Assembly (NCBI GenBank): GCA_963825525.1
Contig: CAWGTN010000004.1
Span: 1 to 64,000, forward strand
Direction of reading: 5' to 3'
Source: an uncultured Chloroflexia bacterium
GTDB taxonomy: Bacteria > Chloroflexota > Limnocylindria > QHBO01
DNA length: 64,000 nucleotides
Every line of letters starts with the position of its first letter. The stretch's first letter is position 1. The notes below the pieces were generated by a model. That model saw only the letters and a list, made by a program, of their open reading frames with translations. It had not been told where the DNA came from and ran no database searches. Positions 1 through 64,000 of this stretch are shown one piece after another. The position numbers were made by a program, and so were the translations under genes.

Positions 1-58
1 GCCGATCCGGATGGCAATTCTGGTCGACCTGTTCGCTGCCCTCGGCGACGCCTCGTAA
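1..58 (+). CDS. 3' end of a probable VOC/glyoxalase family protein (partial, 1-nt indel)
   Basis: Reads DPDGN-(frameshift)-LVDLFAALGDAS* ending at TAA 56-58; DPDGNxV[DE]L is the typical VOC C-terminal motif. Confidence 0.5.
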   Translation, partial: PIRMAILVDLFAALGDAS

Positions 59-71
59 GCGAACTGCCGGA

Positions 72-971
72 TCAGCCCCCGGACGGCACCTCGGGCCGAG
101 GACGGGCGCTCGGACCGCCCGTCGAGCCACCAGCCGAATCCGACACCGGCGACGATCGTCACCCATCCCGCCGCGTGCACCGCCGCCGGCAGCGGCAGCA
201 ATCCGACCAGTGACGTGTCGAGATCCTGCATGGGCACCATCGCCGTGACCCAGCTTCCAACGGCGGCGGCCATCAGGGCCAGCAGCGCGCCCGCGGCGAT
301 GACGACCTCCGCCAGGTGCTCGCGGAAGGGCCGATGGCGCAACGCCGCGAACGCCACGAAGGCCATCGCCAGTCTCGCCAACCCCGTGACGAAGGACCAC
401 GCCACAGCAGCAACGAGGGCGTATCCATTGTCGAGCGACAGCGCACTGGCGACGGCGTAGGCGACCGCACCGCCCGCGGCCACCAGCCCGAGTCCCCCGA
501 TCGTGGCGACCTCCCAGCCTCTGACGTCAGCCCCTCCAGCAGGCCGTGCGACCCACAGGCCGATCCCGACCATGGCCAGCCCGGCGGCCGTTGCCGCCGC
601 GGCGCTGATGGCGCGCACGCCAAGGATGACATTGATCCAGTCACGAGATCGGGAGACGCGTTGGCGAAGAACCACGCGAAGTAGACCTCAAAGGCGACCT
701 CCAGGACGCCTGCCACGACGAATGCCAGCGCGGCGCGCAGCAGCCAAGAGCGGCCCGCGTGCCAACGGTCGGATGCAATCACCAGCGCGGCGGCAAGCCC
801 GAACAGCGCAGCGGTATCGAGGATCTGCGAGATGGGCGGAACATACCCGTTCGATGCCAAGGGTTCTCGCGCCACCAAGGAACCGATCACGTACGCGACG
901 GTGAGACCGACGAGGGCCCACCCGATCGGTGGGATCGTGGCCGGCTCATGAGCCCGCTGATGGGTTGTCAT
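72..971 (-). CDS. Multi-pass integral membrane protein, hypothetical (frameshift near 625; 3' end uncertain)
   Basis: ATG at 971 (MTTHQRAHEP) preceded by GGAGGGAG SD; hydrophobic helices continue in a shifted frame (VRAISAAAATAAGLAMVGIGLWV...GVGFGWW). Confidence 0.55.
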
Positions 972-1110
972 GACTCCCTCCATTGAGCGCGGATTGCGCA
1001 GGGGATCATCGTCATCCGCGCGGATCGGGACGTCAATGAAAATCGGAGGGTGGCACGCCGCGCGAGAGAACCGCACGCGTCCGGCCCGGCTCGTGCACAG
1101 TGAGGTGGCC

Positions 1111-2784
1111 GTGGAGCACGAACAGACGCCCGAGCCCGAGGCGACCCCGCTTGACCGACTGGCCACCGCCCTGCGCCAGCGGGTTGCCACCGCGCCCGGC
1201 GAGGACCGCGAGCAGCGCGCCGACGCACTGCGCCGCCACGTGGAGCTTTATCTGCTGCCGCGTGCCGCGAACCTCGATGCGCCACTGCTCGTCGTCATCA
1301 TGGGATCCACCGGCAGCGGCAAGTCGAGCCTCCTGAACGCCCTGGCCGGGGCGGCGCTCAGCCCGGCAGGGGTGCTGCGGCCGACGACCCGGCAGCCGAT
1401 CGCGATCGCGCATCCCCGTGAGCTGGACGGCGTCCTCGGCGTCATTGCGCGCAAGTCCGGCTGGGCCGTGCGGATCCACGAGCAGGCTAGGCGTGGCATG
1501 GTCATCGTCGACGCCCCGGACTTCGACAGCGTGGAAACCGAGAACCGGGAGCGGGCGCTCGGGCTGCTCGAGATCGCCGATCTCGTCATCTTCCTCACCA
1601 CCGCCACGCGCTATGCCGACCAGGTGCCGTGGGAGGTCCTGGGTCGTGCGCGAGCCCGCGGTGTCCCGATGATGGCGGTGCTCAACCGCATGCCGCCCGA
1701 GCCCGAGGACGCCGATGCCGTCCTTCGCAACTACCTCGAGCTCCTGGAGCGTGGCCGCACCGGCAACGAGAGCCTCGAGATCGTCGCCATTCCCGAAGGG
1801 GCCCTGGATCCGGAACGCGACGCGCTCGATCCGCAGGCTGTCGCCCCGGTACGCAATGCCCTCGATCGGCTGGTGGCCTCGCAGGAGGAGCGACGAGCGC
1901 TGGCGCGGCGCGGGCTGGCCGCCGCGCTCAACGGCATGCCGGCCGCCGTGGAGGCCATTGCCGGCCAGATCGACGAGGAGCAGCAGGCCGTCGCCGATCT
2001 GCGCGGCACGGCGGAGCGCGCCTACGCACTGGCTCGCGGCACGCTGACCGACGAGCTGCGCGGTGGAACGTTCCTGCGCGCGGAGGTCCTGCGCCAGTGG
2101 CAGGGCTTCATCGGCGCCGGTCGCGTGGCTCGATTCCTGACCGAGGGCCTCGGCAAGGCAGCCGCCACCGTTCGGAGCCTGGTCCAGCCCGGGCCACCGG
2201 CGCCCGCGGCCGAGGTGCGCGACGCCGCCTTCGCGGACCTCACGGCACTGGCGGTCCAGCACGCGGACTCCGCCGCCCATCGCACGGCGGCCGCCTGGTC
2301 CGCGACCCGCTACGGGGCGCTGGCCCTCGCCGGTGACGAGGCGCTGTGGCGGTCCTCGCCCGGCTTTGCCGTCGGGCTCACCCACGATCTGGACGTGTGG
2401 GCGCGGGGCATCGGTCACCGCATTCGCAAGCTCGGCGCGCGCCGCAAGGGCTGGGCGCTGGTCGCGTCCATCGGCGTCAACGCGGTGGGCACCAGCGCCG
2501 TGCTCGCCGTCTTCGTGCATACCGGTGGGCTGACCGGGACCGAGGTCGGCATCACGGCGGCGACCGCGGTCGTGAACCAGAAGCTGCTGGAGGCCATCTT
2601 CGGCGAGGCGAACGTGGCCGCCTTCGTGAGCCGCGCGCGGGGCGACCTTGGACTCCTGCTCGACGAGGCGTTCACCGCCGAGCTCGCCCGCTACGCCACG
2701 GCGCTCGGGACGACCGGCAACCCGGCGCTGGCCAGTGAGCTGCGCGAGGCGGCCCGCCAGGTCGCGGAGATGGTGGCGGAATGA
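1111..2784 (+). CDS. Dynamin-like P-loop GTPase (first of tandem pair)
   Basis: G1 GSTGSGKS, G2 RPTT, G3 DAPD, G4-like NRM; helical stalk and hydrophobic paddle near C-terminus; GTG 1111 with GAGGT SD. Confidence 0.8.
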   Translation: MEHEQTPEPEATPLDRLATALRQRVATAPGEDREQRADALRRHVELYLLPRAANLDAPLLVVIMGSTGSGKSSLLNALAGAALSPAGVLRPTTRQPIAIAHPRELDGVLGVIARKSGWAVRIHEQARRGMVIVDAPDFDSVETENRERALGLLEIADLVIFLTTATRYADQVPWEVLGRARARGVPMMAVLNRMPPEPEDADAVLRNYLELLERGRTGNESLEIVAIPEGALDPERDALDPQAVAPVRNALDRLVASQEERRALARRGLAAALNGMPAAVEAIAGQIDEEQQAVADLRGTAERAYALARGTLTDELRGGTFLRAEVLRQWQGFIGAGRVARFLTEGLGKAAATVRSLVQPGPPAPAAEVRDAAFADLTALAVQHADSAAHRTAAAWSATRYGALALAGDEALWRSSPGFAVGLTHDLDVWARGIGHRIRKLGARRKGWALVASIGVNAVGTSAVLAVFVHTGGLTGTEVGITAATAVVNQKLLEAIFGEANVAAFVSRARGDLGLLLDEAFTAELARYATALGTTGNPALASELREAARQVAEMVAE

Positions 2785-4377
2785 CCGAGGGCGGGCCGCT
2801 CGACGACCGATTGGCGAGGCTGCGCGACGCCGCCGATGCGGGCCGATCGCTGGGCCTCGAGGAAGAGGCGGCCGCAGCCCGGCACGTGGCTCGACGCGTC
2901 GGCCGGCGGGCGGGGTTCGGCGGCGAGGTCTACGTCATGGCGCTGGCCGGCGGCACCGGGGTCGGGAAGTCTTCGATCCTCAATGCCCTGGCCTCCGAGG
3001 CGGTGAGCGAGGTGCGTGCCATCCGTCCGACCACCGACCGTCCGCTCGCCTGGGTCGCGGAGGATCGGCGGTCAGAGATCTCGGGACTGCTGGAGTGGCT
3101 GAAGGTCGACCAGGTGGTGACCCACGCCAGTCCGGCCCTCTCCGACATCGCGATCCTGGATCTGCCGGACGTCGACTCCGTGCGTCCGGAACATCGGGCC
3201 CTGGTGGACACCCTCCTGCCGCGGATCGATGCCGTCACCTGGATCGTGGATCCGGAGAAGTACGACGACGAGCGGGTTCACGCCTACTGGCGCTCGCTGG
3301 TGCTGCATGCCGATCGGCTGCGCTTCGTCCTCAACAAGTCCGATCGCCTGACCGATGACGAGGCCCGGGCCGTCGCCGATGACCTCCGCGGACGCCTCGT
3401 GGCCGACGGCATCCCGCGCCCGGTGCTCCACGTCGTGTCGGCGAAGAGCGGTGACGGCATCGAGCGCCTGCGGGAGGAGCTGGCGGAGGCGGCGCATGCC
3501 AAGGTCATCGTCGCCGCCAAGCTCGAGGCGGATCGCGCCGAGGCTGCCGAGAAGCTGGCGCGCACGGTCGGCATCGACCCCGAAGTCGGCTATCGCCCGC
3601 TCCTGGCGCCGGCTCGACGCGAGCTGCTCGTCGGCCAGGCCGTCGATGGCGCACTGTCGCTGGTGGATCCCACCGGCGTCGGTCGCGAGGTGCGTGACGC
3701 CGTGCTGCACCGCGCTCAGCTGGGCGGGGGATCGGTCCTGCGCCGCGCCATCGCGCTGGCCGGCTCGTGGAGCGGTGGCCGCCGCGCGCGTGGGGGCGAC
3801 CCGGCTGCGTACCTTGCCGCATGGCGGACGCGTGGCGCGCTCGGGCGGGTGCTCAACCCGGTGCGCGCCGCGCTGGTCGAGGCGGTGGGATCGGTGCCGG
3901 CCGAGAGCCGCGGACGGCTCCTCGAGGTCATGGGATCGCCATCGGCCGACGCCGATCTCGACGAGGTCCTCGAACGCGTCACACGGGCCGAGGCAGCATC
4001 GGTCGAAACCCCGCGCTCCGCCCTGTGGCCGGTCATCGGCGGCGCGCAGATGGTGGTCGGCGCGGTCATCGTGTTTGCGGTCGCATGGCTGGTGACGCTG
4101 TTCGTCACCGCCGGTGCGGTCCCGGTTGGCAGCGTGGACATCCCGATCCTGGGTCCCATCCCGATGCCGCTCGCGCTGCTCGTCGCCGCCGTCCTCGTCG
4201 GGGCGCTGCTGGGTTGGTTGCTCTCGCTCCATGCGTCGTACGTCGGGCGGAGAGTCAGGGGCGGCGGTGCGCGCGGAGACTGAGTCGGCCGTCCGGGCCG
4301 CGATCAACGGCACGGCGGTTGCGGGCCTGGATCGGGTCGAGGAAGCCAGGCGGGTCATCGCGGCCGCCGCCGAGTGA
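2781..4377 (+). CDS. Dynamin-like/YfjP-type GTPase with two C-terminal TM helices (frameshift near 4255)
   Basis: GGTGVGKS, RPTT, DLPD, NKSD motifs; ATGA overlap with upstream GTPase; C-terminus continues in shifted frame AAVRAETESAVRAA...AAAE*. Confidence 0.8.
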
Positions 4378-4399
4378 GGCCGCAGGCGCGCGGGGGTCG

Positions 4400-4454
4400 C
4401 TGACCGGACCGGTCAGGAATCGAGAAGCGACCGTCGGTGGACCGCGGCTACAGT
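4400..4454 (+). promoter_or_regulatory. Candidate operator and promoter of the DUF1801-uvrA unit
   Basis: Perfect inverted repeat CTGACCGG-A-CCGGTCAG (4400-4416), then GAATCGAGAAGC and -10-like TACAGT (4449-4454). Confidence 0.45.
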
Positions 4455-4494
4455 GACCCCACGACATACGCGCCGCCCCCAGGAGGACCCTGAA

Positions 4495-4956
4495 ATGACA
4501 GCCACCAAGAAGCCCGCCAAGAGCTCCGCCGGGCGGGATACGCCGGCCAAGGGATGGACGGACGAGGAACGATCCGCCATGAAGGAGCACGCCGCTGAGC
4601 TCAAGAAGGCGAGCGGTGGAAAGGCCGATGGCGAGGCCGATATCCTCGCCAAGATCGCCGAGATGCCCGAGCCCGACCGGTCCATGGCCGAACGGATCCA
4701 CGCCATCGTCAAGAAGAGCGCGCCGGACCTGACGTCGCGAACCTGGTACGGCATGCCCGCCTATGCCAGGGACGGCAAGGTCGTGTGCTTCTTCCAGGCC
4801 GCGGCCAAGTTCAAGGCGCGCTACGCCACGCTCGGCTTCAACGACGCGGCGACGCTCGACGACGGCGCCATGTGGCCGACCAGCTTTGCGCTGACGAAGC
4901 TGACCGCTGCCGACGAGAAGCGGATCGGCGAGCTGGTCAAGAAGGCCGTGAGCTGA
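4495..4956 (+). CDS. DUF1801 (YdhG-like) domain protein
   Basis: WYGMPAYARDGKVVCFFQ...RYATLGF...MWPTSFAL signature; AGGAGG SD before ATG 4495. Confidence 0.85.
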   Translation: MTATKKPAKSSAGRDTPAKGWTDEERSAMKEHAAELKKASGGKADGEADILAKIAEMPEPDRSMAERIHAIVKKSAPDLTSRTWYGMPAYARDGKVVCFFQAAAKFKARYATLGFNDAATLDDGAMWPTSFALTKLTAADEKRIGELVKKAVS

Positions 4957-4963
4957 GAGGCAT

Positions 4964-7309
<2,346 letters not shown>

Positions 7310-7339
7310 GATGCGGCCCGGGGCGCTCCGGGGTTGCGA

Positions 7340-8467
7340 TCAGACGGTGACGCGCGGTGCCTGGCGGCGCGCCCGCCACGTCCCGTACACGCCGAGGGCC
7401 AGCGCACCCAGTCCGAAGAGCACGACCAGGAGCTTGGCGACGCCACCGACCACCGGCAGCGACGTGACGATCACGACGACCGCCGCGCCGATGGCGAACA
7501 GTGTCAGCTCGCGCCAGCGGTTGCCCATCCCGCCACGACCGGTGAGTCGTGCGACTGCCAGCGCGACGACGATATCGGCGCCGAATCCGACGGCCACGGC
7601 CAGCAGGAACGAGACGACGAGGATGCCGAGTACGCCGCTGGTCACCGCGAGCCCCACCAGGGATTCGAGGCTGAGCACTCCGAAGACGATCGAGGTCAGG
7701 ACGATCAGCAGGATGGCCACGATAATGAACACGAAGTAGCCGACGAGGGCCGCCACCCCGCCGCCCAGTGACAGGAGCGGCCGCTCACGCAGCTTCGCCT
7801 CGGCGCCGTTGACCGTCCTCGGGACCAGCCAGATGGCGAGGGCGCCCAGGACGAGGAGCGCCACGAAGTGCGAGATGGCGTCGCCGATCGGCTCGACCGC
7901 GGTTTCGGTCTCGTCATCCGGATCGCCAACCAAGACCCGCTCCGTGCCGCCGACGCTTCCGGTGCGGTCATAGGCACCGGCGCTGGCTTCAATGCTGCCG
8001 TCCACTGCGCCGTCGACGCTGATGTCGCCCCCGGCCACGATGAGATCGCCGCCGATCTGGCCGGTGCTGGCAACGGTCACCTGACCGCCGGCCGCGAGCA
8101 CGTCCTCGCCCACGTCGCCGCCGAGCGTGGTCTGGCCACCGGCCTGGCGCAGGTCGCCCTCGATCGTGCCGCCGATCGAGATCATGCCTCCGGCGGCGAG
8201 TACGTCACCGGTGACCGTCCCGTTCACCGTGACCTGGCCGCCGACGACGGTCAGGTCACCATCAACGTTGCCGTCCATCGTCACCGTCCCGCCGACCAGG
8301 TACAGGTCGCCGTCGACGCTCTCGTTGGCCGGCACCACGACGGTATCGCCCGTGCGCAGCTTTCCGTCGAGGACGCTCTCCTGCGCGAGCACGATCGAGG
8401 TGGCCGATACCAGGAGGAGCAGGACGATGGCGGCGGCGCCAAGGCGCGCGCGACGGTTGGTATGCAT
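7340..8467 (-). CDS. Exported bactofilin-like (polymer-forming) beta-helix protein with C-terminal multi-TM domain
   Basis: Signal peptide, repeated G-x-V-x-GD-x3-GG units, about 5 TM helices; TAGGCT 6 nt before ATG. Confidence 0.8.
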   Translation of the reverse strand: MHTNRRARLGAAAIVLLLLVSATSIVLAQESVLDGKLRTGDTVVVPANESVDGDLYLVGGTVTMDGNVDGDLTVVGGQVTVNGTVTGDVLAAGGMISIGGTIEGDLRQAGGQTTLGGDVGEDVLAAGGQVTVASTGQIGGDLIVAGGDISVDGAVDGSIEASAGAYDRTGSVGGTERVLVGDPDDETETAVEPIGDAISHFVALLVLGALAIWLVPRTVNGAEAKLRERPLLSLGGGVAALVGYFVFIIVAILLIVLTSIVFGVLSLESLVGLAVTSGVLGILVVSFLLAVAVGFGADIVVALAVARLTGRGGMGNRWRELTLFAIGAAVVVIVTSLPVVGGVAKLLVVLFGLGALALGVYGTWRARRQAPRVTV

Positions 8468-8476
8468 ACGCCAAGC

Positions 8477-8764
8477 CTAGCGCACGGTTTCAGCCCCCTC
8501 GCTGTGCCCGTCGTCAGGCATCACGTTGGAGTCATGGGACGCGGTGTCGCCGTGCGGCAGCGGAGCCGTGCTGGTTCGCTCGCCGGCGCCGTAATCGGGA
8601 CCGGCGGGGCGGTTCTCGACGTCGGTGGTCGCATCGGTTGATCCGAGGTCGATCGGCGTCTCGGAATCGTGCTGGTGATGGTCGTCGCCGTCATGGTCGT
8701 CCGAGCCCATTCCCAGGGCATTCTTGACCTTGTCGATGATGCCTTCGTTCTCGTGGTGCGTCAT
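8477..8764 (-). CDS. Small acidic, His/Asp-rich hypothetical protein
   Basis: GGAG SD; N-terminal GIIDKVKNALG helix followed by a disordered tail; fills the gap between co-oriented genes. Confidence 0.6.
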   Translation of the reverse strand: MTHHENEGIIDKVKNALGMGSDDHDGDDHHQHDSETPIDLGSTDATTDVENRPAGPDYGAGERTSTAPLPHGDTASHDSNVMPDDGHSEGAETVR

Positions 8765-8852
8765 GTGTTCAGGCTCCCGTGCGGATGTCGTTTCGCAGCG
8801 GTGTAATGCATTTCATGGGCCGCGCCACCGCCGAGTGGCGATACGGGCGGGT

Positions 8853-10799
8853 CTAGCCGTCGGCCGCCTGCACCACCCGGAGGATGTCGTCGCCGTACAC
8901 GTCAACCTTGCGTGGCCCGATTCCGGGCACGCCCAGGAGTCCCGCTCCGCTGGTTGGCCGCTGGGCCGCGATCCCGGCCAGCGTCTTGTTGTCGGCGACG
9001 ATGTAGGCGGGCACGCCGTCGGCGCGCGCCCGCTCACGGCGCCACTCGATGAGCCGCTCGAGCAGCGGCTCATCGGCCGCACTCAGCGCGTGGGTCGGGA
9101 CCGGCGCGTCGCGCGCCGCACGAGGCCGCGCCACCGCGCCGGGCCGGAGCTCCGCCACGAACCGCGAGGCGCGTGCGCGAACCGCTGTGCCTCGTGATCC
9201 GATTCGCGTCGCGGCCCACGACAGCATGAGGTGGCGACGGGCGCGGGTGATGCCGACGTAGAGCAGCCGCCGCTCTTCAGCCAGGCCACCGGCATCGGAT
9301 GCTGCCTGCCGAATCGGCAACGAGCCCTCCTCGAGCATCGGCAGGAAGACGGCTTCCCACTCCAGGCCCTTGGCGCGGTGGAGTGTCGACAGCGTGACTC
9401 CCGATCCGCCGGTGGCGGCCTCCGCGGCATCGCGCCGATCGAGATCGGCGAGGAAGTCGGACACACTGGCCTCCGGCTGTTCCCGCTCCAGTTCGCGGGC
9501 CATGCTCAGCAACGTGCTGAGTGCCGCGTGCCGGTCGCGCGCCTCGGCCCCCGGACCGGCGGGCTCGCGCTCGTCGAACCCCAGCTCGGTGCGCCATGCG
9601 GTGCTGACGATCCGGCCGAGGCGGCCGGTTGCCGACCCCCGAAGCGCCGATCGCGCGGCGCGGACGTCGGGTCGCGCGAAGAACCTGAGGCCGCGCACCG
9701 TGAACGGGATGGCTGCCGCGGTCAGCGCCGACTCCCAGGTCACGAGCTGCGCGTTCGTCCGCACCAGGATGGCGACCTCCGACTCGGGAAGCCCGCCGGC
9801 CACGACGGCGCGAATGCGTTGCACCACGGCGTTCTCTTCCGCGGTCGCATCGGCATGGGGGACGAGCTCCGGCCGCGGCCCTTCATCCGCACCGTCCGCC
9901 GACAGCTCGCGCCCTGGAATCAGGCGATTGGCAAGCTCGATGACCTGCGGCGTGCTGCGATAGTTGCGCTTCAGGCGCACGACGCGCGCATCGGCATGGC
10001 GGTCGGCGAAGGTCGTCAGGTACTCGCTGCTGGCACCGGTGAAGCTGTAGATCGTCTGGTCGGGGTCGCCAACCACGCACAGGTCGCGCCGATCGCCGAG
10101 CCAGAGGTGCAGCAGGTCCTCCTGCAGCCGATTGGTGTCCTGGTACTCGTCCACGCTGAACCACGCGTAGCGGCGGTGGACCAGGGCCAGGGCATCGGCG
10201 TCCGATTCGTAGAGTTCCACGGCCAGGGTCAGCATGTCTTCGAAGTCGATCCGGTTCCGTCGCTCCTTGGTGTGCTCGTAGCGACGCCACAGCTCGGTGA
10301 AGACATCCGGCGGAACGGGCGGCTCGCGCTCGGGCGCGTACGTGTCCGGGCGCATGCGGCGGACCTTGGCCCACTCGATCTCGTCTGCCAGGTCCCGCGC
10401 CGGGGTGAAGCGATAGCCGCCCGGAAGCTGGCGCGCCAGCGGACCGACAATGCTCAGCTTCGACTCGAGAACATCGGGCAGCTCGCGGCCGTGCACGATC
10501 GGCCAGTGGTAGGCCAGCTGGCGCCGCGCCGCCGCGTGGAACGTCGACGCCTGGACCTGCGGCAGGCCCAGCGCGGCCAGCCGGCCACGCATCTCGGTGG
10601 CCGCCTTCTCGGTGAAGGTGACGACCAGGGCGCGTTTCGGATCGACCGCCCCGGTCGCCGCCGCATAGGCCGCGCGGTGGCTGATGACCCGCGTCTTGCC
10701 GGTTCCCGCCCCGGCCAGGATCACAAGAGGCCCGGCAGTTGCCTGGACGGCCGCCCGTTGCTCGTCATTGAGGGTGGCCAGGATGGCCTCGGGTTCCAC
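8853..10799 (-). CDS. uvrD2: ATP-dependent DNA helicase UvrD2-like with HRDC domain
   Basis: AGAGTGKT, VDEYQD, GDPDQTIY, NYRST, TLHRAKGLEW, EERRLLYVGITRA; C-terminal HRDC (WRRERA...VPAYIV). Confidence 0.92.
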   Translation of the reverse strand: MEPEAILATLNDEQRAAVQATAGPLVILAGAGTGKTRVISHRAAYAAATGAVDPKRALVVTFTEKAATEMRGRLAALGLPQVQASTFHAAARRQLAYHWPIVHGRELPDVLESKLSIVGPLARQLPGGYRFTPARDLADEIEWAKVRRMRPDTYAPEREPPVPPDVFTELWRRYEHTKERRNRIDFEDMLTLAVELYESDADALALVHRRYAWFSVDEYQDTNRLQEDLLHLWLGDRRDLCVVGDPDQTIYSFTGASSEYLTTFADRHADARVVRLKRNYRSTPQVIELANRLIPGRELSADGADEGPRPELVPHADATAEENAVVQRIRAVVAGGLPESEVAILVRTNAQLVTWESALTAAAIPFTVRGLRFFARPDVRAARSALRGSATGRLGRIVSTAWRTELGFDEREPAGPGAEARDRHAALSTLLSMARELEREQPEASVSDFLADLDRRDAAEAATGGSGVTLSTLHRAKGLEWEAVFLPMLEEGSLPIRQAASDAGGLAEERRLLYVGITRARRHLMLSWAATRIGSRGTAVRARASRFVAELRPGAVARPRAARDAPVPTHALSAADEPLLERLIEWRRERARADGVPAYIVADNKTLAGIAAQRPTSGAGLLGVPGIGPRKVDVYGDDILRVVQAADG

Positions 10800-10861
10800 G
10801 CCGCCGATGGTAGATGGTGTCCGGTTACCGAGCCATTCGCGTCACTTCGGCTTGACCGGGA

Positions 10862-11899
10862 TCAGCCGCCTTCGAGAACCTCGTAGTCGGTCCACACGAA
10901 CGTGGCACGGCAGTCGAGCACGACGCGCGCCGGCTGGGGAAGAATCACGTCGCCTTCCGCGTCGGGCGATGCCGAAGCCCGACAGGCGGTCGCCGCGGGG
11001 TCCTCGAAGTGGCCGCGAACCCGCAGCTGATCGCCCTCCTCGGGGCGTTCGAGTGATGCGTCGGGCAGGGGATGGAAGCCGATGCCACCCTCGAGCAACG
11101 TCGACGGTCGTGGATCCGCCAGCCAGGACGGGCTGAAGCTGATCGGCCCCTCATCGCCGCCCTCGCGGTAGGCGACGACCCCGGTGATCGCGAGCTCGCT
11201 GCGGCCGTAGCAGTGCAGAGCCTCGAGTGGAGGCACCGCGGCCAGCTCCTCGGCACTCAGGGGCGAGGGCCGGCACGCGACGTCGATCTCCTCGATGGCC
11301 GGATCATCCTCCGTCACCGGCGTGGATACCCAGCCGATCTGGCCGCACGATTCGTCGCAGCCGGTATCGTCGAGCGTCCCGACGCGGTACCAGCGCACGT
11401 CGTCCGCCTCCTCCGGCTCACCGATGATGAACAGGCGCTGTCCGGCCCGGAGCTCCGCCAGCACCGCCGCCGTTGCGTTGGGGTTTGCGCGCAGAACCGC
11501 CGTATCGGTCAGGATCTGAGCGATCGCCCGGTTGACGATGGGCGCCGCCGTTGGCGATGGGCTGGGCGTGGGTGATGCCGATGCGGACGGCTCCGAGGAC
11601 GCGCTCGGGAACGATGACGCCGATGCCGTCGAGCTCGGGCTGGGTTGGGTGGCCACCGGGTCGCCACTTCCGTTCAACGCCACGGCCAGCAGCGCTCCGC
11701 CGAGCATCGAGGCAATGCCGCCGCCGATGAGGGCCGGGATGAGCCAGGCTGGACGGGGTCGTCGACGGCGGGTTCGAACAGCAACTGCCGGATCCGTCTG
11801 CACAAGGCCGCATTCGGGGCAGTACGGAGACCCGTGCGAAACATCCGCACCGCATCGGCGGCAGGTGCGGAGTCGATCGGGCGGTGGCGACTGGGTCAT
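10862..11899 (-). CDS. Bitopic membrane protein: zinc ribbon, TM, S/P linker, SH3-like domain and Cys-containing C-terminal domain
   Basis: CRRC...CPEC, TM helix, SH3b-like LRxxP...WYRV...GWV, C-terminal GHFEDPAATAC...CRATFV. Confidence 0.7.
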   Translation of the reverse strand: MTQSPPPDRLRTCRRCGADVSHGSPYCPECGLVQTDPAVAVRTRRRRPRPAWLIPALIGGGIASMLGGALLAVALNGSGDPVATQPSPSSTASASSFPSASSEPSASASPTPSPSPTAAPIVNRAIAQILTDTAVLRANPNATAAVLAELRAGQRLFIIGEPEEADDVRWYRVGTLDDTGCDESCGQIGWVSTPVTEDDPAIEEIDVACRPSPLSAEELAAVPPLEALHCYGRSELAITGVVAYREGGDEGPISFSPSWLADPRPSTLLEGGIGFHPLPDASLERPEEGDQLRVRGHFEDPAATACRASASPDAEGDVILPQPARVVLDCRATFVWTDYEVLEGG

Positions 11900-12028
11900 C
11901 GGGTCCCCTCGGGCGTGGTCGGCTCGCCCCATCCTGCCGTGGTCGGCGCGCGCTGTCACCCCCGGAACGCACGCCGGGGCGTCGGTTGATCCGGCCGTCG
12001 GCGGTGCCGGTCGCTGTGTTGCGGCCGG

Positions 12029-13141
12029 TCAGTGCCAGTTGCGGCGGTCGCGGTCGCCGGCAAAGCGGGCCTCGCGCACGCTTGGACGCAACCACCTCGG
12101 GATGTCGGCCTCACCGGGCGCCGGGTCGCTCGGAACCGCGTCGCCCTCCAGGAGCCGGGGGTCGACCGGCGGGATGAGCTCACGCATGTCGGGCAGCGGC
12201 GTCACGTGGAAGTCGTCCGCTCCGGGCTCGGACACCGCAGCGACGCCCGCCGGGACGCCGGGTGCCGCGGCATGCTCACCCTGGTGCCGACGACGACGAG
12301 CCGCGACGAGGAACCAGGCTCCCGCCCCGCCCAGGATGGCCACGAGGACGGCGCTCGACCCGTCCGGTGGGTCGAATCCCGCGATGGAGAGGCCGCCGGC
12401 GACCGGGACCGCGGCGTCGGATGGCGATGGGGCCGGGGCTGTGGAGGCCCGCCCGGTGGCGGACGGTGTCGGCGGCGCGGAGGGTGCCACGGACGCGAGT
12501 GGGGTGCTCGCCGGCGACGCGGGAGGTGGCACAACCGGTGCGACTGGAGCCGGCGGCACGGCGCTGGGGACGCCGTCGCGACTGGAGCAGCGGCGGTTGC
12601 TCGTGGAGTCGCCGGCACCGGTGAGGGTCGGGCGAGTCGGTGGAGGCGGCGGTGGCGGGGGAGGCGGCGGCGGCGGGGGCGGCGAGGCGGTCGGGGCCGG
12701 CTTGGGAGTGGGTGGAGGGGGCGGCGCGTGGATGACGACCGATGCCGGCGAGACCGAGCTGAGCGTGGACGATCGCGCGCCACGGCCGGACCCGCTGGTC
12801 GCCGAGAAGGAGTAGGAGTGCGTGCCGGGCGGAAGGTTCAAGGCGCGCGAGAACACGACACCGTCGGCATACGCCGTCTGGTTCGAGCTCATGACGATGG
12901 TCCCGACGCCGGGAATGACGAGCGTCATGCTCGTCGGCGCGCACCCCGCATTGTCCGTGTAGACAACCGAGAAGGTCACGACCGTCGAGGTGGTGCCGGA
13001 GCCGGGGCTGGCTGCCCCGTCTGACAACGCCATGGCATGGGATGCGCCGTTGCAGCTGGCGGCGATGGCCGCCGGCGCGGTCGCGAGCAGCGCGATCAGC
13101 ATCCCCACGAGGCCGATGGAAAGGCGCTTCATGATCACCAT
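12029..13141 (-). CDS. Secreted, membrane-anchored Pro-rich surface protein
   Basis: Signal peptide MKRLSIGLVG..AIAA, beta-rich domain with Cys pair, poly-Pro stalk (apparent compensating frameshifts ~12560-12640), TM + RRRR, cytoplasmic tail. Confidence 0.7.
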   Translation of the reverse strand: MVIMKRLSIGLVGMLIALLATAPAAIAASCNGASHAMALSDGAASPGSGTTSTVVTFSVVYTDNAGCAPTSMTLVIPGVGTIVMSSNQTAYADGVVFSRALNLPPGTHSYSFSATSGSGRGARSSTLSSVSPASVVIHAPPPPPTPKPAPTASPPPPPPPPPPPPPPPTRPTLTGAGDSTSNRRCSSRDGVPSAVPPAPVAPVVPPPASPASTPLASVAPSAPPTPSATGRASTAPAPSPSDAAVPVAGGLSIAGFDPPDGSSAVLVAILGGAGAWFLVAARRRRHQGEHAAAPGVPAGVAAVSEPGADDFHVTPLPDMRELIPPVDPRLLEGDAVPSDPAPGEADIPRWLRPSVREARFAGDRDRRNWH

Positions 13142-13287
13142 GGATACGAGATCTCGGGTCTCGTGACGACCGTAGCACCGCATCGGGCCGGCTTCGGATG
13201 GCCCGAAGGTCCCATCCCTGTCCGGGACGCTTGGTCGCCTGCCGACAAAGCATCTCCGTTGGCCCCGTGCTTGCACTTGGTCCGCGC

Positions 13288-13548
13288 ATGGACGACTCGG
13301 CGATTCAGCTGCGGGTCCGGGTGATCGTGGTGTCCACCCGTGCCGCGCTCCGCAGCCTCACAAACGGGGACGCCCAGGCATCGGACGTCGTGTCGCGAGG
13401 GCTCGCGCTGCTCGCGGACCTCGAGGCCGCCCATGAACCTCCAGGTGAGGAGTCGCGCAGGGCACTGTCGGACGCGCGCGCCGAACTGACCGAGCTACAG
13501 CCGAACGAGCGTCATGCCGACGGCGGGCGGAGCATCAGCCACCCGTGA
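13288..13548 (+). CDS. Hypothetical helical protein
   Basis: MDDSAIQLRV... plausible amphipathic helices; overlaps convergent GNAT stop; no clear SD. Confidence 0.4.
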   Translation: MDDSAIQLRVRVIVVSTRAALRSLTNGDAQASDVVSRGLALLADLEAAHEPPGEESRRALSDARAELTELQPNERHADGGRSISHP

Positions 13549-14135
13549 ACATCCGTTCGCGGTAGGGTCAATTCCTCGACCACTTCGAACCCCAACCGCT
13601 CGTAGAGCAACACGTTGCGGGCGCCGGCAGTCTCCAGATAGGCGGGAATGCTGTCGCGGTCACATCGGTCGAGGACGGGCCTCGTCAGGGCCGTGCCGAT
13701 GCCCTCGCCCTGTCGATCGGTGTCGACGCCCAGGGCCGAGAGGTAGAAGTGGTCACCCGGCGCGTGGTGACGATGGCGTTCCTCGAGCGCGGCCATCACC
13801 GAGCCGACCAGCCGAAGCCGACGCCATCCGGCCAGGCGCGCCATGGACGGAAGCTGCCGGATGCTCTCAAGCACGGAGAGCCCGCCACGGCCAGGAGGGA
13901 TCCAGATGGCGACGCCGGCATGATCATCTGTGGTGAACGTCTCGGACATGTCCGCCGACCCGTGGCGCAGGATCGCGCGCCAGCCCTCGCGCATCCGCTG
14001 AGTGCGCTCGGACGCGTCACCGGCCAGGAACGAGTAGAACGGATCGTGGACGAAGGCGCGGGCGAGAACGTCCGACAGTGCCGAGATCTCGTCGCGTCGC
14101 GCGCGTCGAACCGCAATCCGGGGCTCGCTAGTCAC
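13512..14135 (-). CDS. GNAT family N-acetyltransferase (puromycin acetyltransferase-like)
   Basis: YLSALGV..RQGEGIG motif A, PAYLET, NVLLYERLGF. Confidence 0.9.
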   Translation of the reverse strand: MTSEPRIAVRRARRDEISALSDVLARAFVHDPFYSFLAGDASERTQRMREGWRAILRHGSADMSETFTTDDHAGVAIWIPPGRGGLSVLESIRQLPSMARLAGWRRLRLVGSVMAALEERHRHHAPGDHFYLSALGVDTDRQGEGIGTALTRPVLDRCDRDSIPAYLETAGARNVLLYERLGFEVVEELTLPRTDVHGWLMLRPPSA

Positions 14136-14789
14136 TCAGGTCGATCCGCCGATCCGCCGGTTCATCCCCGGGGGCGACCTCGACCAGCGCCCAGCCCGGA
14201 AGGGGACTGCCGTCTGGTCCACCTTCCGCGCTGAGGATCTCAACGACGCGCCGGATGATCCCGTCCGCGGCCGCACGCGCGTCGGACGAGCTTCCAGCGA
14301 CCAGCGCGGCGAGCCGTTCCTCCAGTCGTCGCGTGGCGATGGCGGGCAGGAGTCCGTCCCGATCCCGGCGCACGAGCGCCTCGGCATCGGTGATGCCTTC
14401 TGCCTGCAGAGCGGCGATCTGGCGCCGGACCGTCGAGCCCTCGGCGCGGGGCAATTCGTCGATCCAGCTGGGAGGGGGCGGAGCGGGCTTTGCCTCCTTC
14501 GTCGCCCGGGCGCTGCGCTTCGGCGTGCGCGCGGGCGTTCGGCCTTGTCCGCATCGCTGCGATGCCCCGGCAGCGCGTCTCGTGCCGCCTTCAGGGTGCG
14601 ATACGGACCGTGGATGCGCTCCTGGCCGAACTCGTTGGTGAGCTGCGTGTCGACCACGAACCACCCGGCATCGGCCTCGCGAACCTCGAACCGGTCATCG
14701 GCCGTGCGATAGGTGCCGGCATGGTCGCGCACGAGGCGATCCGGATCGGCGTTCGCATCAGTCGCGGAAGAGGCCTTGGCCCTCGGCAT
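14128..14789 (-). CDS. Hypothetical protein (frameshift near 14510)
   Basis: N-terminal frame MPRAK..YRTADDRFEV..GPYRTLKAAR joins C-terminal frame KPAPPPPSWIDEL..RRIDLSD; TACGCT 6 nt before ATG. Confidence 0.6.
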
Positions 14790-14870
14790 GGCCTAAGCGT
14801 ACCGGGTCTTGAAGCCGCGAGGGCGCGGTGGCACCATACGCTGTCCACTTGGCAACGACAGAGGGCTGAC

Positions 14871-15285
14871 ATGATCCGAGTCGCGCGCTACGCCTACCTC
14901 GTGGCTGCCTGGGCCTTCCTGGCGGGCGTCGTGGTGCAGGTCTTCTTCATCGGCCTTGGCCTGTTCGCCGGCTCCCAGAACCTGGAGCTCCACGTCACGC
15001 TGGGCTGGATCCTGCACCTGATCCCGATCCTGATGCTCGGCCTCGCGGCGTTGGCACGTGCCGGTCGCACGCGCATCCTCCAGGCGGCAGCCTTGGCCGT
15101 CACGGTCTTCGTGGTGCCGATCCTCGTGATCCTGCGGGACGATCTGCCCGGTCGCGGCGGCCCTGCACCCGGTCGGGGCGCTGCTGGCGTTCTGGCTATC
15201 GATCATCGTGGCCCGCGGGGCGACGAGCCTGACGAGGGACGCCGACGACGGCGCCGCGGCGGAGATCCTGCCGACGGGAGCATGA
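14871..15285 (+). CDS. DUF6220-like membrane protein (frameshift near 15150)
   Basis: QVFFIGLGLF...H...G; shifted frame gives VAAALHPVGALLAFWL; four TM helices with conserved His residues. Confidence 0.7.
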
Positions 15286-15292
15286 GGCGCCA

Positions 15293-15961
15293 GTGACGCC
15301 GCGCTCGGAGTCCGATTGCTGCGAGCCCGGTCCTGATCCACGCGTCGCTCGCCGGTTCGACAGCCAGTGGTCCGATTTCGAGGACGGTGAGGAGTTTCCC
15401 CAGATGGTGGACGTCTCCGCCAGCCTGCTGGATCGTCTGCGGGATGCTCCGATCGTGCGGCCCACCGTGCTCGAGATCGGCTCGGGGACCGGCGGCATGA
15501 GCGTGGCGCTGCTTGAGATGGGTGCGCGGACGGTGCGAGGTGTCGACCTCTCGCAGGCAAGCGTGGAGGTCGCCCGGCGACGCGCCAGGGCAGGGCGATT
15601 CGGCGAACAGGCGGACTTCACGGTGGGCGAAGGCGTATCGGCAGGAGGCGGTCCCTACGACTGGGTGATCCTTGATCGAGTCCTGTGCTGCGACGGGCGG
15701 GGATACTCGCTGCTCGAGGCGGCCATCCGCCTGGCGCGTCAGCGGATCGCCATCTCCGTTCCCGAATCCCGGGGCTGGCGTGGGTTGCTCAACCGGCCGA
15801 TGTGGGCGGCCGAGACGGTGTGGGACCTCGCGCGGGGTGGCTGCCGCGGGTACGTCCACGACCTGCGCAGAATGGAGCGCTCGCTGGCTGATGCCGGCTT
15901 CCTGCCAACCGGGGTCGGTCATGTCGGCCTGTGGCACGTGGGCGTCTACGGGCGAGGCTGA
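15293..15961 (+). CDS. Class I SAM-dependent methyltransferase
   Basis: VLEIGSGTG motif I, GVDLS, DRVLCC. Confidence 0.85.
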   Translation: MTPRSESDCCEPGPDPRVARRFDSQWSDFEDGEEFPQMVDVSASLLDRLRDAPIVRPTVLEIGSGTGGMSVALLEMGARTVRGVDLSQASVEVARRRARAGRFGEQADFTVGEGVSAGGGPYDWVILDRVLCCDGRGYSLLEAAIRLARQRIAISVPESRGWRGLLNRPMWAAETVWDLARGGCRGYVHDLRRMERSLADAGFLPTGVGHVGLWHVGVYGRG

Positions 15962-16004
15962 GCGCTCGCGCGCGACGCTCGCACACTGGCCGTATCCTTG
16001 TCGG

Positions 16005-16889
16005 ATGTCGCTGTATCGGCTCGACGCGGACCCGCAGCTCGAGGCTCCCATCCTGGTTGCCGCGCTCGAGGGCTGGGTGGACGCCGGGGGCGCGGGCACG
16101 ACCGCCGCACAGCAGCTGGCGGCCGATGGCACCACGGTCGCCACCTTTGACGCCGATGCCATCTATGACTTTCGATCGCGTCGCCCGGTGCTCGACATCC
16201 TCGACGGGCGACCGGTGAGCCTGGCCTGGGCCGAGCTGCGCCTGGTGGCGGCGAAGGTGGAGCAGCGCGACGTCCTGGTGCTGACCGGGCCGGAGCCCGA
16301 CTACCGATGGCGCGAGCTGGCCACGGACGTGGTCGAGCTCGCCAAGCGATTGGGTGTGACGAGCTGGGTCAGCCTGGGCGCCATCCCAGCCGCGGTCCCG
16401 CATACCCGGCCCGTCCCGATCCTGGCGACCGCATCGGCCCCCGGCCTGCTGCCCGGGGGGATTCGGCAGGGCCCGGATGGCCTTCTCCGCGTTCCCGCAG
16501 CGCTCCTCTCGGTGCTCGAGCTGGCCGCCAGCACGTCGGGCATCCCGGCCGTCGGGTTCTTCGCGCAGGTGCCGCACTACGTGAACGCGTCGTACCCCAC
16601 GGCCTCCATCGCGCTGCTGACCGCGCTCGGCCGCTACCTGGCGACGGAGGTGCCGATCGGTCCTCTGGCGAGCCGGGCACTCGAGCGCCGCAACATGCTG
16701 GATGCGGCAGCCGCGTCCGATGAGGACACCAAGGCCCATGTCGAGCGTCTCGAGCTGCTGGCCGATGAATCACGGCTGCCCGAGGGTGATGAGCTCATCG
16801 CCGATATCGAGCGCTTCCTCCGCGAGGGGAGCTCGGACGACGGGGACGATGGCGGCGATGAGACGGGCGGGGGACCACGCCTCCACTGA
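16005..16889 (+). CDS. PAC2 family (proteasome assembly chaperone-like) protein
   Basis: EGWVDAGGAG, YDFRSRRP, GPEPDYRW, VPHTRP, QVPHY motifs; TATCCT 6 nt before ATG. Confidence 0.88.
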   Translation: MSLYRLDADPQLEAPILVAALEGWVDAGGAGTTAAQQLAADGTTVATFDADAIYDFRSRRPVLDILDGRPVSLAWAELRLVAAKVEQRDVLVLTGPEPDYRWRELATDVVELAKRLGVTSWVSLGAIPAAVPHTRPVPILATASAPGLLPGGIRQGPDGLLRVPAALLSVLELAASTSGIPAVGFFAQVPHYVNASYPTASIALLTALGRYLATEVPIGPLASRALERRNMLDAAAASDEDTKAHVERLELLADESRLPEGDELIADIERFLREGSSDDGDDGGDETGGGPRLH

Positions 16890-16911
16890 GCCATCGGAGA
16901 TGGGCTGGCCG

Positions 16912-17253
16912 CTAGCCCTTCTTCTTCTTGCCCCCGGACGCGACAGGTGCCGGCCGATCCAGGATCTCGTCGATCGCGCGACGGGCCTGGAACGCGGAGC
17001 GGAAGGAATTCTGCGAGCGGGGAGCATCGGCATCGGCGCGGATGTACCAGCTGCGTTCGCCTGCCACGTACGAGATCTCGTAGCCGCGGTGCTCTTCGGC
17101 TGGTCGGGGCGCGTCGTTCGCGAGCATGATCGTGGCTTCGCGAGCGGTCTTCGGGTTACAGGTCGCGCATCGGGACTCGAGCAGTCCGTGTGCGCATCGG
17201 CGGCAGGAAGCGCAGATCTGCTTGTCGAATCCGTGGATACATTGTTCGGTCAT
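16912..17253 (-). CDS. Small protein with tandem CxHG-x5-CxxC putative Zn-binding repeats
   Basis: CIHGFDKQICASC and CAHGLLESRCATC; GAAAGG SD; Lys-rich C-terminus. Confidence 0.75.
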   Translation of the reverse strand: MTEQCIHGFDKQICASCRRCAHGLLESRCATCNPKTAREATIMLANDAPRPAEEHRGYEISYVAGERSWYIRADADAPRSQNSFRSAFQARRAIDEILDRPAPVASGGKKKKG

Positions 17254-17384
17254 GGCCGCCTTTCATGTGGGAGTCTCTAGCGTACACCGATCCGATGTGC
17301 TACATTTGGCACACGTGTTCGATTGGCGCACCGGTCTGCGCCGCGGCTTCATCCCCGTCCCGACCTCGATTACCCACCATTCGC

Positions 17385-17433
17385 CCTGACCGGGCCCCGC
17401 GCGAGTATCGCTGCGGGAGGGCCTCGTCAGGAG
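17385..17433 (+). promoter_or_regulatory. Long 5'-UTR hairpin overlapping the SD of the DEAD-box helicase
   Basis: Nested pairs CCTGAC/GTCAGG, GGCCC/GGGCC, CCGC/GCGG, GCGA/TCGC; 3' arm overlaps AGGAG; extended -10 TGCTACATT at 17298-17306. Confidence 0.5.
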
Positions 17434-17443
17434 CAACATTCCC

Positions 17444-18775
<1,332 letters not shown>

Positions 18776-18883
18776 TCAGTACTCGCCGCGCGTTCCGCCT
18801 GGCGCGCCGTCGCGTCGATTCGCCCACGCTGCGGGGTGGCGCCTTCCGCTCCGGGATTCTCACCGCCAGGGCCCATCGGGCCG

Positions 18884-18912
18884 TTGCGCGGCAATCGAAT
18901 CGCGCGTACGCT
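18884..18912 (+). promoter_or_regulatory. Sigma70-type promoter
   Basis: TTGCGC-17 bp-TACGCT, 9 nt upstream of the GTG of a Cys-rich uORF. Confidence 0.6.
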
Positions 18913-18921
18913 GCCACCACT

Positions 18922-18981
18922 GTGACGAACCCACGCCGACGCAAGCCCGACCCCTGCACGCAGGCCTGCATCTGTCGCTAG
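18922..18981 (+). CDS. Putative cysteine-rich leader peptide MTNPRRRKPDPCTQACICR
   Basis: GTG just downstream of the -10 box, three Cys codons in the last 8 sense codons, structured spacer before DUF4395 gene. Confidence 0.6.
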   Translation: MTNPRRRKPDPCTQACICR

Positions 18982-19112
18982 GCGGGAGGAGCATCGCTCC
19001 CGTCTCCTCGTCGGCGCATCGCATCGATTCGTCACCCCGCTGAGGCTCTCCTTCCGCCCACTGCCGTCGTCCTCCGTACCGGCCGTGCGCCGATGCACCC
19101 TGGAGTTGCTTC

Positions 19113-19832
19113 ATGATCCCGAACCCACGTACCGCCCATCCCTACCGCGACACGGACGTCATCGACGCCCGTGCGCCCCGCTTCAACCAGGCGACGGTCG
19201 GGTCGCTGTCCCTGGTTGCCGTCCTTGCCGGCTGGTGGCCATTGCTGACCCTGCTGGCCATCCAGCTCGGGCTTGGCCTGCGCTACGGCCGGCGCTGGTG
19301 CCTCCCCTGCGTGACGTACTTCGAGCTGGTGCAGCCGCGCTTCGGCGAGGGACCCATCGAGGACTCGCGCCCGCCGCGATTCGCCAACCAGATCGGGTTC
19401 TGGTGTCCTCGGCGTCGGCGACGGTCGCTCACCTGGTCGGCCTGGGGGTCGTCGGGAACGCGCTCGGGCTGCTGGTCGCAGCGCTGGCGCTGCTGGCGGC
19501 GGCCACCGGCGTGTGCGCGGGCTGCGAGATGTACCGCGATTCGCGCCCGGCTGCGGGGCATCAGACGCCGAGCGATCGACCGCGTTGAGCTTGCCGAGCT
19601 CGGTGAGCCACGGGGCGGCGGACCGCTCGACGACCTGCTCATCGCGTTCAGCCATCCGCTGTGCACCGACTGCCATGCCGTGGCCAACGAGCTGGCCGCC
19701 GGGTCCGACCGCTGGGTGAGCGTCGATGTGCGTGAGCGACCGGACCTGGCGCGCAAGTACGGCGTCGCGCTGGTCCCGACGATCGTGCGCGTCGCCGCCG
19801 ACGGACGGGTGGTCCACCAGGTGGCCGGCTGA
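19113..19832 (+). CDS. DUF4395 membrane domain fused to thioredoxin-like domain (compensating frameshifts ~19400 and ~19537)
   Basis: IDARAPRFNQ, EDSRPPRFA, shifted-frame TGVCAGCEMY signature; C-terminal CTDC and LARKYGVALVPT. Confidence 0.8.
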   Translation: MIPNPRTAHPYRDTDVIDARAPRFNQATVGSLSLVAVLAGWWPLLTLLAIQLGLGLRYGRRWCLPCVTYFELVQPRFGEGPIEDSRPPRFANQIGFWCPRRRRRSLTWSAWGSSGTRSGCWSQRWRCWRRPPACARAARCTAIRARLRGIRRRAIDRVELAELGEPRGGGPLDDLLIAFSHPLCTDCHAVANELAAGSDRWVSVDVRERPDLARKYGVALVPTIVRVAADGRVVHQVAG

Positions 19833-19895
19833 CCTGAACAGAAGGGTCGCCGATGTCGAGGGCGAGGAGCGGGCGGTGTGTCGCATCATGGGCGC

Positions 19896-20496
19896 ATGAC
19901 TGAGAGGGTACGGTCCGAGCTGGTGCGGCCCGGCGACCCCGATCGCGATGCCGAGGCGGTGGCCGCAATCTACCGTCCGGCGGTGGAGGGATCGGTAGCC
20001 ACCTTCGAGGAGATCCCGCCCGGCGCCGACGAGATGGCCAGACGCATGCGAGCCATCATGCTCCGCACGCCGTGGCTCGTGGCGGAGGACGGACCCGGCG
20101 GGAAGGTCATCGGTTATGCCTACGCCGGCCGACACCGCGAGCGAGCAGGGTATCGCTGGTCGGTGGACATCTCGGCCTACATCCATCCCGACCATCGAGG
20201 ACGCGGCATCGGCCGCGCTGCTCTACGACGCGCTGCTGCCGCTGCTGAGGCGGCAGGGGTTCGTCAACGTGTATGCCGGCATCGCCATCCCGAACGTGCC
20301 CAGCGTGTCACTCCACGAGCACGTCGGCATGCGCTGGATCGGCGTCTACGAGCACGTCGGCTTCAAATTCGGCGCCTGGCATGACGTCGCCTGGTATGGG
20401 CTGCGGCTCGTTGATCTCCCAGATTCACCGGTCGAACCCGTCGCGTATCCGGAACTTCCGGAACTTCCCGAACTTCCCGCACAAGACGGGGCTTGA
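19896..20496 (+). CDS. GNAT N-acetyltransferase, phosphinothricin/methionine-sulfoximine acetyltransferase-like (frameshift near 20215)
   Basis: ATFEE, GYAYA..RxxYRWSV, RGRGIG, AGIAIPN.PSVSLH, VGFKFGAWHDV. Confidence 0.85.
20449..20478 (+). repeat. Short 9-nt tandem repeat (CCSGAACTT)x3 encoding PEL repeats
   Basis: ccggaactt ccggaactt cccgaactt ccc at the end of the GNAT gene. Confidence 0.8.
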
Positions 20497-20523
20497 CTCT
20501 CGACCTACCCGAGGGCCCATGCT
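20493..20523 (+). promoter_or_regulatory. MerR-type promoter/operator
   Basis: TTGACT-19 bp-CATGCT with dyad CTCG-N7-CGAG in the spacer; ATG of MerR gene 7 nt downstream. Confidence 0.75.
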
Positions 20524-20530
20524 CTCCGAC

Positions 20531-21335
20531 ATGGACGAGCTTCTGCCGATTGGTCGCTTCGGTCGCCTCAGCGGGCTGACGATCGGCGCGCTGCGTCACT
20601 ACCACGAGCTGGGATTGCTCTTCCCGCCCATGTCGACCCCGATACCTCCTATCGGTCGTATCGGATCGAGCCAGGTGGACGATGCGCGGCTCATCGCCAG
20701 GCTGCGCGAGCTCGATCTGGGGCTCGCCGAGATCGGCGCGGTGATCGCGGCGGAGCCCGGCCGAGCGCAACCGGCTGCTGGCGGCCCATCGGGCCGGTCT
20801 CAGCGCGCTGCTGTCGAAGACTCAGCGCCAGATCCACTGGCTGAACCAGACCATCGATCACGAGGAGCCGATCATGCCTGCCGCAACCCCTGCCACCATC
20901 GACGCCGTCACCCATCGGCAGCTGGCCGTCGACCTGTTCAACAGCGTCTGGACGTTGCTCGAGCGCACGGATCGCTCGACGGCCGAGGACGACGATATGC
21001 TCCATGCGGCGCATGCGTCCCGCCATCACTGGGGCGAGGTGGGTGAGCCCGTGAACCTGGCACGCGGCGAGTGGCAATGCTCGCGTGTGTATGCCGTGCT
21101 CGGCCGAGCCGAGCCGGCGCTGTGGCACGCCCGGCGCTGCCTGGCCCTGTGCGAGGAGCTGGGATCGGCGACTTGGACATCGCGTTCGCGCAGGAGGCGG
21201 TGGCGCGCGCCCTCAGGTGGGCGGTGACGCGGCTGGCGGCCGAGGCCGCGCTGGCGCGGGCGCGAGAGGCCGCCGCGGCAGGTTGCCGAGGATGACGACC
21301 GGGAGCTGGTCATGGGCGATCTCGCCACGATCTGA
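20531..21335 (+). CDS. MerR family transcriptional regulator with helical (TPR-like) effector domain (several frameshifts)
   Basis: IGRFGRLSGLTIGALRHYHELGLL HTH; later frames give LAVDLFNSVWTLLE, MLHAAHASRHHW, RGEWQCSRVY...ELVMGDLATI*. Confidence 0.8.
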
Positions 21336-21392
21336 CCTCGCCGCGGGCTGTGGATGGACGGCGTGTCGTGATCGGCCTAGGCTGCAGGGACC

Positions 21393-23427
21393 GTGAGCAC
21401 CATCCGCTACTCCCGATGGGATGGCAGCCAGCAGCTGCCAGCATTCGACGCGGACGATGTGCTCGATGCGCTCTCCGACGACATCCTGGCCGAGGGCGAT
21501 ATGCGCCGCGCACTCCAGCGGCTCATGCAGCGTGGCCTGCGTGGCACCCGGGGCGGCGACGTGCCGGGACTGCGACGAATCATGGAGCAGCTGCGTGCCC
21601 GACGCCAGGCCGAGCTCGAGCGAGCCAACCTGGACGGCGTGCTGGACGACGTGAACCGTCGCCTCGAGGAGATCCTCGAGACCGAGCGTGAGGGAATCGG
21701 GGAGCGGGTGCGCGACGCGGAGCGCCGTGCACTCGACGCGGCCCCCGGCGAGGCGCAGGAGCAGGCCCGCCTGGCGGAGCAGGTCATGCGTCGAACTGCA
21801 CGCCAGCGTGAGAACCGGCTCGACGCGCTGCCACCGAACCTGGCGGGGCGTCTCAACGGACTGCGCGACTACGAGTTCATGGACGACACGGCACGAGCCG
21901 CCTTCGCCGACCTGACTGACGAGCTGCGGCAGCAGGTGCTCGGGACGTACTTCCAGGGCCTGAAGGAGGGCGTCCAGAGCGTCACCCCCGAGGACCTGGC
22001 CGGGATCCGGGACATGGTGCGGGATCTGAACCAGCTCCTCGAGAAGCACGCCACCGGCGCCGATGTCAACGACGATTTCGCGTCGTTCATGGCACAGCAC
22101 GGTCGCTACTTCCCGCCGGGCATCGGGAGCGTTGACGAGCTGATCGAGCACCTGCATCGCCAGGCGTCGCAGATGGCGTCGCTGCTCAACGGGCTCTCGC
22201 CCGAGATGCGCGATGAGCTTCGCTCGATGATGGACGAGCTCCTGCGCGACGATCGCCTCCAGATCGACATGGCGCGCCTGGCCGGGAACCTTCAGGCAGC
22301 CCGGCCGGACCTCCCGTTCGGCGAGCCGTACCCGTTCGACGGCGATGCGCCGATGGGGCTGGCCGATGCGCTGGCGGCGATCGACCGGCAGCAGCAGTAC
22401 GACGCCATGGAGGAGGCTCTTGGCGCGGCCCGCGATCCCGATGGGCTGGCGAAGGTCGACACCGACGCCCTGCGCGACCTGGCCGGGGACGATGCCATCG
22501 AGGACCTCGACCAGCTGCGCGAGCTGACGCGCGCGCTCGAGGAGGCGGGCTACCTGGATCGCGAGGGCGGCCGGCTCGAGCTCACGCCGCGCGCAGCCCG
22601 CAAGCTTGGAATGCGCGCCCTGACCGACATCTTCAGCCGATTGCGCCGCGAGGGATTCGGTGGCCATCCACTCCCACGCGCAGGTCGAGGGGGCGAGCCG
22701 ACCGACGAGACGAAGCCGTACGAGTTCGGTGACGCATTCGCGGTCGACATCAACCGCACGCTGTTCAACGCCATGGCCCGGCAGGGGGCCGGGACTCCGG
22801 TGAGCATCGATCCCCGCGACTTCGAGGTCTCGACGGACCGAGGAGACCACCGTGAGCAGCACGGTCCTGTTGCTCGACATGAGCCGGTCGATGCTGCTGC
22901 GCGGTTGCTCATCGGCGGCCAAGAAGGTGGCGATGGCGCTCCACACCCTCATCCACACCAAGTACCCACGGGACCGGCTGTTCGTGGTCGGCTTCGCGTA
23001 CTACGCCCGGCAGCTGAAGCCGGAGTCGATTCCGACCCTGTCGCCGTACGAGTTCGAGTACGGCACGAACCTCCAGCACGCCCTCATCATTGCGCGGCAG
23101 CTGCTCGGCAGGTCGACTGGCGGGAATAAGGAGATCGTGGTCATCACCGATGGCGAGCCGACCGCGCACATCGAGCATGGCCAGGTCGAGTTCGCCTACC
23201 CGCCGACCCTGCGGACCGTGCAATCGACGCTCCGCGAGGTTGGCCGATGCACCCGCGAGGGGATCGTCATCAACACCTTCATGCTCGAGCGGTCGCGCTA
23301 TCTCTCTGAATTCGTGGACCTCATGGCGCGGATCAACCGCGGTCGTGCCTTCTATGTCGAGCCGGAGCATCTCGGGGAGTACGTCTTGGTCGATTACGTC
23401 TCCAAGAAGTCCCGTCGCGTCGCCTGA
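21393..23427 (+). CDS. VWA domain protein with long helical N-terminus, Rv0959-like (frameshift near 22835)
   Basis: RYSRWDGSQ start, LTPRAARKLG, ETKPYEFGD; shifted frame has MIDAS DMSRSM, TNLQHAL, ITDGEPTAH. Confidence 0.85.
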
Positions 23428-23462
23428 TCGACGTCCGCCTCCGCGCCGCGCTCAACGCCTTC

Positions 23463-23678
23463 TCAACGTTCATTCCCGCGTTTGAAATTGCCCGTCAGTC
23501 GGGCCATGAGCTGTTGCGCCGCGGCATCGTCCGATGTTGCGAGGCGCACCTCGAACTGCGCGGCCCGTCGACCGCGGAGAAGGGTCACCGGGGCGCCGCG
23601 ATACAAGATCACGACGGTGGCATCGGCGCGGCGGTGAAAGCTGAACGGCTGATCCGCGAGCGGATCCGGCTTCGGCAT
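23463..23678 (-). CDS. Small conserved-looking hypothetical protein
   Basis: 71 aa ending QQLMARLTGNFKRGNER; TAAGGT -10-like box upstream. Confidence 0.75.
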   Translation of the reverse strand: MPKPDPLADQPFSFHRRADATVVILYRGAPVTLLRGRRAAQFEVRLATSDDAAAQQLMARLTGNFKRGNER

Positions 23679-23732
23679 GTCTGCGCGAACCTTAACGTTC
23701 TCTTGGCCAGTCCCCGGGGCAGCGCCGCACGA

Positions 23733-23759
23733 CGAGTGTGCAAGAGACTTGCACACTCG
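23733..23759. repeat. Perfect 12-bp palindrome (REP-like element or operator)
   Basis: CGAGTGTGCAAG-AGA-CTTGCACACTCG between divergent genes. Confidence 0.75.
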
Positions 23760-23835
23760 CAGTCTGCCCTTGACCGGTGAGCGCGCGCTTACCAGCGCCT
23801 TATCACCCAGCCGCCCACCCTGCCAGAATGGGCTG

Positions 23836-24735
23836 ATGAAGATCGGGGTCCAGCTTCCGGAGGTCGAGCGGGTCGCCCCGTGGACTGAGCTGCGGGAGAT
23901 GGCGGAAACGGCGGAGGCCATCGGGCTCGATTCGATCTGGGTCGGCGACCACCTCCTGTACCGGGGCGAGGGGAAGCCGGCCCGAGGCCCGTGGGAGGCC
24001 TGGTCAACGCTGGCGGCGCTTGCGGCGGTGACCGAACGGGTCGAGATCGGGCCATTGGTTGCGGCAACCAGCTTTCACAATCCCGCGATGCTCGCCAAGA
24101 AGGCCGCCACCATCGATGAGATCAGCGGCGGCAGGCTCGTCCTTGGCCTTGGCGCGGGCTGGAACGAGGTCGAGTACCGAGCCTTCGGGTTCCCGTTCGA
24201 CCATCGCGTGAGCCGCTTCGAAGAGGCGTTCACGATCATCCGCGAGCTCCTCGCGACGGGTCGCAGCACACTTCACGGAACCTACTACCAGGCTGACGAC
24301 GCCGAGATCCTGCCGCCAGGGCCACGGACCGGCGGTCCGCCGTTGATGATCGGCTCGATCGGGGAGCGGATGCTCCGTGCAACGCTTCCCCACGTCGCAG
24401 CCTGGAACGCCTGGCACGCCTGGTTCGGCAACAGCCTGGAGGGCTACCTCCCGCTCCGCGATCGCATCGACGCCGCATGCCGGGCGGTCGGTCGCGATCC
24501 GGCGACGCTCGAGCGAACCCTGGCCCTCTTCGTTGCCCTGCCCGGAGCCGTGGGTCGCGCGACCTCGATGATCGACGACCCGGTCGAAAGGATTGACGGC
24601 GAGCCGGAATCCCTCGCCACAACCCTCCGCGGCTTTGCCGATGCGGGTGTCGGGCACGTCCAGCTCGTCCTCGACCCGATCACTGTCGAAAGTATCGCCG
24701 CCCTCGAGCCGGCGCTGGAGCGGTTCCGCGGCTGA
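23836..24735 (+). CDS. LLM-class flavin/F420-dependent oxidoreductase
   Basis: AEAIGLDSIWVGDH, NPAMLAKKAATIDEISGGRLVLGLGAGW. Confidence 0.9.
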   Translation: MKIGVQLPEVERVAPWTELREMAETAEAIGLDSIWVGDHLLYRGEGKPARGPWEAWSTLAALAAVTERVEIGPLVAATSFHNPAMLAKKAATIDEISGGRLVLGLGAGWNEVEYRAFGFPFDHRVSRFEEAFTIIRELLATGRSTLHGTYYQADDAEILPPGPRTGGPPLMIGSIGERMLRATLPHVAAWNAWHAWFGNSLEGYLPLRDRIDAACRAVGRDPATLERTLALFVALPGAVGRATSMIDDPVERIDGEPESLATTLRGFADAGVGHVQLVLDPITVESIAALEPALERFRG

Positions 24736-24748
24736 TACCATCGGATCC

Positions 24749-25159
24749 ATGAACGAGGGCGCCGATGCCGAGCCGATGACCATGGCCATCGGCCGGGCCG
24801 GACGGCTCGAGGCGGCCGCCCTCGAAGCGGGAGGAGACCACGCGCTCCTCGTCCGCGAGTCCGGCCCCGAGGGGCGTCATCGGGCCCTGATCACAACCGA
24901 CAAGCTGGCCACCGGCGAAAGGCTGGTCGTCATGCCCCTGGACGAGGAGGTCGACGTGCGCGTCGACGGGGATGCGCTGGCCATCTGGCTCGGGAGCGGG
25001 GTCGTCGGCGAGGTGCCGCCCCAGCATCGGGCGGTCACAGAGGCACGCGTGCCACCATGGGCGAGTCTCGTGGGTGGAACCCTGCTCATCCTGGTGCTCA
25101 TCTTCGCCGTCGTCGGATCGGCCGTCGTCTTCACCTGGCTCACCCGGCTCGTGTCGTGA
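24749..25159 (+). CDS. Hypothetical protein with C-terminal TM anchor
   Basis: TACCAT 7 nt before ATG; hydrophobic C-terminal helix. Confidence 0.65.
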   Translation: MNEGADAEPMTMAIGRAGRLEAAALEAGGDHALLVRESGPEGRHRALITTDKLATGERLVVMPLDEEVDVRVDGDALAIWLGSGVVGEVPPQHRAVTEARVPPWASLVGGTLLILVLIFAVVGSAVVFTWLTRLVS

Positions 25160-25458
25160 CCGGCCCACGCATCGAGGCGCCGGCAACGGGTCTGGCCGCC
25201 ATGCGTATCGGCGTCGAATTCGGTGATGCCGCCGACTTCGCAGATTCGTTCGATGCCGCGTTGGCGCGCAGCGGATCACTGGGAGCCACGCTGGTGGCGG
25301 TGCTGGATCGCGGGGACCTCGGGATCCATCTGCCGCGCGAGGACGGCCCGTGCTGGAATTCCGTGCCGCTGTTTCACATCCACCGCGGCGAGCGTCCCAC
25401 CGACGAGGACTGGGCCACGACGACCGCCATTCTCGAGAAGCTCGAGAGGTACCGCTAG
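25156..25458 (+). CDS. Small hypothetical protein
   Basis: GTGA overlap with upstream stop (alternative ATG 25201); FADSF...IHLPREDGPCWNSVPLFH...ILEKLERYR. Confidence 0.7.
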   Translation: MTGPRIEAPATGLAAMRIGVEFGDAADFADSFDAALARSGSLGATLVAVLDRGDLGIHLPREDGPCWNSVPLFHIHRGERPTDEDWATTTAILEKLERYR

Positions 25459-25461
25459 GCC

Positions 25462-26307
25462 GTGCGCATCTACATCTCCGTGGACATGGAGGGCCTCGCC
25501 GGCGTGGCGCACCCTCACCAGGTTGCCTTCGGCCCGGGCAACGATCGCACCGATTACGACCGCACCCGCGGGCTCATGGCCGGCGAGACGAACGCGGCCA
25601 TCGACGGTGCACTCGACGCAGGGGCAGCCGATGTGGTGGTCAACGACAGCCACTGGCAGATGCGCAACCTCCGGGCAGAGGACCTGCGAGACGGAGCGCG
25701 GCTGATCATCGGTGACAAGCCGTACTCCATGACCCAGGGCATCGGTGGTCCGGGCGACGGGGCGTTCGACGCGGCGGCCTTCATCGGCTACCACGCCGGT
25801 GCCGGACACCCGAGCGGGGTCATCGCCCATACCTATTCTTCGGCGACGGTGCTCGACATCAGGGCCAACGGCGTGCCGCACAACGAGACCGGCCTCAACG
25901 CCATTCGGCTTGGTCAGCATGGCGTGCCGGTGGCGCTGGTGGCGGGGGACGATGCCCTTGCCGGCGAGGTGGAGACCCTGCTGCCGTGGGCTGAGCGGGT
26001 CATCGTCAAGCGTGGCCTCGGCACGAACGTCACCGAGTCCATGTCACCTGCCGACGCGCAGCGCGAGATCCGGGCCGGGATGGGCCGAGCCCTGGCGCGA
26101 ATGGGGGAGATGCGCACGTACGAACTCACGCTCCCCATTGCCGGGGAGATCGACTTCCGGCTGCCGATCATGGCCGACTACGCCTGTGTCCTGCCCGGCA
26201 CGCAGCGCTCCGGGCCGCGGACGGTCGCATTTCAGTCGGTCGATGGCGAGTCGTTCTACCGCACCTGCCTCGTGCTGACGCGCCTCGCCGCGGTCCCGGC
26301 CGGCTAG
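25462..26307 (+). CDS. dppA: D-aminopeptidase, peptidase M55 family
   Basis: ISVDMEG, VNDSH, IGYHA, AHT, NETGLNA, GDD. Confidence 0.92.
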   Translation: MRIYISVDMEGLAGVAHPHQVAFGPGNDRTDYDRTRGLMAGETNAAIDGALDAGAADVVVNDSHWQMRNLRAEDLRDGARLIIGDKPYSMTQGIGGPGDGAFDAAAFIGYHAGAGHPSGVIAHTYSSATVLDIRANGVPHNETGLNAIRLGQHGVPVALVAGDDALAGEVETLLPWAERVIVKRGLGTNVTESMSPADAQREIRAGMGRALARMGEMRTYELTLPIAGEIDFRLPIMADYACVLPGTQRSGPRTVAFQSVDGESFYRTCLVLTRLAAVPAG

Positions 26308-26316
26308 GCAAGCGGG

Positions 26317-26814
26317 ATGCTCGACGAGGAACGACAGCGGCTCCGGACACTGATGGGCCATTTCGCCACGGGCGTGACCGTGGTGGCCGCACGGCACGGA
26401 CCGCTTCTGGCCGGCATGACGGCCAACGGCATCGCCTCGATCAGCATCGACCCGCCGCTCATGATGGCCAGCATCGCCCGCAAGGCCGAGACGCACGGCG
26501 CGATCATCGGCTCTCACGCGTTCGCCATCAGCATCCTTGCCACTGACCAACAGGCAGTCGCCGAGTGCTTCGCTCGACCGACCACAGCCCAGAAGCTCAA
26601 AGACTTCTGCGGCGCGTCGTGGGAGGAGGCCGAGACGGGCTCGCCCGTCCTCGAGGGAGCGCTGGCATTCTTCGACTGCCGTCTGATGGCCCGCCACGAC
26701 GGTGGGGATCACACGATCTTCATCGGCGAGATCGTGGCGGCCGGCTACCGCGAGGATGCCGAGCCGCTGCTGTGGTACGCCTCCGGCTACCGCCGCTTCG
26801 ACGTGACGCGCTGA
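26317..26814 (+). CDS. Flavin reductase (DIM6/NTAB family)
   Basis: FATGVTVV, GMTAN, SIDPP, GDHTIFIGEI, PLLWY. Confidence 0.92.
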   Translation: MLDEERQRLRTLMGHFATGVTVVAARHGPLLAGMTANGIASISIDPPLMMASIARKAETHGAIIGSHAFAISILATDQQAVAECFARPTTAQKLKDFCGASWEEAETGSPVLEGALAFFDCRLMARHDGGDHTIFIGEIVAAGYREDAEPLLWYASGYRRFDVTR

Positions 26815-26830
26815 CGAACCGAGGATCGCC

Positions 26831-28429
26831 TCAGCCGGCGCCGGCGCGGTGCCGATCGCCGAGGATCTGGCCGGCGGCAAGGCGACCGGGAGCTCCCATC
26901 ACGCAGCCACCCGGGTGGGTTCCCGAGCCGCACTGGTAGTAGCCGGCGATCGGGGTCCGGTACTGGGACCAGCCCGGCGCCGGACGGAAGAAGAACATCT
27001 GCGGCGCCAGGAACTCTCCGGCGAAGATGTTCCCCTCTGACAGGCCGACCGTGCGCTCGATGTCGAGCGGCGTGACCACCTCGCGCTGGAGAACGAGATC
27101 ACCGAACCCCGGGAAGTGGCCCTCGAGCGTCGCCTGCACCCGGTCCGCCATCGGCTCGCGCTCGGTATCCCAGTCGCTCTCGCGCAGCTCGTACGGGGTG
27201 TACTGCACGAAGCACGACAGCACGTGCTTGCCCGGCGGCGCCATGTCCGGGTCGATCGTCGACTGAATGGCGCAGTCGATGTAGGGATGCTCGCTGTACC
27301 ACCCGTATTTGGCGTCGTCGAACGCGCGCTCCAGGTAGTCCATCGACGGGCCGATGTTCATGAATCCCCGATACAGGTCCGGCCGGGAGCCGAGGACCGG
27401 GTGCGAGGGCAGCCCATCGAGCGCGAAGTTCACCTTCGAGCTGACGCCCCGGAACTTCAGGCGCCGGATGTCCTCGACCAGGTCGTCGGGCAGCTCGCGC
27501 GGTTCGAGGAGCTCCAGGAAGGTGCGTCGCGGATCGAGCGCGCTGACCACGACATCGGCGGCGATCTCGGTGCCATCGGACAGGGCGACGCCGGTCGCCT
27601 CGCCGTCGCGCGTCAGCACGCGCTCGACCGATGCCCCGAGCCTGATCTCGGCGCCGAACGCCTCGGCCGCGCGGGCCAGCACCTGGGTGAAGCCCCCGTT
27701 GCCGCCCTTGTGGAAGGCCCAGGACCCGAACTCGCCGTCGTGCTCGCCCAGGGAATGGAAGAGCAGCACGAGGCCGCTTCCCTGTGAGCGCGGCCCGACC
27801 TTCGAGCCGATGATCGACGAGGAGGCCAGGTAGCCCTTGAGCAGCGGTGACTCGAAGTAATCGTCGAGGAAATCGGCGGCGCTGCCGGTGAGCAGGCGCA
27901 CCGCGTTGTGCAGCGTCCGCTTGTCGAGCCCGCGCAGCCGTGAGCCGAGCGCGGCCATCGCCACCAGCTCCTCGGGGTCGTCGCTGAACGGGTTCGGCGG
28001 CACAGTATCGAGCAGCGGCTTGATGGCCTGGCAGACGCGGTCGAGATCGTGGCTGTACTGCTCGTAGGCATCGGCGTCATGAGGGGAGAGCCGGGCGATC
28101 TCGCGCAGCGTCTCGTCGTGGTCGCGGTTGAAGAGCAGGTACTCGCCGTTCTCGCCAGGCGCGAAACGAGTCGACATGAGCAGGGGCAGGAAGCCGTGCT
28201 TCGTGAGCTCCAGCTCATGAATGATCTGCGGCCGCAGCAGCGAGAGGGCATAGCTGAACGTCGTGAACTGGAAGCCAGGCTTCAGCTCTTCGGTGATCGC
28301 AGCGCCACCCACCATCGGCCGGCGCTCAAGGATGAGCGTCCGCAGCCCGCCCTTTGCCAGGTAGGCGCCATTGACCAGGCCATTGTGGCCGCCACCCACC
28401 ACGATCGCATCGTATCGGTCCACGCTCAT
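26831..28429 (-). CDS. Phytoene dehydrogenase-like FAD oxidoreductase
   Basis: VGGGHNGL, VGGAAITEE, DPDMAPPGKHV, YQCGSGTHPGGCVMGAPG. Confidence 0.88.
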   Translation of the reverse strand: MSVDRYDAIVVGGGHNGLVNGAYLAKGGLRTLILERRPMVGGAAITEELKPGFQFTTFSYALSLLRPQIIHELELTKHGFLPLLMSTRFAPGENGEYLLFNRDHDETLREIARLSPHDADAYEQYSHDLDRVCQAIKPLLDTVPPNPFSDDPEELVAMAALGSRLRGLDKRTLHNAVRLLTGSAADFLDDYFESPLLKGYLASSSIIGSKVGPRSQGSGLVLLFHSLGEHDGEFGSWAFHKGGNGGFTQVLARAAEAFGAEIRLGASVERVLTRDGEATGVALSDGTEIAADVVVSALDPRRTFLELLEPRELPDDLVEDIRRLKFRGVSSKVNFALDGLPSHPVLGSRPDLYRGFMNIGPSMDYLERAFDDAKYGWYSEHPYIDCAIQSTIDPDMAPPGKHVLSCFVQYTPYELRESDWDTEREPMADRVQATLEGHFPGFGDLVLQREVVTPLDIERTVGLSEGNIFAGEFLAPQMFFFRPAPGWSQYRTPIAGYYQCGSGTHPGGCVMGAPGRLAAGQILGDRHRAGAG

Positions 28430-29637
28430 CGGTCCACCATGCTCATCTTGCGTTCAGGGTTGTAGAGGGGCATCCGGGCGACGTGCGCGGCCACCTGCTC
28501 GTAGTGGTGATCCACCGTGAACTCGAGGAAGACACGGCTGCCGGGCTTGGCGAGGTCGGGTCGCACTCGCGCCATCGCGATGTGCCGTTGGAGCACGGGC
28601 GAGTACATGATGCTGGTCGCATAGCCGACGCGCACGCGATCCGCGTCGTACACCATCCAATCCTCGTGCATCGGCCGATGATCCTTGGGTGGAATCAATC
28701 CGGCGGCGCTGTAGACCCGATCGTAGTCTTCCCAGTCGACCACGAGCCCCACCATCCGCCAGCGCGACGACTTCTCGGCCCGCTCGCGCTCCAGCGCTCG
28801 GCGGCCGACGAACGGACGGTCATCGTCGTCCAGGCCCTTGAACATCCACGCCCAGCCCAGCTCGAGTGGGGTGGACCGATGGGCATCGTTGAAGGCAAAC
28901 CGGCTGGAGTCGAAATCGGCACCGAGCAGCAGCAGTCCGGCCTCGATGCGCAGCATGTAGAGCGCGGCCATCCCGTACGGCAGCACGCCGTGGCCGTCGG
29001 CTGCGTCCCAGACGCCATCCCAGACGGTCATGGCATCGGGGCTATCGACCCAGACCTCGTAGCCCAGGTCGCCGGTGTAGCCGGTGCGCGTCACCGTCAC
29101 CGGCCGTCCGCCGATCGTGCCGGTCGTGATGCCGAAGAACGGCAGGTCGCGCACGGACGGGACGAGGCGGGCCAGCAGGTCACGCGAGCGCGGGCCCTGC
29201 ACCGCCAGCGCGCCGATGTCGAGGCTCACCTCCTCGACCGTCACATCCAGCCGGCCAACGCGGTCGGCGAACCACGCGAAATTTGGCTCTGCCGAGGTCA
29301 GCAGGAACTCGTCGGGCCCGCGATGCTGGACCACTCCGTCCTCGATGACGTAGCCGCGCTCGTCCAGCCATGTCGTGTACTGCGCCGTGCCCGCCGGGCA
29401 GGTGCGGATGTCACGCGCCAGCATGCCGCTCAGAAACCGCTCGCTGTCGCGTCCGGCGATGCGGTATTTGTAGAGCGGCGAGGTGTCGAAGATCCCGGCG
29501 CTGTTGCGGACGGCGAAGTACTCGAACTTGTCCGATGCCTGGTAGCGCGTCGCAACGAGATGGCCTGACCAGTGCTGCCAGAGGCCGGTCTCGTTGAGTG
29601 CGCTGGTCCCTTCGTGGAACGGCGTGGTGCGGATCAT
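28426..29637 (-). CDS. GcvT-like aminomethyltransferase family (folate-binding) protein
   Basis: EYFAVRNSAGIFDTSPL, LAVQGP, RTGYTGDLGYE, LRIEAG; TATGCT 7 nt before ATG. Confidence 0.88.
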   Translation of the reverse strand: MIRTTPFHEGTSALNETGLWQHWSGHLVATRYQASDKFEYFAVRNSAGIFDTSPLYKYRIAGRDSERFLSGMLARDIRTCPAGTAQYTTWLDERGYVIEDGVVQHRGPDEFLLTSAEPNFAWFADRVGRLDVTVEEVSLDIGALAVQGPRSRDLLARLVPSVRDLPFFGITTGTIGGRPVTVTRTGYTGDLGYEVWVDSPDAMTVWDGVWDAADGHGVLPYGMAALYMLRIEAGLLLLGADFDSSRFAFNDAHRSTPLELGWAWMFKGLDDDDRPFVGRRALERERAEKSSRWRMVGLVVDWEDYDRVYSAAGLIPPKDHRPMHEDWMVYDADRVRVGYATSIMYSPVLQRHIAMARVRPDLAKPGSRVFLEFTVDHHYEQVAAHVARMPLYNPERKMSMVDR

Positions 29638-29682
29638 CGGCCAGAGCATACCGGCCCCGTCCCGGGTCAGAGCCCAGTCGAC

Positions 29683-30057
29683 CTACGAGGCTTCGTCCCC
29701 GAGCCGTTCCCGAACCGCGGCCACGAAGTCGTTGAAGTCGAAGGGCTTGCGCACGACGGGAGCCAGTGCCGAGAGGCGATCGGCCTCCTCGTCATCGATG
29801 GCCGTCACGAACAGGACCGGGATGTCGCGGTACTGAGGTCGTTCGCGCAGGGAGTGGAGAATCGTGGACCCGTACTCGTCCGGGAGGCGCTGGTCGAGCA
29901 CGAGCAGGTCGGGGGTGGTGCCGTCCTCGACCAGCGCGTGGTACAGCTCCTCGGCGTTGCCGAAACCGCGCGTTTCGTAGGCCAGCTCCCCGAGCACTGC
30001 CAGGACCGCCGTCCGGATCAGGGGCTCGTCATCGACGACCCAGACCGTCTGTGCCAT
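29683..30057 (-). CDS. Single-domain response regulator (receiver)
   Basis: VVDDE, LVLDQRLPD, FVTA, KPF; AGGAAGGAG SD. Confidence 0.88.
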   Translation of the reverse strand: MAQTVWVVDDEPLIRTAVLAVLGELAYETRGFGNAEELYHALVEDGTTPDLLVLDQRLPDEYGSTILHSLRERPQYRDIPVLFVTAIDDEEADRLSALAPVVRKPFDFNDFVAAVRERLGDEAS

Positions 30058-30071
30058 GTCGCTCTCCTTCC

Positions 30072-31382
30072 TCAGGCGCCGATAGCGTCGAGCGACTCGC
30101 CGATCACTCGGACTGCCATCTCCACCTCGTCATCGGTGGTCACGAGCGGTGGGATGATGCGCACGGCCTGCCCGTACGTGCCGCAGCTCAGGAGCAGCAG
30201 GTTCCTTGCCATCGACTCCGCGAGCAGTGCCTTCGCAAGGTCCGGCCTTGGAGTGAGATCCGCGCCGTCCGCGAACTCGATGGCCAACATCAGGCCGCGG
30301 CCGCGCACCTCGGCCACATGCGGATGACCCGCAGCGAGCCCGCGAATGGCGTCCAGGAGCTGGTCTCCGATGCGCTCCGCCCGTTCGGCCAGCCGCTCGT
30401 CGTCGATGACGTCGAGCGTCGCCAGGGCGGCCGCGCAGGCCACCGCGTTGCCGCCATACGTCCCGCCGTGCGATCCGGGCGGTAGCCGGTCCAGGAGATC
30501 GCGTGATGCCAGGATCCCGGACAACGGCAAGCCGGAGGCAATGCCCTTGGCCATGATCACGATGTCCGGCCGCGCATCGGTCCATTCGGTGGCGAAGAAG
30601 CGGCCCGTTCGACCGTACCCGGTCTGCACCTCGTCGACGGCCAGCAGGATGCCATGACGGTCCGCCACTTCGCGCAGCGCGGCCAGGAAGCCATCCGGCG
30701 GCACCACGTAGCCGCCCTCCCCGAGGACCGGCTCCACGATGAAGCACGCGACGTCGTCGGGGGAGACGGTGGTCGCGAAGAGCTCGTCGATCGCGCGCAT
30801 CGTCGTGGCCAGCGCCAGATCCGCGCCGCCCATGCGGAGCGGATATGGATACGGAGCCACGTGGACGCCGGTGAGCAGTGGGTCGAAGTGCGCTCGGTAC
30901 TTGACGCTCGAGGTCGTGAGTGACATGGCGCCGTGGGTGCGCCCATGGAAGCCGCCCCGGAACACGACGAAGGCAGGGCGGCCCGTCGCGACCTTGGCCA
31001 GCTTCATGGTCGCCTCGACCGCCTCCGCGCCCGAGTTCGACAGGAAGAGACCGTACTCGGTGTCCGGAGCCGGATTCGGGAAGCGGCGGGGGAGCCTGCG
31101 GTGCAGTTCCAGGCCCGGCTGGTGGTAGACGATGTTCTGCTGGAGGTGGATGCCCCGAGCTGCCTGGGCGCTGATGGCGGCCACGACCCGTGGGTGGGCG
31201 TGGCCGGTGTTGGTGACCCCGATGCCGCAGGTGTAGTCCAGGTAGCGCTCGCCGGCGGGCGTCTCGAGCCACGACCCCGAGGCACGCTCCACCACCAGGT
31301 CGGTGTACCGCGCCCAGACCGGCGGAATGCCGGCGCGCATGGCGTCCCAGTCGGTCAGAACGTCGGCGGCGTGTTGATCCAT
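30072..31382 (-). CDS. gabT: Class III PLP aminotransferase, 4-aminobutyrate/diamine type (start may be ATG 31340)
   Basis: NSGAEAVE, FHGRT, EPVLGEGG, DEVQTGYGRTG, AKGIASG, GGTYGGN. Confidence 0.8.
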   Translation of the reverse strand: MDQHAADVLTDWDAMRAGIPPVWARYTDLVVERASGSWLETPAGERYLDYTCGIGVTNTGHAHPRVVAAISAQAARGIHLQQNIVYHQPGLELHRRLPRRFPNPAPDTEYGLFLSNSGAEAVEATMKLAKVATGRPAFVVFRGGFHGRTHGAMSLTTSSVKYRAHFDPLLTGVHVAPYPYPLRMGGADLALATTMRAIDELFATTVSPDDVACFIVEPVLGEGGYVVPPDGFLAALREVADRHGILLAVDEVQTGYGRTGRFFATEWTDARPDIVIMAKGIASGLPLSGILASRDLLDRLPPGSHGGTYGGNAVACAAALATLDVIDDERLAERAERIGDQLLDAIRGLAAGHPHVAEVRGRGLMLAIEFADGADLTPRPDLAKALLAESMARNLLLLSCGTYGQAVRIIPPLVTTDDEVEMAVRVIGESLDAIGA

Positions 31383-32137
31383 AGCAGTCGTGACTCTCCT
31401 GCGGCGTCATTGCGCCACCGATGTGGCAAGGTGGATGGGAAGCTCAGCGCATCCCCCTCGTGGTCGAGCTGGTAGGTCTCCGCGTCGCCGACCCAGACGG
31501 TGACGGCTCCGGCGAGCAGGTAGAGGAACTCTTCTCCCTCGTGGGCATAGGAGCCGTCCGATGTGGCGCCGGCGGACAGCACGAACAGCTGTGGCTCGAG
31601 CTGTCGCGCGTCGCGCGCCAGCTGCTCGATCCGCACGGCCCCGCCGGCCAGCTCGATGACCTCACGCGCGTCGGCCCGAACGACTCGCCCGATGGACGCC
31701 GGTCGTTCATCCGCGAAGAGGTCATGCAGCGTTGTCCCGTACGCGGCAGTGAGCCGCTGGAGGGTCGCGACGCTCGCCCCGGTCAACCCGCGCTCGAGCG
31801 CGGAGATGAAGCTGATCGACAGCCCGCTGCGGTGGGCTGCTTCGCGCAGCGCGAGCCCGCGTCGGGTTCGCAGGCGCCGCAGCAGGCGGCCGTCGACGTG
31901 CCGGTCGTCGTGAGGGCTCCCGCGGTGCTGGCCGAGCATCCGACGGATACCGGGCGCGTTGACGCGCTCGACCTGGCGCATGCGTCGGACGTCGTGCAGG
32001 AGCGCGACGTCCTCGTCGGAGTACAGCCGGTAGCGTCCGCCTGAGCGTGACGGGCGGATGAGGCCCTGTCGCTCCCACAGCCGCAGGGCCGAAGGGCTGA
32101 CGCCCACGCGGCGGGCGGTCTCGCCGATGCGGTACAT
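31355..32137 (-). CDS. Transcriptional regulator: MerR HTH + XRE HTH + cupin (PuuR-like C-terminal half)
   Basis: MYRIGETARRVGVSPSALRLWE; LSISFISALERG; HEGEEFLYLL...PHRWRN; ATG overlaps potC stop. Confidence 0.88.
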   Translation of the reverse strand: MYRIGETARRVGVSPSALRLWERQGLIRPSRSGGRYRLYSDEDVALLHDVRRMRQVERVNAPGIRRMLGQHRGSPHDDRHVDGRLLRRLRTRRGLALREAAHRSGLSISFISALERGLTGASVATLQRLTAAYGTTLHDLFADERPASIGRVVRADAREVIELAGGAVRIEQLARDARQLEPQLFVLSAGATSDGSYAHEGEEFLYLLAGAVTVWVGDAETYQLDHEGDALSFPSTLPHRWRNDAAGESRLLWINTPPTF

Positions 32138-32992
32138 CAGTGCTCCAGTGTGGTCGGCCGCGGGTTCGTGTCGCGGCGCTGGAGGTAGACCCACAGGACG
32201 ATGCCGACGATCGCGATGAGGAAGATGATCGTCCCCATCACGTTGACCTGGGGCGGTACCCCGATGCGCGACGCTCCGTAGACCCACAGCGGGAAGGTGA
32301 GGGTCTGAGCGCCCGCGGTGAACTGGGTGATGACGAAGTCGTCGATCGAGAGCGCGAAGGCCAGGAGTGCGGCGGCAAGGATGCCCGGGAAGATGAGCGG
32401 CAGGGTGATCTTGCGGAAGGTCGTCCACTCGTCGGCGCCGAGGTCCATGGCGGCCTCTTCGAGATGCCGGTCGAACCCCGCGATGCGAGCCCGCACCGTG
32501 ACCACCACGAAGCTGACGTTGAACATGATGTGCGCGACGATGATCGTGGCCAGGCCGCAGTGGGGCCGCAACGGAGACGAAGAGCGCCAACAGCGAGGCG
32601 CCAAGCACGATCTCCGGGGTCGCGATGGGCAGGAAGATCAGAAGATTCAGCGGGCCGCGGCCGCGGAACTCGTAGCGCGTCAGGGCAAGGCCGATGAGGG
32701 TGCCGAGGATCGTCGCAACCACTGTTGCCACGACCGCAACCGTCAGGCTGTTGATGAGGGCCTGGTTCAGGGCCGGGTAGCGCGTGAACACGTTGCCCCA
32801 GTGCTCCAGGGTGAACCCCTGCCACGCGAAGTTGAATCGGCCCTGGATGTCGTTGAAGCCGAACATGATCATGACCAGGATCGGCAGCGACAGGTAGGCG
32901 ACCACCATGCCGGTGTAGACCGGGAGGACGGCGCGGCGGACTCGCTGGCCGGTCGTTCGGGTGCGGTCCGGCGGTGGAGCGGCGTGCGCCAT
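32137..32992 (-). CDS. potC: Polyamine ABC transporter permease (frameshift near 32560)
   Basis: LEEAAMDLGA loop, LSIDDFVIT; frameshift artificially fuses N-half to the regulator ORF in the ORF track. Confidence 0.85.
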
Positions 32993-33852
32993 CAGACGGT
33001 CAGCTCCTGGCCGCGCAGCAGGCGGATGTAGAAGAAGATGCTGACGAGGATGCCCGCCATGAGGATGAGGCTGAGCGCCGCCGCCTGCGGGTAGTCGCGG
33101 TTGACGAGGAACAAGCGCTGGATCACGTTGCCGATCATCGTTTCGTTCCGGCCACCCAGCAGCTCGGCGTTCAGGTAGTCACCGACGGCCGGGATGAAGC
33201 TCAGCAGTGACGCGGCGAAGACGCCGGAGATCGAGAGCGGCAGGGTGACGCGCAGGAAGGCCTGCAGGCGGCTCGCGTACAGGTCCGTGGCCGCCTCGAT
33301 GAGGCGTGGATCGATGCGCTCGAGAGCCACGTACAGCGGCAGCACGACGAACGGCAGGAAGTTGTACGTGATGCCGCTGATCACCGCGATCGGGGTGGCG
33401 AGCAGCCGGAATCCCTGGTCGAGGATCCCGACCTCCTTGAGCGTCCCCAGGAGGAATCCCTGGTCGGCCAGGATGAACTTCCAGCTGATGGTGCGGATGA
33501 TGAAGCTCGTGAAGAACGGCAGGATCACGAGCAGCAGGAGGATGTTCTTGTACCGCCCGCCGCGGAAGGCGATCGTGTAGGCCATCGGGTAGCCGATGAG
33601 CATCGCCAGCACTGTGACGATCAACCCGTACTGCAGGGACCGCAGGAGCTGGGTATCCCAGCGCGCAACCGCCTCGGGAAAGATCCCGAAGTTGAAGGTC
33701 AGCCGATAGCCGGTTGCGAGGGACCCCTCCTGCAGCGCGACCGACGCCGTCGTCAGCAGTGGGATGACGAAGAAGACGATCAGCCATAGACCGCCGGGCA
33801 GCAGGAAGAGATAGGGGACGACTCCCTTGTGATGGCGCAGCCAGCCGGGCAT
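32992..33852 (-). CDS. potB: Polyamine ABC transporter permease
   Basis: LPFFTSFIIRT, YNFLPF, LIEAATDLYA, FIPAVGDY. Confidence 0.88.
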   Translation of the reverse strand: MPGWLRHHKGVVPYLFLLPGGLWLIVFFVIPLLTTASVALQEGSLATGYRLTFNFGIFPEAVARWDTQLLRSLQYGLIVTVLAMLIGYPMAYTIAFRGGRYKNILLLLVILPFFTSFIIRTISWKFILADQGFLLGTLKEVGILDQGFRLLATPIAVISGITYNFLPFVVLPLYVALERIDPRLIEAATDLYASRLQAFLRVTLPLSISGVFAASLLSFIPAVGDYLNAELLGGRNETMIGNVIQRLFLVNRDYPQAAALSLILMAGILVSIFFYIRLLRGQELTV

Positions 33853-33888
33853 GCGGTCCTTCCTCTCTTCCTGCTGCGGCAGATGCGG

Positions 33889-35130
33889 TCAGCCCTGGGT
33901 GACCTCCTGGAAGAGCTCGGCCCACTGCCGCTCCTCGTCCTCGTCCAGGACCTTGTAGCTGTAGAGGCGCGACAGCATCTCGTCGGTCGGGAAGACGAGC
34001 GGCGACTCAGCCACGGCGCGCAGGTACTCCGCCGTCTCGGTGTCCCCATCGGCCTCCGCCTCGTCGGCGTGCTGGGTCACGATCTCCTGCGCTCCGGGCA
34101 CCGGGGTGATGTAGTTCACCCACTCGGCGACCTGTGCGGCGACCTCCGGCCGGTACGCGTAGTCCATCATCGCGAGGGCGTCGTCGGGATGCTCGGCGCC
34201 CTTCGGAATGGCCATGTTGTCGGTCCACAGGATGGCGCCCTCGTCGGGCACCACGAACTGCAGGTCCGGGTTGTCGAGCTGCAGCTGGAACACGTCGCCC
34301 GACCACGCCATGGTGATGGCAAGGCTGCCGTTGGCGAAGTCATCGGCGTACTCGTTGCCGTAGTAGCCGCGAACGCACTCCGCCTGCTCGAGCAGGATCT
34401 CCTGCGCCGCTTCGACGTCCTCGATCGTGGCCTCCTCGGGGATCACGCCGTTGTAGAGCAGCGCCAGGCTGATCACGTCCCGCATCTCGCTGAACATGCC
34501 GATCTGGCCGCAATACTTCTGGATGAACTCCGGGTCGAACAGCTGTGCCAGCGAGGTGATCTCCTCATCGACCAGCGCGGGGTTGTAGCCGATGCCGGTG
34601 ATGCCCGACTGCCAGGGCACGCTGTACAGGTTGCCCGGGTCGTACGAGCGATCCTTGTACTTGTCGGCGGCATTCGCCCCAAAGTTCGGGATGTCGCGCT
34701 CGACGTCGATCTGCTCGAGATAGCCGAGCTCGATCATGTTGCCGATCATCCAGTCGGTGACGACGATGATGTCGTGCCCCGGATCCTGACCGGCCTGGAG
34801 CTGCGGCTGGATCGTCCCGAAGAAGGAGCTGTTGTCCTGGATCGCCTCGCTGTACGTGACGTCGATCCCGGTCTCTTCCTCGAAGTCCACGATGGTCGGT
34901 GAGTTGCCGTCGTCGTCCTGGTCGATGTAGAGCGGCCAGTTCGTGAAGTTCAGGACCCCGACCGGCTCGCCCCCGCCAACCGGCTCGCCGCCGCCGCTCG
35001 TGGCTGGGGCCGAGCCTCCGCCCGAGCTCCCGGGCTCGATGCCACACGCGCCCAGGGCGAGGGCGAATGTGACGCCCACCGCTGCAAACGTGCGGACCCG
35101 TCGCGCGCGTCCGTGAACCTTCATGATCAT
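33889..35130 (-). CDS. potD: Polyamine ABC transporter substrate-binding lipoprotein
   Basis: Lipobox LGAC, NWPLYID, PWQSG, WSGD, WTDNMAIP. Confidence 0.88.
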   Translation of the reverse strand: MIMKVHGRARRVRTFAAVGVTFALALGACGIEPGSSGGGSAPATSGGGEPVGGGEPVGVLNFTNWPLYIDQDDDGNSPTIVDFEEETGIDVTYSEAIQDNSSFFGTIQPQLQAGQDPGHDIIVVTDWMIGNMIELGYLEQIDVERDIPNFGANAADKYKDRSYDPGNLYSVPWQSGITGIGYNPALVDEEITSLAQLFDPEFIQKYCGQIGMFSEMRDVISLALLYNGVIPEEATIEDVEAAQEILLEQAECVRGYYGNEYADDFANGSLAITMAWSGDVFQLQLDNPDLQFVVPDEGAILWTDNMAIPKGAEHPDDALAMMDYAYRPEVAAQVAEWVNYITPVPGAQEIVTQHADEAEADGDTETAEYLRAVAESPLVFPTDEMLSRLYSYKVLDEDEERQWAELFQEVTQG

Positions 35131-36278
35131 CCGGTCTTCTCCTCCTCCAGGGTTGCCGTCGTGGCTGGTCGGTCGGGATTGTCGATGACGAAGGTGTGCT
35201 GGGGATTCCAGGTCACGCGGACGTCCTGGCCGTCGGAGAGGACCTCCGATGCACCGCTCGTCGTGAGGTTCTGTGCGTACACGGTGAGGATGTGTCCATC
35301 CCTCGTCTTCACCAGGTACTGCGTGCTGACGCCGATGTAGCTCGCGTCGAGGACCGTTCCCTCGAGCATGTTCGTCTCGGCCGCCGCGCTGGTCTCCAGG
35401 CTGTCCCTGGGGACGACGCGGAGCTTCTCGGGCCGGATGCCGACGCGGACGGTGGAGGTGCCGTTCGTCGCCGCCGACGGGGCTCGGATCACCTTCCCGT
35501 CGGTGAGGCGGACCTCCGCCAGGTCGCCCGATTGGCCCACGACCTCACCGTCGAGCAGGTTGCTGACCCCGAGGAATCCAGCGACGAACTCGGTAGCCGG
35601 CCGCTCGTAGAGCTCTTCGGGAACCCCGAGCTGCTCGATGCGTCCGGCGCGCATGACGGCGATGCGATCCGACATCGTCATCGCCTCCTCCTGGTCGTGC
35701 GTGACGAAGATGAAGGTGATGCCGATCTCGCTCTGGATCCGTTTCAGCTCCACCTGCATCTGCTTGCGCAGCTTGAGGTCGAGTGCGCCGAGCGGCTCGT
35801 CGAGCAGCAGGACGCGGGGGTTGTTCACGAGGGCACGGGCGAGCGCGACTCGCTGCTGCTGGCCGCCGGACAGCTGGTTCGGCTTGCGCTCCTCGTAGCC
35901 GGGCAGCTCGACCAGCTTGAGCATGAAGGCGACCTGGTGCCTGATCTCGCCGATCGGTGTCTTGCGGCGTCGCAGGCCGAACGCGATGTTCTCGAACACG
36001 CTGAGATGAGGGAAGAGCGCGTAGTTCTGGAAGACCGTGTTCGTTGCGCGCTTGAAGGGCGGAAGGTTGGTGACGTCCTTGTCGCCGACCGAGATCGTGC
36101 CGGCGGTGACCTCCTCGAAGCCACCGATCATGCGCAGTGTGGTCGTCTTCCCACATCCGGATGGTCCGAGGAGCGAGAAGAATTCGCCTTCCTTGACCTC
36201 CAGTGAGAGGTCATCGACGGCGGTGAAGCTGCCGAACCGCTTCGTGACGCGGTCCAGTCGAACATCGGCTTCAGGCAC
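35127..36278 (-). CDS. potA: Polyamine ABC transporter ATP-binding protein
   Basis: [37 protein letters not shown] domain. Confidence 0.92.
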
Positions 36279-36295
36279 GCTTGGTCACTCGCAAA

Positions 36296-36352
36296 CCTTA
36301 TCGCAGTGCTGTAAGGAGCGGAGTATAGGTTCGGGCCTCGTTGGCGTGTCAA
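36296..36352 (-). promoter_or_regulatory. pot operon promoter (TTGACA-19 bp-TATACT) and downstream palindromic operator
   Basis: -35 at 36347-36352, -10 at 36322-36327; palindrome CCTTA-nn-GCA-n-TGC-nn-TAAGG at 36296-36316. Confidence 0.7.
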
Positions 36353-36371
36353 GGAATTGCCGTCCGCCGGC

Positions 36372-36399
36372 GCAACTTTGCTGCGGAACGGCGCGTCTT
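36372..36399 (+). promoter_or_regulatory. ECF sigma-type promoter
   Basis: GCAACT-N16-CGTCTT; same arrangement recurs at 58060-58087. Confidence 0.55.
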
Positions 36400-36437
36400 C
36401 ATGTCGACAGACGATTCATTCGGAGGGGGCCCTGACG

Positions 36438-36569
36438 ATGGCAAAGCTGAACCACCAGAAGAGACACCGACCGCGACCGGTGGCGACGCGCCGCAGGCGC
36501 GTCAATCTCCAGCGGGCGGAGGACCAGCGCAGCCGGCGCGAAGTCGAGCGCTGGCGCCGCAGCACCTGA
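36438..36569 (+). CDS. Small Arg-rich basic protein (43 aa)
   Basis: GGAGG SD, MAKLNHQKRHRPRPV..., upstream ECF-like promoter, downstream hairpin. Confidence 0.5.
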   Translation: MAKLNHQKRHRPRPVATRRRRVNLQRAEDQRSRREVERWRRST

Positions 36570-36602
36570 TCTCGCGCCTGCGCGCTGAAGCCACGTCACA
36601 TC

Positions 36603-36633
36603 ACGACCCGACCGGATCCGCCGGCCGGGTCGT
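36603..36633. terminator. GC-rich hairpin, possible terminator (no U-tract)
   Basis: ACGACCCGACCGG-atccg-CCGGCCGGGTCGT. Confidence 0.4.
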
Positions 36634-36683
36634 CGACTTGTACACTCGGCACCCACCGAATCCGCAATGGAGCACCCGCCTCG

Positions 36684-37835
36684 ATGGACTTCGCCCTGTC
36701 ACCGCAGCACGAGGAAATCCGGCGCACGGTGCGCGACTTCGCCGAGAAGCGCATCGCACCGATAGCCGATGAGCTCGAGCGCAAGGGCGAGTTTCCCATG
36801 GAGATCATCCGCGAGGCCGCGGCCCTGGGCCTCCTTGGGGTCCCCTACCCCGAGGAGATCGGCGGCACCGGGCTCGATTCGCTGGCCTACGCGATCACGG
36901 TCGAGGAGCTGTCGCGCGTCAGCGGATCGGTCGGGATCATCGTCAGTGCGCACACCAGCCTGGGATGCAATCCCGTGTGGCTGGCCGGGACGGATGCCCA
37001 GAAGGAGAAGTTCCTGCGGCCCATGGCGTCGGGCGCGGTGATCGGCGCGTATGGCCTGACGGAGCCGGGGGCCGGGTCGGACTCGCGCGGCACGCGCACG
37101 CGCGCGCATCGGGATGGAAGCGGCTGGGTCATCAATGGTGGCAAGCGATTCATCACCAATGCCGGTGTCGCCGGCACGTACATCATCACGGCCGTGACCG
37201 ACAAGGAAGAGGCGACGGGCAAGATCAGCGCCTTCATCGTCGAGGCCGATGCGCCCGGATTCAGCATCGGTCGCATGGAGGAGAAGATGGGACTCCATGC
37301 CAGCAACACCGGCGAGCTGATCTTCGAGGACTGCCGCGTTCCGGAGGAGAACATGCTGGGCGCAGAGGGTGAGGGTGATCGGCTGTTCCTCAAGACGCTC
37401 GACGGCGGACGGATCGGCATCGCATCCATGGCCCTCGGGCTGGCCCAGGCCGCCTACGAGGCGGCGTCGGCCTACGTCAAGGAGCGCAAGCAGTTCGGGC
37501 GGGCCATCGGGTCGTTCCAGGGCGTCGCCTTCAAGATCGCTGACATGGCGACCGGCATCGATGCGGCGCGGCTCATGACCTATCGGGCCGCATGGCTCAA
37601 GGACAGCGGCAAGCCGTACAGCACGGAAGCGGCGATGGCCAAGCTGTATGCCTCCGAGGTGGCGCGGGACGTGACGAATGACGCGATCCAGGTGCACGGA
37701 GGCTACGGGTACATCACCGAGTACAAGGTCGAACGCTATCTGCGCGACGCCAAGCTGACCGAGATCGGGGAGGGGACCAGCGAGATCCAGCGCATGGTCA
37801 TCGCCCGAAACCTGCTCGGCCTGCGCGCGATGTAG
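36684..37835 (+). CDS. Acyl-CoA dehydrogenase (short/branched-chain type)
   Basis: YGLTEPGAGSD, KRFITNA, RKQFGRAI, QVHGGYGY, IGEGTSEIQR. Confidence 0.93.
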   Translation: MDFALSPQHEEIRRTVRDFAEKRIAPIADELERKGEFPMEIIREAAALGLLGVPYPEEIGGTGLDSLAYAITVEELSRVSGSVGIIVSAHTSLGCNPVWLAGTDAQKEKFLRPMASGAVIGAYGLTEPGAGSDSRGTRTRAHRDGSGWVINGGKRFITNAGVAGTYIITAVTDKEEATGKISAFIVEADAPGFSIGRMEEKMGLHASNTGELIFEDCRVPEENMLGAEGEGDRLFLKTLDGGRIGIASMALGLAQAAYEAASAYVKERKQFGRAIGSFQGVAFKIADMATGIDAARLMTYRAAWLKDSGKPYSTEAAMAKLYASEVARDVTNDAIQVHGGYGYITEYKVERYLRDAKLTEIGEGTSEIQRMVIARNLLGLRAM

Positions 37836-37846
37836 GGAGACGCAGG

Positions 37847-39940
37847 GTGGGAGTCGGTCGGTCCCGAATCGCTGTCGCCCTGGCGGCCGGCATGATCGCG
37901 GCGGGAATCCCGGCTCCGTTGGTGGCCGAGGAGTCCGGCGCGCAGCGACTGCCGGGATCCACGGTCTCGGCCCTGACCATCGACCTCGACGGGAACGGTT
38001 CGGCGGAGGTCGTGCGGCTGCTCGACTCACCGGGTTCCGGCTTCACGGTGGAGGCATGGGACGTCGATGACGATGGGCGGTGGACGGTGCAGGCGGCCGT
38101 CTCGCTGCCGATCGATGCCGATGCCGGCAACTCGCATCCGCGAGACGAGATCGCGTCGCTGAGTTCGTTGACGGTCGGCGGGCGCGAGGAGCTGCTCGCG
38201 GTCACTGGGCGGGCTGATCCTGGCACGCAGCTCAGCGGCAGGTGCTGCCTGCGGATCCGGCACATCAGCCGTGACGATCAGGGCTTGGCAATGACCACGA
38301 TGCCGATTGAAGGGCTGGAGGTGGAGCAGCTCTTCACGCCCGACCTCGACGGTGATGGGACCGATGAGCTGGTCCTCGCCGTACCGCCGGATGAGGCCGG
38401 CCTCCAGCGCCTGGCGATCTATTCCTGGAGCGGCGCTGACTGGGTGCCTGTTGACGAGTTCGAGATGGCGGGATTCGGGGGATGGAGCATGACCGCGGGG
38501 GTGGAGGGAGGTCGCGACGCCGTGATTCTCGGTCCTGACCCGCTGGGCGACGTTTCACGCATCTCGCTTGTCGGTGGCGCCTTGCTCGTCGAGGCGGAGC
38601 GCATCGATCTCGGCGAGAGCTTCGACGGATGGCTTGCCGCCACCGCCGGCGACCGGCTGGTCCTCGTGTCGTCCGACGGCATCCGTATGGTGCAGTGGCC
38701 GTCGAACGCCCCACCCACGGTCGTCGCCCGGTACGCGACCTCGAGCTATCCGGCCGTCCAGGTGCTCGGTACCGGTCCCGAGATGCTCCTGCTCGTGATA
38801 GATCAGGGCCTACGTCCCTCGGCCGGTCCGCCCGAAGTGATGATTCTGGATGCCGGGCTCGACACGCTTGGGCAGGTCGAGCCGAACGCGTCGACCACCG
38901 CCGTGTGGGAAGTCCTGCGTCCCGATCTCAACTTCGGCGACTTCCAGCGCTACATCTTTCCGCACTTCGGACCCCTTCCCGGGCTCATCGATGGAAGGCA
39001 CGCGGCCGTGGCGAGCGGTGTCCTGGTTCAACCCATTGGCGCGGCCAAATTCGAGCAGCGCGACGTGAGCTCGTTCGTCGGCATGCAGCCGGTGGGCCGC
39101 GCCGGCCCTGACGACAGCTGGCTCGCGATGGGAGACGGGTTCTTCGGGACCGGGGACACGGTCTATCTCTTCCCCTTCGGCGCGATGCAGGCCGACGCGG
39201 GCCGGCTGGTCATCGCGCCGATCGACGACCTCCTGGATCCGGCCCCGACTCCCTTGACCGTCCGGCTGGTCGGCGGCGTTGAAGTCGCGCGGCGTGATGA
39301 TGTGCTCGAGGTGCTGGCGCCGTCGGATGGTATGTCCATCGAGATCGCGGCGCCCGTGGGTTCGCTGGTCATCTCGACGCAGGACAATCGCCTGCGCGGA
39401 GACGAGATCACCGGGTCGGAGGCCGTGATCGTCGACATTTCACCCCCTCCCGCGCGCGACGACGCGGCCGACATGCCCTTCGAGCGATGGCTTGCTGTCA
39501 TTGCCCCGGATGGTCGGAGCAGGTCGCTCCACGTGAAGGGGACATTCGTCCTGACCAGTCCGACCATTCGCGCGGCGGCGGCGACGGCGACCTTCAGCCT
39601 GCGTTCCACCATCCGAGGCCGCGTATCGTCCTGGGTCGACGTGGAGATCGATGGCGTTCCGGCGCCGGTCGCCGACGACGGCCGCTTCGCCGGCGAGGTC
39701 GACGCGCCGATCTGGCCACGCGACGTGACCATCGTGGCTCGCGATCGGCTGGGGAACGAGACGGTGACCCGACTCCAGATCGTCGGCTTCCTGGACTACC
39801 GCGGACTGCCCTGGGCCGCGATCGTCGGGGCGGCAATCGTTGCCTCCGGGGCGTTCCTGTTCGTGCGCACGCCGCGGCCGCGGCAACCTCAAACCATCGC
39901 CGCCGAGGATGGAACGCTCGAGGAGGTCGACGGCGATTGA
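37847..39940 (+). CDS. Surface protein with FG-GAP/VCBS-like repeats, Ig-like domain and C-terminal TM anchor (paralog 1)
   Basis: Signal peptide; DLDGNGSAE and DLDGDGTDEL; ARDRLGNE; DYRGLPW + TM. Confidence 0.78.
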   Translation: MGVGRSRIAVALAAGMIAAGIPAPLVAEESGAQRLPGSTVSALTIDLDGNGSAEVVRLLDSPGSGFTVEAWDVDDDGRWTVQAAVSLPIDADAGNSHPRDEIASLSSLTVGGREELLAVTGRADPGTQLSGRCCLRIRHISRDDQGLAMTTMPIEGLEVEQLFTPDLDGDGTDELVLAVPPDEAGLQRLAIYSWSGADWVPVDEFEMAGFGGWSMTAGVEGGRDAVILGPDPLGDVSRISLVGGALLVEAERIDLGESFDGWLAATAGDRLVLVSSDGIRMVQWPSNAPPTVVARYATSSYPAVQVLGTGPEMLLLVIDQGLRPSAGPPEVMILDAGLDTLGQVEPNASTTAVWEVLRPDLNFGDFQRYIFPHFGPLPGLIDGRHAAVASGVLVQPIGAAKFEQRDVSSFVGMQPVGRAGPDDSWLAMGDGFFGTGDTVYLFPFGAMQADAGRLVIAPIDDLLDPAPTPLTVRLVGGVEVARRDDVLEVLAPSDGMSIEIAAPVGSLVISTQDNRLRGDEITGSEAVIVDISPPPARDDAADMPFERWLAVIAPDGRSRSLHVKGTFVLTSPTIRAAAATATFSLRSTIRGRVSSWVDVEIDGVPAPVADDGRFAGEVDAPIWPRDVTIVARDRLGNETVTRLQIVGFLDYRGLPWAAIVGAAIVASGAFLFVRTPRPRQPQTIAAEDGTLEEVDGD

Positions 39941-40015
39941 GCGGGATGCGATACGCTGTACGCACGGCTCGTTCGTTCGACGGCCGAGCAGACAACCTCA
40001 CGAGGTGCCCTATTC

Positions 40016-40606
40016 ATGAGCAGCCGCATCGAAGAGCTGGACGCGATCGTCCGCCAGTTCGATCTCAACGAGCATCCCTTCTACACCGAATGGCGGGCGG
40101 GCACGCTCCCCGTCGAGCGCCTCTCCGAGTACGCCGATGAGTGGGCTCCCTTCATCGCAATCGTCGACAAGGGCTGGGATCGACTCGGGTACGCCGAGTA
40201 CGCGGCCGAGGAGCGTGAGCACGACGCCCTGTGGTCCCGCTTCCGCGCCGCCCTGGGCGCATCCGGCAGCATGGACCGTCCCCAGTCGAAGACCCTGCTG
40301 GCCGTGGGCCAGAACGCCTTCGCCGCGGCGCCCGAGTCGCTCGGCGCGCTGTACAGCTTCGAGGTTCAGCAGCCGAAGACGGCGTCGAGCAAGCTGGCCG
40401 GACTCCGCGAGCACTACGCCGGCACCGTTGACGCCGATGCGCAGCAGTACTTCGTCGAGCATGCGGTCGAGACCGACGAGCCCGCCATGCTTGCCGAGAT
40501 GATCGACAAGCTGTCCGACGGCGACTTCGCCCGCGCCAAGACGGCCTGCGCGCTGTTCAGTGCGGCCGCATGGGGCGCCCTGGACGGGGTCTACTTCACC
40601 GACTGA
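40016..40606 (+). CDS. CADD/PqqC/TenA-like heme-oxygenase-fold di-iron protein
   Basis: LNEHPFY..WRAGTL, EEREHDALW, GALYSFE.QQP..A..KLAGL..HY, YFVEH. Confidence 0.8.
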   Translation: MSSRIEELDAIVRQFDLNEHPFYTEWRAGTLPVERLSEYADEWAPFIAIVDKGWDRLGYAEYAAEEREHDALWSRFRAALGASGSMDRPQSKTLLAVGQNAFAAAPESLGALYSFEVQQPKTASSKLAGLREHYAGTVDADAQQYFVEHAVETDEPAMLAEMIDKLSDGDFARAKTACALFSAAAWGALDGVYFTD

Positions 40607-40610
40607 GCGG

Positions 40611-42563
40611 TCAGCGCTCCCGGGCCATCTCGACGAACGCATCGAGCGACGAAGGATCGGCCAGGGAGCCGCGCGAGGCGGCGACGTCGGGATCAGTGCC
40701 GGTGAGAATGCGCTTCACCGGCACTTCCAGCTTCTTGCCCGACAGCGTGCGAGGGATGGCCGGCACGGCGTGGATGTCATCGGGTGCGTGGCGCGGTGAC
40801 AGCGTCGTTCTGAGTTCCCCGATGATGCGGTCGCGCACGTCCGCATCCAGCCGCGCGCCGGGTTGGAGTGCCACGAACAGCACCAGCCGGTCCTCCGCGT
40901 CCAGGTGGACGACGAGAGAGTCGGCCACTTCCTCGATGGACTCCACGACCGCGTAGAACTCGGCGGTGCCGATCCTTACCCCGCCCCGATTGAGCGTGGC
41001 ATCCGACCGTCCGCTGATCACGCACGACCCGCGCTCGCTGAACGTGATCCAGTCGCCGTGGCGCCACACGCCGGGGAACTCGTCGAAGTAGGCGGCCCGA
41101 TACCGCTCTCGGTCGGGATCATTCCAGAAGGCCACCGGCATGGAGGGCATCGGCGCGGTGATCACGAGCTCGCCCTGCTGCCCGATCAGCGGTTCGCCGA
41201 CCTCGGAGTACGCCTCGACCGCGCAGCCGAGGTGCCGGCACGACAGCTCGCCCTCCCATACCGGAACCAGCGGTGACGCGCCGACGAAGGCCGTGCACAC
41301 ATCGGTGCCGCCCGAGACGGATTGGAGCTGCGCCGTGGGGGAGATGGCGTCGTACACATAGCGGAACCCCTCGACGGGCAACGGCGCGCCGGTCGACCCG
41401 ATGCCGCGCAGCCGCGACAGATCCGACGTGTCGCCGGGCTTGAGCCCCGCCTTGCGACAGGCCATGAGATACGGCGCGCTGGTGCCGAAGTAGGTGACGC
41501 GCTCCTCCTCGGCAAGGCGCCACAGGGCGCCGAGGTCGGGATGTGCCGGCGACCCGTCGTAGAGCACGATCGTGGCGCCGACTGCCAGCCCCGAGACCAG
41601 GTAGTTCCACATCATCCAACCGGTGGTACTGAACCAGAAGAACCGGTCCTGGCGGCCAAGATCGTGGTGGAGGGCGTGGATCTTGAGGTGCTCGAGCAGG
41701 ATGCCGCCGTGACCGTGAACGATCGGCTTCGGGAGACCGGTGGTTCCCGAGCTGTAGAGCACGAACAGCGGATGGTCGAACGGGACGGGATCGAATTCCA
41801 GCAGCCCCGGCTCGGCCGTCAGCTCGGACCAGCTGGTCGCATCCGGGATGCCCGGCGCGTCGGGCCGAAGATAGGGCAGCACGACGGTGGCGGTGAGGCT
41901 CGGCAGTGCCGCTCGAATCGCCGCCACCTCCGGTCCGCGGTCCACCGCCCGATCGCCGTAGCGGTAGCCGTCGATCGTGATCAGCACCTTCGGCTCGATC
42001 TGGCTGAGCCGATCGACGACGCTGCGGGTGCCGAACTCGGGAGCGCAGCTCGACCACAGGGCGCCGAGGGAGGCCGTGGCCAGCAACGCGATGGCGGCCT
42101 CCGGCACGTTGGGGAGGTAGCCGGCCACCCGGTCGCCGCGGCCGATGCCCAGTCGTTGCAGGCCGGCGCGCGCGCGTGCGACGCCATCGCGCAGCTCGTC
42201 CACGGTCAGGGTCGTCCGGTCGCGGGTCTGTGAGCGACCGATAACCACCACGTCGTCGCCGGCGCGGTCCTCGAGACGCAGGCAGTGCTCGGCCCAGTTC
42301 AGCCGCGCCCCCGGAAACCACGTCGCGCCGGGCATGCTCGCGTCGGCGAGGGCCGGTCCACGCTCGGCAGAGGAGCGGACGCCGAAGTGATCCCAGACCG
42401 ATGTCCAGAAGGCGCCGGGCTCATCCAGCGACCAGCGCAGCAGGGCGTCGTAGGAGTCGAAGCGCAGCTCGTGCGCATCCTCGAGCCAGCGCAGGTACGC
42501 GCCAACGCGGGTTCGCTCGCGCACGTCCGCGGGTGGGCTCCAGAGTACGCGTGGCTGAGTCAT
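40611..42563 (-). CDS. Acetoacetate--CoA ligase (acetoacetyl-CoA synthetase)
   Basis: YSSGTTGLPKPIVH, TTGWMMWN, SGGTD, GRSDATLNRGGVRIGT, SGKKLEVPVK. Confidence 0.92.
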   Translation of the reverse strand: MTQPRVLWSPPADVRERTRVGAYLRWLEDAHELRFDSYDALLRWSLDEPGAFWTSVWDHFGVRSSAERGPALADASMPGATWFPGARLNWAEHCLRLEDRAGDDVVVIGRSQTRDRTTLTVDELRDGVARARAGLQRLGIGRGDRVAGYLPNVPEAAIALLATASLGALWSSCAPEFGTRSVVDRLSQIEPKVLITIDGYRYGDRAVDRGPEVAAIRAALPSLTATVVLPYLRPDAPGIPDATSWSELTAEPGLLEFDPVPFDHPLFVLYSSGTTGLPKPIVHGHGGILLEHLKIHALHHDLGRQDRFFWFSTTGWMMWNYLVSGLAVGATIVLYDGSPAHPDLGALWRLAEEERVTYFGTSAPYLMACRKAGLKPGDTSDLSRLRGIGSTGAPLPVEGFRYVYDAISPTAQLQSVSGGTDVCTAFVGASPLVPVWEGELSCRHLGCAVEAYSEVGEPLIGQQGELVITAPMPSMPVAFWNDPDRERYRAAYFDEFPGVWRHGDWITFSERGSCVISGRSDATLNRGGVRIGTAEFYAVVESIEEVADSLVVHLDAEDRLVLFVALQPGARLDADVRDRIIGELRTTLSPRHAPDDIHAVPAIPRTLSGKKLEVPVKRILTGTDPDVAASRGSLADPSSLDAFVEMARER

Positions 42564-42605
42564 GTGTCCGATCATGCCAGAGCGGACGCTATCCTCACGT
42601 GACCC

Positions 42606-44729
42606 ATGCTCGCGTTCGCCACCGTCCTGGTGCTCCTGCTCGGCTCGCCGCTGTCCGGCGCCAGCGGACCCAATGCGGTCGCGGTCCTTCCCGAGGAGCC
42701 GGAGGCGGTCGTCCTCCCGGATGCGCCGATCCTGCAGACGATCGCCGCCGATGTCGACGGCGATGGCCAGCGCGAGGTCGTCCGCCTCGTGCGCGGGGCC
42801 GACGACGCGGTCTTCGTCGAGGTCTGGGCGCAGACCGGCGAAGCCTGGGCCCAGCGAGGCGATCCCGTGCTGGCGGTTCCGCCGTCACGTATCGGCGCTC
42901 GGATCGACCCGGTGTACCTCGCGACCCCCGTCCAGCTGCTCATCCGCCGCGTCGACGGCGCCGAACGGGTGACCGTGGCCAGCCAGCCTCACTTCGAGGA
43001 GATCGACGTGGGGCCGCCGTGTTGCCTGCAGCTCCACGACCTCGAGCTGCGCGATGGTGTGGTGACGCGACGCGAGGTGGCCGAGTCGAGCAATTTCAGC
43101 GACGCGCTGCTCGTCATCGACTTCGACGGCGACGGGACGGACGAGATCCTGTCGACCCACTCACTGACACCTCTCGGCGATCTCGAGTTTCCGATCGACG
43201 CCCGCGTCCACCGCTGGCAGGGCGATCGGTTCGGACGCCCGACCGTCACGAACCTGCCGATCGGTTCCGGCCACGCCCCCGTGTGGCTGGGCGACACCGA
43301 TGGGCTGCCCGGAGACGAAGCCGCGCTTCTCCCCTCACCACCAGGCCCGCTTGGCATCTACCGTCTGCGCCTCGTCGAGGGCGACATCGTCGTCGCCGAT
43401 GCGGGCGGGGTCGCAGCCGCACAGGCCGTGGCCGTGCCGCTGCACGATGGTCGCGGGATCGCGACGGTGAGCCCGGTGGCGGGGTTCGCCGTGGCAGCGT
43501 GGCCCGCGGGCCAGCCGATCGGCGAGCCCGAGGTACAATTGGGCGACGATGACCTGGAGATCGTGGGCGTCGTGTCGCTGGCGGGGGACCGCGTCGTGCT
43601 CCACGACCCCCGTACAGAAGCCGTTCGCCTGGTGGACCTGCCGGGCATCGGGAGCCCGCTGACAACGGCGGTGACGCGCAGCCCGGCGGCCGCGACGCTG
43701 GCCGAGACCGCCCTGGCTCCCTTCAGCGGCCTGATCCCCGGCGGATCGGTCGGCGGCGAGCCCGCGGTCATCCACCAGGGTCGGCTGGTGCCGTCGCCAT
43801 TCGGCTCGCCCTTCGATCCCACGTCGGTGGTTGCCAGCCTGGCGGGTGCAGAGCCGGTTGGCCTCGTGGGCCGTGGCCGGGAGACGCTGGTTCTCGATCA
43901 CGCATCGCCCGGCGTCACGTCCATCAGCAACGGCCGGGGTGGCGTGCTGCTCGCGCCGTCGGTTCGCCCGTCGGGCTGGACGAGCCTGGTGCCCCTCGAG
44001 ACGGTCGGGCAGCGCGAGCTGGACGACGGCGCGTTCGAGCCATCCTTGCGCGGTGCCCAGGCCATCGATGCGCGTGGCACCATCGCCGTCGGACCTGGCG
44101 GCTTCGTGGCCCAGGTCCAGGCGCCCGTCGGATCCCGCGTCTTCGTGGGCAATCCCGACCCATCGGTCATCGGGGTGCCGATCGTGGTTCCGGCCAGCGG
44201 CCGAGTGGATGCGCCGTTCGCTCCGCCCACGGTGGCGACCGCCAACCCGCGGTACCGGGCGACCCTGATCGTCCAGACGCCTGCAGGCCGAGGCTACCTC
44301 GCCACCTGGAACGTCCGTGTCCACGACCAGCCGCCGGAGCTCGAGGCGTCCAGCTTCACCGATCTCGGATCCGATCGAGTTGAAGTCCGCGGACGCGTCG
44401 CAACCGGCAGCTCGGTGCGGGTGGACGGCGAGGACGTGGCGGTCGATGACACCGGCCGGTTCAGCGCACGCGTCACGTTGCCGCCGTGGCCGACCGAGGT
44501 GGAGGTGATCGCGGACGACGGGTTCGGCAACATGGCCCGACGCACGGTCGTCGGCGTCGGCGTGTTCGACTATCGCGGACTTCCATGGGTGCCGATCACC
44601 GCGTTGCTGGTGGCGGCGGTCGGTGTGGTGCTCTTCCTGCGCGTGCCGCGGGCAATGCCGCTACCGCGACAGCCCGATGACGACGCGCGATACGAGGAGA
44701 TCGATCCCGAGCAGGGTGAGGAGCCCTAG
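42606..44729 (+). CDS. Surface protein with FG-GAP/VCBS-like repeats, Ig-like domain and C-terminal TM anchor (paralog 2)
   Basis: Signal peptide; DVDGDGQRE, DFDGDGTDEI, DTDGLPGDE; ADDGFGN; DYRGLPW + TM. Confidence 0.78.
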   Translation: MLAFATVLVLLLGSPLSGASGPNAVAVLPEEPEAVVLPDAPILQTIAADVDGDGQREVVRLVRGADDAVFVEVWAQTGEAWAQRGDPVLAVPPSRIGARIDPVYLATPVQLLIRRVDGAERVTVASQPHFEEIDVGPPCCLQLHDLELRDGVVTRREVAESSNFSDALLVIDFDGDGTDEILSTHSLTPLGDLEFPIDARVHRWQGDRFGRPTVTNLPIGSGHAPVWLGDTDGLPGDEAALLPSPPGPLGIYRLRLVEGDIVVADAGGVAAAQAVAVPLHDGRGIATVSPVAGFAVAAWPAGQPIGEPEVQLGDDDLEIVGVVSLAGDRVVLHDPRTEAVRLVDLPGIGSPLTTAVTRSPAAATLAETALAPFSGLIPGGSVGGEPAVIHQGRLVPSPFGSPFDPTSVVASLAGAEPVGLVGRGRETLVLDHASPGVTSISNGRGGVLLAPSVRPSGWTSLVPLETVGQRELDDGAFEPSLRGAQAIDARGTIAVGPGGFVAQVQAPVGSRVFVGNPDPSVIGVPIVVPASGRVDAPFAPPTVATANPRYRATLIVQTPAGRGYLATWNVRVHDQPPELEASSFTDLGSDRVEVRGRVATGSSVRVDGEDVAVDDTGRFSARVTLPPWPTEVEVIADDGFGNMARRTVVGVGVFDYRGLPWVPITALLVAAVGVVLFLRVPRAMPLPRQPDDDARYEEIDPEQGEEP

Positions 44730-47689
44730 CCGCCGCGCCGGCGGCGCGCAAGCCGCTCGGCGAGTGTTTCGCCGGCCGCAGGTTCCTCCCTAGGGGGCTC
44801 GGGGCGCGGTGCCTCGGCGGGCGGTGCCTCGGCGGGCGGGGGAGGCTGGGCCGCTTGAGGCGGTCTCGGGGCAGGTCGCGCGGGTGGTCGCGGCGCATCG
44901 GGAACGGCAGCCGTCTCCGCGGGTGGCGGAGCCACCGGGCGCTCGGAGCGACGGGCGCTCCGCTCACGTGCCGCACGCAGCTCGGACAGCCCGGCGACCG
45001 CCTCCGGCTCGGCTCGTCCGAGCCCCACGCGCTGCGCCGCCCACGATCGCGCGCGGCGCAGGTCGGACCGGGCCAGCGCCACGCGACGCACGCCGACGTC
45101 GAGTGGCACCAGCACGATGGCCAGCAGGAGCAGCCACGGCCAGATCGGAGTCGGGAAGGCATCCGCGACGATGTCGTGCGTCCACACCGCTGCCGGCGCG
45201 TCCTCGCCGTCCAGGGCGCGCTCCACGCCACGTCCGGCCTGGGCGAATGCGGTGAGCGCGGCGGTGTCGACGCCCAGCCGCCGATACTCCTCCGCTGCCG
45301 GCGACACGACGCCCAGCGTGCGGCTGGCGGCGTCAGTCCCGCTCTCGTCCTCGATGGTCTGGGCCACGCGCACCAGGTACGCTCCCTGGCCCTCCGCCCG
45401 CACGGTCCCGGCGTAGCGTCCCGGGCCGATCTGCTCCAGCACGGCCTGGGTCGGCTCGAGGTCGGGCGATACCAGTCGCAGGACGGTCCGATAGAAGTTC
45501 CTGGGGCCGGCATCGGCGTCGAACGAGGTCACCTCGACGTTCAGCTCGCCGCGTTCGCCGGGGCTGAACCGGACATCGATGCCCTCGGCGTCCTGGGGTG
45601 GCAGGGTCCACGCCACCAGCTGCGCGGTCAGGGTCCCGAATTCCGGCGTGCCGATCCACGGCGCGGCCCACAGCGGCCGGGTGTCCGAGGTCCACGCGAC
45701 CGCTCGGCCCAACCCGTACTGCCACTGCGCGAGCAGCGGATCCTCGCGCCCGGTCAACAGCGCCACGGTGGCGCTCCCCTTGGCTGTGGTCGCGTTGTAG
45801 CCGAGCAGCTGCGGCAGCCGGCCGGCGTCCAGCCCGTCGAGGATCTCCGACGAGGACGAGGGAATGGGCTGGAACGTCTCCTCCACGATCTGCTCGCCGG
45901 CGGTCCGGATCGTCTCGCGCAGGAAGATGTCGGGGATGGTTGTGGCGTCCGCGGCGTCGTAATACCGTCCGCCCGACTCTTCCGCCAGCCGGCGAAGGAT
46001 CTGGGCCGAGCCGCCGCCGGTGCCGATGGTCGACAGCGTGATCCCGGCCGCCCGCATGTCGGCGATGAGCTCGTCGTACGCCCCGTGCGTCGACCAGCCA
46101 TCGGTGATGAGGATGATGTGGCGCAGGGTGGCGGGGTTGTTGACGAGGTCGTCGTAGGCGGCCTTGAGCCCGGCATAGATGTTCGTATTGCCGTCGGCAG
46201 GGAAGCCGATGCCCGCGTCGAGCGCGCCGAAGTCGATCGGCGCGGTGCGTACCGCCCAGTGCGCGTTCTGATCGAACGCCACCACCCCGAGCTGGTCGGT
46301 GGGGGCCATTGCCTCGGCGGCGCGCAGGATCGCCTCCCGTGCGATGTCGACCTTCTCGAACCCGCGCTGGCCCGATGGATTCGCGTTGTCGCGCGAGTCG
46401 CCGGTGCAGTGGCAGTCGGCCATGCTGCCGGACTTGTCGACGACGGCCACCATCGCAACGTCGGGCGATCGCTCGCGGTCGCGCACCGTCATGTACACGG
46501 GGAGGGTCTCCTCGAGCGCCGTGCCAAGGTAGCCACCGGCCCCGAAGCTGTCGCGCCCGCCGAGCATGACCAGGCCTTTGCCGAGGTCGCGGACGTACAC
46601 CTGCAGGGTGGCCATCGTCGCCTCGCCCAGGTCGGAGGCCTCGACGTTGTCGAGCACCACGGTGTCGTAGCCGGCAAGGGTGGCCAGGCTGGATGGAACC
46701 CCGCCGGCCGGCACCACGGTGACCTCGAGGCTGCCGTCGCCCAGCGAGGCGATGAGGTCCGCGGCCCGCTGTGGATCATCGGTGGCCACCAGGATCTGCG
46801 GCTCACCCGTGACCAGCACGTACGCGTCCGCCGCATTGTTCTGTGCGAATCGATCGATGTCCGACTCGATGACGGCCCGGAAGACGTGGAATCCCGGCTC
46901 GGTGGCGGTCACCGAGAACGGGATGGTGGTGATGCCGGGCTCGAGTTGGAGCTCTCGGGTCGCGACGGTCGCCCCGTCCGCCAGGAGGCGCAGGGTGGCG
47001 TCGGTGGTGACCGTCGAGCGCAGCCGAGCCACCAGGTCGATCGTCTCACCGACGCGCGCCCCGGGTGGCGCGTCGAGTGCATCCATCAGGACCTCGGCCG
47101 CCGACTCGTCCGCGGGCACCACCACGTCGAAGCGAATCCCGCGCGCCGCGGCGGCGGCGATGGCGTCGTCGGCCTCGCCCGAGGTGTCGTTGCCGTCCGA
47201 CAGCAGGACCATGCGCTGCTGCGAGCCGGTCGGGAAGATCGCCGCCGCCAACCGGACCGCTGCCGCAACATCGGTCGCGCCGACAACCGGCTGGGAGGCG
47301 GGGTCGGACAGCTGGTCGAGCTCGGAGGGGAGCCGATCAACCAGGGCGTTGGCGCCGAACACCACGACCCCGGCCGTGTCGCCCTCGGGCTTCTGGCGGA
47401 CGCTGGCCCGTGCCCACTCGACGAGCTCGTCGCTCGTGGCATCGAGCATGGAGGCGGAAGCGTCCAGGAGGTACACCACGCTGAGCCGATCCGACGGCAG
47501 CGCCAGGCGGGTGCCTGCCAGCGCCAGCACGAGGGCCGAGACGAGCGTCAGTCGAATGACGAGCGAGGCAATACGCCGGCCCCTGGGCAGGGTCCGCGAT
47601 GCCCCGAGCCAGCCGACCGCCACGAGCAGAACGGCCGGCACGATCAGCCACAGCCAGATCGGATCGGAGAACGCCAGCGGGAGGCTCAT
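44726..47689 (-). CDS. Membrane protein with two VWA domains, Ig-like and glutamine-amidotransferase-like domains
   Basis: DASASM and DKSGSM MIDAS motifs, LLSDGN, GG..SFGAGGY, WQYGLGRAVAWTSD, N- and C-terminal TMs. Confidence 0.85.
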   Translation of the reverse strand: MSLPLAFSDPIWLWLIVPAVLLVAVGWLGASRTLPRGRRIASLVIRLTLVSALVLALAGTRLALPSDRLSVVYLLDASASMLDATSDELVEWARASVRQKPEGDTAGVVVFGANALVDRLPSELDQLSDPASQPVVGATDVAAAVRLAAAIFPTGSQQRMVLLSDGNDTSGEADDAIAAAAARGIRFDVVVPADESAAEVLMDALDAPPGARVGETIDLVARLRSTVTTDATLRLLADGATVATRELQLEPGITTIPFSVTATEPGFHVFRAVIESDIDRFAQNNAADAYVLVTGEPQILVATDDPQRAADLIASLGDGSLEVTVVPAGGVPSSLATLAGYDTVVLDNVEASDLGEATMATLQVYVRDLGKGLVMLGGRDSFGAGGYLGTALEETLPVYMTVRDRERSPDVAMVAVVDKSGSMADCHCTGDSRDNANPSGQRGFEKVDIAREAILRAAEAMAPTDQLGVVAFDQNAHWAVRTAPIDFGALDAGIGFPADGNTNIYAGLKAAYDDLVNNPATLRHIILITDGWSTHGAYDELIADMRAAGITLSTIGTGGGSAQILRRLAEESGGRYYDAADATTIPDIFLRETIRTAGEQIVEETFQPIPSSSSEILDGLDAGRLPQLLGYNATTAKGSATVALLTGREDPLLAQWQYGLGRAVAWTSDTRPLWAAPWIGTPEFGTLTAQLVAWTLPPQDAEGIDVRFSPGERGELNVEVTSFDADAGPRNFYRTVLRLVSPDLEPTQAVLEQIGPGRYAGTVRAEGQGAYLVRVAQTIEDESGTDAASRTLGVVSPAAEEYRRLGVDTAALTAFAQAGRGVERALDGEDAPAAVWTHDIVADAFPTPIWPWLLLLAIVLVPLDVGVRRVALARSDLRRARSWAAQRVGLGRAEPEAVAGLSELRAARERSARRSERPVAPPPAETAAVPDAPRPPARPAPRPPQAAQPPPPAEAPPAEAPRPEPPREEPAAGETLAERLARRRRGG

Positions 47690-49651
47690 CGGGATCGGCC
47701 CCCGAGCGGCTGCGGGCGTCCCCGGAAGGCGCGAGCCAGGCTGCGTCGGGTCGGGCGATGGAAGAGGAGCCACTCCACCGCCAGCAGGGCGAGCGCGGCG
47801 AGCGCCAGGGGCCACCACCACTCGGCGCGCGTCGGCTGAGCGTCGGGCGCGTCGGTGGAGCTGACCCGGCCCATCTCCATGATGCGCTGCGCGTCTCCGG
47901 GCAGGACGTCCGACTCATCGGTGCTGAACAGGTTGATGGCCGTCTGGCCCAGCGACGTTCCCTGGAGCTCCGGCTCCTCGCTCACCGCGCGGACCTCGCG
48001 CAGTCCCACGACCTGCGCTCCCGGGATCGTGGCCCGTCCCCCGATCACCGGGACCTCGAGCTCCTGGGTGCCCGCTCCCGGCAGCCCGCTGGCACCCACG
48101 GTCGATACCGAGACGCGGTCGATCCGTGGGTCGATGGTCACGCTCACCGACTCGCCGAGGCGCATCGACGAAGGAAGGATCCCCTCGGCCACCGGCAGCA
48201 GGTACTCGGTGATGTTGCTCATCAGCAGCGGGAAGGCGATCTGGAGGGGAAGGTCCGACTCCCCGAGCGCAAAGCCGATGACGCCGATCCGCGATCCCGT
48301 CGACGTTGCCCACCGCGACCATCGGGGTGCCGCCACTCGTCGAGACCACCGCGCGCATGCCATCGGCAAGTGCCAGATCCCTCGTGCGGCCGACGTGCAC
48401 GGTCGAGAGGTCGACGAAGCGCAGGAGCGGATCCTCGGGGTCGACCCGGTCGATGACCGGGTTGTCGATGCGCCCGTCCACGGTTCCGAATACGCCGTCG
48501 GAGTCCGGATCGATGATCAGCGTCGGCAGAGAAGGCGCCTCGGCCGGCACGCTGCCGTCGAACACCACCAGTCCGTAGGGCGTTCCGGCCTCTTCGGCAT
48601 CGGCGATGGCGTCCTCGTAGCCATCCTCGTCGACCGCGTACAGCTCGAGGCGGGGGAGCAGTGCCAGGGCGTTCTCGAGGAAGGTGTTGCCTCCACCGAC
48701 CAGGAGGGCCCGGATCGTTCCGTCGGCAGGCACCATGGCCAGTGCTCGATCGTCGGTGACCAGGGCATCGGAGCCCGCCAGCCGGGCCTCGATGATGCGG
48801 GCCGATCCCGGCACGGTGGCGACGAGCGCCTCCGAGCGCTGGCCGGCCGGAATCGTGAGATCGCGGGCGTCGACCAGGGAGCCGTCGGCGTACACCTCCA
48901 GCCTGCGGGTGGCCTCCGCCGCCGAGGGATTCGCGACGGCGACGAACAGGTCAAGCTGCGCACCGCCCGAGCGTCGGAGGGCGGAGAGCGCGGCAATCGC
49001 CTGGTTCGCGCCGGTCTCACCAACGCGCTCGACCAGCACTGGCGCGCCGACTCCGAGCTCGGGAAGGCGCTCGCTGGCCGCATCGGTCACCACGACCACC
49101 GTCGAGTCGGCATCGCGCTGGGCCAGCGCCGATGCCAGGGCGAACGCATCGGTCAGATCGCCGGGCAGCTGGGTGGCCGTGATGGCATCGATGGCCTCCA
49201 GTGCGGCGTTCGTGTCATCGGTCTCGCTGACCAGGACGTCCGCCGTGTCCGAGGCCGAGACCACGGTGACTCGGCCGCCGACCGGCAGGCGCTCCACGAC
49301 CGACCGTGCCCGTTCGCGCGCCAGCGCCATGCGATCCTCGTCGTCAGTCCGGGTGGCCATGGAGGCGCTGGTGTCGACGATGAGCACGACGTTGGCCGCC
49401 AGGTCCGACTCGACCGCGCTGAACGGGCGGGCCGCGGCGAGCACCACGATGGCGGCGATCAGCAGCTGGACCAGCAGCAGCCAGCTGAATCGCAGCCGCT
49501 GCCACGGCGCGTTGGCCTCCACGTCCCTGATGAGCTGCTGCCACAGGAAGGTGGATCCGACCGGGAGGTCACGGCGTCGGAGGCGCAGCATGTAGAACGC
49601 CACGATGATCGGCAGGCTGACGAGGCCCAGCAGCGCGAGGGGGACGATCAT
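47686..49651 (-). CDS. BatA-domain/VWA membrane protein (frameshift near 48290)
   Basis: BatA N-terminus P.ALLGL...Y.LRLRR...STFLW, DTSASM, shifted frame SDLPLQIAFP...EWWWPL..ALLAVEW. Confidence 0.85.
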
Positions 49652-50541
49652 CACTCCACCACGCGTCGCCGACGCAGGACGTCGAACAGGAGATCCGCGA
49701 GATCGAGGTCGGAGGGCACCGTCACGTAGGCGCCACCGCGGCGGCTGACGAACGACGAGATCTCGGCCTGCCACTCCGCCAGCCGCGTCCGATAGCGATC
49801 GACGAGGTCATCGTCGCCCGATACCTCGACCGACTGCGCCGTCTCGAGGTCCACCAGCCGGGCGTCCGGCGGCACGTTGGGCTCGAGCTCGTCAGGTGCC
49901 AGGAGATGGAGGACCGAGACCTGGCAGCGCGTTCCCGACAGGTCGCGAAGGGCCTCGAGGTATCCCGGGTCCATGAGGTCGCTGATGAGAATGAGCGGAC
50001 CGGTGCCCCGCATGCGCGAGGCATAGGCACGGGCGGCCGACGCCAGCCCGGTGAGGCGCTCGGGCCGTGGCTCGGACAGGAAGCGGAAGAGCTCGAGCGC
50101 TCGGCGCTTGCCGCGCATGGGGCGCATGCCGGTTGAGCCGCCGTCGCCCAGGAAGGCGACGCTCACCCGATCCATGCTGGCCAGGCCCAGGTAGGCCAGG
50201 GCCGCCGCGGCACGACGCGCGGCATCGAGCTTGTTGGGTTCGCCGTAGTCCATCGAGCGCGACGCGTCCACCAGGACGTGGACCGTCACGTCCTCCTCCT
50301 CGACGAAGAGCTTGACGAACAGCTTCTCGAGCCGGGCATAGGCATTCCAGTCGAGCTGGCGAAGGTCGTCGCCGGGGGCGTAGTTACGGTAGTCGGCGAA
50401 CTCGACGCTCTGGCCACGGCGGACGCTGCGACGCTCACCTTTCATGCGCCCCGCCGTCATGCGGCGCGACGCCAGCTCGAGCTGTTCGAGCCGTCGAAGG
50501 AATGTCTCGTCGAAGAACGGCGCGCGCGGCGAGGCGGTCAC
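49651..50541 (-). CDS. DUF58 (VWA-like) protein
   Basis: EFADYRNYAPGDDLRQLDWN, DASRSM, ISDL. Confidence 0.9.
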   Translation of the reverse strand: MTASPRAPFFDETFLRRLEQLELASRRMTAGRMKGERRSVRRGQSVEFADYRNYAPGDDLRQLDWNAYARLEKLFVKLFVEEEDVTVHVLVDASRSMDYGEPNKLDAARRAAAALAYLGLASMDRVSVAFLGDGGSTGMRPMRGKRRALELFRFLSEPRPERLTGLASAARAYASRMRGTGPLILISDLMDPGYLEALRDLSGTRCQVSVLHLLAPDELEPNVPPDARLVDLETAQSVEVSGDDDLVDRYRTRLAEWQAEISSFVSRRGGAYVTVPSDLDLADLLFDVLRRRRVVE

Positions 50542-50586
50542 CGGGCCGGGCCCGTCGGCGGGAATGTGAGGCGGCTCATCGGCCGC

Positions 50587-51609
50587 TTACTCGGCTGGTT
50601 CGGTGGGCGTCTCGGCGATGATCGCGCGCACGATGGAATCGGTGGTGATCCCCTCGGCCTCGCCCTCGAAGTTCAGGATCACCCGATGCCGAAGGGCCGG
50701 CGGGGCGACCGACTGGACGTCGCTGTACGAGACGTTGAAGCGACCGTCGAGCAGGGCGTTGATCTTCGCGCCGAGCACGATGGCCTGCGCACCGCGCGGT
50801 GAGCCGCCGTAGCGGACATACGACGTGACGATCTCCGGGACCCGCTCGGTTTCCGGATGCGTGGCGCGCAGTAGCCGAATCGCGTACGCCATGACGTGGG
50901 AGGCGATCGGTACATCTCGCGCCAGGCGCTGCATGGCGACGATATCGGCCCCGCTGGCGGCCTTGCCGACTTTCGGCTGGTCGACGCCGGTCGTGCGTTC
51001 CATGATCGCGATGAGGTCGTCCTCCGACGGGAAGGGCACGTCGATCTTGAAGAAGAAGCGGTCGAGCTGCGCTTCGGGCAGCGGATACGTCCCTTCCATC
51101 TCGAGCGGGTTCTGCGTCGCCAGCACGAAGAACGGCTCGGTCAGCGTGTATTGCTGCTTCGCGACGGTGACCCGATGCTCCTGCATCGCCTCGAGCAGCG
51201 CCGACTGCGTCTTCGGCGTCGCGCGGTTGATCTCGTCTGCCAGCACGAGATTGCTGAAGATCGGTCCCTGCTGGAAGCGGAACCGGCGTTCCCCGCCCTC
51301 CTCCACGATGATGTTCGTGCCCACGATGTCGGCCGGCATGAGGTCCGGGGTGAACTGGATGCGGCTGAACCCGAGGTCGAGAGCGTCGGCCATCGTCCGC
51401 ACCAGCATCGTCTTGCCCAGCCCCGGCACGCCTTCGAGCAGCGCGTGCGAACCGGCCAGCAGGCTGATGAGCGTCTGACGCACGAGCTGATGCTGCCCGA
51501 CGATGAACCCGCCGACTTCGGCCTCGATACGGGTCGCCATCTCGGCGAACTGCTCGGGCGCCAGCTCGGGGGTTGCCGCTGGGGCGGCGGGAGAGATCGG
51601 CTCGGTCAT
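50587..51609 (-). CDS. moxR: MoxR family AAA+ ATPase
   Basis: GVPGLGKT, RIQFTPDLMPAD, DEINRATPKTQSALLEAM, ATQNP, YPLPEAQLDRF. Confidence 0.95.
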   Translation of the reverse strand: MTEPISPAAPAATPELAPEQFAEMATRIEAEVGGFIVGQHQLVRQTLISLLAGSHALLEGVPGLGKTMLVRTMADALDLGFSRIQFTPDLMPADIVGTNIIVEEGGERRFRFQQGPIFSNLVLADEINRATPKTQSALLEAMQEHRVTVAKQQYTLTEPFFVLATQNPLEMEGTYPLPEAQLDRFFFKIDVPFPSEDDLIAIMERTTGVDQPKVGKAASGADIVAMQRLARDVPIASHVMAYAIRLLRATHPETERVPEIVTSYVRYGGSPRGAQAIVLGAKINALLDGRFNVSYSDVQSVAPPALRHRVILNFEGEAEGITTDSIVRAIIAETPTEPAE

Positions 51610-51621
51610 GGGGTCCTCTGC

Positions 51622-53460
51622 TCAGTCCGTGGGTTCGAGGCGGGAGAAGTAGTCGCGCACGAAGTCCTTGAGGGTGATCGGCACCTGCTGCCGATCCAGC
51701 GCGGACTGCGCGTAGTTGTCGAACAGGTCGAAGACCGATCGATACGGCACCACGCTGTCGTTGTTGAAGCCGACGCCTGAACCACTGCCGCTCTGATCGG
51801 TGCCGCCGTTGCCTCCGCTGCCGGCGATGAAGTCGGGGTCGCCGGGTCGCCCGAAGCGATCGAAGTCTGAGAGCACGCTGCCCTCACCGTCCGTCTCCGA
51901 GCCCTGGTTTCCGCTCGTGGGTCCGTTGAATCCGCCGGTTCGCAGGCCGCCTCCGGGAATGCGCCGCACGTTGGTACCGCCGCCCCCGCCCAGCTGGCCG
52001 CCGTTTCCCGGCTGGTTGCCGGGCTGACTGCCCGGCTGACTTCCGGGCTGGCCACCGGGCTGCCCACCCGGCTGGCCACCGGGTTGCCCACCGGGCTGGC
52101 CACCTGGTTGCCCACCGGGCTGACCGGAGCTGCCGGGTTGCCCCGAGCTGCCGGGTTGACCGGAGCCAGCTGGCTGACCTGAACCACCCGGCTGTCCCGA
52201 ACCGCCGGGTTGACCCGAGGAGCCCGGCTGACCGGACGAGCCGGGCTGGCCGGTGCTCGCGCCCGTTGGCTGTCCGGCGCGCGCCACCTGGCGTGCCCCA
52301 TCCTGGAGTGCCGATTGGGCTCGCGCCAGGTCGCGCTGGACCTGACGATCCCGCTGGGATTCACGGAGCGCGTCTGCGGCTCGCTCGAGGGCATCGGTTG
52401 CGGCCTGGCGATCCTCCTCGCTCTGGCTTCGCGCGGCCGTCTCGAGCGCATCCGCGGCCTCGGCAAGCGCGCTGGCGGCCGCCGGCTGGGATGCGGCCCC
52501 CGCCTGCGCGGCGCGGCGCATGGCATCGGCCCGCTCGGCGGCCTCCTCTGCCGAGAGCTCGTCCTGGCGCTCGGCGAGCTCTTCGAGGTCGCGAGCTGCC
52601 TCCTCCGGGTCACCCTCGGGGTTCGCGTCCGGGTCGTCGGTGGCTGCCTGGGAGACCGCCCTGGCCAGTTGGGTCAGCGCCGCATCCTGTTCGGCGGCCT
52701 GCGGGTCGGTCTGGCGCGCAAGCTCCTCCTGGACGGAGCCGATGCGGGCCAGGGTTGCCTCGCGATCGTCGCCGGATTCGCGGAGCTGCCGCGCAAGCTC
52801 CCGGAGCTCCCGTTCCAGCTGTTCCCGGCGCGGGTCGGGATTCTCGACGTTCTCCTCGCCAACCTCGTCGGCAATCTCCTCGACGCGCTCGGCCACGCGT
52901 TCCGCAGCTTCGCGTGCGATTCGCCGCTGTGCCAGCAGGTCATCCTGCGGATTCGGCCAGGCCACCAGGAGCAGCGTCATCACGAGCCCCACGCCGGCAA
53001 CGCTCAGTGGGGTTCGGGCGAACCGCGGTCGGAAGGCGCGGCGCAGGTCGATCTCGTTGAGGCGAGCGCGCGCATCGGCGAGCTGGCGGGCCTCGAGCGC
53101 GTCGCCCGTGTCCCGTTGAGCAAGCTCGAGCGCCGTCCCGAGTCGCTGGCGCATGCCCAGCTCCTCGTCCGCCCGTCGGGCCGCGTCCACGATCGAGGGA
53201 CGTCGGCGCCACGAGTCGACAAGCCAGGCGAGGACCGCAAGGCCGACCACGCCTGCCTGGATCGGCCGGGTGGCCTCGATCGGAAACACGCGCGAGATGA
53301 GCTGGACCAGCGCGATCGCCAGGACGGCGATGGCCGCCGCCACGAGGCCGGATCGAACGGATCGGCGCCACCACAACCGGCGCCGCAGGCGCCGCAGGCG
53401 GGCGAGCGCGTCGGGCCCGATGCGCTCGGCTACCGCTCGGTCGACGATTCGGTCATGCAT
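51622..53460 (-). CDS. Membrane-anchored coiled-coil protein with Gln/Pro/Gly-rich tract (DUF4175-like)
   Basis: 3 TMs, RLGTALE, long acidic coiled coil, QPGG repeats, C-terminal VPY...VP...VRDYF. Confidence 0.8.
   Translation of the reverse strand: MHDRIVDRAVAERIGPDALARLRRLRRRLWWRRSVRSGLVAAAIAVLAIALVQLISRVFPIEATRPIQAGVVGLAVLAWLVDSWRRRPSIVDAARRADEELGMRQRLGTALELAQRDTGDALEARQLADARARLNEIDLRRAFRPRFARTPLSVAGVGLVMTLLLVAWPNPQDDLLAQRRIAREAAERVAERVEEIADEVGEENVENPDPRREQLERELRELARQLRESGDDREATLARIGSVQEELARQTDPQAAEQDAALTQLARAVSQAATDDPDANPEGDPEEAARDLEELAERQDELSAEEAAERADAMRRAAQAGAASQPAAASALAEAADALETAARSQSEEDRQAATDALERAADALRESQRDRQVQRDLARAQSALQDGARQVARAGQPTGASTGQPGSSGQPGSSGQPGGSGQPGGSGQPAGSGQPGSSGQPGSSGQPGGQPGGQPGGQPGGQPGGQPGGQPGSQPGSQPGNQPGNGGQLGGGGGTNVRRIPGGGLRTGGFNGPTSGNQGSETDGEGSVLSDFDRFGRPGDPDFIAGSGGNGGTDQSGSGSGVGFNNDSVVPYRSVFDLFDNYAQSALDRQQVPITLKDFVRDYFSRLEPTD
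52005..52275 (-). repeat. Coding tandem repeats: (SGQPG[SG])n and (QPGG)n, 18-nt and 12-nt units
   Basis: About 18 QP[GA] units with synonymous codon variation. Confidence 0.85.
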
Positions 53461-54602
53461 CGGTCGGGTCCTCGGGTTTCGTCGCGAGCGGAGCCGGCGT
53501 CATCGGCGGCAGGTCCGCTGGGTGCGGCGATCATTCGTCGCCGGCGGAAGGCCCATCGCATGCCGGGTGGAACCACGAAGCGCGTGGCCCCCACGGTCAG
53601 GATGGCGGAGATCACGATGAAGGTGATCGTGATCCGCGGCCACCAGTAGCCGTTGGTTGGCGCCCCGGCGTTCCCGATCGGGTTGCCGAACTGATCGACC
53701 GGGCGGCAGTCGTTGCCGATGCAGTCCACGTTTCCCTCGAAGTTCGGCGCGCTGCCCCGCAGCTCGGCCAGCACGCTCGTGATGCCACCGAAGCCTCCCG
53801 GCTCGGTGTTGGCGACCACGTCGAGCATGGCGACGCCCGGGTTGATGTACATCAGCTGCTCCGGAGCTCGTTTCGCCTGCCCGAAGGCGACGCCGTTGTC
53901 CGTCTGGTTCGCGACGACCGTCCAGAAGATGAACAGCATCGTCGTGCCGAGGGTCAGCGCCAGCATGGTGATGAAGGTGAGGACCGTGGCCGCTTGCGTG
54001 CGCTTGAGGAGGGCCGAGAAGAACAGGCCCACGGCTCCCAGCAGCAGCGCCGTCGCCAGCAGCACGATCTGCTGACGCACGATGTCATCGACCGATGCGC
54101 CGCCGTACATGAGCACGATGGCGGTGATCGGCACCGCGGCCACGATCATGAGCACCACGAAGGCGAGGGCGGCCGCGAGCTTGCCGAGCACGATGGCCCC
54201 CGGACGCATCGGCGTGCTGATGAGGAGGTCCAGGGTCTGCTTCTCGCGCTCCAGGCTGATCTGGCCGGCAGTGAACGCCGGAGCGATGAATGAGACGAGG
54301 ATGAGCTGGAAGATCGAGAGGAGGGTGAAGATCGTCTGGCCGATGAGGGCGGAGGCGTTGGCCTGTCCTCCGAAGCCACCGAACCCGCCAGCGAAGCCGC
54401 GGGCGTTCGGCGCGATCACGACATAGACGCCATATGTGATGAGCGCCAGGATTGCCAGGTAGACGGTGAGCACGATGAACGCTCGGCGACCACGCATCCG
54501 CGAGCGGAGCTCCTTCACCATGATCGTGCCGACGGCGGATGCGAACTCGCGAGCGGCGCTGGCGCGCGGTGGCCGACTGAATGCCGTTCCCGCTGCCGTC
54601 AT
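53430..54602 (-). CDS. ABC-2 type transporter permease
   Basis: KELRSRMRGRRAF, ISLEREKQTLDLL, IVLGKL; ATG 54602 overlaps ATPase stop. Confidence 0.88.
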   Translation of the reverse strand: MTAAGTAFSRPPRASAAREFASAVGTIMVKELRSRMRGRRAFIVLTVYLAILALITYGVYVVIAPNARGFAGGFGGFGGQANASALIGQTIFTLLSIFQLILVSFIAPAFTAGQISLEREKQTLDLLISTPMRPGAIVLGKLAAALAFVVLMIVAAVPITAIVLMYGGASVDDIVRQQIVLLATALLLGAVGLFFSALLKRTQAATVLTFITMLALTLGTTMLFIFWTVVANQTDNGVAFGQAKRAPEQLMYINPGVAMLDVVANTEPGGFGGITSVLAELRGSAPNFEGNVDCIGNDCRPVDQFGNPIGNAGAPTNGYWWPRITITFIVISAILTVGATRFVVPPGMRWAFRRRRMIAAPSGPAADDAGSARDETRGPDRCMTESSTER

Positions 54603-55582
54603 GCCGCCGTCTCCTCGTCCATCTGACCGGTCACCTTCAGGAAGATCTCCTCGAGGTCGCTCGTCGCCTGGCTGAACCCGACCACCCGATGACCGTCCGC
54701 GATCATGGCTCGCAGCAAGTCCGCCTGGCCGTCCATCGGCCCATCGAACGATGCTTCGATTCTGGTGGCCCCGTCGGCGTCGACCGTCCCACCGAGGACG
54801 TCCGCAATACGGGAATCGGTTCCCAGCCACTCGCGAGCGGCCGTGATGGCGGCCTCGTCGCCAAGGACGTCGATCCGCAGGAGCGCGCTCGCCCGCAGGG
54901 AGCGCTCGATCTCGCCGATGGTTCCGGATCGGAGAAGGCGGCCGCGGTCGATGATCGCGACGCCGGTGCACATCTCGCCGAGCTCGGGAAGGATGTGGCT
55001 GCTGACGAGGATCGTCTTGCCCATCGAGCGCAGCTCGCGAAGGATCTCGCGCATCTCGACCCGCGCCCTCGGGTCGAGTCCGGACGCGGGCTCGTCGAGG
55101 ATGAGGAGGGCCGGATCGTGGACCAGCGTGTGGGCCAGGCACAGGCGCTGGCGCATGCCCCGGGACATGCTCTCGACGTATCCGTCACGCTTCTCGGTGA
55201 GCCCCACGATCTCGAGCAGCTCGTTGATCATCAGTGGGCGGCGATTCGCCGGCACGCCGTAGCAGCGCGCAAAGAAGTCGAGGTACTCCCAGACGCGCAG
55301 GTCGTCGTAGACGCCGTAGAAATCGGGCATGTAGCCGATGCGACGACGCACTTCGAGCGGATTGGCATTCACCGGGATGCCGGTGACGAACGCCTCTCCC
55401 GCCGTCGGTGCCAGCAGGGTGGCGAGGATCTTCATGGTCGTGGTCTTGCCGGCTCCGTTCGGGCCGACCAGCCCATAGATCTCGCCGGGGCCCACCACGA
55501 GATCGACGCCCGCCACCGCGAGCTGATCCCCGTAGCGCTTGACGAGGCCGCGCGTCTCCACGACCGGGGTCGCCGTCATCAT
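54599..55582 (-). CDS. ABC transporter ATP-binding protein
   Basis: GPNGAGKT, MSRGMRQR, LDEPASGLD, SSHIL. Confidence 0.93.
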   Translation of the reverse strand: MMTATPVVETRGLVKRYGDQLAVAGVDLVVGPGEIYGLVGPNGAGKTTTMKILATLLAPTAGEAFVTGIPVNANPLEVRRRIGYMPDFYGVYDDLRVWEYLDFFARCYGVPANRRPLMINELLEIVGLTEKRDGYVESMSRGMRQRLCLAHTLVHDPALLILDEPASGLDPRARVEMREILRELRSMGKTILVSSHILPELGEMCTGVAIIDRGRLLRSGTIGEIERSLRASALLRIDVLGDEAAITAAREWLGTDSRIADVLGGTVDADGATRIEASFDGPMDGQADLLRAMIADGHRVVGFSQATSDLEEIFLKVTGQMDEETAA

Positions 55583-58014
55583 TCGCTGATCACCCCTGTG
55601 GCCGTCGCGCTGACGAAGACTCCCGGCTGGCCGAAATTCGGATCGGCGGCGACGCCCGTGATCCGGACCTCGACGCGACCGGAGCCGCTCATGGCCGAGG
55701 CGGGATCGTCGATCTCGAATCGGGTCTGCTGGCTGATGTCGCCGAGCATGGTCCAGGCGCCCGTCTCCGGGTCGCGGACCTCGATCGTGAATCCCTGCGG
55801 CCAGAATCCGCCGAACCCGCCGTCCTGGCCGGTGAGGACGATTGACGGGTCCGGCCCGACGAGGATTTCGAGGCTTGATACGGCCATGTTGGTTGCCTCG
55901 AGCGGCAGAGCAATGCTGTACGTCACCGACCCATCGCCCAGCATCATCATCCCACCACCACCGTCATTCGCCTCTCCCTCGGTGCCGATGACGGAGATCG
56001 CCATCTGGCTCGGCCTCACCTCGACTTCACCGGGGCCAAGGCTGGGGCGGATGCTGATGACCTCCACCGACTGGGCGTACTCCTGGGCAATCAGATCGTC
56101 AACGACCACCGACAGCGGGCCGGGATCATCCGTCCAGCCGATGACGTACGGTCCGCGGCCGCTGGCGGTGCCGAGATCGATGCCCGGGGCGAAGCCGCCG
56201 AACCCGACGAGGGCGTCGATCACCTGCCGGCGAACCAGGATCTGGCGCTGCTGCTCGCTCGTGGCGTCGAACCCGCCGAATCCGTAGACCTGGTCGGACG
56301 CCGATGAGCCGTTGAAATTGTTCGCGCCCAGCGTAAAGTCGACGCTGGCGCCCGGCGCCAGCTCGCGCTCGATCATGTCCCCGCCGCCGCTGCTGATGTA
56401 TGCGACGTCGCGCACCACCTCGCCGCTGACGTTGGTCGCCGTCCCGATGGCGTCGCCGTCCTCGCTGCGCCAGGTGACGCTGAGGACGGGCTCGTGATCC
56501 ACGATCGCGTCCGCCCGCACCGCCTCGAAGCCGAACACGCCGATGGCGAGGTCGCGGACACGAGCCGGATTCCCCAGCTCGATGACGACGTCGGACGCCG
56601 CCGGCCGGCCGTTGAAGTCCAGGCGGCCGAGCCGCGCCATGAGCGCATCGGCTTCGGCTGTGACGTTGTAGGTCGCTCGATCGGGCGAGAAAATGCCGGC
56701 GTAGGTCTCCGCCGTGGCGGTCCCGTCCACGCCGCTCGATCGGATGATCGAGATCTTGTTGACGATCACGTTCGTGCCCTTCATGGCATTGCCGATGCCG
56801 AACGATCCGGCCGTGAAGACGATGACCAGAGCCGGTGCCGTGATCCATGCCAGCTCGCGGCGGTCCATGCGTCGCAGGACGATGTAGCTCACCGGCCCGA
56901 TGAGCAGGATGTAGGCGACGATGACGCCGAGCAGGAGCTCGGCGGGCGGAACCTCGAGCGAGGGCAGGTTGCCAAGGGCGTTGCCCATGGCGTTCTGCAT
57001 CTCCTCGCGGGCGGGGAAGCCGCCGAAGAACTGCTCCAGGGCAGCGTTCGAGGGAAGCAGTCTGGCCCACAGTGACGTGGCGCCTTCCCAGCCGCGATAG
57101 TCGGCGGTCGCAAGGTCCGCACCCAGCAGGATCACCCGGCCACCACCGACGCCGCGCATGGAGCCGATGACCGTCCCGTCCTCGGCGCTGAACAACGTTC
57201 GCGATCCATCTCTCAGCGTGCCCGTCGAGACCGTCGCCGTTTCAGCAGCCACTTCCTGGGCGCCGGCCCACTCGGCCAGCGATGCCATCGCTACGTCGTC
57301 CACGGCGACGAGGTCATCGAGGGGCAGGATGTCCGCCAAGCCGTCGGTTCGCGCCTGCCAGTCGGGACCGCCGACCACCACGAGCTGACCGCCGTTGGCG
57401 ACCCAGCGTTCGATGCTGCGACGCTGACCCTCGGTGAGCGCCGAGCTGTCATCGGCCCACACGATGGCGCTCAGTCCGGCCAATGGCTCCGGGCGCTCCG
57501 GGATGTCGGCGAGGGTCAACACCAGCGGTGCCGGCACGCCGAGGGTGTCGGGCAGGGAGAGCTGCGGTCGAAGGTTGCCGGCCCCGTCGCCGACCACCCC
57601 GATCTGCGATGACGACTGCTCGAGCACGCGGGTCTCGACGATGGCCTCGACCGTCCCGTTGGGCTCGCGGTACTCGACGGTGATGCGGCGCTGGAATGCC
57701 TCGGGCTGGACGTACAACATGACGACCTTGCGAGCGCCTGCCGGCATCTCGACGTAGCGCTCGACGGTTCCGGCCTCGGTCGTGGCGGTCACCACACCCT
57801 CGGTCGGCTCGCCCTCATTGACGAGCGTTGCCGAGATGGCCATCCAGCCACCGACGGCATAGCGCCCGCCGACAAGCGCGCTGGCTTCGAGCTTGACGGA
57901 GCTGGCGGCATGGACCGGTAGGGCCGGAACAAGGAGTGCCAGCGCCAGGAACAGGCCGGCCACGAGCGACATCGCGACACGGCGATCTCGCGAGATGGCG
58001 GTCTGGTTGATCAT
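55579..58014 (-). CDS. Large exported/membrane protein with glutamine-amidotransferase-like domain and internal TM pair
   Basis: Signal peptide, WVANGGQLVVVGG, YILLIGPVSY...RRELAWITAP; GAGGGG SD before ATG 58014. Confidence 0.8.
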   Translation of the reverse strand: MINQTAISRDRRVAMSLVAGLFLALALLVPALPVHAASSVKLEASALVGGRYAVGGWMAISATLVNEGEPTEGVVTATTEAGTVERYVEMPAGARKVVMLYVQPEAFQRRITVEYREPNGTVEAIVETRVLEQSSSQIGVVGDGAGNLRPQLSLPDTLGVPAPLVLTLADIPERPEPLAGLSAIVWADDSSALTEGQRRSIERWVANGGQLVVVGGPDWQARTDGLADILPLDDLVAVDDVAMASLAEWAGAQEVAAETATVSTGTLRDGSRTLFSAEDGTVIGSMRGVGGGRVILLGADLATADYRGWEGATSLWARLLPSNAALEQFFGGFPAREEMQNAMGNALGNLPSLEVPPAELLLGVIVAYILLIGPVSYIVLRRMDRRELAWITAPALVIVFTAGSFGIGNAMKGTNVIVNKISIIRSSGVDGTATAETYAGIFSPDRATYNVTAEADALMARLGRLDFNGRPAASDVVIELGNPARVRDLAIGVFGFEAVRADAIVDHEPVLSVTWRSEDGDAIGTATNVSGEVVRDVAYISSGGGDMIERELAPGASVDFTLGANNFNGSSASDQVYGFGGFDATSEQQRQILVRRQVIDALVGFGGFAPGIDLGTASGRGPYVIGWTDDPGPLSVVVDDLIAQEYAQSVEVISIRPSLGPGEVEVRPSQMAISVIGTEGEANDGGGGMMMLGDGSVTYSIALPLEATNMAVSSLEILVGPDPSIVLTGQDGGFGGFWPQGFTIEVRDPETGAWTMLGDISQQTRFEIDDPASAMSGSGRVEVRITGVAADPNFGQPGVFVSATATGVISE

Positions 58015-58059
58015 CGTCCCCTCTGTGCGGTCGGGTCGCCAGGGTGAGCAGGTCACCAG

Positions 58060-58087
58060 TAGACGCCGGGACGGGCATTTGAGTTGC
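58060..58087 (-). promoter_or_regulatory. ECF sigma-type promoter of the MoxR/VWA/ABC operon
   Basis: GCAACT-N16-CGTCTA on minus strand, about 45 nt upstream of first ATG; TACACT at 58116-58121 may be a second promoter. Confidence 0.6.
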
Positions 58088-58161
58088 ACGTTGGCGGCTG
58101 CTCTCGACGCGGCGGAGTGTACGGGACGCGGACCGCCCGATGCTAGAGTGCGAATCAGCCC

Positions 58162-60063
58162 ATGGATGTTTCGATCTCCGACGGTCGTCACGAGCTCGAG
58201 CGCCATCTCGAGGATCAGATGCGCACCCAGGAGCGCCAATTGGCGTGGGTGCGCCTCGGCCTGGTGCTCATCGCCGGTCTCGTCGTGCTGGTCTACACCC
58301 CGCTGCTGACCCTGCGTCCGGCTCTGCTCGGCGTCCTCGGCTTGATCGGCCTTTCGACACTGGCGGTTCCGGCGCTCCTCTCACGCTTCCCGGCGCGCGA
58401 GGTCGGCATCGTGACCACCGCGTTGGACATGGCGGCGGTGACCGTGGTCGTGTACCTGGCCGGGAACGCGATCGACGCGTACCTGTTCTACGGCCTCGTC
58501 ATCCTGGGGGCTGCCCTGCGCTTCGGCCTGGGGGCATCGATCTGGTCGTCGATCGTGATGAGCGGCCTGTACGCCGCGGTGGTGTTCACCATGCAGCCGG
58601 ACGAGGCGTCCCTCCAGGTGCTGCAGGTTCGGATCGCGTACCTCGTGGGCGTCGGCGTGGTGGCGGGTCTGTTCAGCCGCGTGGTGATCGAGCGGGCCGT
58701 CGAGAATGCCGAGCTCCAGCAGCAGCTGGTCGAGGATCAGCGGGACTCCGAGCTGGCGCGTGAACGCGAGCTCCTGAGCCGGCTCGGACGCGACTTCGCT
58801 TCCTCGCTGGATCGGGGGACCACGGCCGAGGCGATCACGGAGGGCGCGGCGCCGCTGCTCGGCGATGCCACCGTGCTGCTTGCCGCCGAGGGGGACGAGC
58901 GTCGGCTGTTGCCGATCGCGGCTCGTGGCCGGGATGTCGAGCTGGCGGACCGCTGGCGGGACCAGCTCGCGTCGAGGCCGCCGCGCATCGGCGAGGGGAT
59001 CATCGGGTCGGCGGCTGCCACCGCCGCCAGCGTCGAGGCCAGGCGGCCGGACTCGGCGGCGGGCGATCCCGACGGCATGGCGGCGCTCGAGCTGGCTTGG
59101 GTGCTGGCGGTGCCGATCCTGGCCGGCGGCCGACTGCAGGGCGTGCTCGCCACGGCCGGGCAGGGCGACGCCGGAGCGGGTGCCGGCCTCCATCGGTGGG
59201 CCGAGGCGCTCGCCGAGCGGGCGGGACCGGCCCTCCAGAACGCCCAGCTGTGGTCGGACCTCCAGGAGCGAATGGCACGAGAACGCGCGGCACAGCGCAT
59301 CAAGGATGATTTCCTGTCGATCGTCAGCCACGAGCTGCGCACGCCGCTCACCAGCATCCAGGGCTACTCGCAGCTGCTCGAGAGTCGCCTCCGCACCGAT
59401 CGCAACGGCGAGAGCAAGGAGATGGCGCACCTGCGCGTCATCCGCTCCCAGGTCGGGCGCATGCGACGCCTGGTGGATGACCTGCTGGACGTGAGCCGCA
59501 TCGATCGACGCGGCGTGGTGAGCATCGAGACCATGGACTTCGACCTTGCCGAGCAGATCCGGGATGCCGTCAACCGGGTCGAGCGCGAGCACTCGGACCG
59601 CGAGATCACGCTGCATGCTCCCGACTCGCTTGTGGTCCACGCGGATCGCGATCGGGTCGACCAGGTCCTGAGCAACCTGCTCGAGAACGCGGTGAAGTAT
59701 TCGCCGGAAGGCGGGCCGATCACCGTCAACGTTGACGGTCGCGGTCGCGACGTCGAGGTGACCGTCGGCGACACCGGTGTCGGGATCCCCGACGAGCATC
59801 GGGCGAACGTCTTCGAGCGCTTCTACCAGGCCGATGACGATGCCGGTCGCCGTCGATTCGGCGGCCTTGGACTGGGGCTATACATCAGCCGAGCCATCAT
59901 CGACGCGCACGGCGGTCGGATCTGGGTGGCGCCCAATCTCGAGGCCGGCCGGGGCTCGGTGTTCGGATTCCGCATTCCGCGGGTGACGATGCCGCTGCCG
60001 CTGCCCGGCGTCGAGCCCACCGGCGAGCCACCGCCGTTCGTCATGCGGAACCGCCCCGGGTGA
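58162..60063 (+). CDS. Membrane sensor histidine kinase with GAF domain
   Basis: About 6 TMs, GAF, SHELRTPL H-box, NLLENAVKY, DTGVGI, GLGLGL. Confidence 0.93.
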   Translation: MDVSISDGRHELERHLEDQMRTQERQLAWVRLGLVLIAGLVVLVYTPLLTLRPALLGVLGLIGLSTLAVPALLSRFPAREVGIVTTALDMAAVTVVVYLAGNAIDAYLFYGLVILGAALRFGLGASIWSSIVMSGLYAAVVFTMQPDEASLQVLQVRIAYLVGVGVVAGLFSRVVIERAVENAELQQQLVEDQRDSELARERELLSRLGRDFASSLDRGTTAEAITEGAAPLLGDATVLLAAEGDERRLLPIAARGRDVELADRWRDQLASRPPRIGEGIIGSAAATAASVEARRPDSAAGDPDGMAALELAWVLAVPILAGGRLQGVLATAGQGDAGAGAGLHRWAEALAERAGPALQNAQLWSDLQERMARERAAQRIKDDFLSIVSHELRTPLTSIQGYSQLLESRLRTDRNGESKEMAHLRVIRSQVGRMRRLVDDLLDVSRIDRRGVVSIETMDFDLAEQIRDAVNRVEREHSDREITLHAPDSLVVHADRDRVDQVLSNLLENAVKYSPEGGPITVNVDGRGRDVEVTVGDTGVGIPDEHRANVFERFYQADDDAGRRRFGGLGLGLYISRAIIDAHGGRIWVAPNLEAGRGSVFGFRIPRVTMPLPLPGVEPTGEPPPFVMRNRPG

Positions 60064-61145
60064 AACGGGATCGGCTGGCCGAGCTCGCCGCCGCGCACGG
60101 GCTCGAGCTGGTCGGTGTGACGAGCGCCGAACCGCTGCCCGAGGATCGGCGACGGATGGACGAGAGCGTCGCCGCCGGAAGGATGGGCCGCATGGGCTGG
60201 ATGGGCGGCGAACGTCCCGCGCTGGCCACGGACCCGCGGGCTCTCGAGCCATCGGCTCGATCGGTGGTGGTCGTGGCGGCGCCGTACGCCGGCCGAGACC
60301 GGGAGGCGTGGGATCCGGCGCCTGACGCGCTGCGCATCGCGCTGGCACCCGTGCTGGCCGGTCAACCGGCAGGCCCACGTGGCCGTATCGCGCGGTACGC
60401 GATGGGAACCGACTATCACGCGGCCCTTCGGCTCCGACTCGAAGCCCTGGCGGCGGACCTGCGTGAGGCGGGCGTCGCCGGCGGGGAGGTGGCGTACGTG
60501 GACGATCGGCCGCTGGCGGAGCGCGGGCTGGCGGCCCGGGCGGGGATCGGATGGATCGGCAAGAACACGAACCTGCTCACGCACCAGCGCGCGGGGTCAT
60601 GGGTCTTCCTCGGAGCATTGCTCACGAGCGCGGAGCTGCCGGCGGATGCGCCGATCCGGACGAACTGTGGAGGATGCACGCGCTGCCTGACCGGCTGCCC
60701 AACCGGCGCGCTGGTTGCCCCGCAGACGATCGACGCGCGGCGCTGCATCAGCTACCTGACGATCGAGCATCCTGGTGTTCTGGAGGCCTGGGAGGCCGCC
60801 GCGCTCGGTGACTGGATCTTCGGCTGCGATGTGTGCCAGGAGGTCTGCCCGGTCAACGCCGATGCCGACGACTCCGGCCCGCTCGAGGTGCCGCTGCTGC
60901 CGCTGATCGAATGGCTGCTGCCGATGGGCTCGCGTGCCTTTGGTCGGGCGCTCGGGGCAACCGCGCTCACGCGCGCCGGGCGGCATCGGCTGCTGCGGAA
61001 CGCGGTTGCGGCGCTCGGGAACGTGGGGAAGGCGGGGGATGCAGCGGAGATGCCGGCCGGAGGGGTTGAGCTGCTGGAGCGCGCCTCGAGGGATCGCCGA
61101 GCCGAGGTCAGGGGCCAAGCCGCGCAGGTCCTCCGGGGGTTGTGA
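60060..61145 (+). CDS. queG: Epoxyqueuosine reductase
   Basis: IARYA.G.DYH, GIGWIGKN, GSWVFLG, CGGCTRCLTGCPTGA, CISYLTIE, GCDVCQEVCP. Confidence 0.93.
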   Translation: MKRDRLAELAAAHGLELVGVTSAEPLPEDRRRMDESVAAGRMGRMGWMGGERPALATDPRALEPSARSVVVVAAPYAGRDREAWDPAPDALRIALAPVLAGQPAGPRGRIARYAMGTDYHAALRLRLEALAADLREAGVAGGEVAYVDDRPLAERGLAARAGIGWIGKNTNLLTHQRAGSWVFLGALLTSAELPADAPIRTNCGGCTRCLTGCPTGALVAPQTIDARRCISYLTIEHPGVLEAWEAAALGDWIFGCDVCQEVCPVNADADDSGPLEVPLLPLIEWLLPMGSRAFGRALGATALTRAGRHRLLRNAVAALGNVGKAGDAAEMPAGGVELLERASRDRRAEVRGQAAQVLRGL

Positions 61146-61198
61146 GGGCGGTGCGCCGAAATATCGGCACTGCGTGAGTGCCGCTATCCTTGCCACCC

Positions 61199-62543
61199 AT
61201 GCCCCGAATCTCGCCGTTCCGCGGCCTTCACTACTCCCTGGCGCGGTTCGGTGAAGGTCAGCCGCCGGCCCGTGTGGCCCTGGCCGATGACGCCGACGCC
61301 GCCCCCACGCGCGTCGCCGACCTGACGGATCTCGCCTGCCCGCCATACGACGTCATCAGCGACGCTCGGCGTACCGAGCTCCTCGCCCGTCACCCGCGGA
61401 ACGCCGTCAGGCTCGAGTACAGCGCGGAGGCCGATCCGCACGCGGCGGCATCGGCGGCGCTGGCCGCTTGGATCGAGGATGGGACGCTCGAGCGGCGCGA
61501 CGGAGCCCGCCGCGTATTACTACCGCCACGGGACGGCATCGGCTCCGGACGAGACGATCGTGGAAGGAATCGTGGTCCGGGTGCTGCTCGAGCCGTGGGG
61601 CGACGGGATCCGTCCGCACGAGCACACGATGCCCGGCCCGAAGGCGGATCGGCTGGCCCTGCTCGAGGCGACGCACACCCAGCTGAGCCCCATCCTGTCG
61701 GTCTATTTCGATCGATCGGAGCGGCATCGGCACATCATGAGCCGCGCCTGGACCGATGAGTGGCGCGCCCGCGATGACGACGGGCTCATCCACCAGCTGG
61801 TCGCCATCGAAGCCGATGATCGGCTGCTCAGCCACCTCGGGCGGCAGACGCTGTTCATCGCCGATGGCCACCACCGCTATGAGACCGCCCTCGCGTACCA
61901 GGCGTTGGTGCGCCGCGATCCGCGGTTCAGCGGTGCAGCGCCCGGGGCTCTCGGCGCCGACTGGATCATGATGATGCTGGTCAACGCCGAGGCAACCGAG
62001 CTCGAGATCCGGCCCACCCATCGGGTCCTCCGCCATGCCGATGCCGATGCGCTGCGCACGCTGGTCGATGGCAACGACGTGCTCTTCTCGAGCATCCCGG
62101 TCGCGCCGGACGCGCTGGCCGACATGCTCGACGAGCGGCGCCATGCCGAGGAGCCGACCTTCGGCCTGATCCTGCCCGATGGCGAGGGCTACCTGCTGGT
62201 CGGGGACCCGGATGGGATCGCCGACCGCCTGCGGCGCGAGCGCATGAGCAGCGCGGTTCGGGCGCTGGACCTTGCGGCGCTGCACGTGGCGCTGCTGGAC
62301 GATCGGCTGGGCATCACCGCGGTCGATGTCGCCGAGGGCACGAGCCTCACCTACACTAGGGACGAGGCCGACGCGCGGGAGCGCGTGGCGAGCGGCGACG
62401 CGGCTGCCGCGATCCTCGTTCGCCCGACGCGGATGGACCAGCTGGCCGATGTCGCCGCGGCGGGGGACGTGATGCCCCAGAAGTCGACGTATTTCTATCC
62501 CAAGCTGCTGACCGGCATGGTCTTCAACCCCCTGGAGGACTGA
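61199..62543 (+). CDS. DUF1015 family protein (frameshift near 61500)
   Basis: PFRG..Y, PPYDVI, RPHEHT, IADGHHRYETA, MPQKSTYFYPK. Confidence 0.88.
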
Positions 62544-62553
62544 CAAGCCACCC

Positions 62554-63426
62554 ATGGTGCAGGCGATCAAGCGCGACGAGGTCTTCATCGAGCCCGAGGG
62601 CATCCACGTCGAGACTCACCAGCCCGAACGGCGCAGCCGCAAGCCCCCGCTGCTCCTCGTACACGGCGCGCTCACCGGCTCGTGGCTGTGGACCGAGATC
62701 GCGGCGTTCCTGGCCGAGCGAGGCTGGGAGGCGCACGCCGTCAACCTGCGCGGGCACTTCACCTCCGATACCGCGGAGCTCGACGACACCACGATGCGCG
62801 ACTATGCCGATGACATCGGCGTGGCGCTGCGGCAGATCGGGCGCCCGACGGTGGTCATCGGCTGGGGGATCGGCGCGCTGGCGGCGATGATGTACGCCGA
62901 ACGACACCCGGTGCTCGGACTCGTCTTGCTGGCCCCGTCGCCGCCGGCCGCGGCGCTGCCGCGACGCCCGGAGGAGCACGAGCTGCGCGCCGTCCCGGCC
63001 ATCTACGACGCCGCCTGGTGGGGCTGGACCGGGTCGCGCGACGAGCTGCGCGAGCGGATGCCCGACATGGAGGACGACGAGATCGAGAAGATGAGCGAGC
63101 TGCTCATCGGCGCCAAGGAGTCCGGCCGCGCGCGGCGCGAGCGGATGAACGGCGTGCCGATCGACGCCTCACGCTTCGCCGATATCCCGAGCCTGGTCAT
63201 CGGCGCAGGCTTGGACGAGGTGATTCATCCGAACGAGGCACGCCACACGGCGGATCTCATCGGCGCGAGCTACGAATACTTTCCTTCGGCCAGTCACTTC
63301 GGCCTCGCGATGGGTGCGCGTACGTGGCCCGAGGTCGCGCAGAGCGTGCTCGGCTGGCTCGAGGAGCATCGGCACGCCATGGCCGGCGCGGCCGGTGCGG
63401 GATCGCCGGTGGGTGCGCGTCGCTAG
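62554..63426 (+). CDS. Alpha/beta hydrolase fold protein with Gly at the nucleophile position
   Basis: LVHG, LRGH, IGWGIG elbow, LDEVI, SHFG. Confidence 0.85.
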   Translation: MVQAIKRDEVFIEPEGIHVETHQPERRSRKPPLLLVHGALTGSWLWTEIAAFLAERGWEAHAVNLRGHFTSDTAELDDTTMRDYADDIGVALRQIGRPTVVIGWGIGALAAMMYAERHPVLGLVLLAPSPPAAALPRRPEEHELRAVPAIYDAAWWGWTGSRDELRERMPDMEDDEIEKMSELLIGAKESGRARRERMNGVPIDASRFADIPSLVIGAGLDEVIHPNEARHTADLIGASYEYFPSASHFGLAMGARTWPEVAQSVLGWLEEHRHAMAGAAGAGSPVGARR

Positions 63427-63438
63427 GCCCGTCCGAGG

Positions 63439-63828
63439 TCAGCCCGCCTCGGTCATCCACTGCACGAGCTGGATGACGACGCCGTTGGGATCGGTGACCT
63501 GGAAGTAGCGCTCGCCCCACGGCTCGGTCTCGAGCGGCGTGGTGAACGCCACCCCTGCGCTGGCCAGCCGATCCGCCTCGGCGTCCACGTCGTCGACCAC
63601 GAACACGAGCAGCAGTCCATCGGCATGATGACCGGCCATGCTGGCCGGCTTGAAGGTGGCGAGGCCCGTGCGAAGGTAGATGATGTTGAATCCGGCGTCC
63701 GGGCGGCTGAGCGAGACGAAGCCATCGGCGCTCATCTCCTCGGCGTATCCGAAGTGGTCGCGCAGAAATGCGGCCGACGCCTGTTCGTCGGCGACGTTGA
63801 GGCTCACGGCCGAGGAGGTGATCTTCAT
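63439..63828 (-). CDS. VOC/glyoxalase family protein
   Basis: EPWGERYFQVTDPNGVVIQL; TAGCAT 6 nt before ATG. Confidence 0.9.
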   Translation of the reverse strand: MKITSSAVSLNVADEQASAAFLRDHFGYAEEMSADGFVSLSRPDAGFNIIYLRTGLATFKPASMAGHHADGLLLVFVVDDVDAEADRLASAGVAFTTPLETEPWGERYFQVTDPNGVVIQLVQWMTEAG

Positions 63829-63858
63829 CGGCGGATGCTAGCGTCCCCGGTCGGTCGT

Positions 63859-63888
63859 TTGCATCGGCTCGAAGGCTCTTGGTAGACT
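63859..63888 (+). promoter_or_regulatory. Sigma70 promoter of tRNA gene
   Basis: TTGCAT-18 bp-TAGACT with extended TG. Confidence 0.6.
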
Positions 63889-63912
63889 CGGGTTACGACC
63901 TCGACCGACCAT

Positions 63913-63989
63913 GCCGCATTCGTCTAGAGGCCCAGGACACCGCCCTCTCAAGGCGGAGATCACCGGTTCGAATCCGGTATGCGGTACCA
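63913..63989 (+). tRNA. tRNA-Glu (anticodon CTC), encoded CCA
   Basis: Acceptor GCCGCAT/ATGCGGT, anticodon arm CCGCC-CTCTCAA-GGCGG, T arm ACCGG-TTCGAAT-CCGGT, ACCA end. Confidence 0.97.
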
Positions 63990-64000
63990 AGTCTCATCAA

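Follow-up and report, generated by a model that had tools for sequence, protein, structure and literature searches.

Two proteins of about 700 residues, encoded in the window (the whole stretch of 64,000 nucleotides analysed here) and referred to as pA and pB, end in the same succession of motifs around a hydrophobic segment. This raises the question whether the common tail is a tag recognised by a processing enzyme or a part of the protein that remains in the membrane. The first-pass annotation had offered two readings, an undescribed CTERM-like sorting or anchoring tag and a transmembrane signalling or partner-binding module, and the results described below allow us to weigh both.

Architecture of the gene pair

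The two open reading frames and all motifs named by the first-pass annotation were found where it had placed them. Both proteins carry, in this order, DYRGLPW, a hydrophobic stretch, FVRTPR or FLRVPR, and LEEVD or YEEID near the C-terminus. The features are:

37847..39940, + strand: pA, 697 residues, GTG start, divergent-clade paralog of the ~700-residue family; signal-like hydrophobic segment (residues 8-26), propeller region, Ig-like region, transmembrane segment and tail
37982..38020, + strand: pA DLDGNGSAEVVRL, first Ca-loop-like DxDGxG motif
38243..38251, + strand: pA CCL, vicinal cysteine pair, the sole two cysteines of pA
38342..38368, + strand: pA DLDGDGTDE, second Ca-loop-like motif, with a weak FG-GAP match at residues 166-216
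39794..39814, + strand: pA DYRGLPW, outer juxtamembrane motif
39815..39865, + strand: pA transmembrane segment, residues 657-673 (hydropathy peak 655-673), aligning with the modelled pB helix
39860..39937, + strand: pA FVRTPR inner juxtamembrane motif and cytoplasmic tail, C-terminal end EDGTLEEVDGD
42606..44729, + strand: pB, 707 residues, ortholog of the single-copy gene of related genera; signal peptide, beta-propeller (residues 33-466), Ig-like domains (about 480-572 and 579-650), transmembrane helix (661-679) and disordered tail
42750..42788, + strand: pB DVDGDGQREVVRL, first Ca-loop-like motif, D49 invariant, D51 and D53 at least 90% conserved
43020..43028, + strand: pB CCL, vicinal cysteine pair C139-C140, invariant
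43119..43145, + strand: pB DFDGDGTDE, D172, D174, D176 and D179 invariant, within the FG-GAP_3 match at residues 172-233
44361..44549, + strand: pB membrane-proximal Ig-like domain, Glucodextran_B-like, residues 586-648, containing WPTEVEVIADDGFGN
44568..44588, + strand: pB DYRGLPW, outer juxtamembrane motif, D655, R657 and P660 invariant, Y656, L659 and W661 at least 90% conserved
44586..44642, + strand: pB transmembrane helix, residues 661-679, a DSSP helix in the AlphaFold2 model and a hydropathy peak
44634..44726, + strand: pB FLRVPR inner juxtamembrane motif and cytoplasmic tail DDDARYEEIDPEQGEEP, R679, P681, E697 and E698 at least 90% conserved, modelled as disordered

The counterpart of pB WPTEVEVIADDGFGN in pA is WPRDVTIVARDRLGN. 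By sequence comparison, the similarity of pA and pB is well above chance: BLASTP aligned the C-terminal 200 residues with an E-value of 7e-23 (34% identity) and an N-terminal stretch of 157 residues with 2e-5. That the middles are highly diverged was confirmed, as the identity is 12-20% in 50-residue windows of residues 101-500 versus 34-42% in the last 100 residues. The full-length alignment of pB with pA spans residues 27-700 (about 700 columns, 26% identity), and pA and pB are full-length paralogs that go back to the duplication of a single lineage-specific membrane protein.

In an AlphaFold2 model of pB (pLDDT 91.3, pTM 0.86), the signal peptide is followed by a beta-propeller, a pair of Ig-like domains, a single membrane helix and, at the C-terminus, a disordered tail. 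Residues 33-466 of the model match propellers with Z-values of 19.0-13.2 (VIA). The DxDxDG calcium-type loops of this domain contain the invariant residues D49, D172, D174, D176 and D179, and in an alignment of 85 sequences each aspartate column of the first DxDGxG motif is either invariant or conserved to at least 90%. The label FG-GAP, which the first-pass annotation had given to both proteins, holds for pB (FG-GAP_3, 28.8 bits versus a cut-off of 26.9), whereas pA (16.7 bits) stays below the cut-off; for the propeller fold itself, the confidence of the model is high. The tandem Ig-like legs are generic Ig/Fn3-like domains and match adhesin legs as well as glucodextranase domain B. For the membrane-proximal one, residues 586-648 score 29.1 bits with Pfam PF09136 (cut-off 27), and the superposition on domain B of 1ulv_A gave a VIA Z-value of 10.2 (rmsd 2.3, 76 residues).

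Occurrence of the tail and of the family

When used alone as queries, the tails of pA and pB (70-75 residues) retrieved each other in the 2.58-Mb genome with E-values of 3e-10 and 8e-8. The next best match had an E-value of 0.07, and exactly two copies are present there. A tail-only profile (A1) was then applied to 61 genomes of the taxonomic family. It found matches in 49 of them, leaving 12 tail-less genomes. Strong matches (E < 1e-10) numbered two per genome at most, all in reading frames of a pA/pB family gene; the single extra match, at an E-value of 1e-5 in genome G136, is a broken second family copy. Searching 1.84e9 representative proteins with the tail yielded 260 matches at E <= 1e-3, the best 150 of which were examined. 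Seven were already known family members. Among the 143 new ones, 142 are colinear with the full-length family HMM (72 of at least 640 residues, 70 shorter), and the remaining one is a multi-TM false positive. Tails on unrelated ectodomains, as expected for a tag, were thus found neither among the strong matches in the 61 genomes nor among the representative matches listed. These comparisons show that pA and pB share the tail by common descent, and that no other protein architecture carries it among the matches listed.

The homologs recovered (102 and 36) are nearly all 685-750 residues long, and all are annotated as hypothetical. In a FastTree phylogeny of 55 rows, three clades were resolved: a pA-type clade of 17 members (support 100), a pB-type clade of 17 (99) and a single-copy-type clade of 21 (84), the latter two being grouped with a support of 100. 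Of 40 genomes from the own taxonomic family, 33 contained a family match; of 80 from the four remaining families of the class, 3 did so, and only marginally (E about 1e-4). The proteins form an unnamed family of ~700 residues found almost only in one Chloroflexota taxonomic family, judged to belong to the Limnocylindria.

The role of the C-terminal module

All aligned tails possess the outer motif DYR[GAQR]LPW. Beyond the helix, 25-30 further residues follow, ending in a near-invariant acidic [LF]EE[LIV][DE]; in its fuller form, [DG]D[AG]x[LF]EE[LIV][DE], this motif lies 15-25 residues past the basic cluster. In the 85-sequence alignment, whose members were not chosen by motif, conservation of E697 and E698 is at least 90%, and their information content of 4.2 and 3.9 bits equals the level of DYR. 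The best-conserved 50-residue windows of the family begin at residues 615-617 and 650-651. Judged from the alignment, constraint within the family is strongest in the last ~90 residues, above that on the folded ectodomain. The pLDDT of the tail is 51-59 in the AlphaFold2 model, i.e. the tail is modelled as disordered, which fits the expectation for a short linear motif. Along the helix, the periodicity of conservation peaks at 120 degrees and is not clear at 100 degrees; these data therefore do not establish a helix-packing face.

The tail, shared by paralogy, is probably kept on the protein as a type I anchor, with motifs on either side of the membrane helix and a short docking motif in the cytoplasm. 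The family members would be single-pass type I proteins with a signal peptide, an FG-GAP-like propeller (two DxDGDG loops and the vicinal cysteines) and two Ig-like legs. Their C-terminal module would comprise the outer interfacial DYRxLPW, the membrane helix, the inner positive LRxPR and a disordered, acidic cytoplasmic tail of about 25 residues. As its conservation suggests, this module would stay on the protein uncleaved and anchor the ectodomain in the cytoplasmic membrane, while the juxtamembrane and acidic motifs may be binding sites for a conserved partner located at or inside the membrane. In function, the module would then be akin to the end of integrin alpha subunits, which consists of the transmembrane helix, GFFKR and a short tail.

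A dedicated sorting signal, with a membrane enzyme that recognises DYRxLPW, cuts, and attaches or releases the ectodomain, would share with the known signals the tripartite appearance of motif, helix and basic residues, and some known sorting systems have only one or few targets. Moreover, the pA tail scores 13.8 bits with the LPXTG_anchor model TIGR01167, which is below the cut-off of 15.9 and covers only the hydrophobic part (model positions 11-30); pB gave no match, and the genome's own LPNTATG control was also missed at E <= 1, which makes this a low-power model here. We nevertheless regard such a signal as very unlikely, because the tail is confined to one family with one or two copies per genome among the matches listed, and because no enzyme follows its distribution. 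A sortase match exists in 57 of the 61 genomes, including 11 of the 12 tail-less ones, and three tail-bearing genomes are without a match; the sortase is thus not co-distributed with the tail. Its match in the own genome is located on a different contig from pA and pB, exosortase (PF09721) gave no match in this genome (91.8% complete), and no candidate enzyme adjoins the gene in the 15 loci inspected. The co-occurrence with a membrane protease or transpeptidase that a tag would predict did not emerge from these searches. The length of the tail points in the same direction: the one clear sortase-type tail of the genome, LPNTATG-helix-RRR, stops 3 residues after the helix, whereas 25-30 residues leading to a near-invariant acidic motif would not be needed by a signal that is cleaved and discarded. 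Of the two readings offered by the first-pass annotation, the sorting tag is countered by the very pattern that the annotation had named as its refutation, namely a tail seen, among the matches listed, just on full-length homologs of one family and no co-distributed processing enzyme; the conservation pattern favours the signalling or partner-binding module.

Cleavage could also serve another end if pA and pB were substrates of regulated shedding or intramembrane proteolysis by rhomboid- or site-2-type proteases, the tail being released as a signal. Type I topology is suitable for rhomboid substrates, small residues occur in the helix along with a proline near its outer end, and the genome has two rhomboid-family matches. 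Since rhomboids are present in 14 of 14 control genomes, however, their presence is uninformative, and the loci inspected contain no linked protease gene; we rate this scenario as extremely improbable. A plain anchor without a partner, in which Tyr/Arg/Trp, the positive-inside LRxPR and the acidic end would serve only insertion, topology or stability, is a better candidate but still rather unlikely. Aromatic and basic residues are common at the helix ends of single-pass anchors, the helix lacks a clear conservation periodicity, and co-distribution revealed no partner among the neighbouring genes. On the other hand, two near-invariant glutamates with their flanking [LF] and [LIV] positions, 15-25 residues from the membrane, are hard to ascribe to topology alone, and the module is conserved above the folded ectodomain.

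For the retained docking module, a partner was sought among the neighbours of the family genes; none of those tested is co-distributed. VWA proteins are encoded beside pB on the opposite strand, and the MoxR/VWA operon protein occurs in at least 22 of 49 tail-bearing and at least 7 of 12 tail-less genomes. The second neighbour is

58162-60063, downstream of pB: polytopic GAF histidine kinase (about five membrane helices) that lacks a large outer domain

This kinase gave no match in 11 of the 49 genomes with the tail, and 8 of the 12 genomes without the tail encode it. In the 25 genomes that have the family gene and the kinase on one contig, both always share one locus and one strand. The kinase gene is directly next, about 100-250 bp downstream, in 15 of these genomes; in the other 10, only the ~13-kb MoxR/VWA block of the opposite strand lies between the two. 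A docking of the propeller ectodomain onto this kinase through the helix-plus-tail module is a doubtful proposal. If it were true, the family would be an integrin-like co-receptor, providing an extracellular sensor for an otherwise "blind" kinase.

A new C-terminal sorting system would be notable, but the data speak against one. What is left is an unnamed, lineage-restricted, integrin-like single-pass family in an uncultured Chloroflexota group. Its best-kept part, the membrane helix with the acidic cytoplasmic motif, points to an interaction at the inner membrane face, and the tail peptide, E697/E698 and R679/P681 offer a concrete handle on the partner.

Comparison with known systems

A family anchor and a true sorting tag can be told apart by the copies per genome, the diversity of carriers, the sequence past the basic cluster and the co-distribution of an enzyme. 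The LPXTG sorting signal is defined as tripartite in PMC4617865. The pA/pB tail resembles it in having a conserved motif outside a C-terminal hydrophobic helix, followed by basic residues. It differs in that an LPXTG-type pentapeptide is absent (no Thr-Gly follows LP), the proteins extend 25-30 residues past the helix, there is one carrier family, and sortase is not co-distributed. With PEP-CTERM and GlyGly-CTERM, the general C-terminal layout of motif, helix and basic cluster is again alike. These tags terminate many unrelated proteins per genome, in contrast to the one or two homologs that carry the pA/pB tail. The PEP motif of the exosortase system is absent from the tail, as is an exosortase match from the own genome; likewise, there is no Gly-Gly as in the rhombosortase system, and the two rhomboid matches of the genome are family-level only.

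Integrin alpha subunits combine an FG-GAP propeller with calcium loops, Ig-like legs, a transmembrane helix, GFFKR and a short tail, and pB has the same order of parts, from the signal peptide via propeller, legs, helix and basic motif to the short tail. They are among the Foldseek matches of the whole model (E 1e-6 to 2e-5), yet with TM-scores of just 0.15-0.31, and VIA scores are higher for other propellers (WD40-type, EMC1, IFT-A). Integrins have three legs versus two in pB, GFFKR is replaced by LRxPR in the pA/pB family, and there is no match to the integrin leg (Integrin_alpha2) or cytoplasmic Pfam families at E <= 0.1. Integrin alpha is, in addition, an obligate heterodimer with a VWA-like beta subunit, and no beta-subunit-like partner was identified for the pA/pB family. 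Membership of pA and pB in the integrin alpha family was therefore rejected, given the missing Integrin_alpha2 match, LRxPR in place of GFFKR and the generic Ig/Fn3-like legs.

The propeller is closest to the FG-GAP/VCBS type (PF13517, PF01839): pB exceeds the FG-GAP_3 cut-off, the fold matches 6mlt (Bap1, Z 13.4) and 4up4 (PVL, Z 13.9), and the nearest ESM Atlas clusters bear VCBS/FG-GAP names, at low scores of 0.75-0.77. Proteins of this type, such as Bap1 and the PVL-type lectins, are secreted or anchored otherwise than pA and pB, whereas the module of transmembrane helix and acidic tail, together with the invariant Cys-Cys pair, is particular to the pA/pB family.

The two proteins and their family

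The first-pass annotation had described two FG-GAP surface proteins with strongly diverged middles and a common C-terminal tail. Both open reading frames were borne out, and all motifs ascribed to them are in place:

37847-39940, + strand: protein pA, 697 aa
42606-44729, + strand: protein pB, 707 aa

The motif DYRGLPW starts at position 39794 in pA and at 44568 in pB; it is followed by a hydropathy peak (aa 655-673 and 662-680, respectively), beyond which lie FVRTPR (pA) or FLRVPR (pB) and, near the end, LEEVD (pA) or YEEID (pB). Upstream of the tail, both proteins contain DxDGxGxxEVVRL, CCL, and WPxxVxxxAxDxxGN. A BLASTP comparison of pA with pB gave E-values of 7e-23 for the last 200 aa and of 2e-5 for the N-terminal 157 aa; this likeness is far above chance. 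The divergence of the middles was confirmed, as the identity is 12-20% in middle windows versus 34-42% in the last 100 residues. In their own genome, each tail found the other (E 3e-10 and 8e-8), with no other match below E 0.07, and tblastn aligned residues 27-700 of pB to pA with 26% identity. Judged from these sequence comparisons, pA and pB are full-length paralogs and not unrelated ectodomains with a common tag.

Database searches yielded 102 homologs for pB and 36 for pA, nearly all of them 685-750 aa long; where names are given, these are without exception 'hypothetical protein', and the source records are Chloroflexota or Candidatus Limnocylindria. In a search of 121 genomes of the class, the own taxonomic family yielded matches in 33 of its 40 genomes; among the 80 genomes of the other four families, there were only 3 marginal ones, covering 60-80 aa at E-values of about 1e-4. 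No paper combining 'Limnocylindria' with 'FG-GAP' was found in the literature library searched. The family to which pA and pB belong, made up of single-pass membrane proteins of about 700 aa, is unnamed, lineage-restricted, and of the FG-GAP propeller surface-protein kind.

Within the own genus, two copies lie about 5 kb apart in the genome studied here and in 8 of 9 others, the ninth (G048) having a single copy. Two copies also occur in one further genus, on the basis of the unpublished genome G093; other genera possess one. A FastTree phylogeny of 55 rows, computed with no outgroup, comprises the clades pA-type (17 rows, support 100), pB-type (17, 99), and single-copy-type (21, 84). Because the pB-type and single-copy-type clades are joined with support 100 in this tree, pB is taken to be orthologous to the single-copy gene, with pA as a divergent duplicate. 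The locus of G048 (L031, G048:C1:829400-848900) contains no pA-type gene, and its haem-oxygenase-like gene directly follows the acyl-CoA dehydrogenase gene; since the flanking genes are directly joined there, pA occupies a variable slot. The tallies of class distribution, tail, sortase, kinase, and VWA protein include the unpublished genomes G120, G093, G084, G067, G122, and G128, the sequences of which were left out of all alignments and trees.

Carriers of the tail and candidate processing enzymes

Two readings of the tail had been put forward: a lineage-specific, CTERM-like sorting tag, or a transmembrane signalling or partner-binding module. A tail-only profile (A1) was derived from 25 tails of the window and of published genomes; it consists of 55 positions and starts 6 residues ahead of DYR. 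A1 matched in 49 of 61 genomes of the taxonomic family, and strong matches (E < 1e-10), never more than two per genome, are located at family genes. An extra match in genome G136 (E 1e-5) is a broken second family copy, with which pB is colinear at residues 43-242, 384-520, and 529-679 (tblastn); a weaker one (E 4e-4) comes from an anti-sigma-like protein, the C-terminal helix of which fits profile positions 12-39 only. The copy in G136 (L049, G136:C3:221950-222045) is frameshifted. Broken tails were also seen at G087:C1:850583-850742, split across two frames, and at G054:C7:33718-33792, where a pB-type tail matches profile positions 1-25 only.

Against 1.84 billion representative proteins, A1 gave 260 matches at E <= 1e-3, and the 150 listed ones comprise 7 already known family members and 143 new proteins. 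Among these listed new matches, 142 of 143 are colinear with the full-length family HMM (72 of at least 640 aa, 70 shorter). For 66 of the 70 shorter proteins the alignment begins within 30 residues of the first residue, which is why they are regarded as N-terminal fragments; the other four have 57-170 unaligned N-terminal residues, yet their alignment with the C-terminal half of the family extends over 90-345 residues. The sole non-family match, P0139 (1777 aa), contains 16 stretches that fit profile positions 13-39, and was rejected as a multi-helix false positive. In P0174 (518 aa) and P0150 (478 aa), the C-terminal half of the family (HMM positions ~350-695) stands behind a different N-terminal segment, which has a prepilin-like hydrophobic N-terminus in P0174; these two may represent a variant architecture or a mis-assembly. 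A search of the PDB sequences with the tail profile gave two chance-level matches only (E 0.53 and 6.3). The notion of a tag on unrelated ectodomains thus did not survive the tail-only search of the genome, its relatives, and the listed representative proteins, which returned family genes with few exceptions.

The own genome contains one sortase match (C2:1549080-1549526), located on another contig than the family genes, no exosortase match, and two rhomboid matches; the presence of rhomboids is uninformative, because they were found in 14 of 14 control genomes as well. Sortase matches occur in 57 of 61 genomes of the taxonomic family, including 11 of the 12 lacking a tail match, and are absent from 3 tail-bearing genomes. 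In none of 15 loci inspected does a candidate processing enzyme adjoin the family gene. No processing enzyme that tracks the family emerged from these data. No curated NCBIfam model, CTERM sorting domains included, exceeded its cut-off on whole proteins or tails, a negative result of little weight, since the classical-looking LPNTATG-helix-RRR-stop tail found in this genome also went unrecognised. This control is a 299-aa protein of contig C2 (G000:C2:1454886-1455782; L052:384-1283, - strand) with a signal peptide and a long Ser/Pro/Thr/Glu repeat stalk, which the NCBIfam LPXTG model did not report; it is likely a substrate of the genome's single sortase.

Tail anatomy and genomic neighbourhood

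In an alignment of 85 sequences that were not motif-selected, D655, R657, and P660 (pB numbering) are invariant, and conservation reaches 90% or more at Y656, L659, W661, I664, L676, R679, P681, E697, and E698. The consensus of the tail is [FL]DYRxLPW-[VI]PI-helix-L[FY]LRxPR-x(7-12)-[DG]D[AG]x[LF]EE[LIV][DE], followed mostly by 1-5 residues. The column statistics of the tail were computed on motif-filtered sequences, which makes them circular where D, R, and P are concerned. Across the whole family, conservation in 50-aa windows is highest for those beginning at residues 615-617 and 650-651. The information content of the two glutamates is 4.2 and 3.9 bits, equal to that of DYR. According to the positive-inside rule, LRxPR and the residues following it would be cytoplasmic and the body of the protein outside. 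The conservation periodicity of the transmembrane helix has its power peak at 120 degrees, not 100, and a conserved helix face was not seen. A complex prediction for two copies of pB 480-707 (alignment A2) scored 0.00 (mark 0.42), which bears neither for nor against a homodimer.

Nothing past the basic cluster is needed in a signal that is removed by cleavage and lost; in the family, a near-invariant acidic motif follows 15-25 residues past this cluster, where the model is disordered (pLDDT 51-59). Short docking motifs on cytoplasmic tails that are retained typically show this pattern. With the carriers examined confined to the family, no enzyme found to track it, and the acidic motif in this place, the sorting-signal reading is not supported. 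The second proposal of the first-pass annotation fared better: The tail is best read as a conserved transmembrane or partner-binding module, a reading that we consider moderately probable.

Candidate partners are encoded downstream of pB:

44726-58239, - strand: long operon encoding a DUF4350 protein (886 aa), an ABC ATPase-like stretch, an ABC-2 permease (570 aa), a 612-aa protein without Pfam hit, MoxR AAA_3 (340 aa), DUF58 (296 aa), BatA-N+VWA (619 aa; 47915-49774), and a VWA+VWA+GATase1-like membrane protein of 1031 aa (44726-47821)
58162-60063, + strand: histidine kinase, with about five membrane helices at its N-terminus followed by GAF, HisKA, and HATPase domains

Relatives have the backbone acyl-CoA dehydrogenase, (haem-oxygenase-like), acetoacetyl-CoA-synthetase-like, family gene, (MoxR/DUF58/VWA/ABC-2 block, other strand), (polytopic GAF histidine kinase), QueG, DUF1015. 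Among them, the block of about 13 kb either stands whole between family gene and kinase gene or is missing altogether. At 44726-44729, pB (+) and the 1031-aa VWA gene (-) overlap in their stop codons, and this tight convergent junction recurs in relatives; in 18 of 18 genomes having protein and tail on one contig, the VWA protein gene adjoins the family gene and converges with it. It was found in 22 of 49 tail-bearing and 7 of 12 tail-less genomes, which are floor counts from a stricter first look, and the operon was rejected as an obligate partner on these numbers. The kinase gene, directly followed by QueG and with no response regulator alongside, shares locus and strand with the family gene in 25 of 25 cases where both are on one contig (in 10 with the MoxR block in between); in 15 related genomes, a gap of about 100-250 bp separates the family gene from the kinase gene that directly follows it. 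As an obligate partner it was likewise rejected, since the query used failed to find it in 11 of 49 tail-bearing genomes and did find it in 8 of the 12 tail-less genomes. The shared gene order may be due to simple descent, because all compared genomes are close kin. The boldest option, that the family protein is a co-receptor of the downstream kinase, is improbable; it stays alive because the kinase has its membrane helices and no large outer domain.

Predicted fold and comparison with known architectures

The AlphaFold2 model of pB (pLDDT 91.3, pTM 0.86) consists of the following parts:

pB residues 2-12: signal-peptide helix
pB residues 33-466: beta-propeller, similar to many propellers (VIA Z 19.0 to 13.2)
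pB residues about 480-572 and 579-650: two Ig-like sandwiches
pB residues 661-679: helix

FG-GAP-type propellers are among the VIA matches (4up4, Z 13.9; 6mlt, Z 13.4). Two DxDGDG loops and the Cys-Cys pair are invariant in the family. This vicinal pair (window 43020-43025 and 38243-38248), located in the propeller, provides the only cysteines in 70 of 85 members; the model is less confident in this place (pLDDT 61 at residues 131-140), and the pair might form a vicinal disulfide or bind a metal. A separate model of pB 470-707 (pLDDT 89.3) matches tandem adhesin legs (7dm0, 2yn3, titin Z1Z2). The second Ig-like domain resembles glucodextranase domain B (1ulv_A; Z 10.2, rmsd 2.3, 76 residues, 26% identity), in agreement with Pfam PF09136 (29.1 bits). 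A Foldseek search with the whole model returned many multi-domain matches with TM-scores of 0.11-0.31 and no specific relative; the ESM Atlas, with scores of 0.75-0.77, gave no more than a lead.

Integrin alpha subunits have a characteristic layout and a GFFKR motif. The layout of parts is the same in pB, but neither the defining integrin families nor GFFKR were found. A pB-type protein is not a member of this class; it would, by analogy, work like an integrin alpha subunit in outline.
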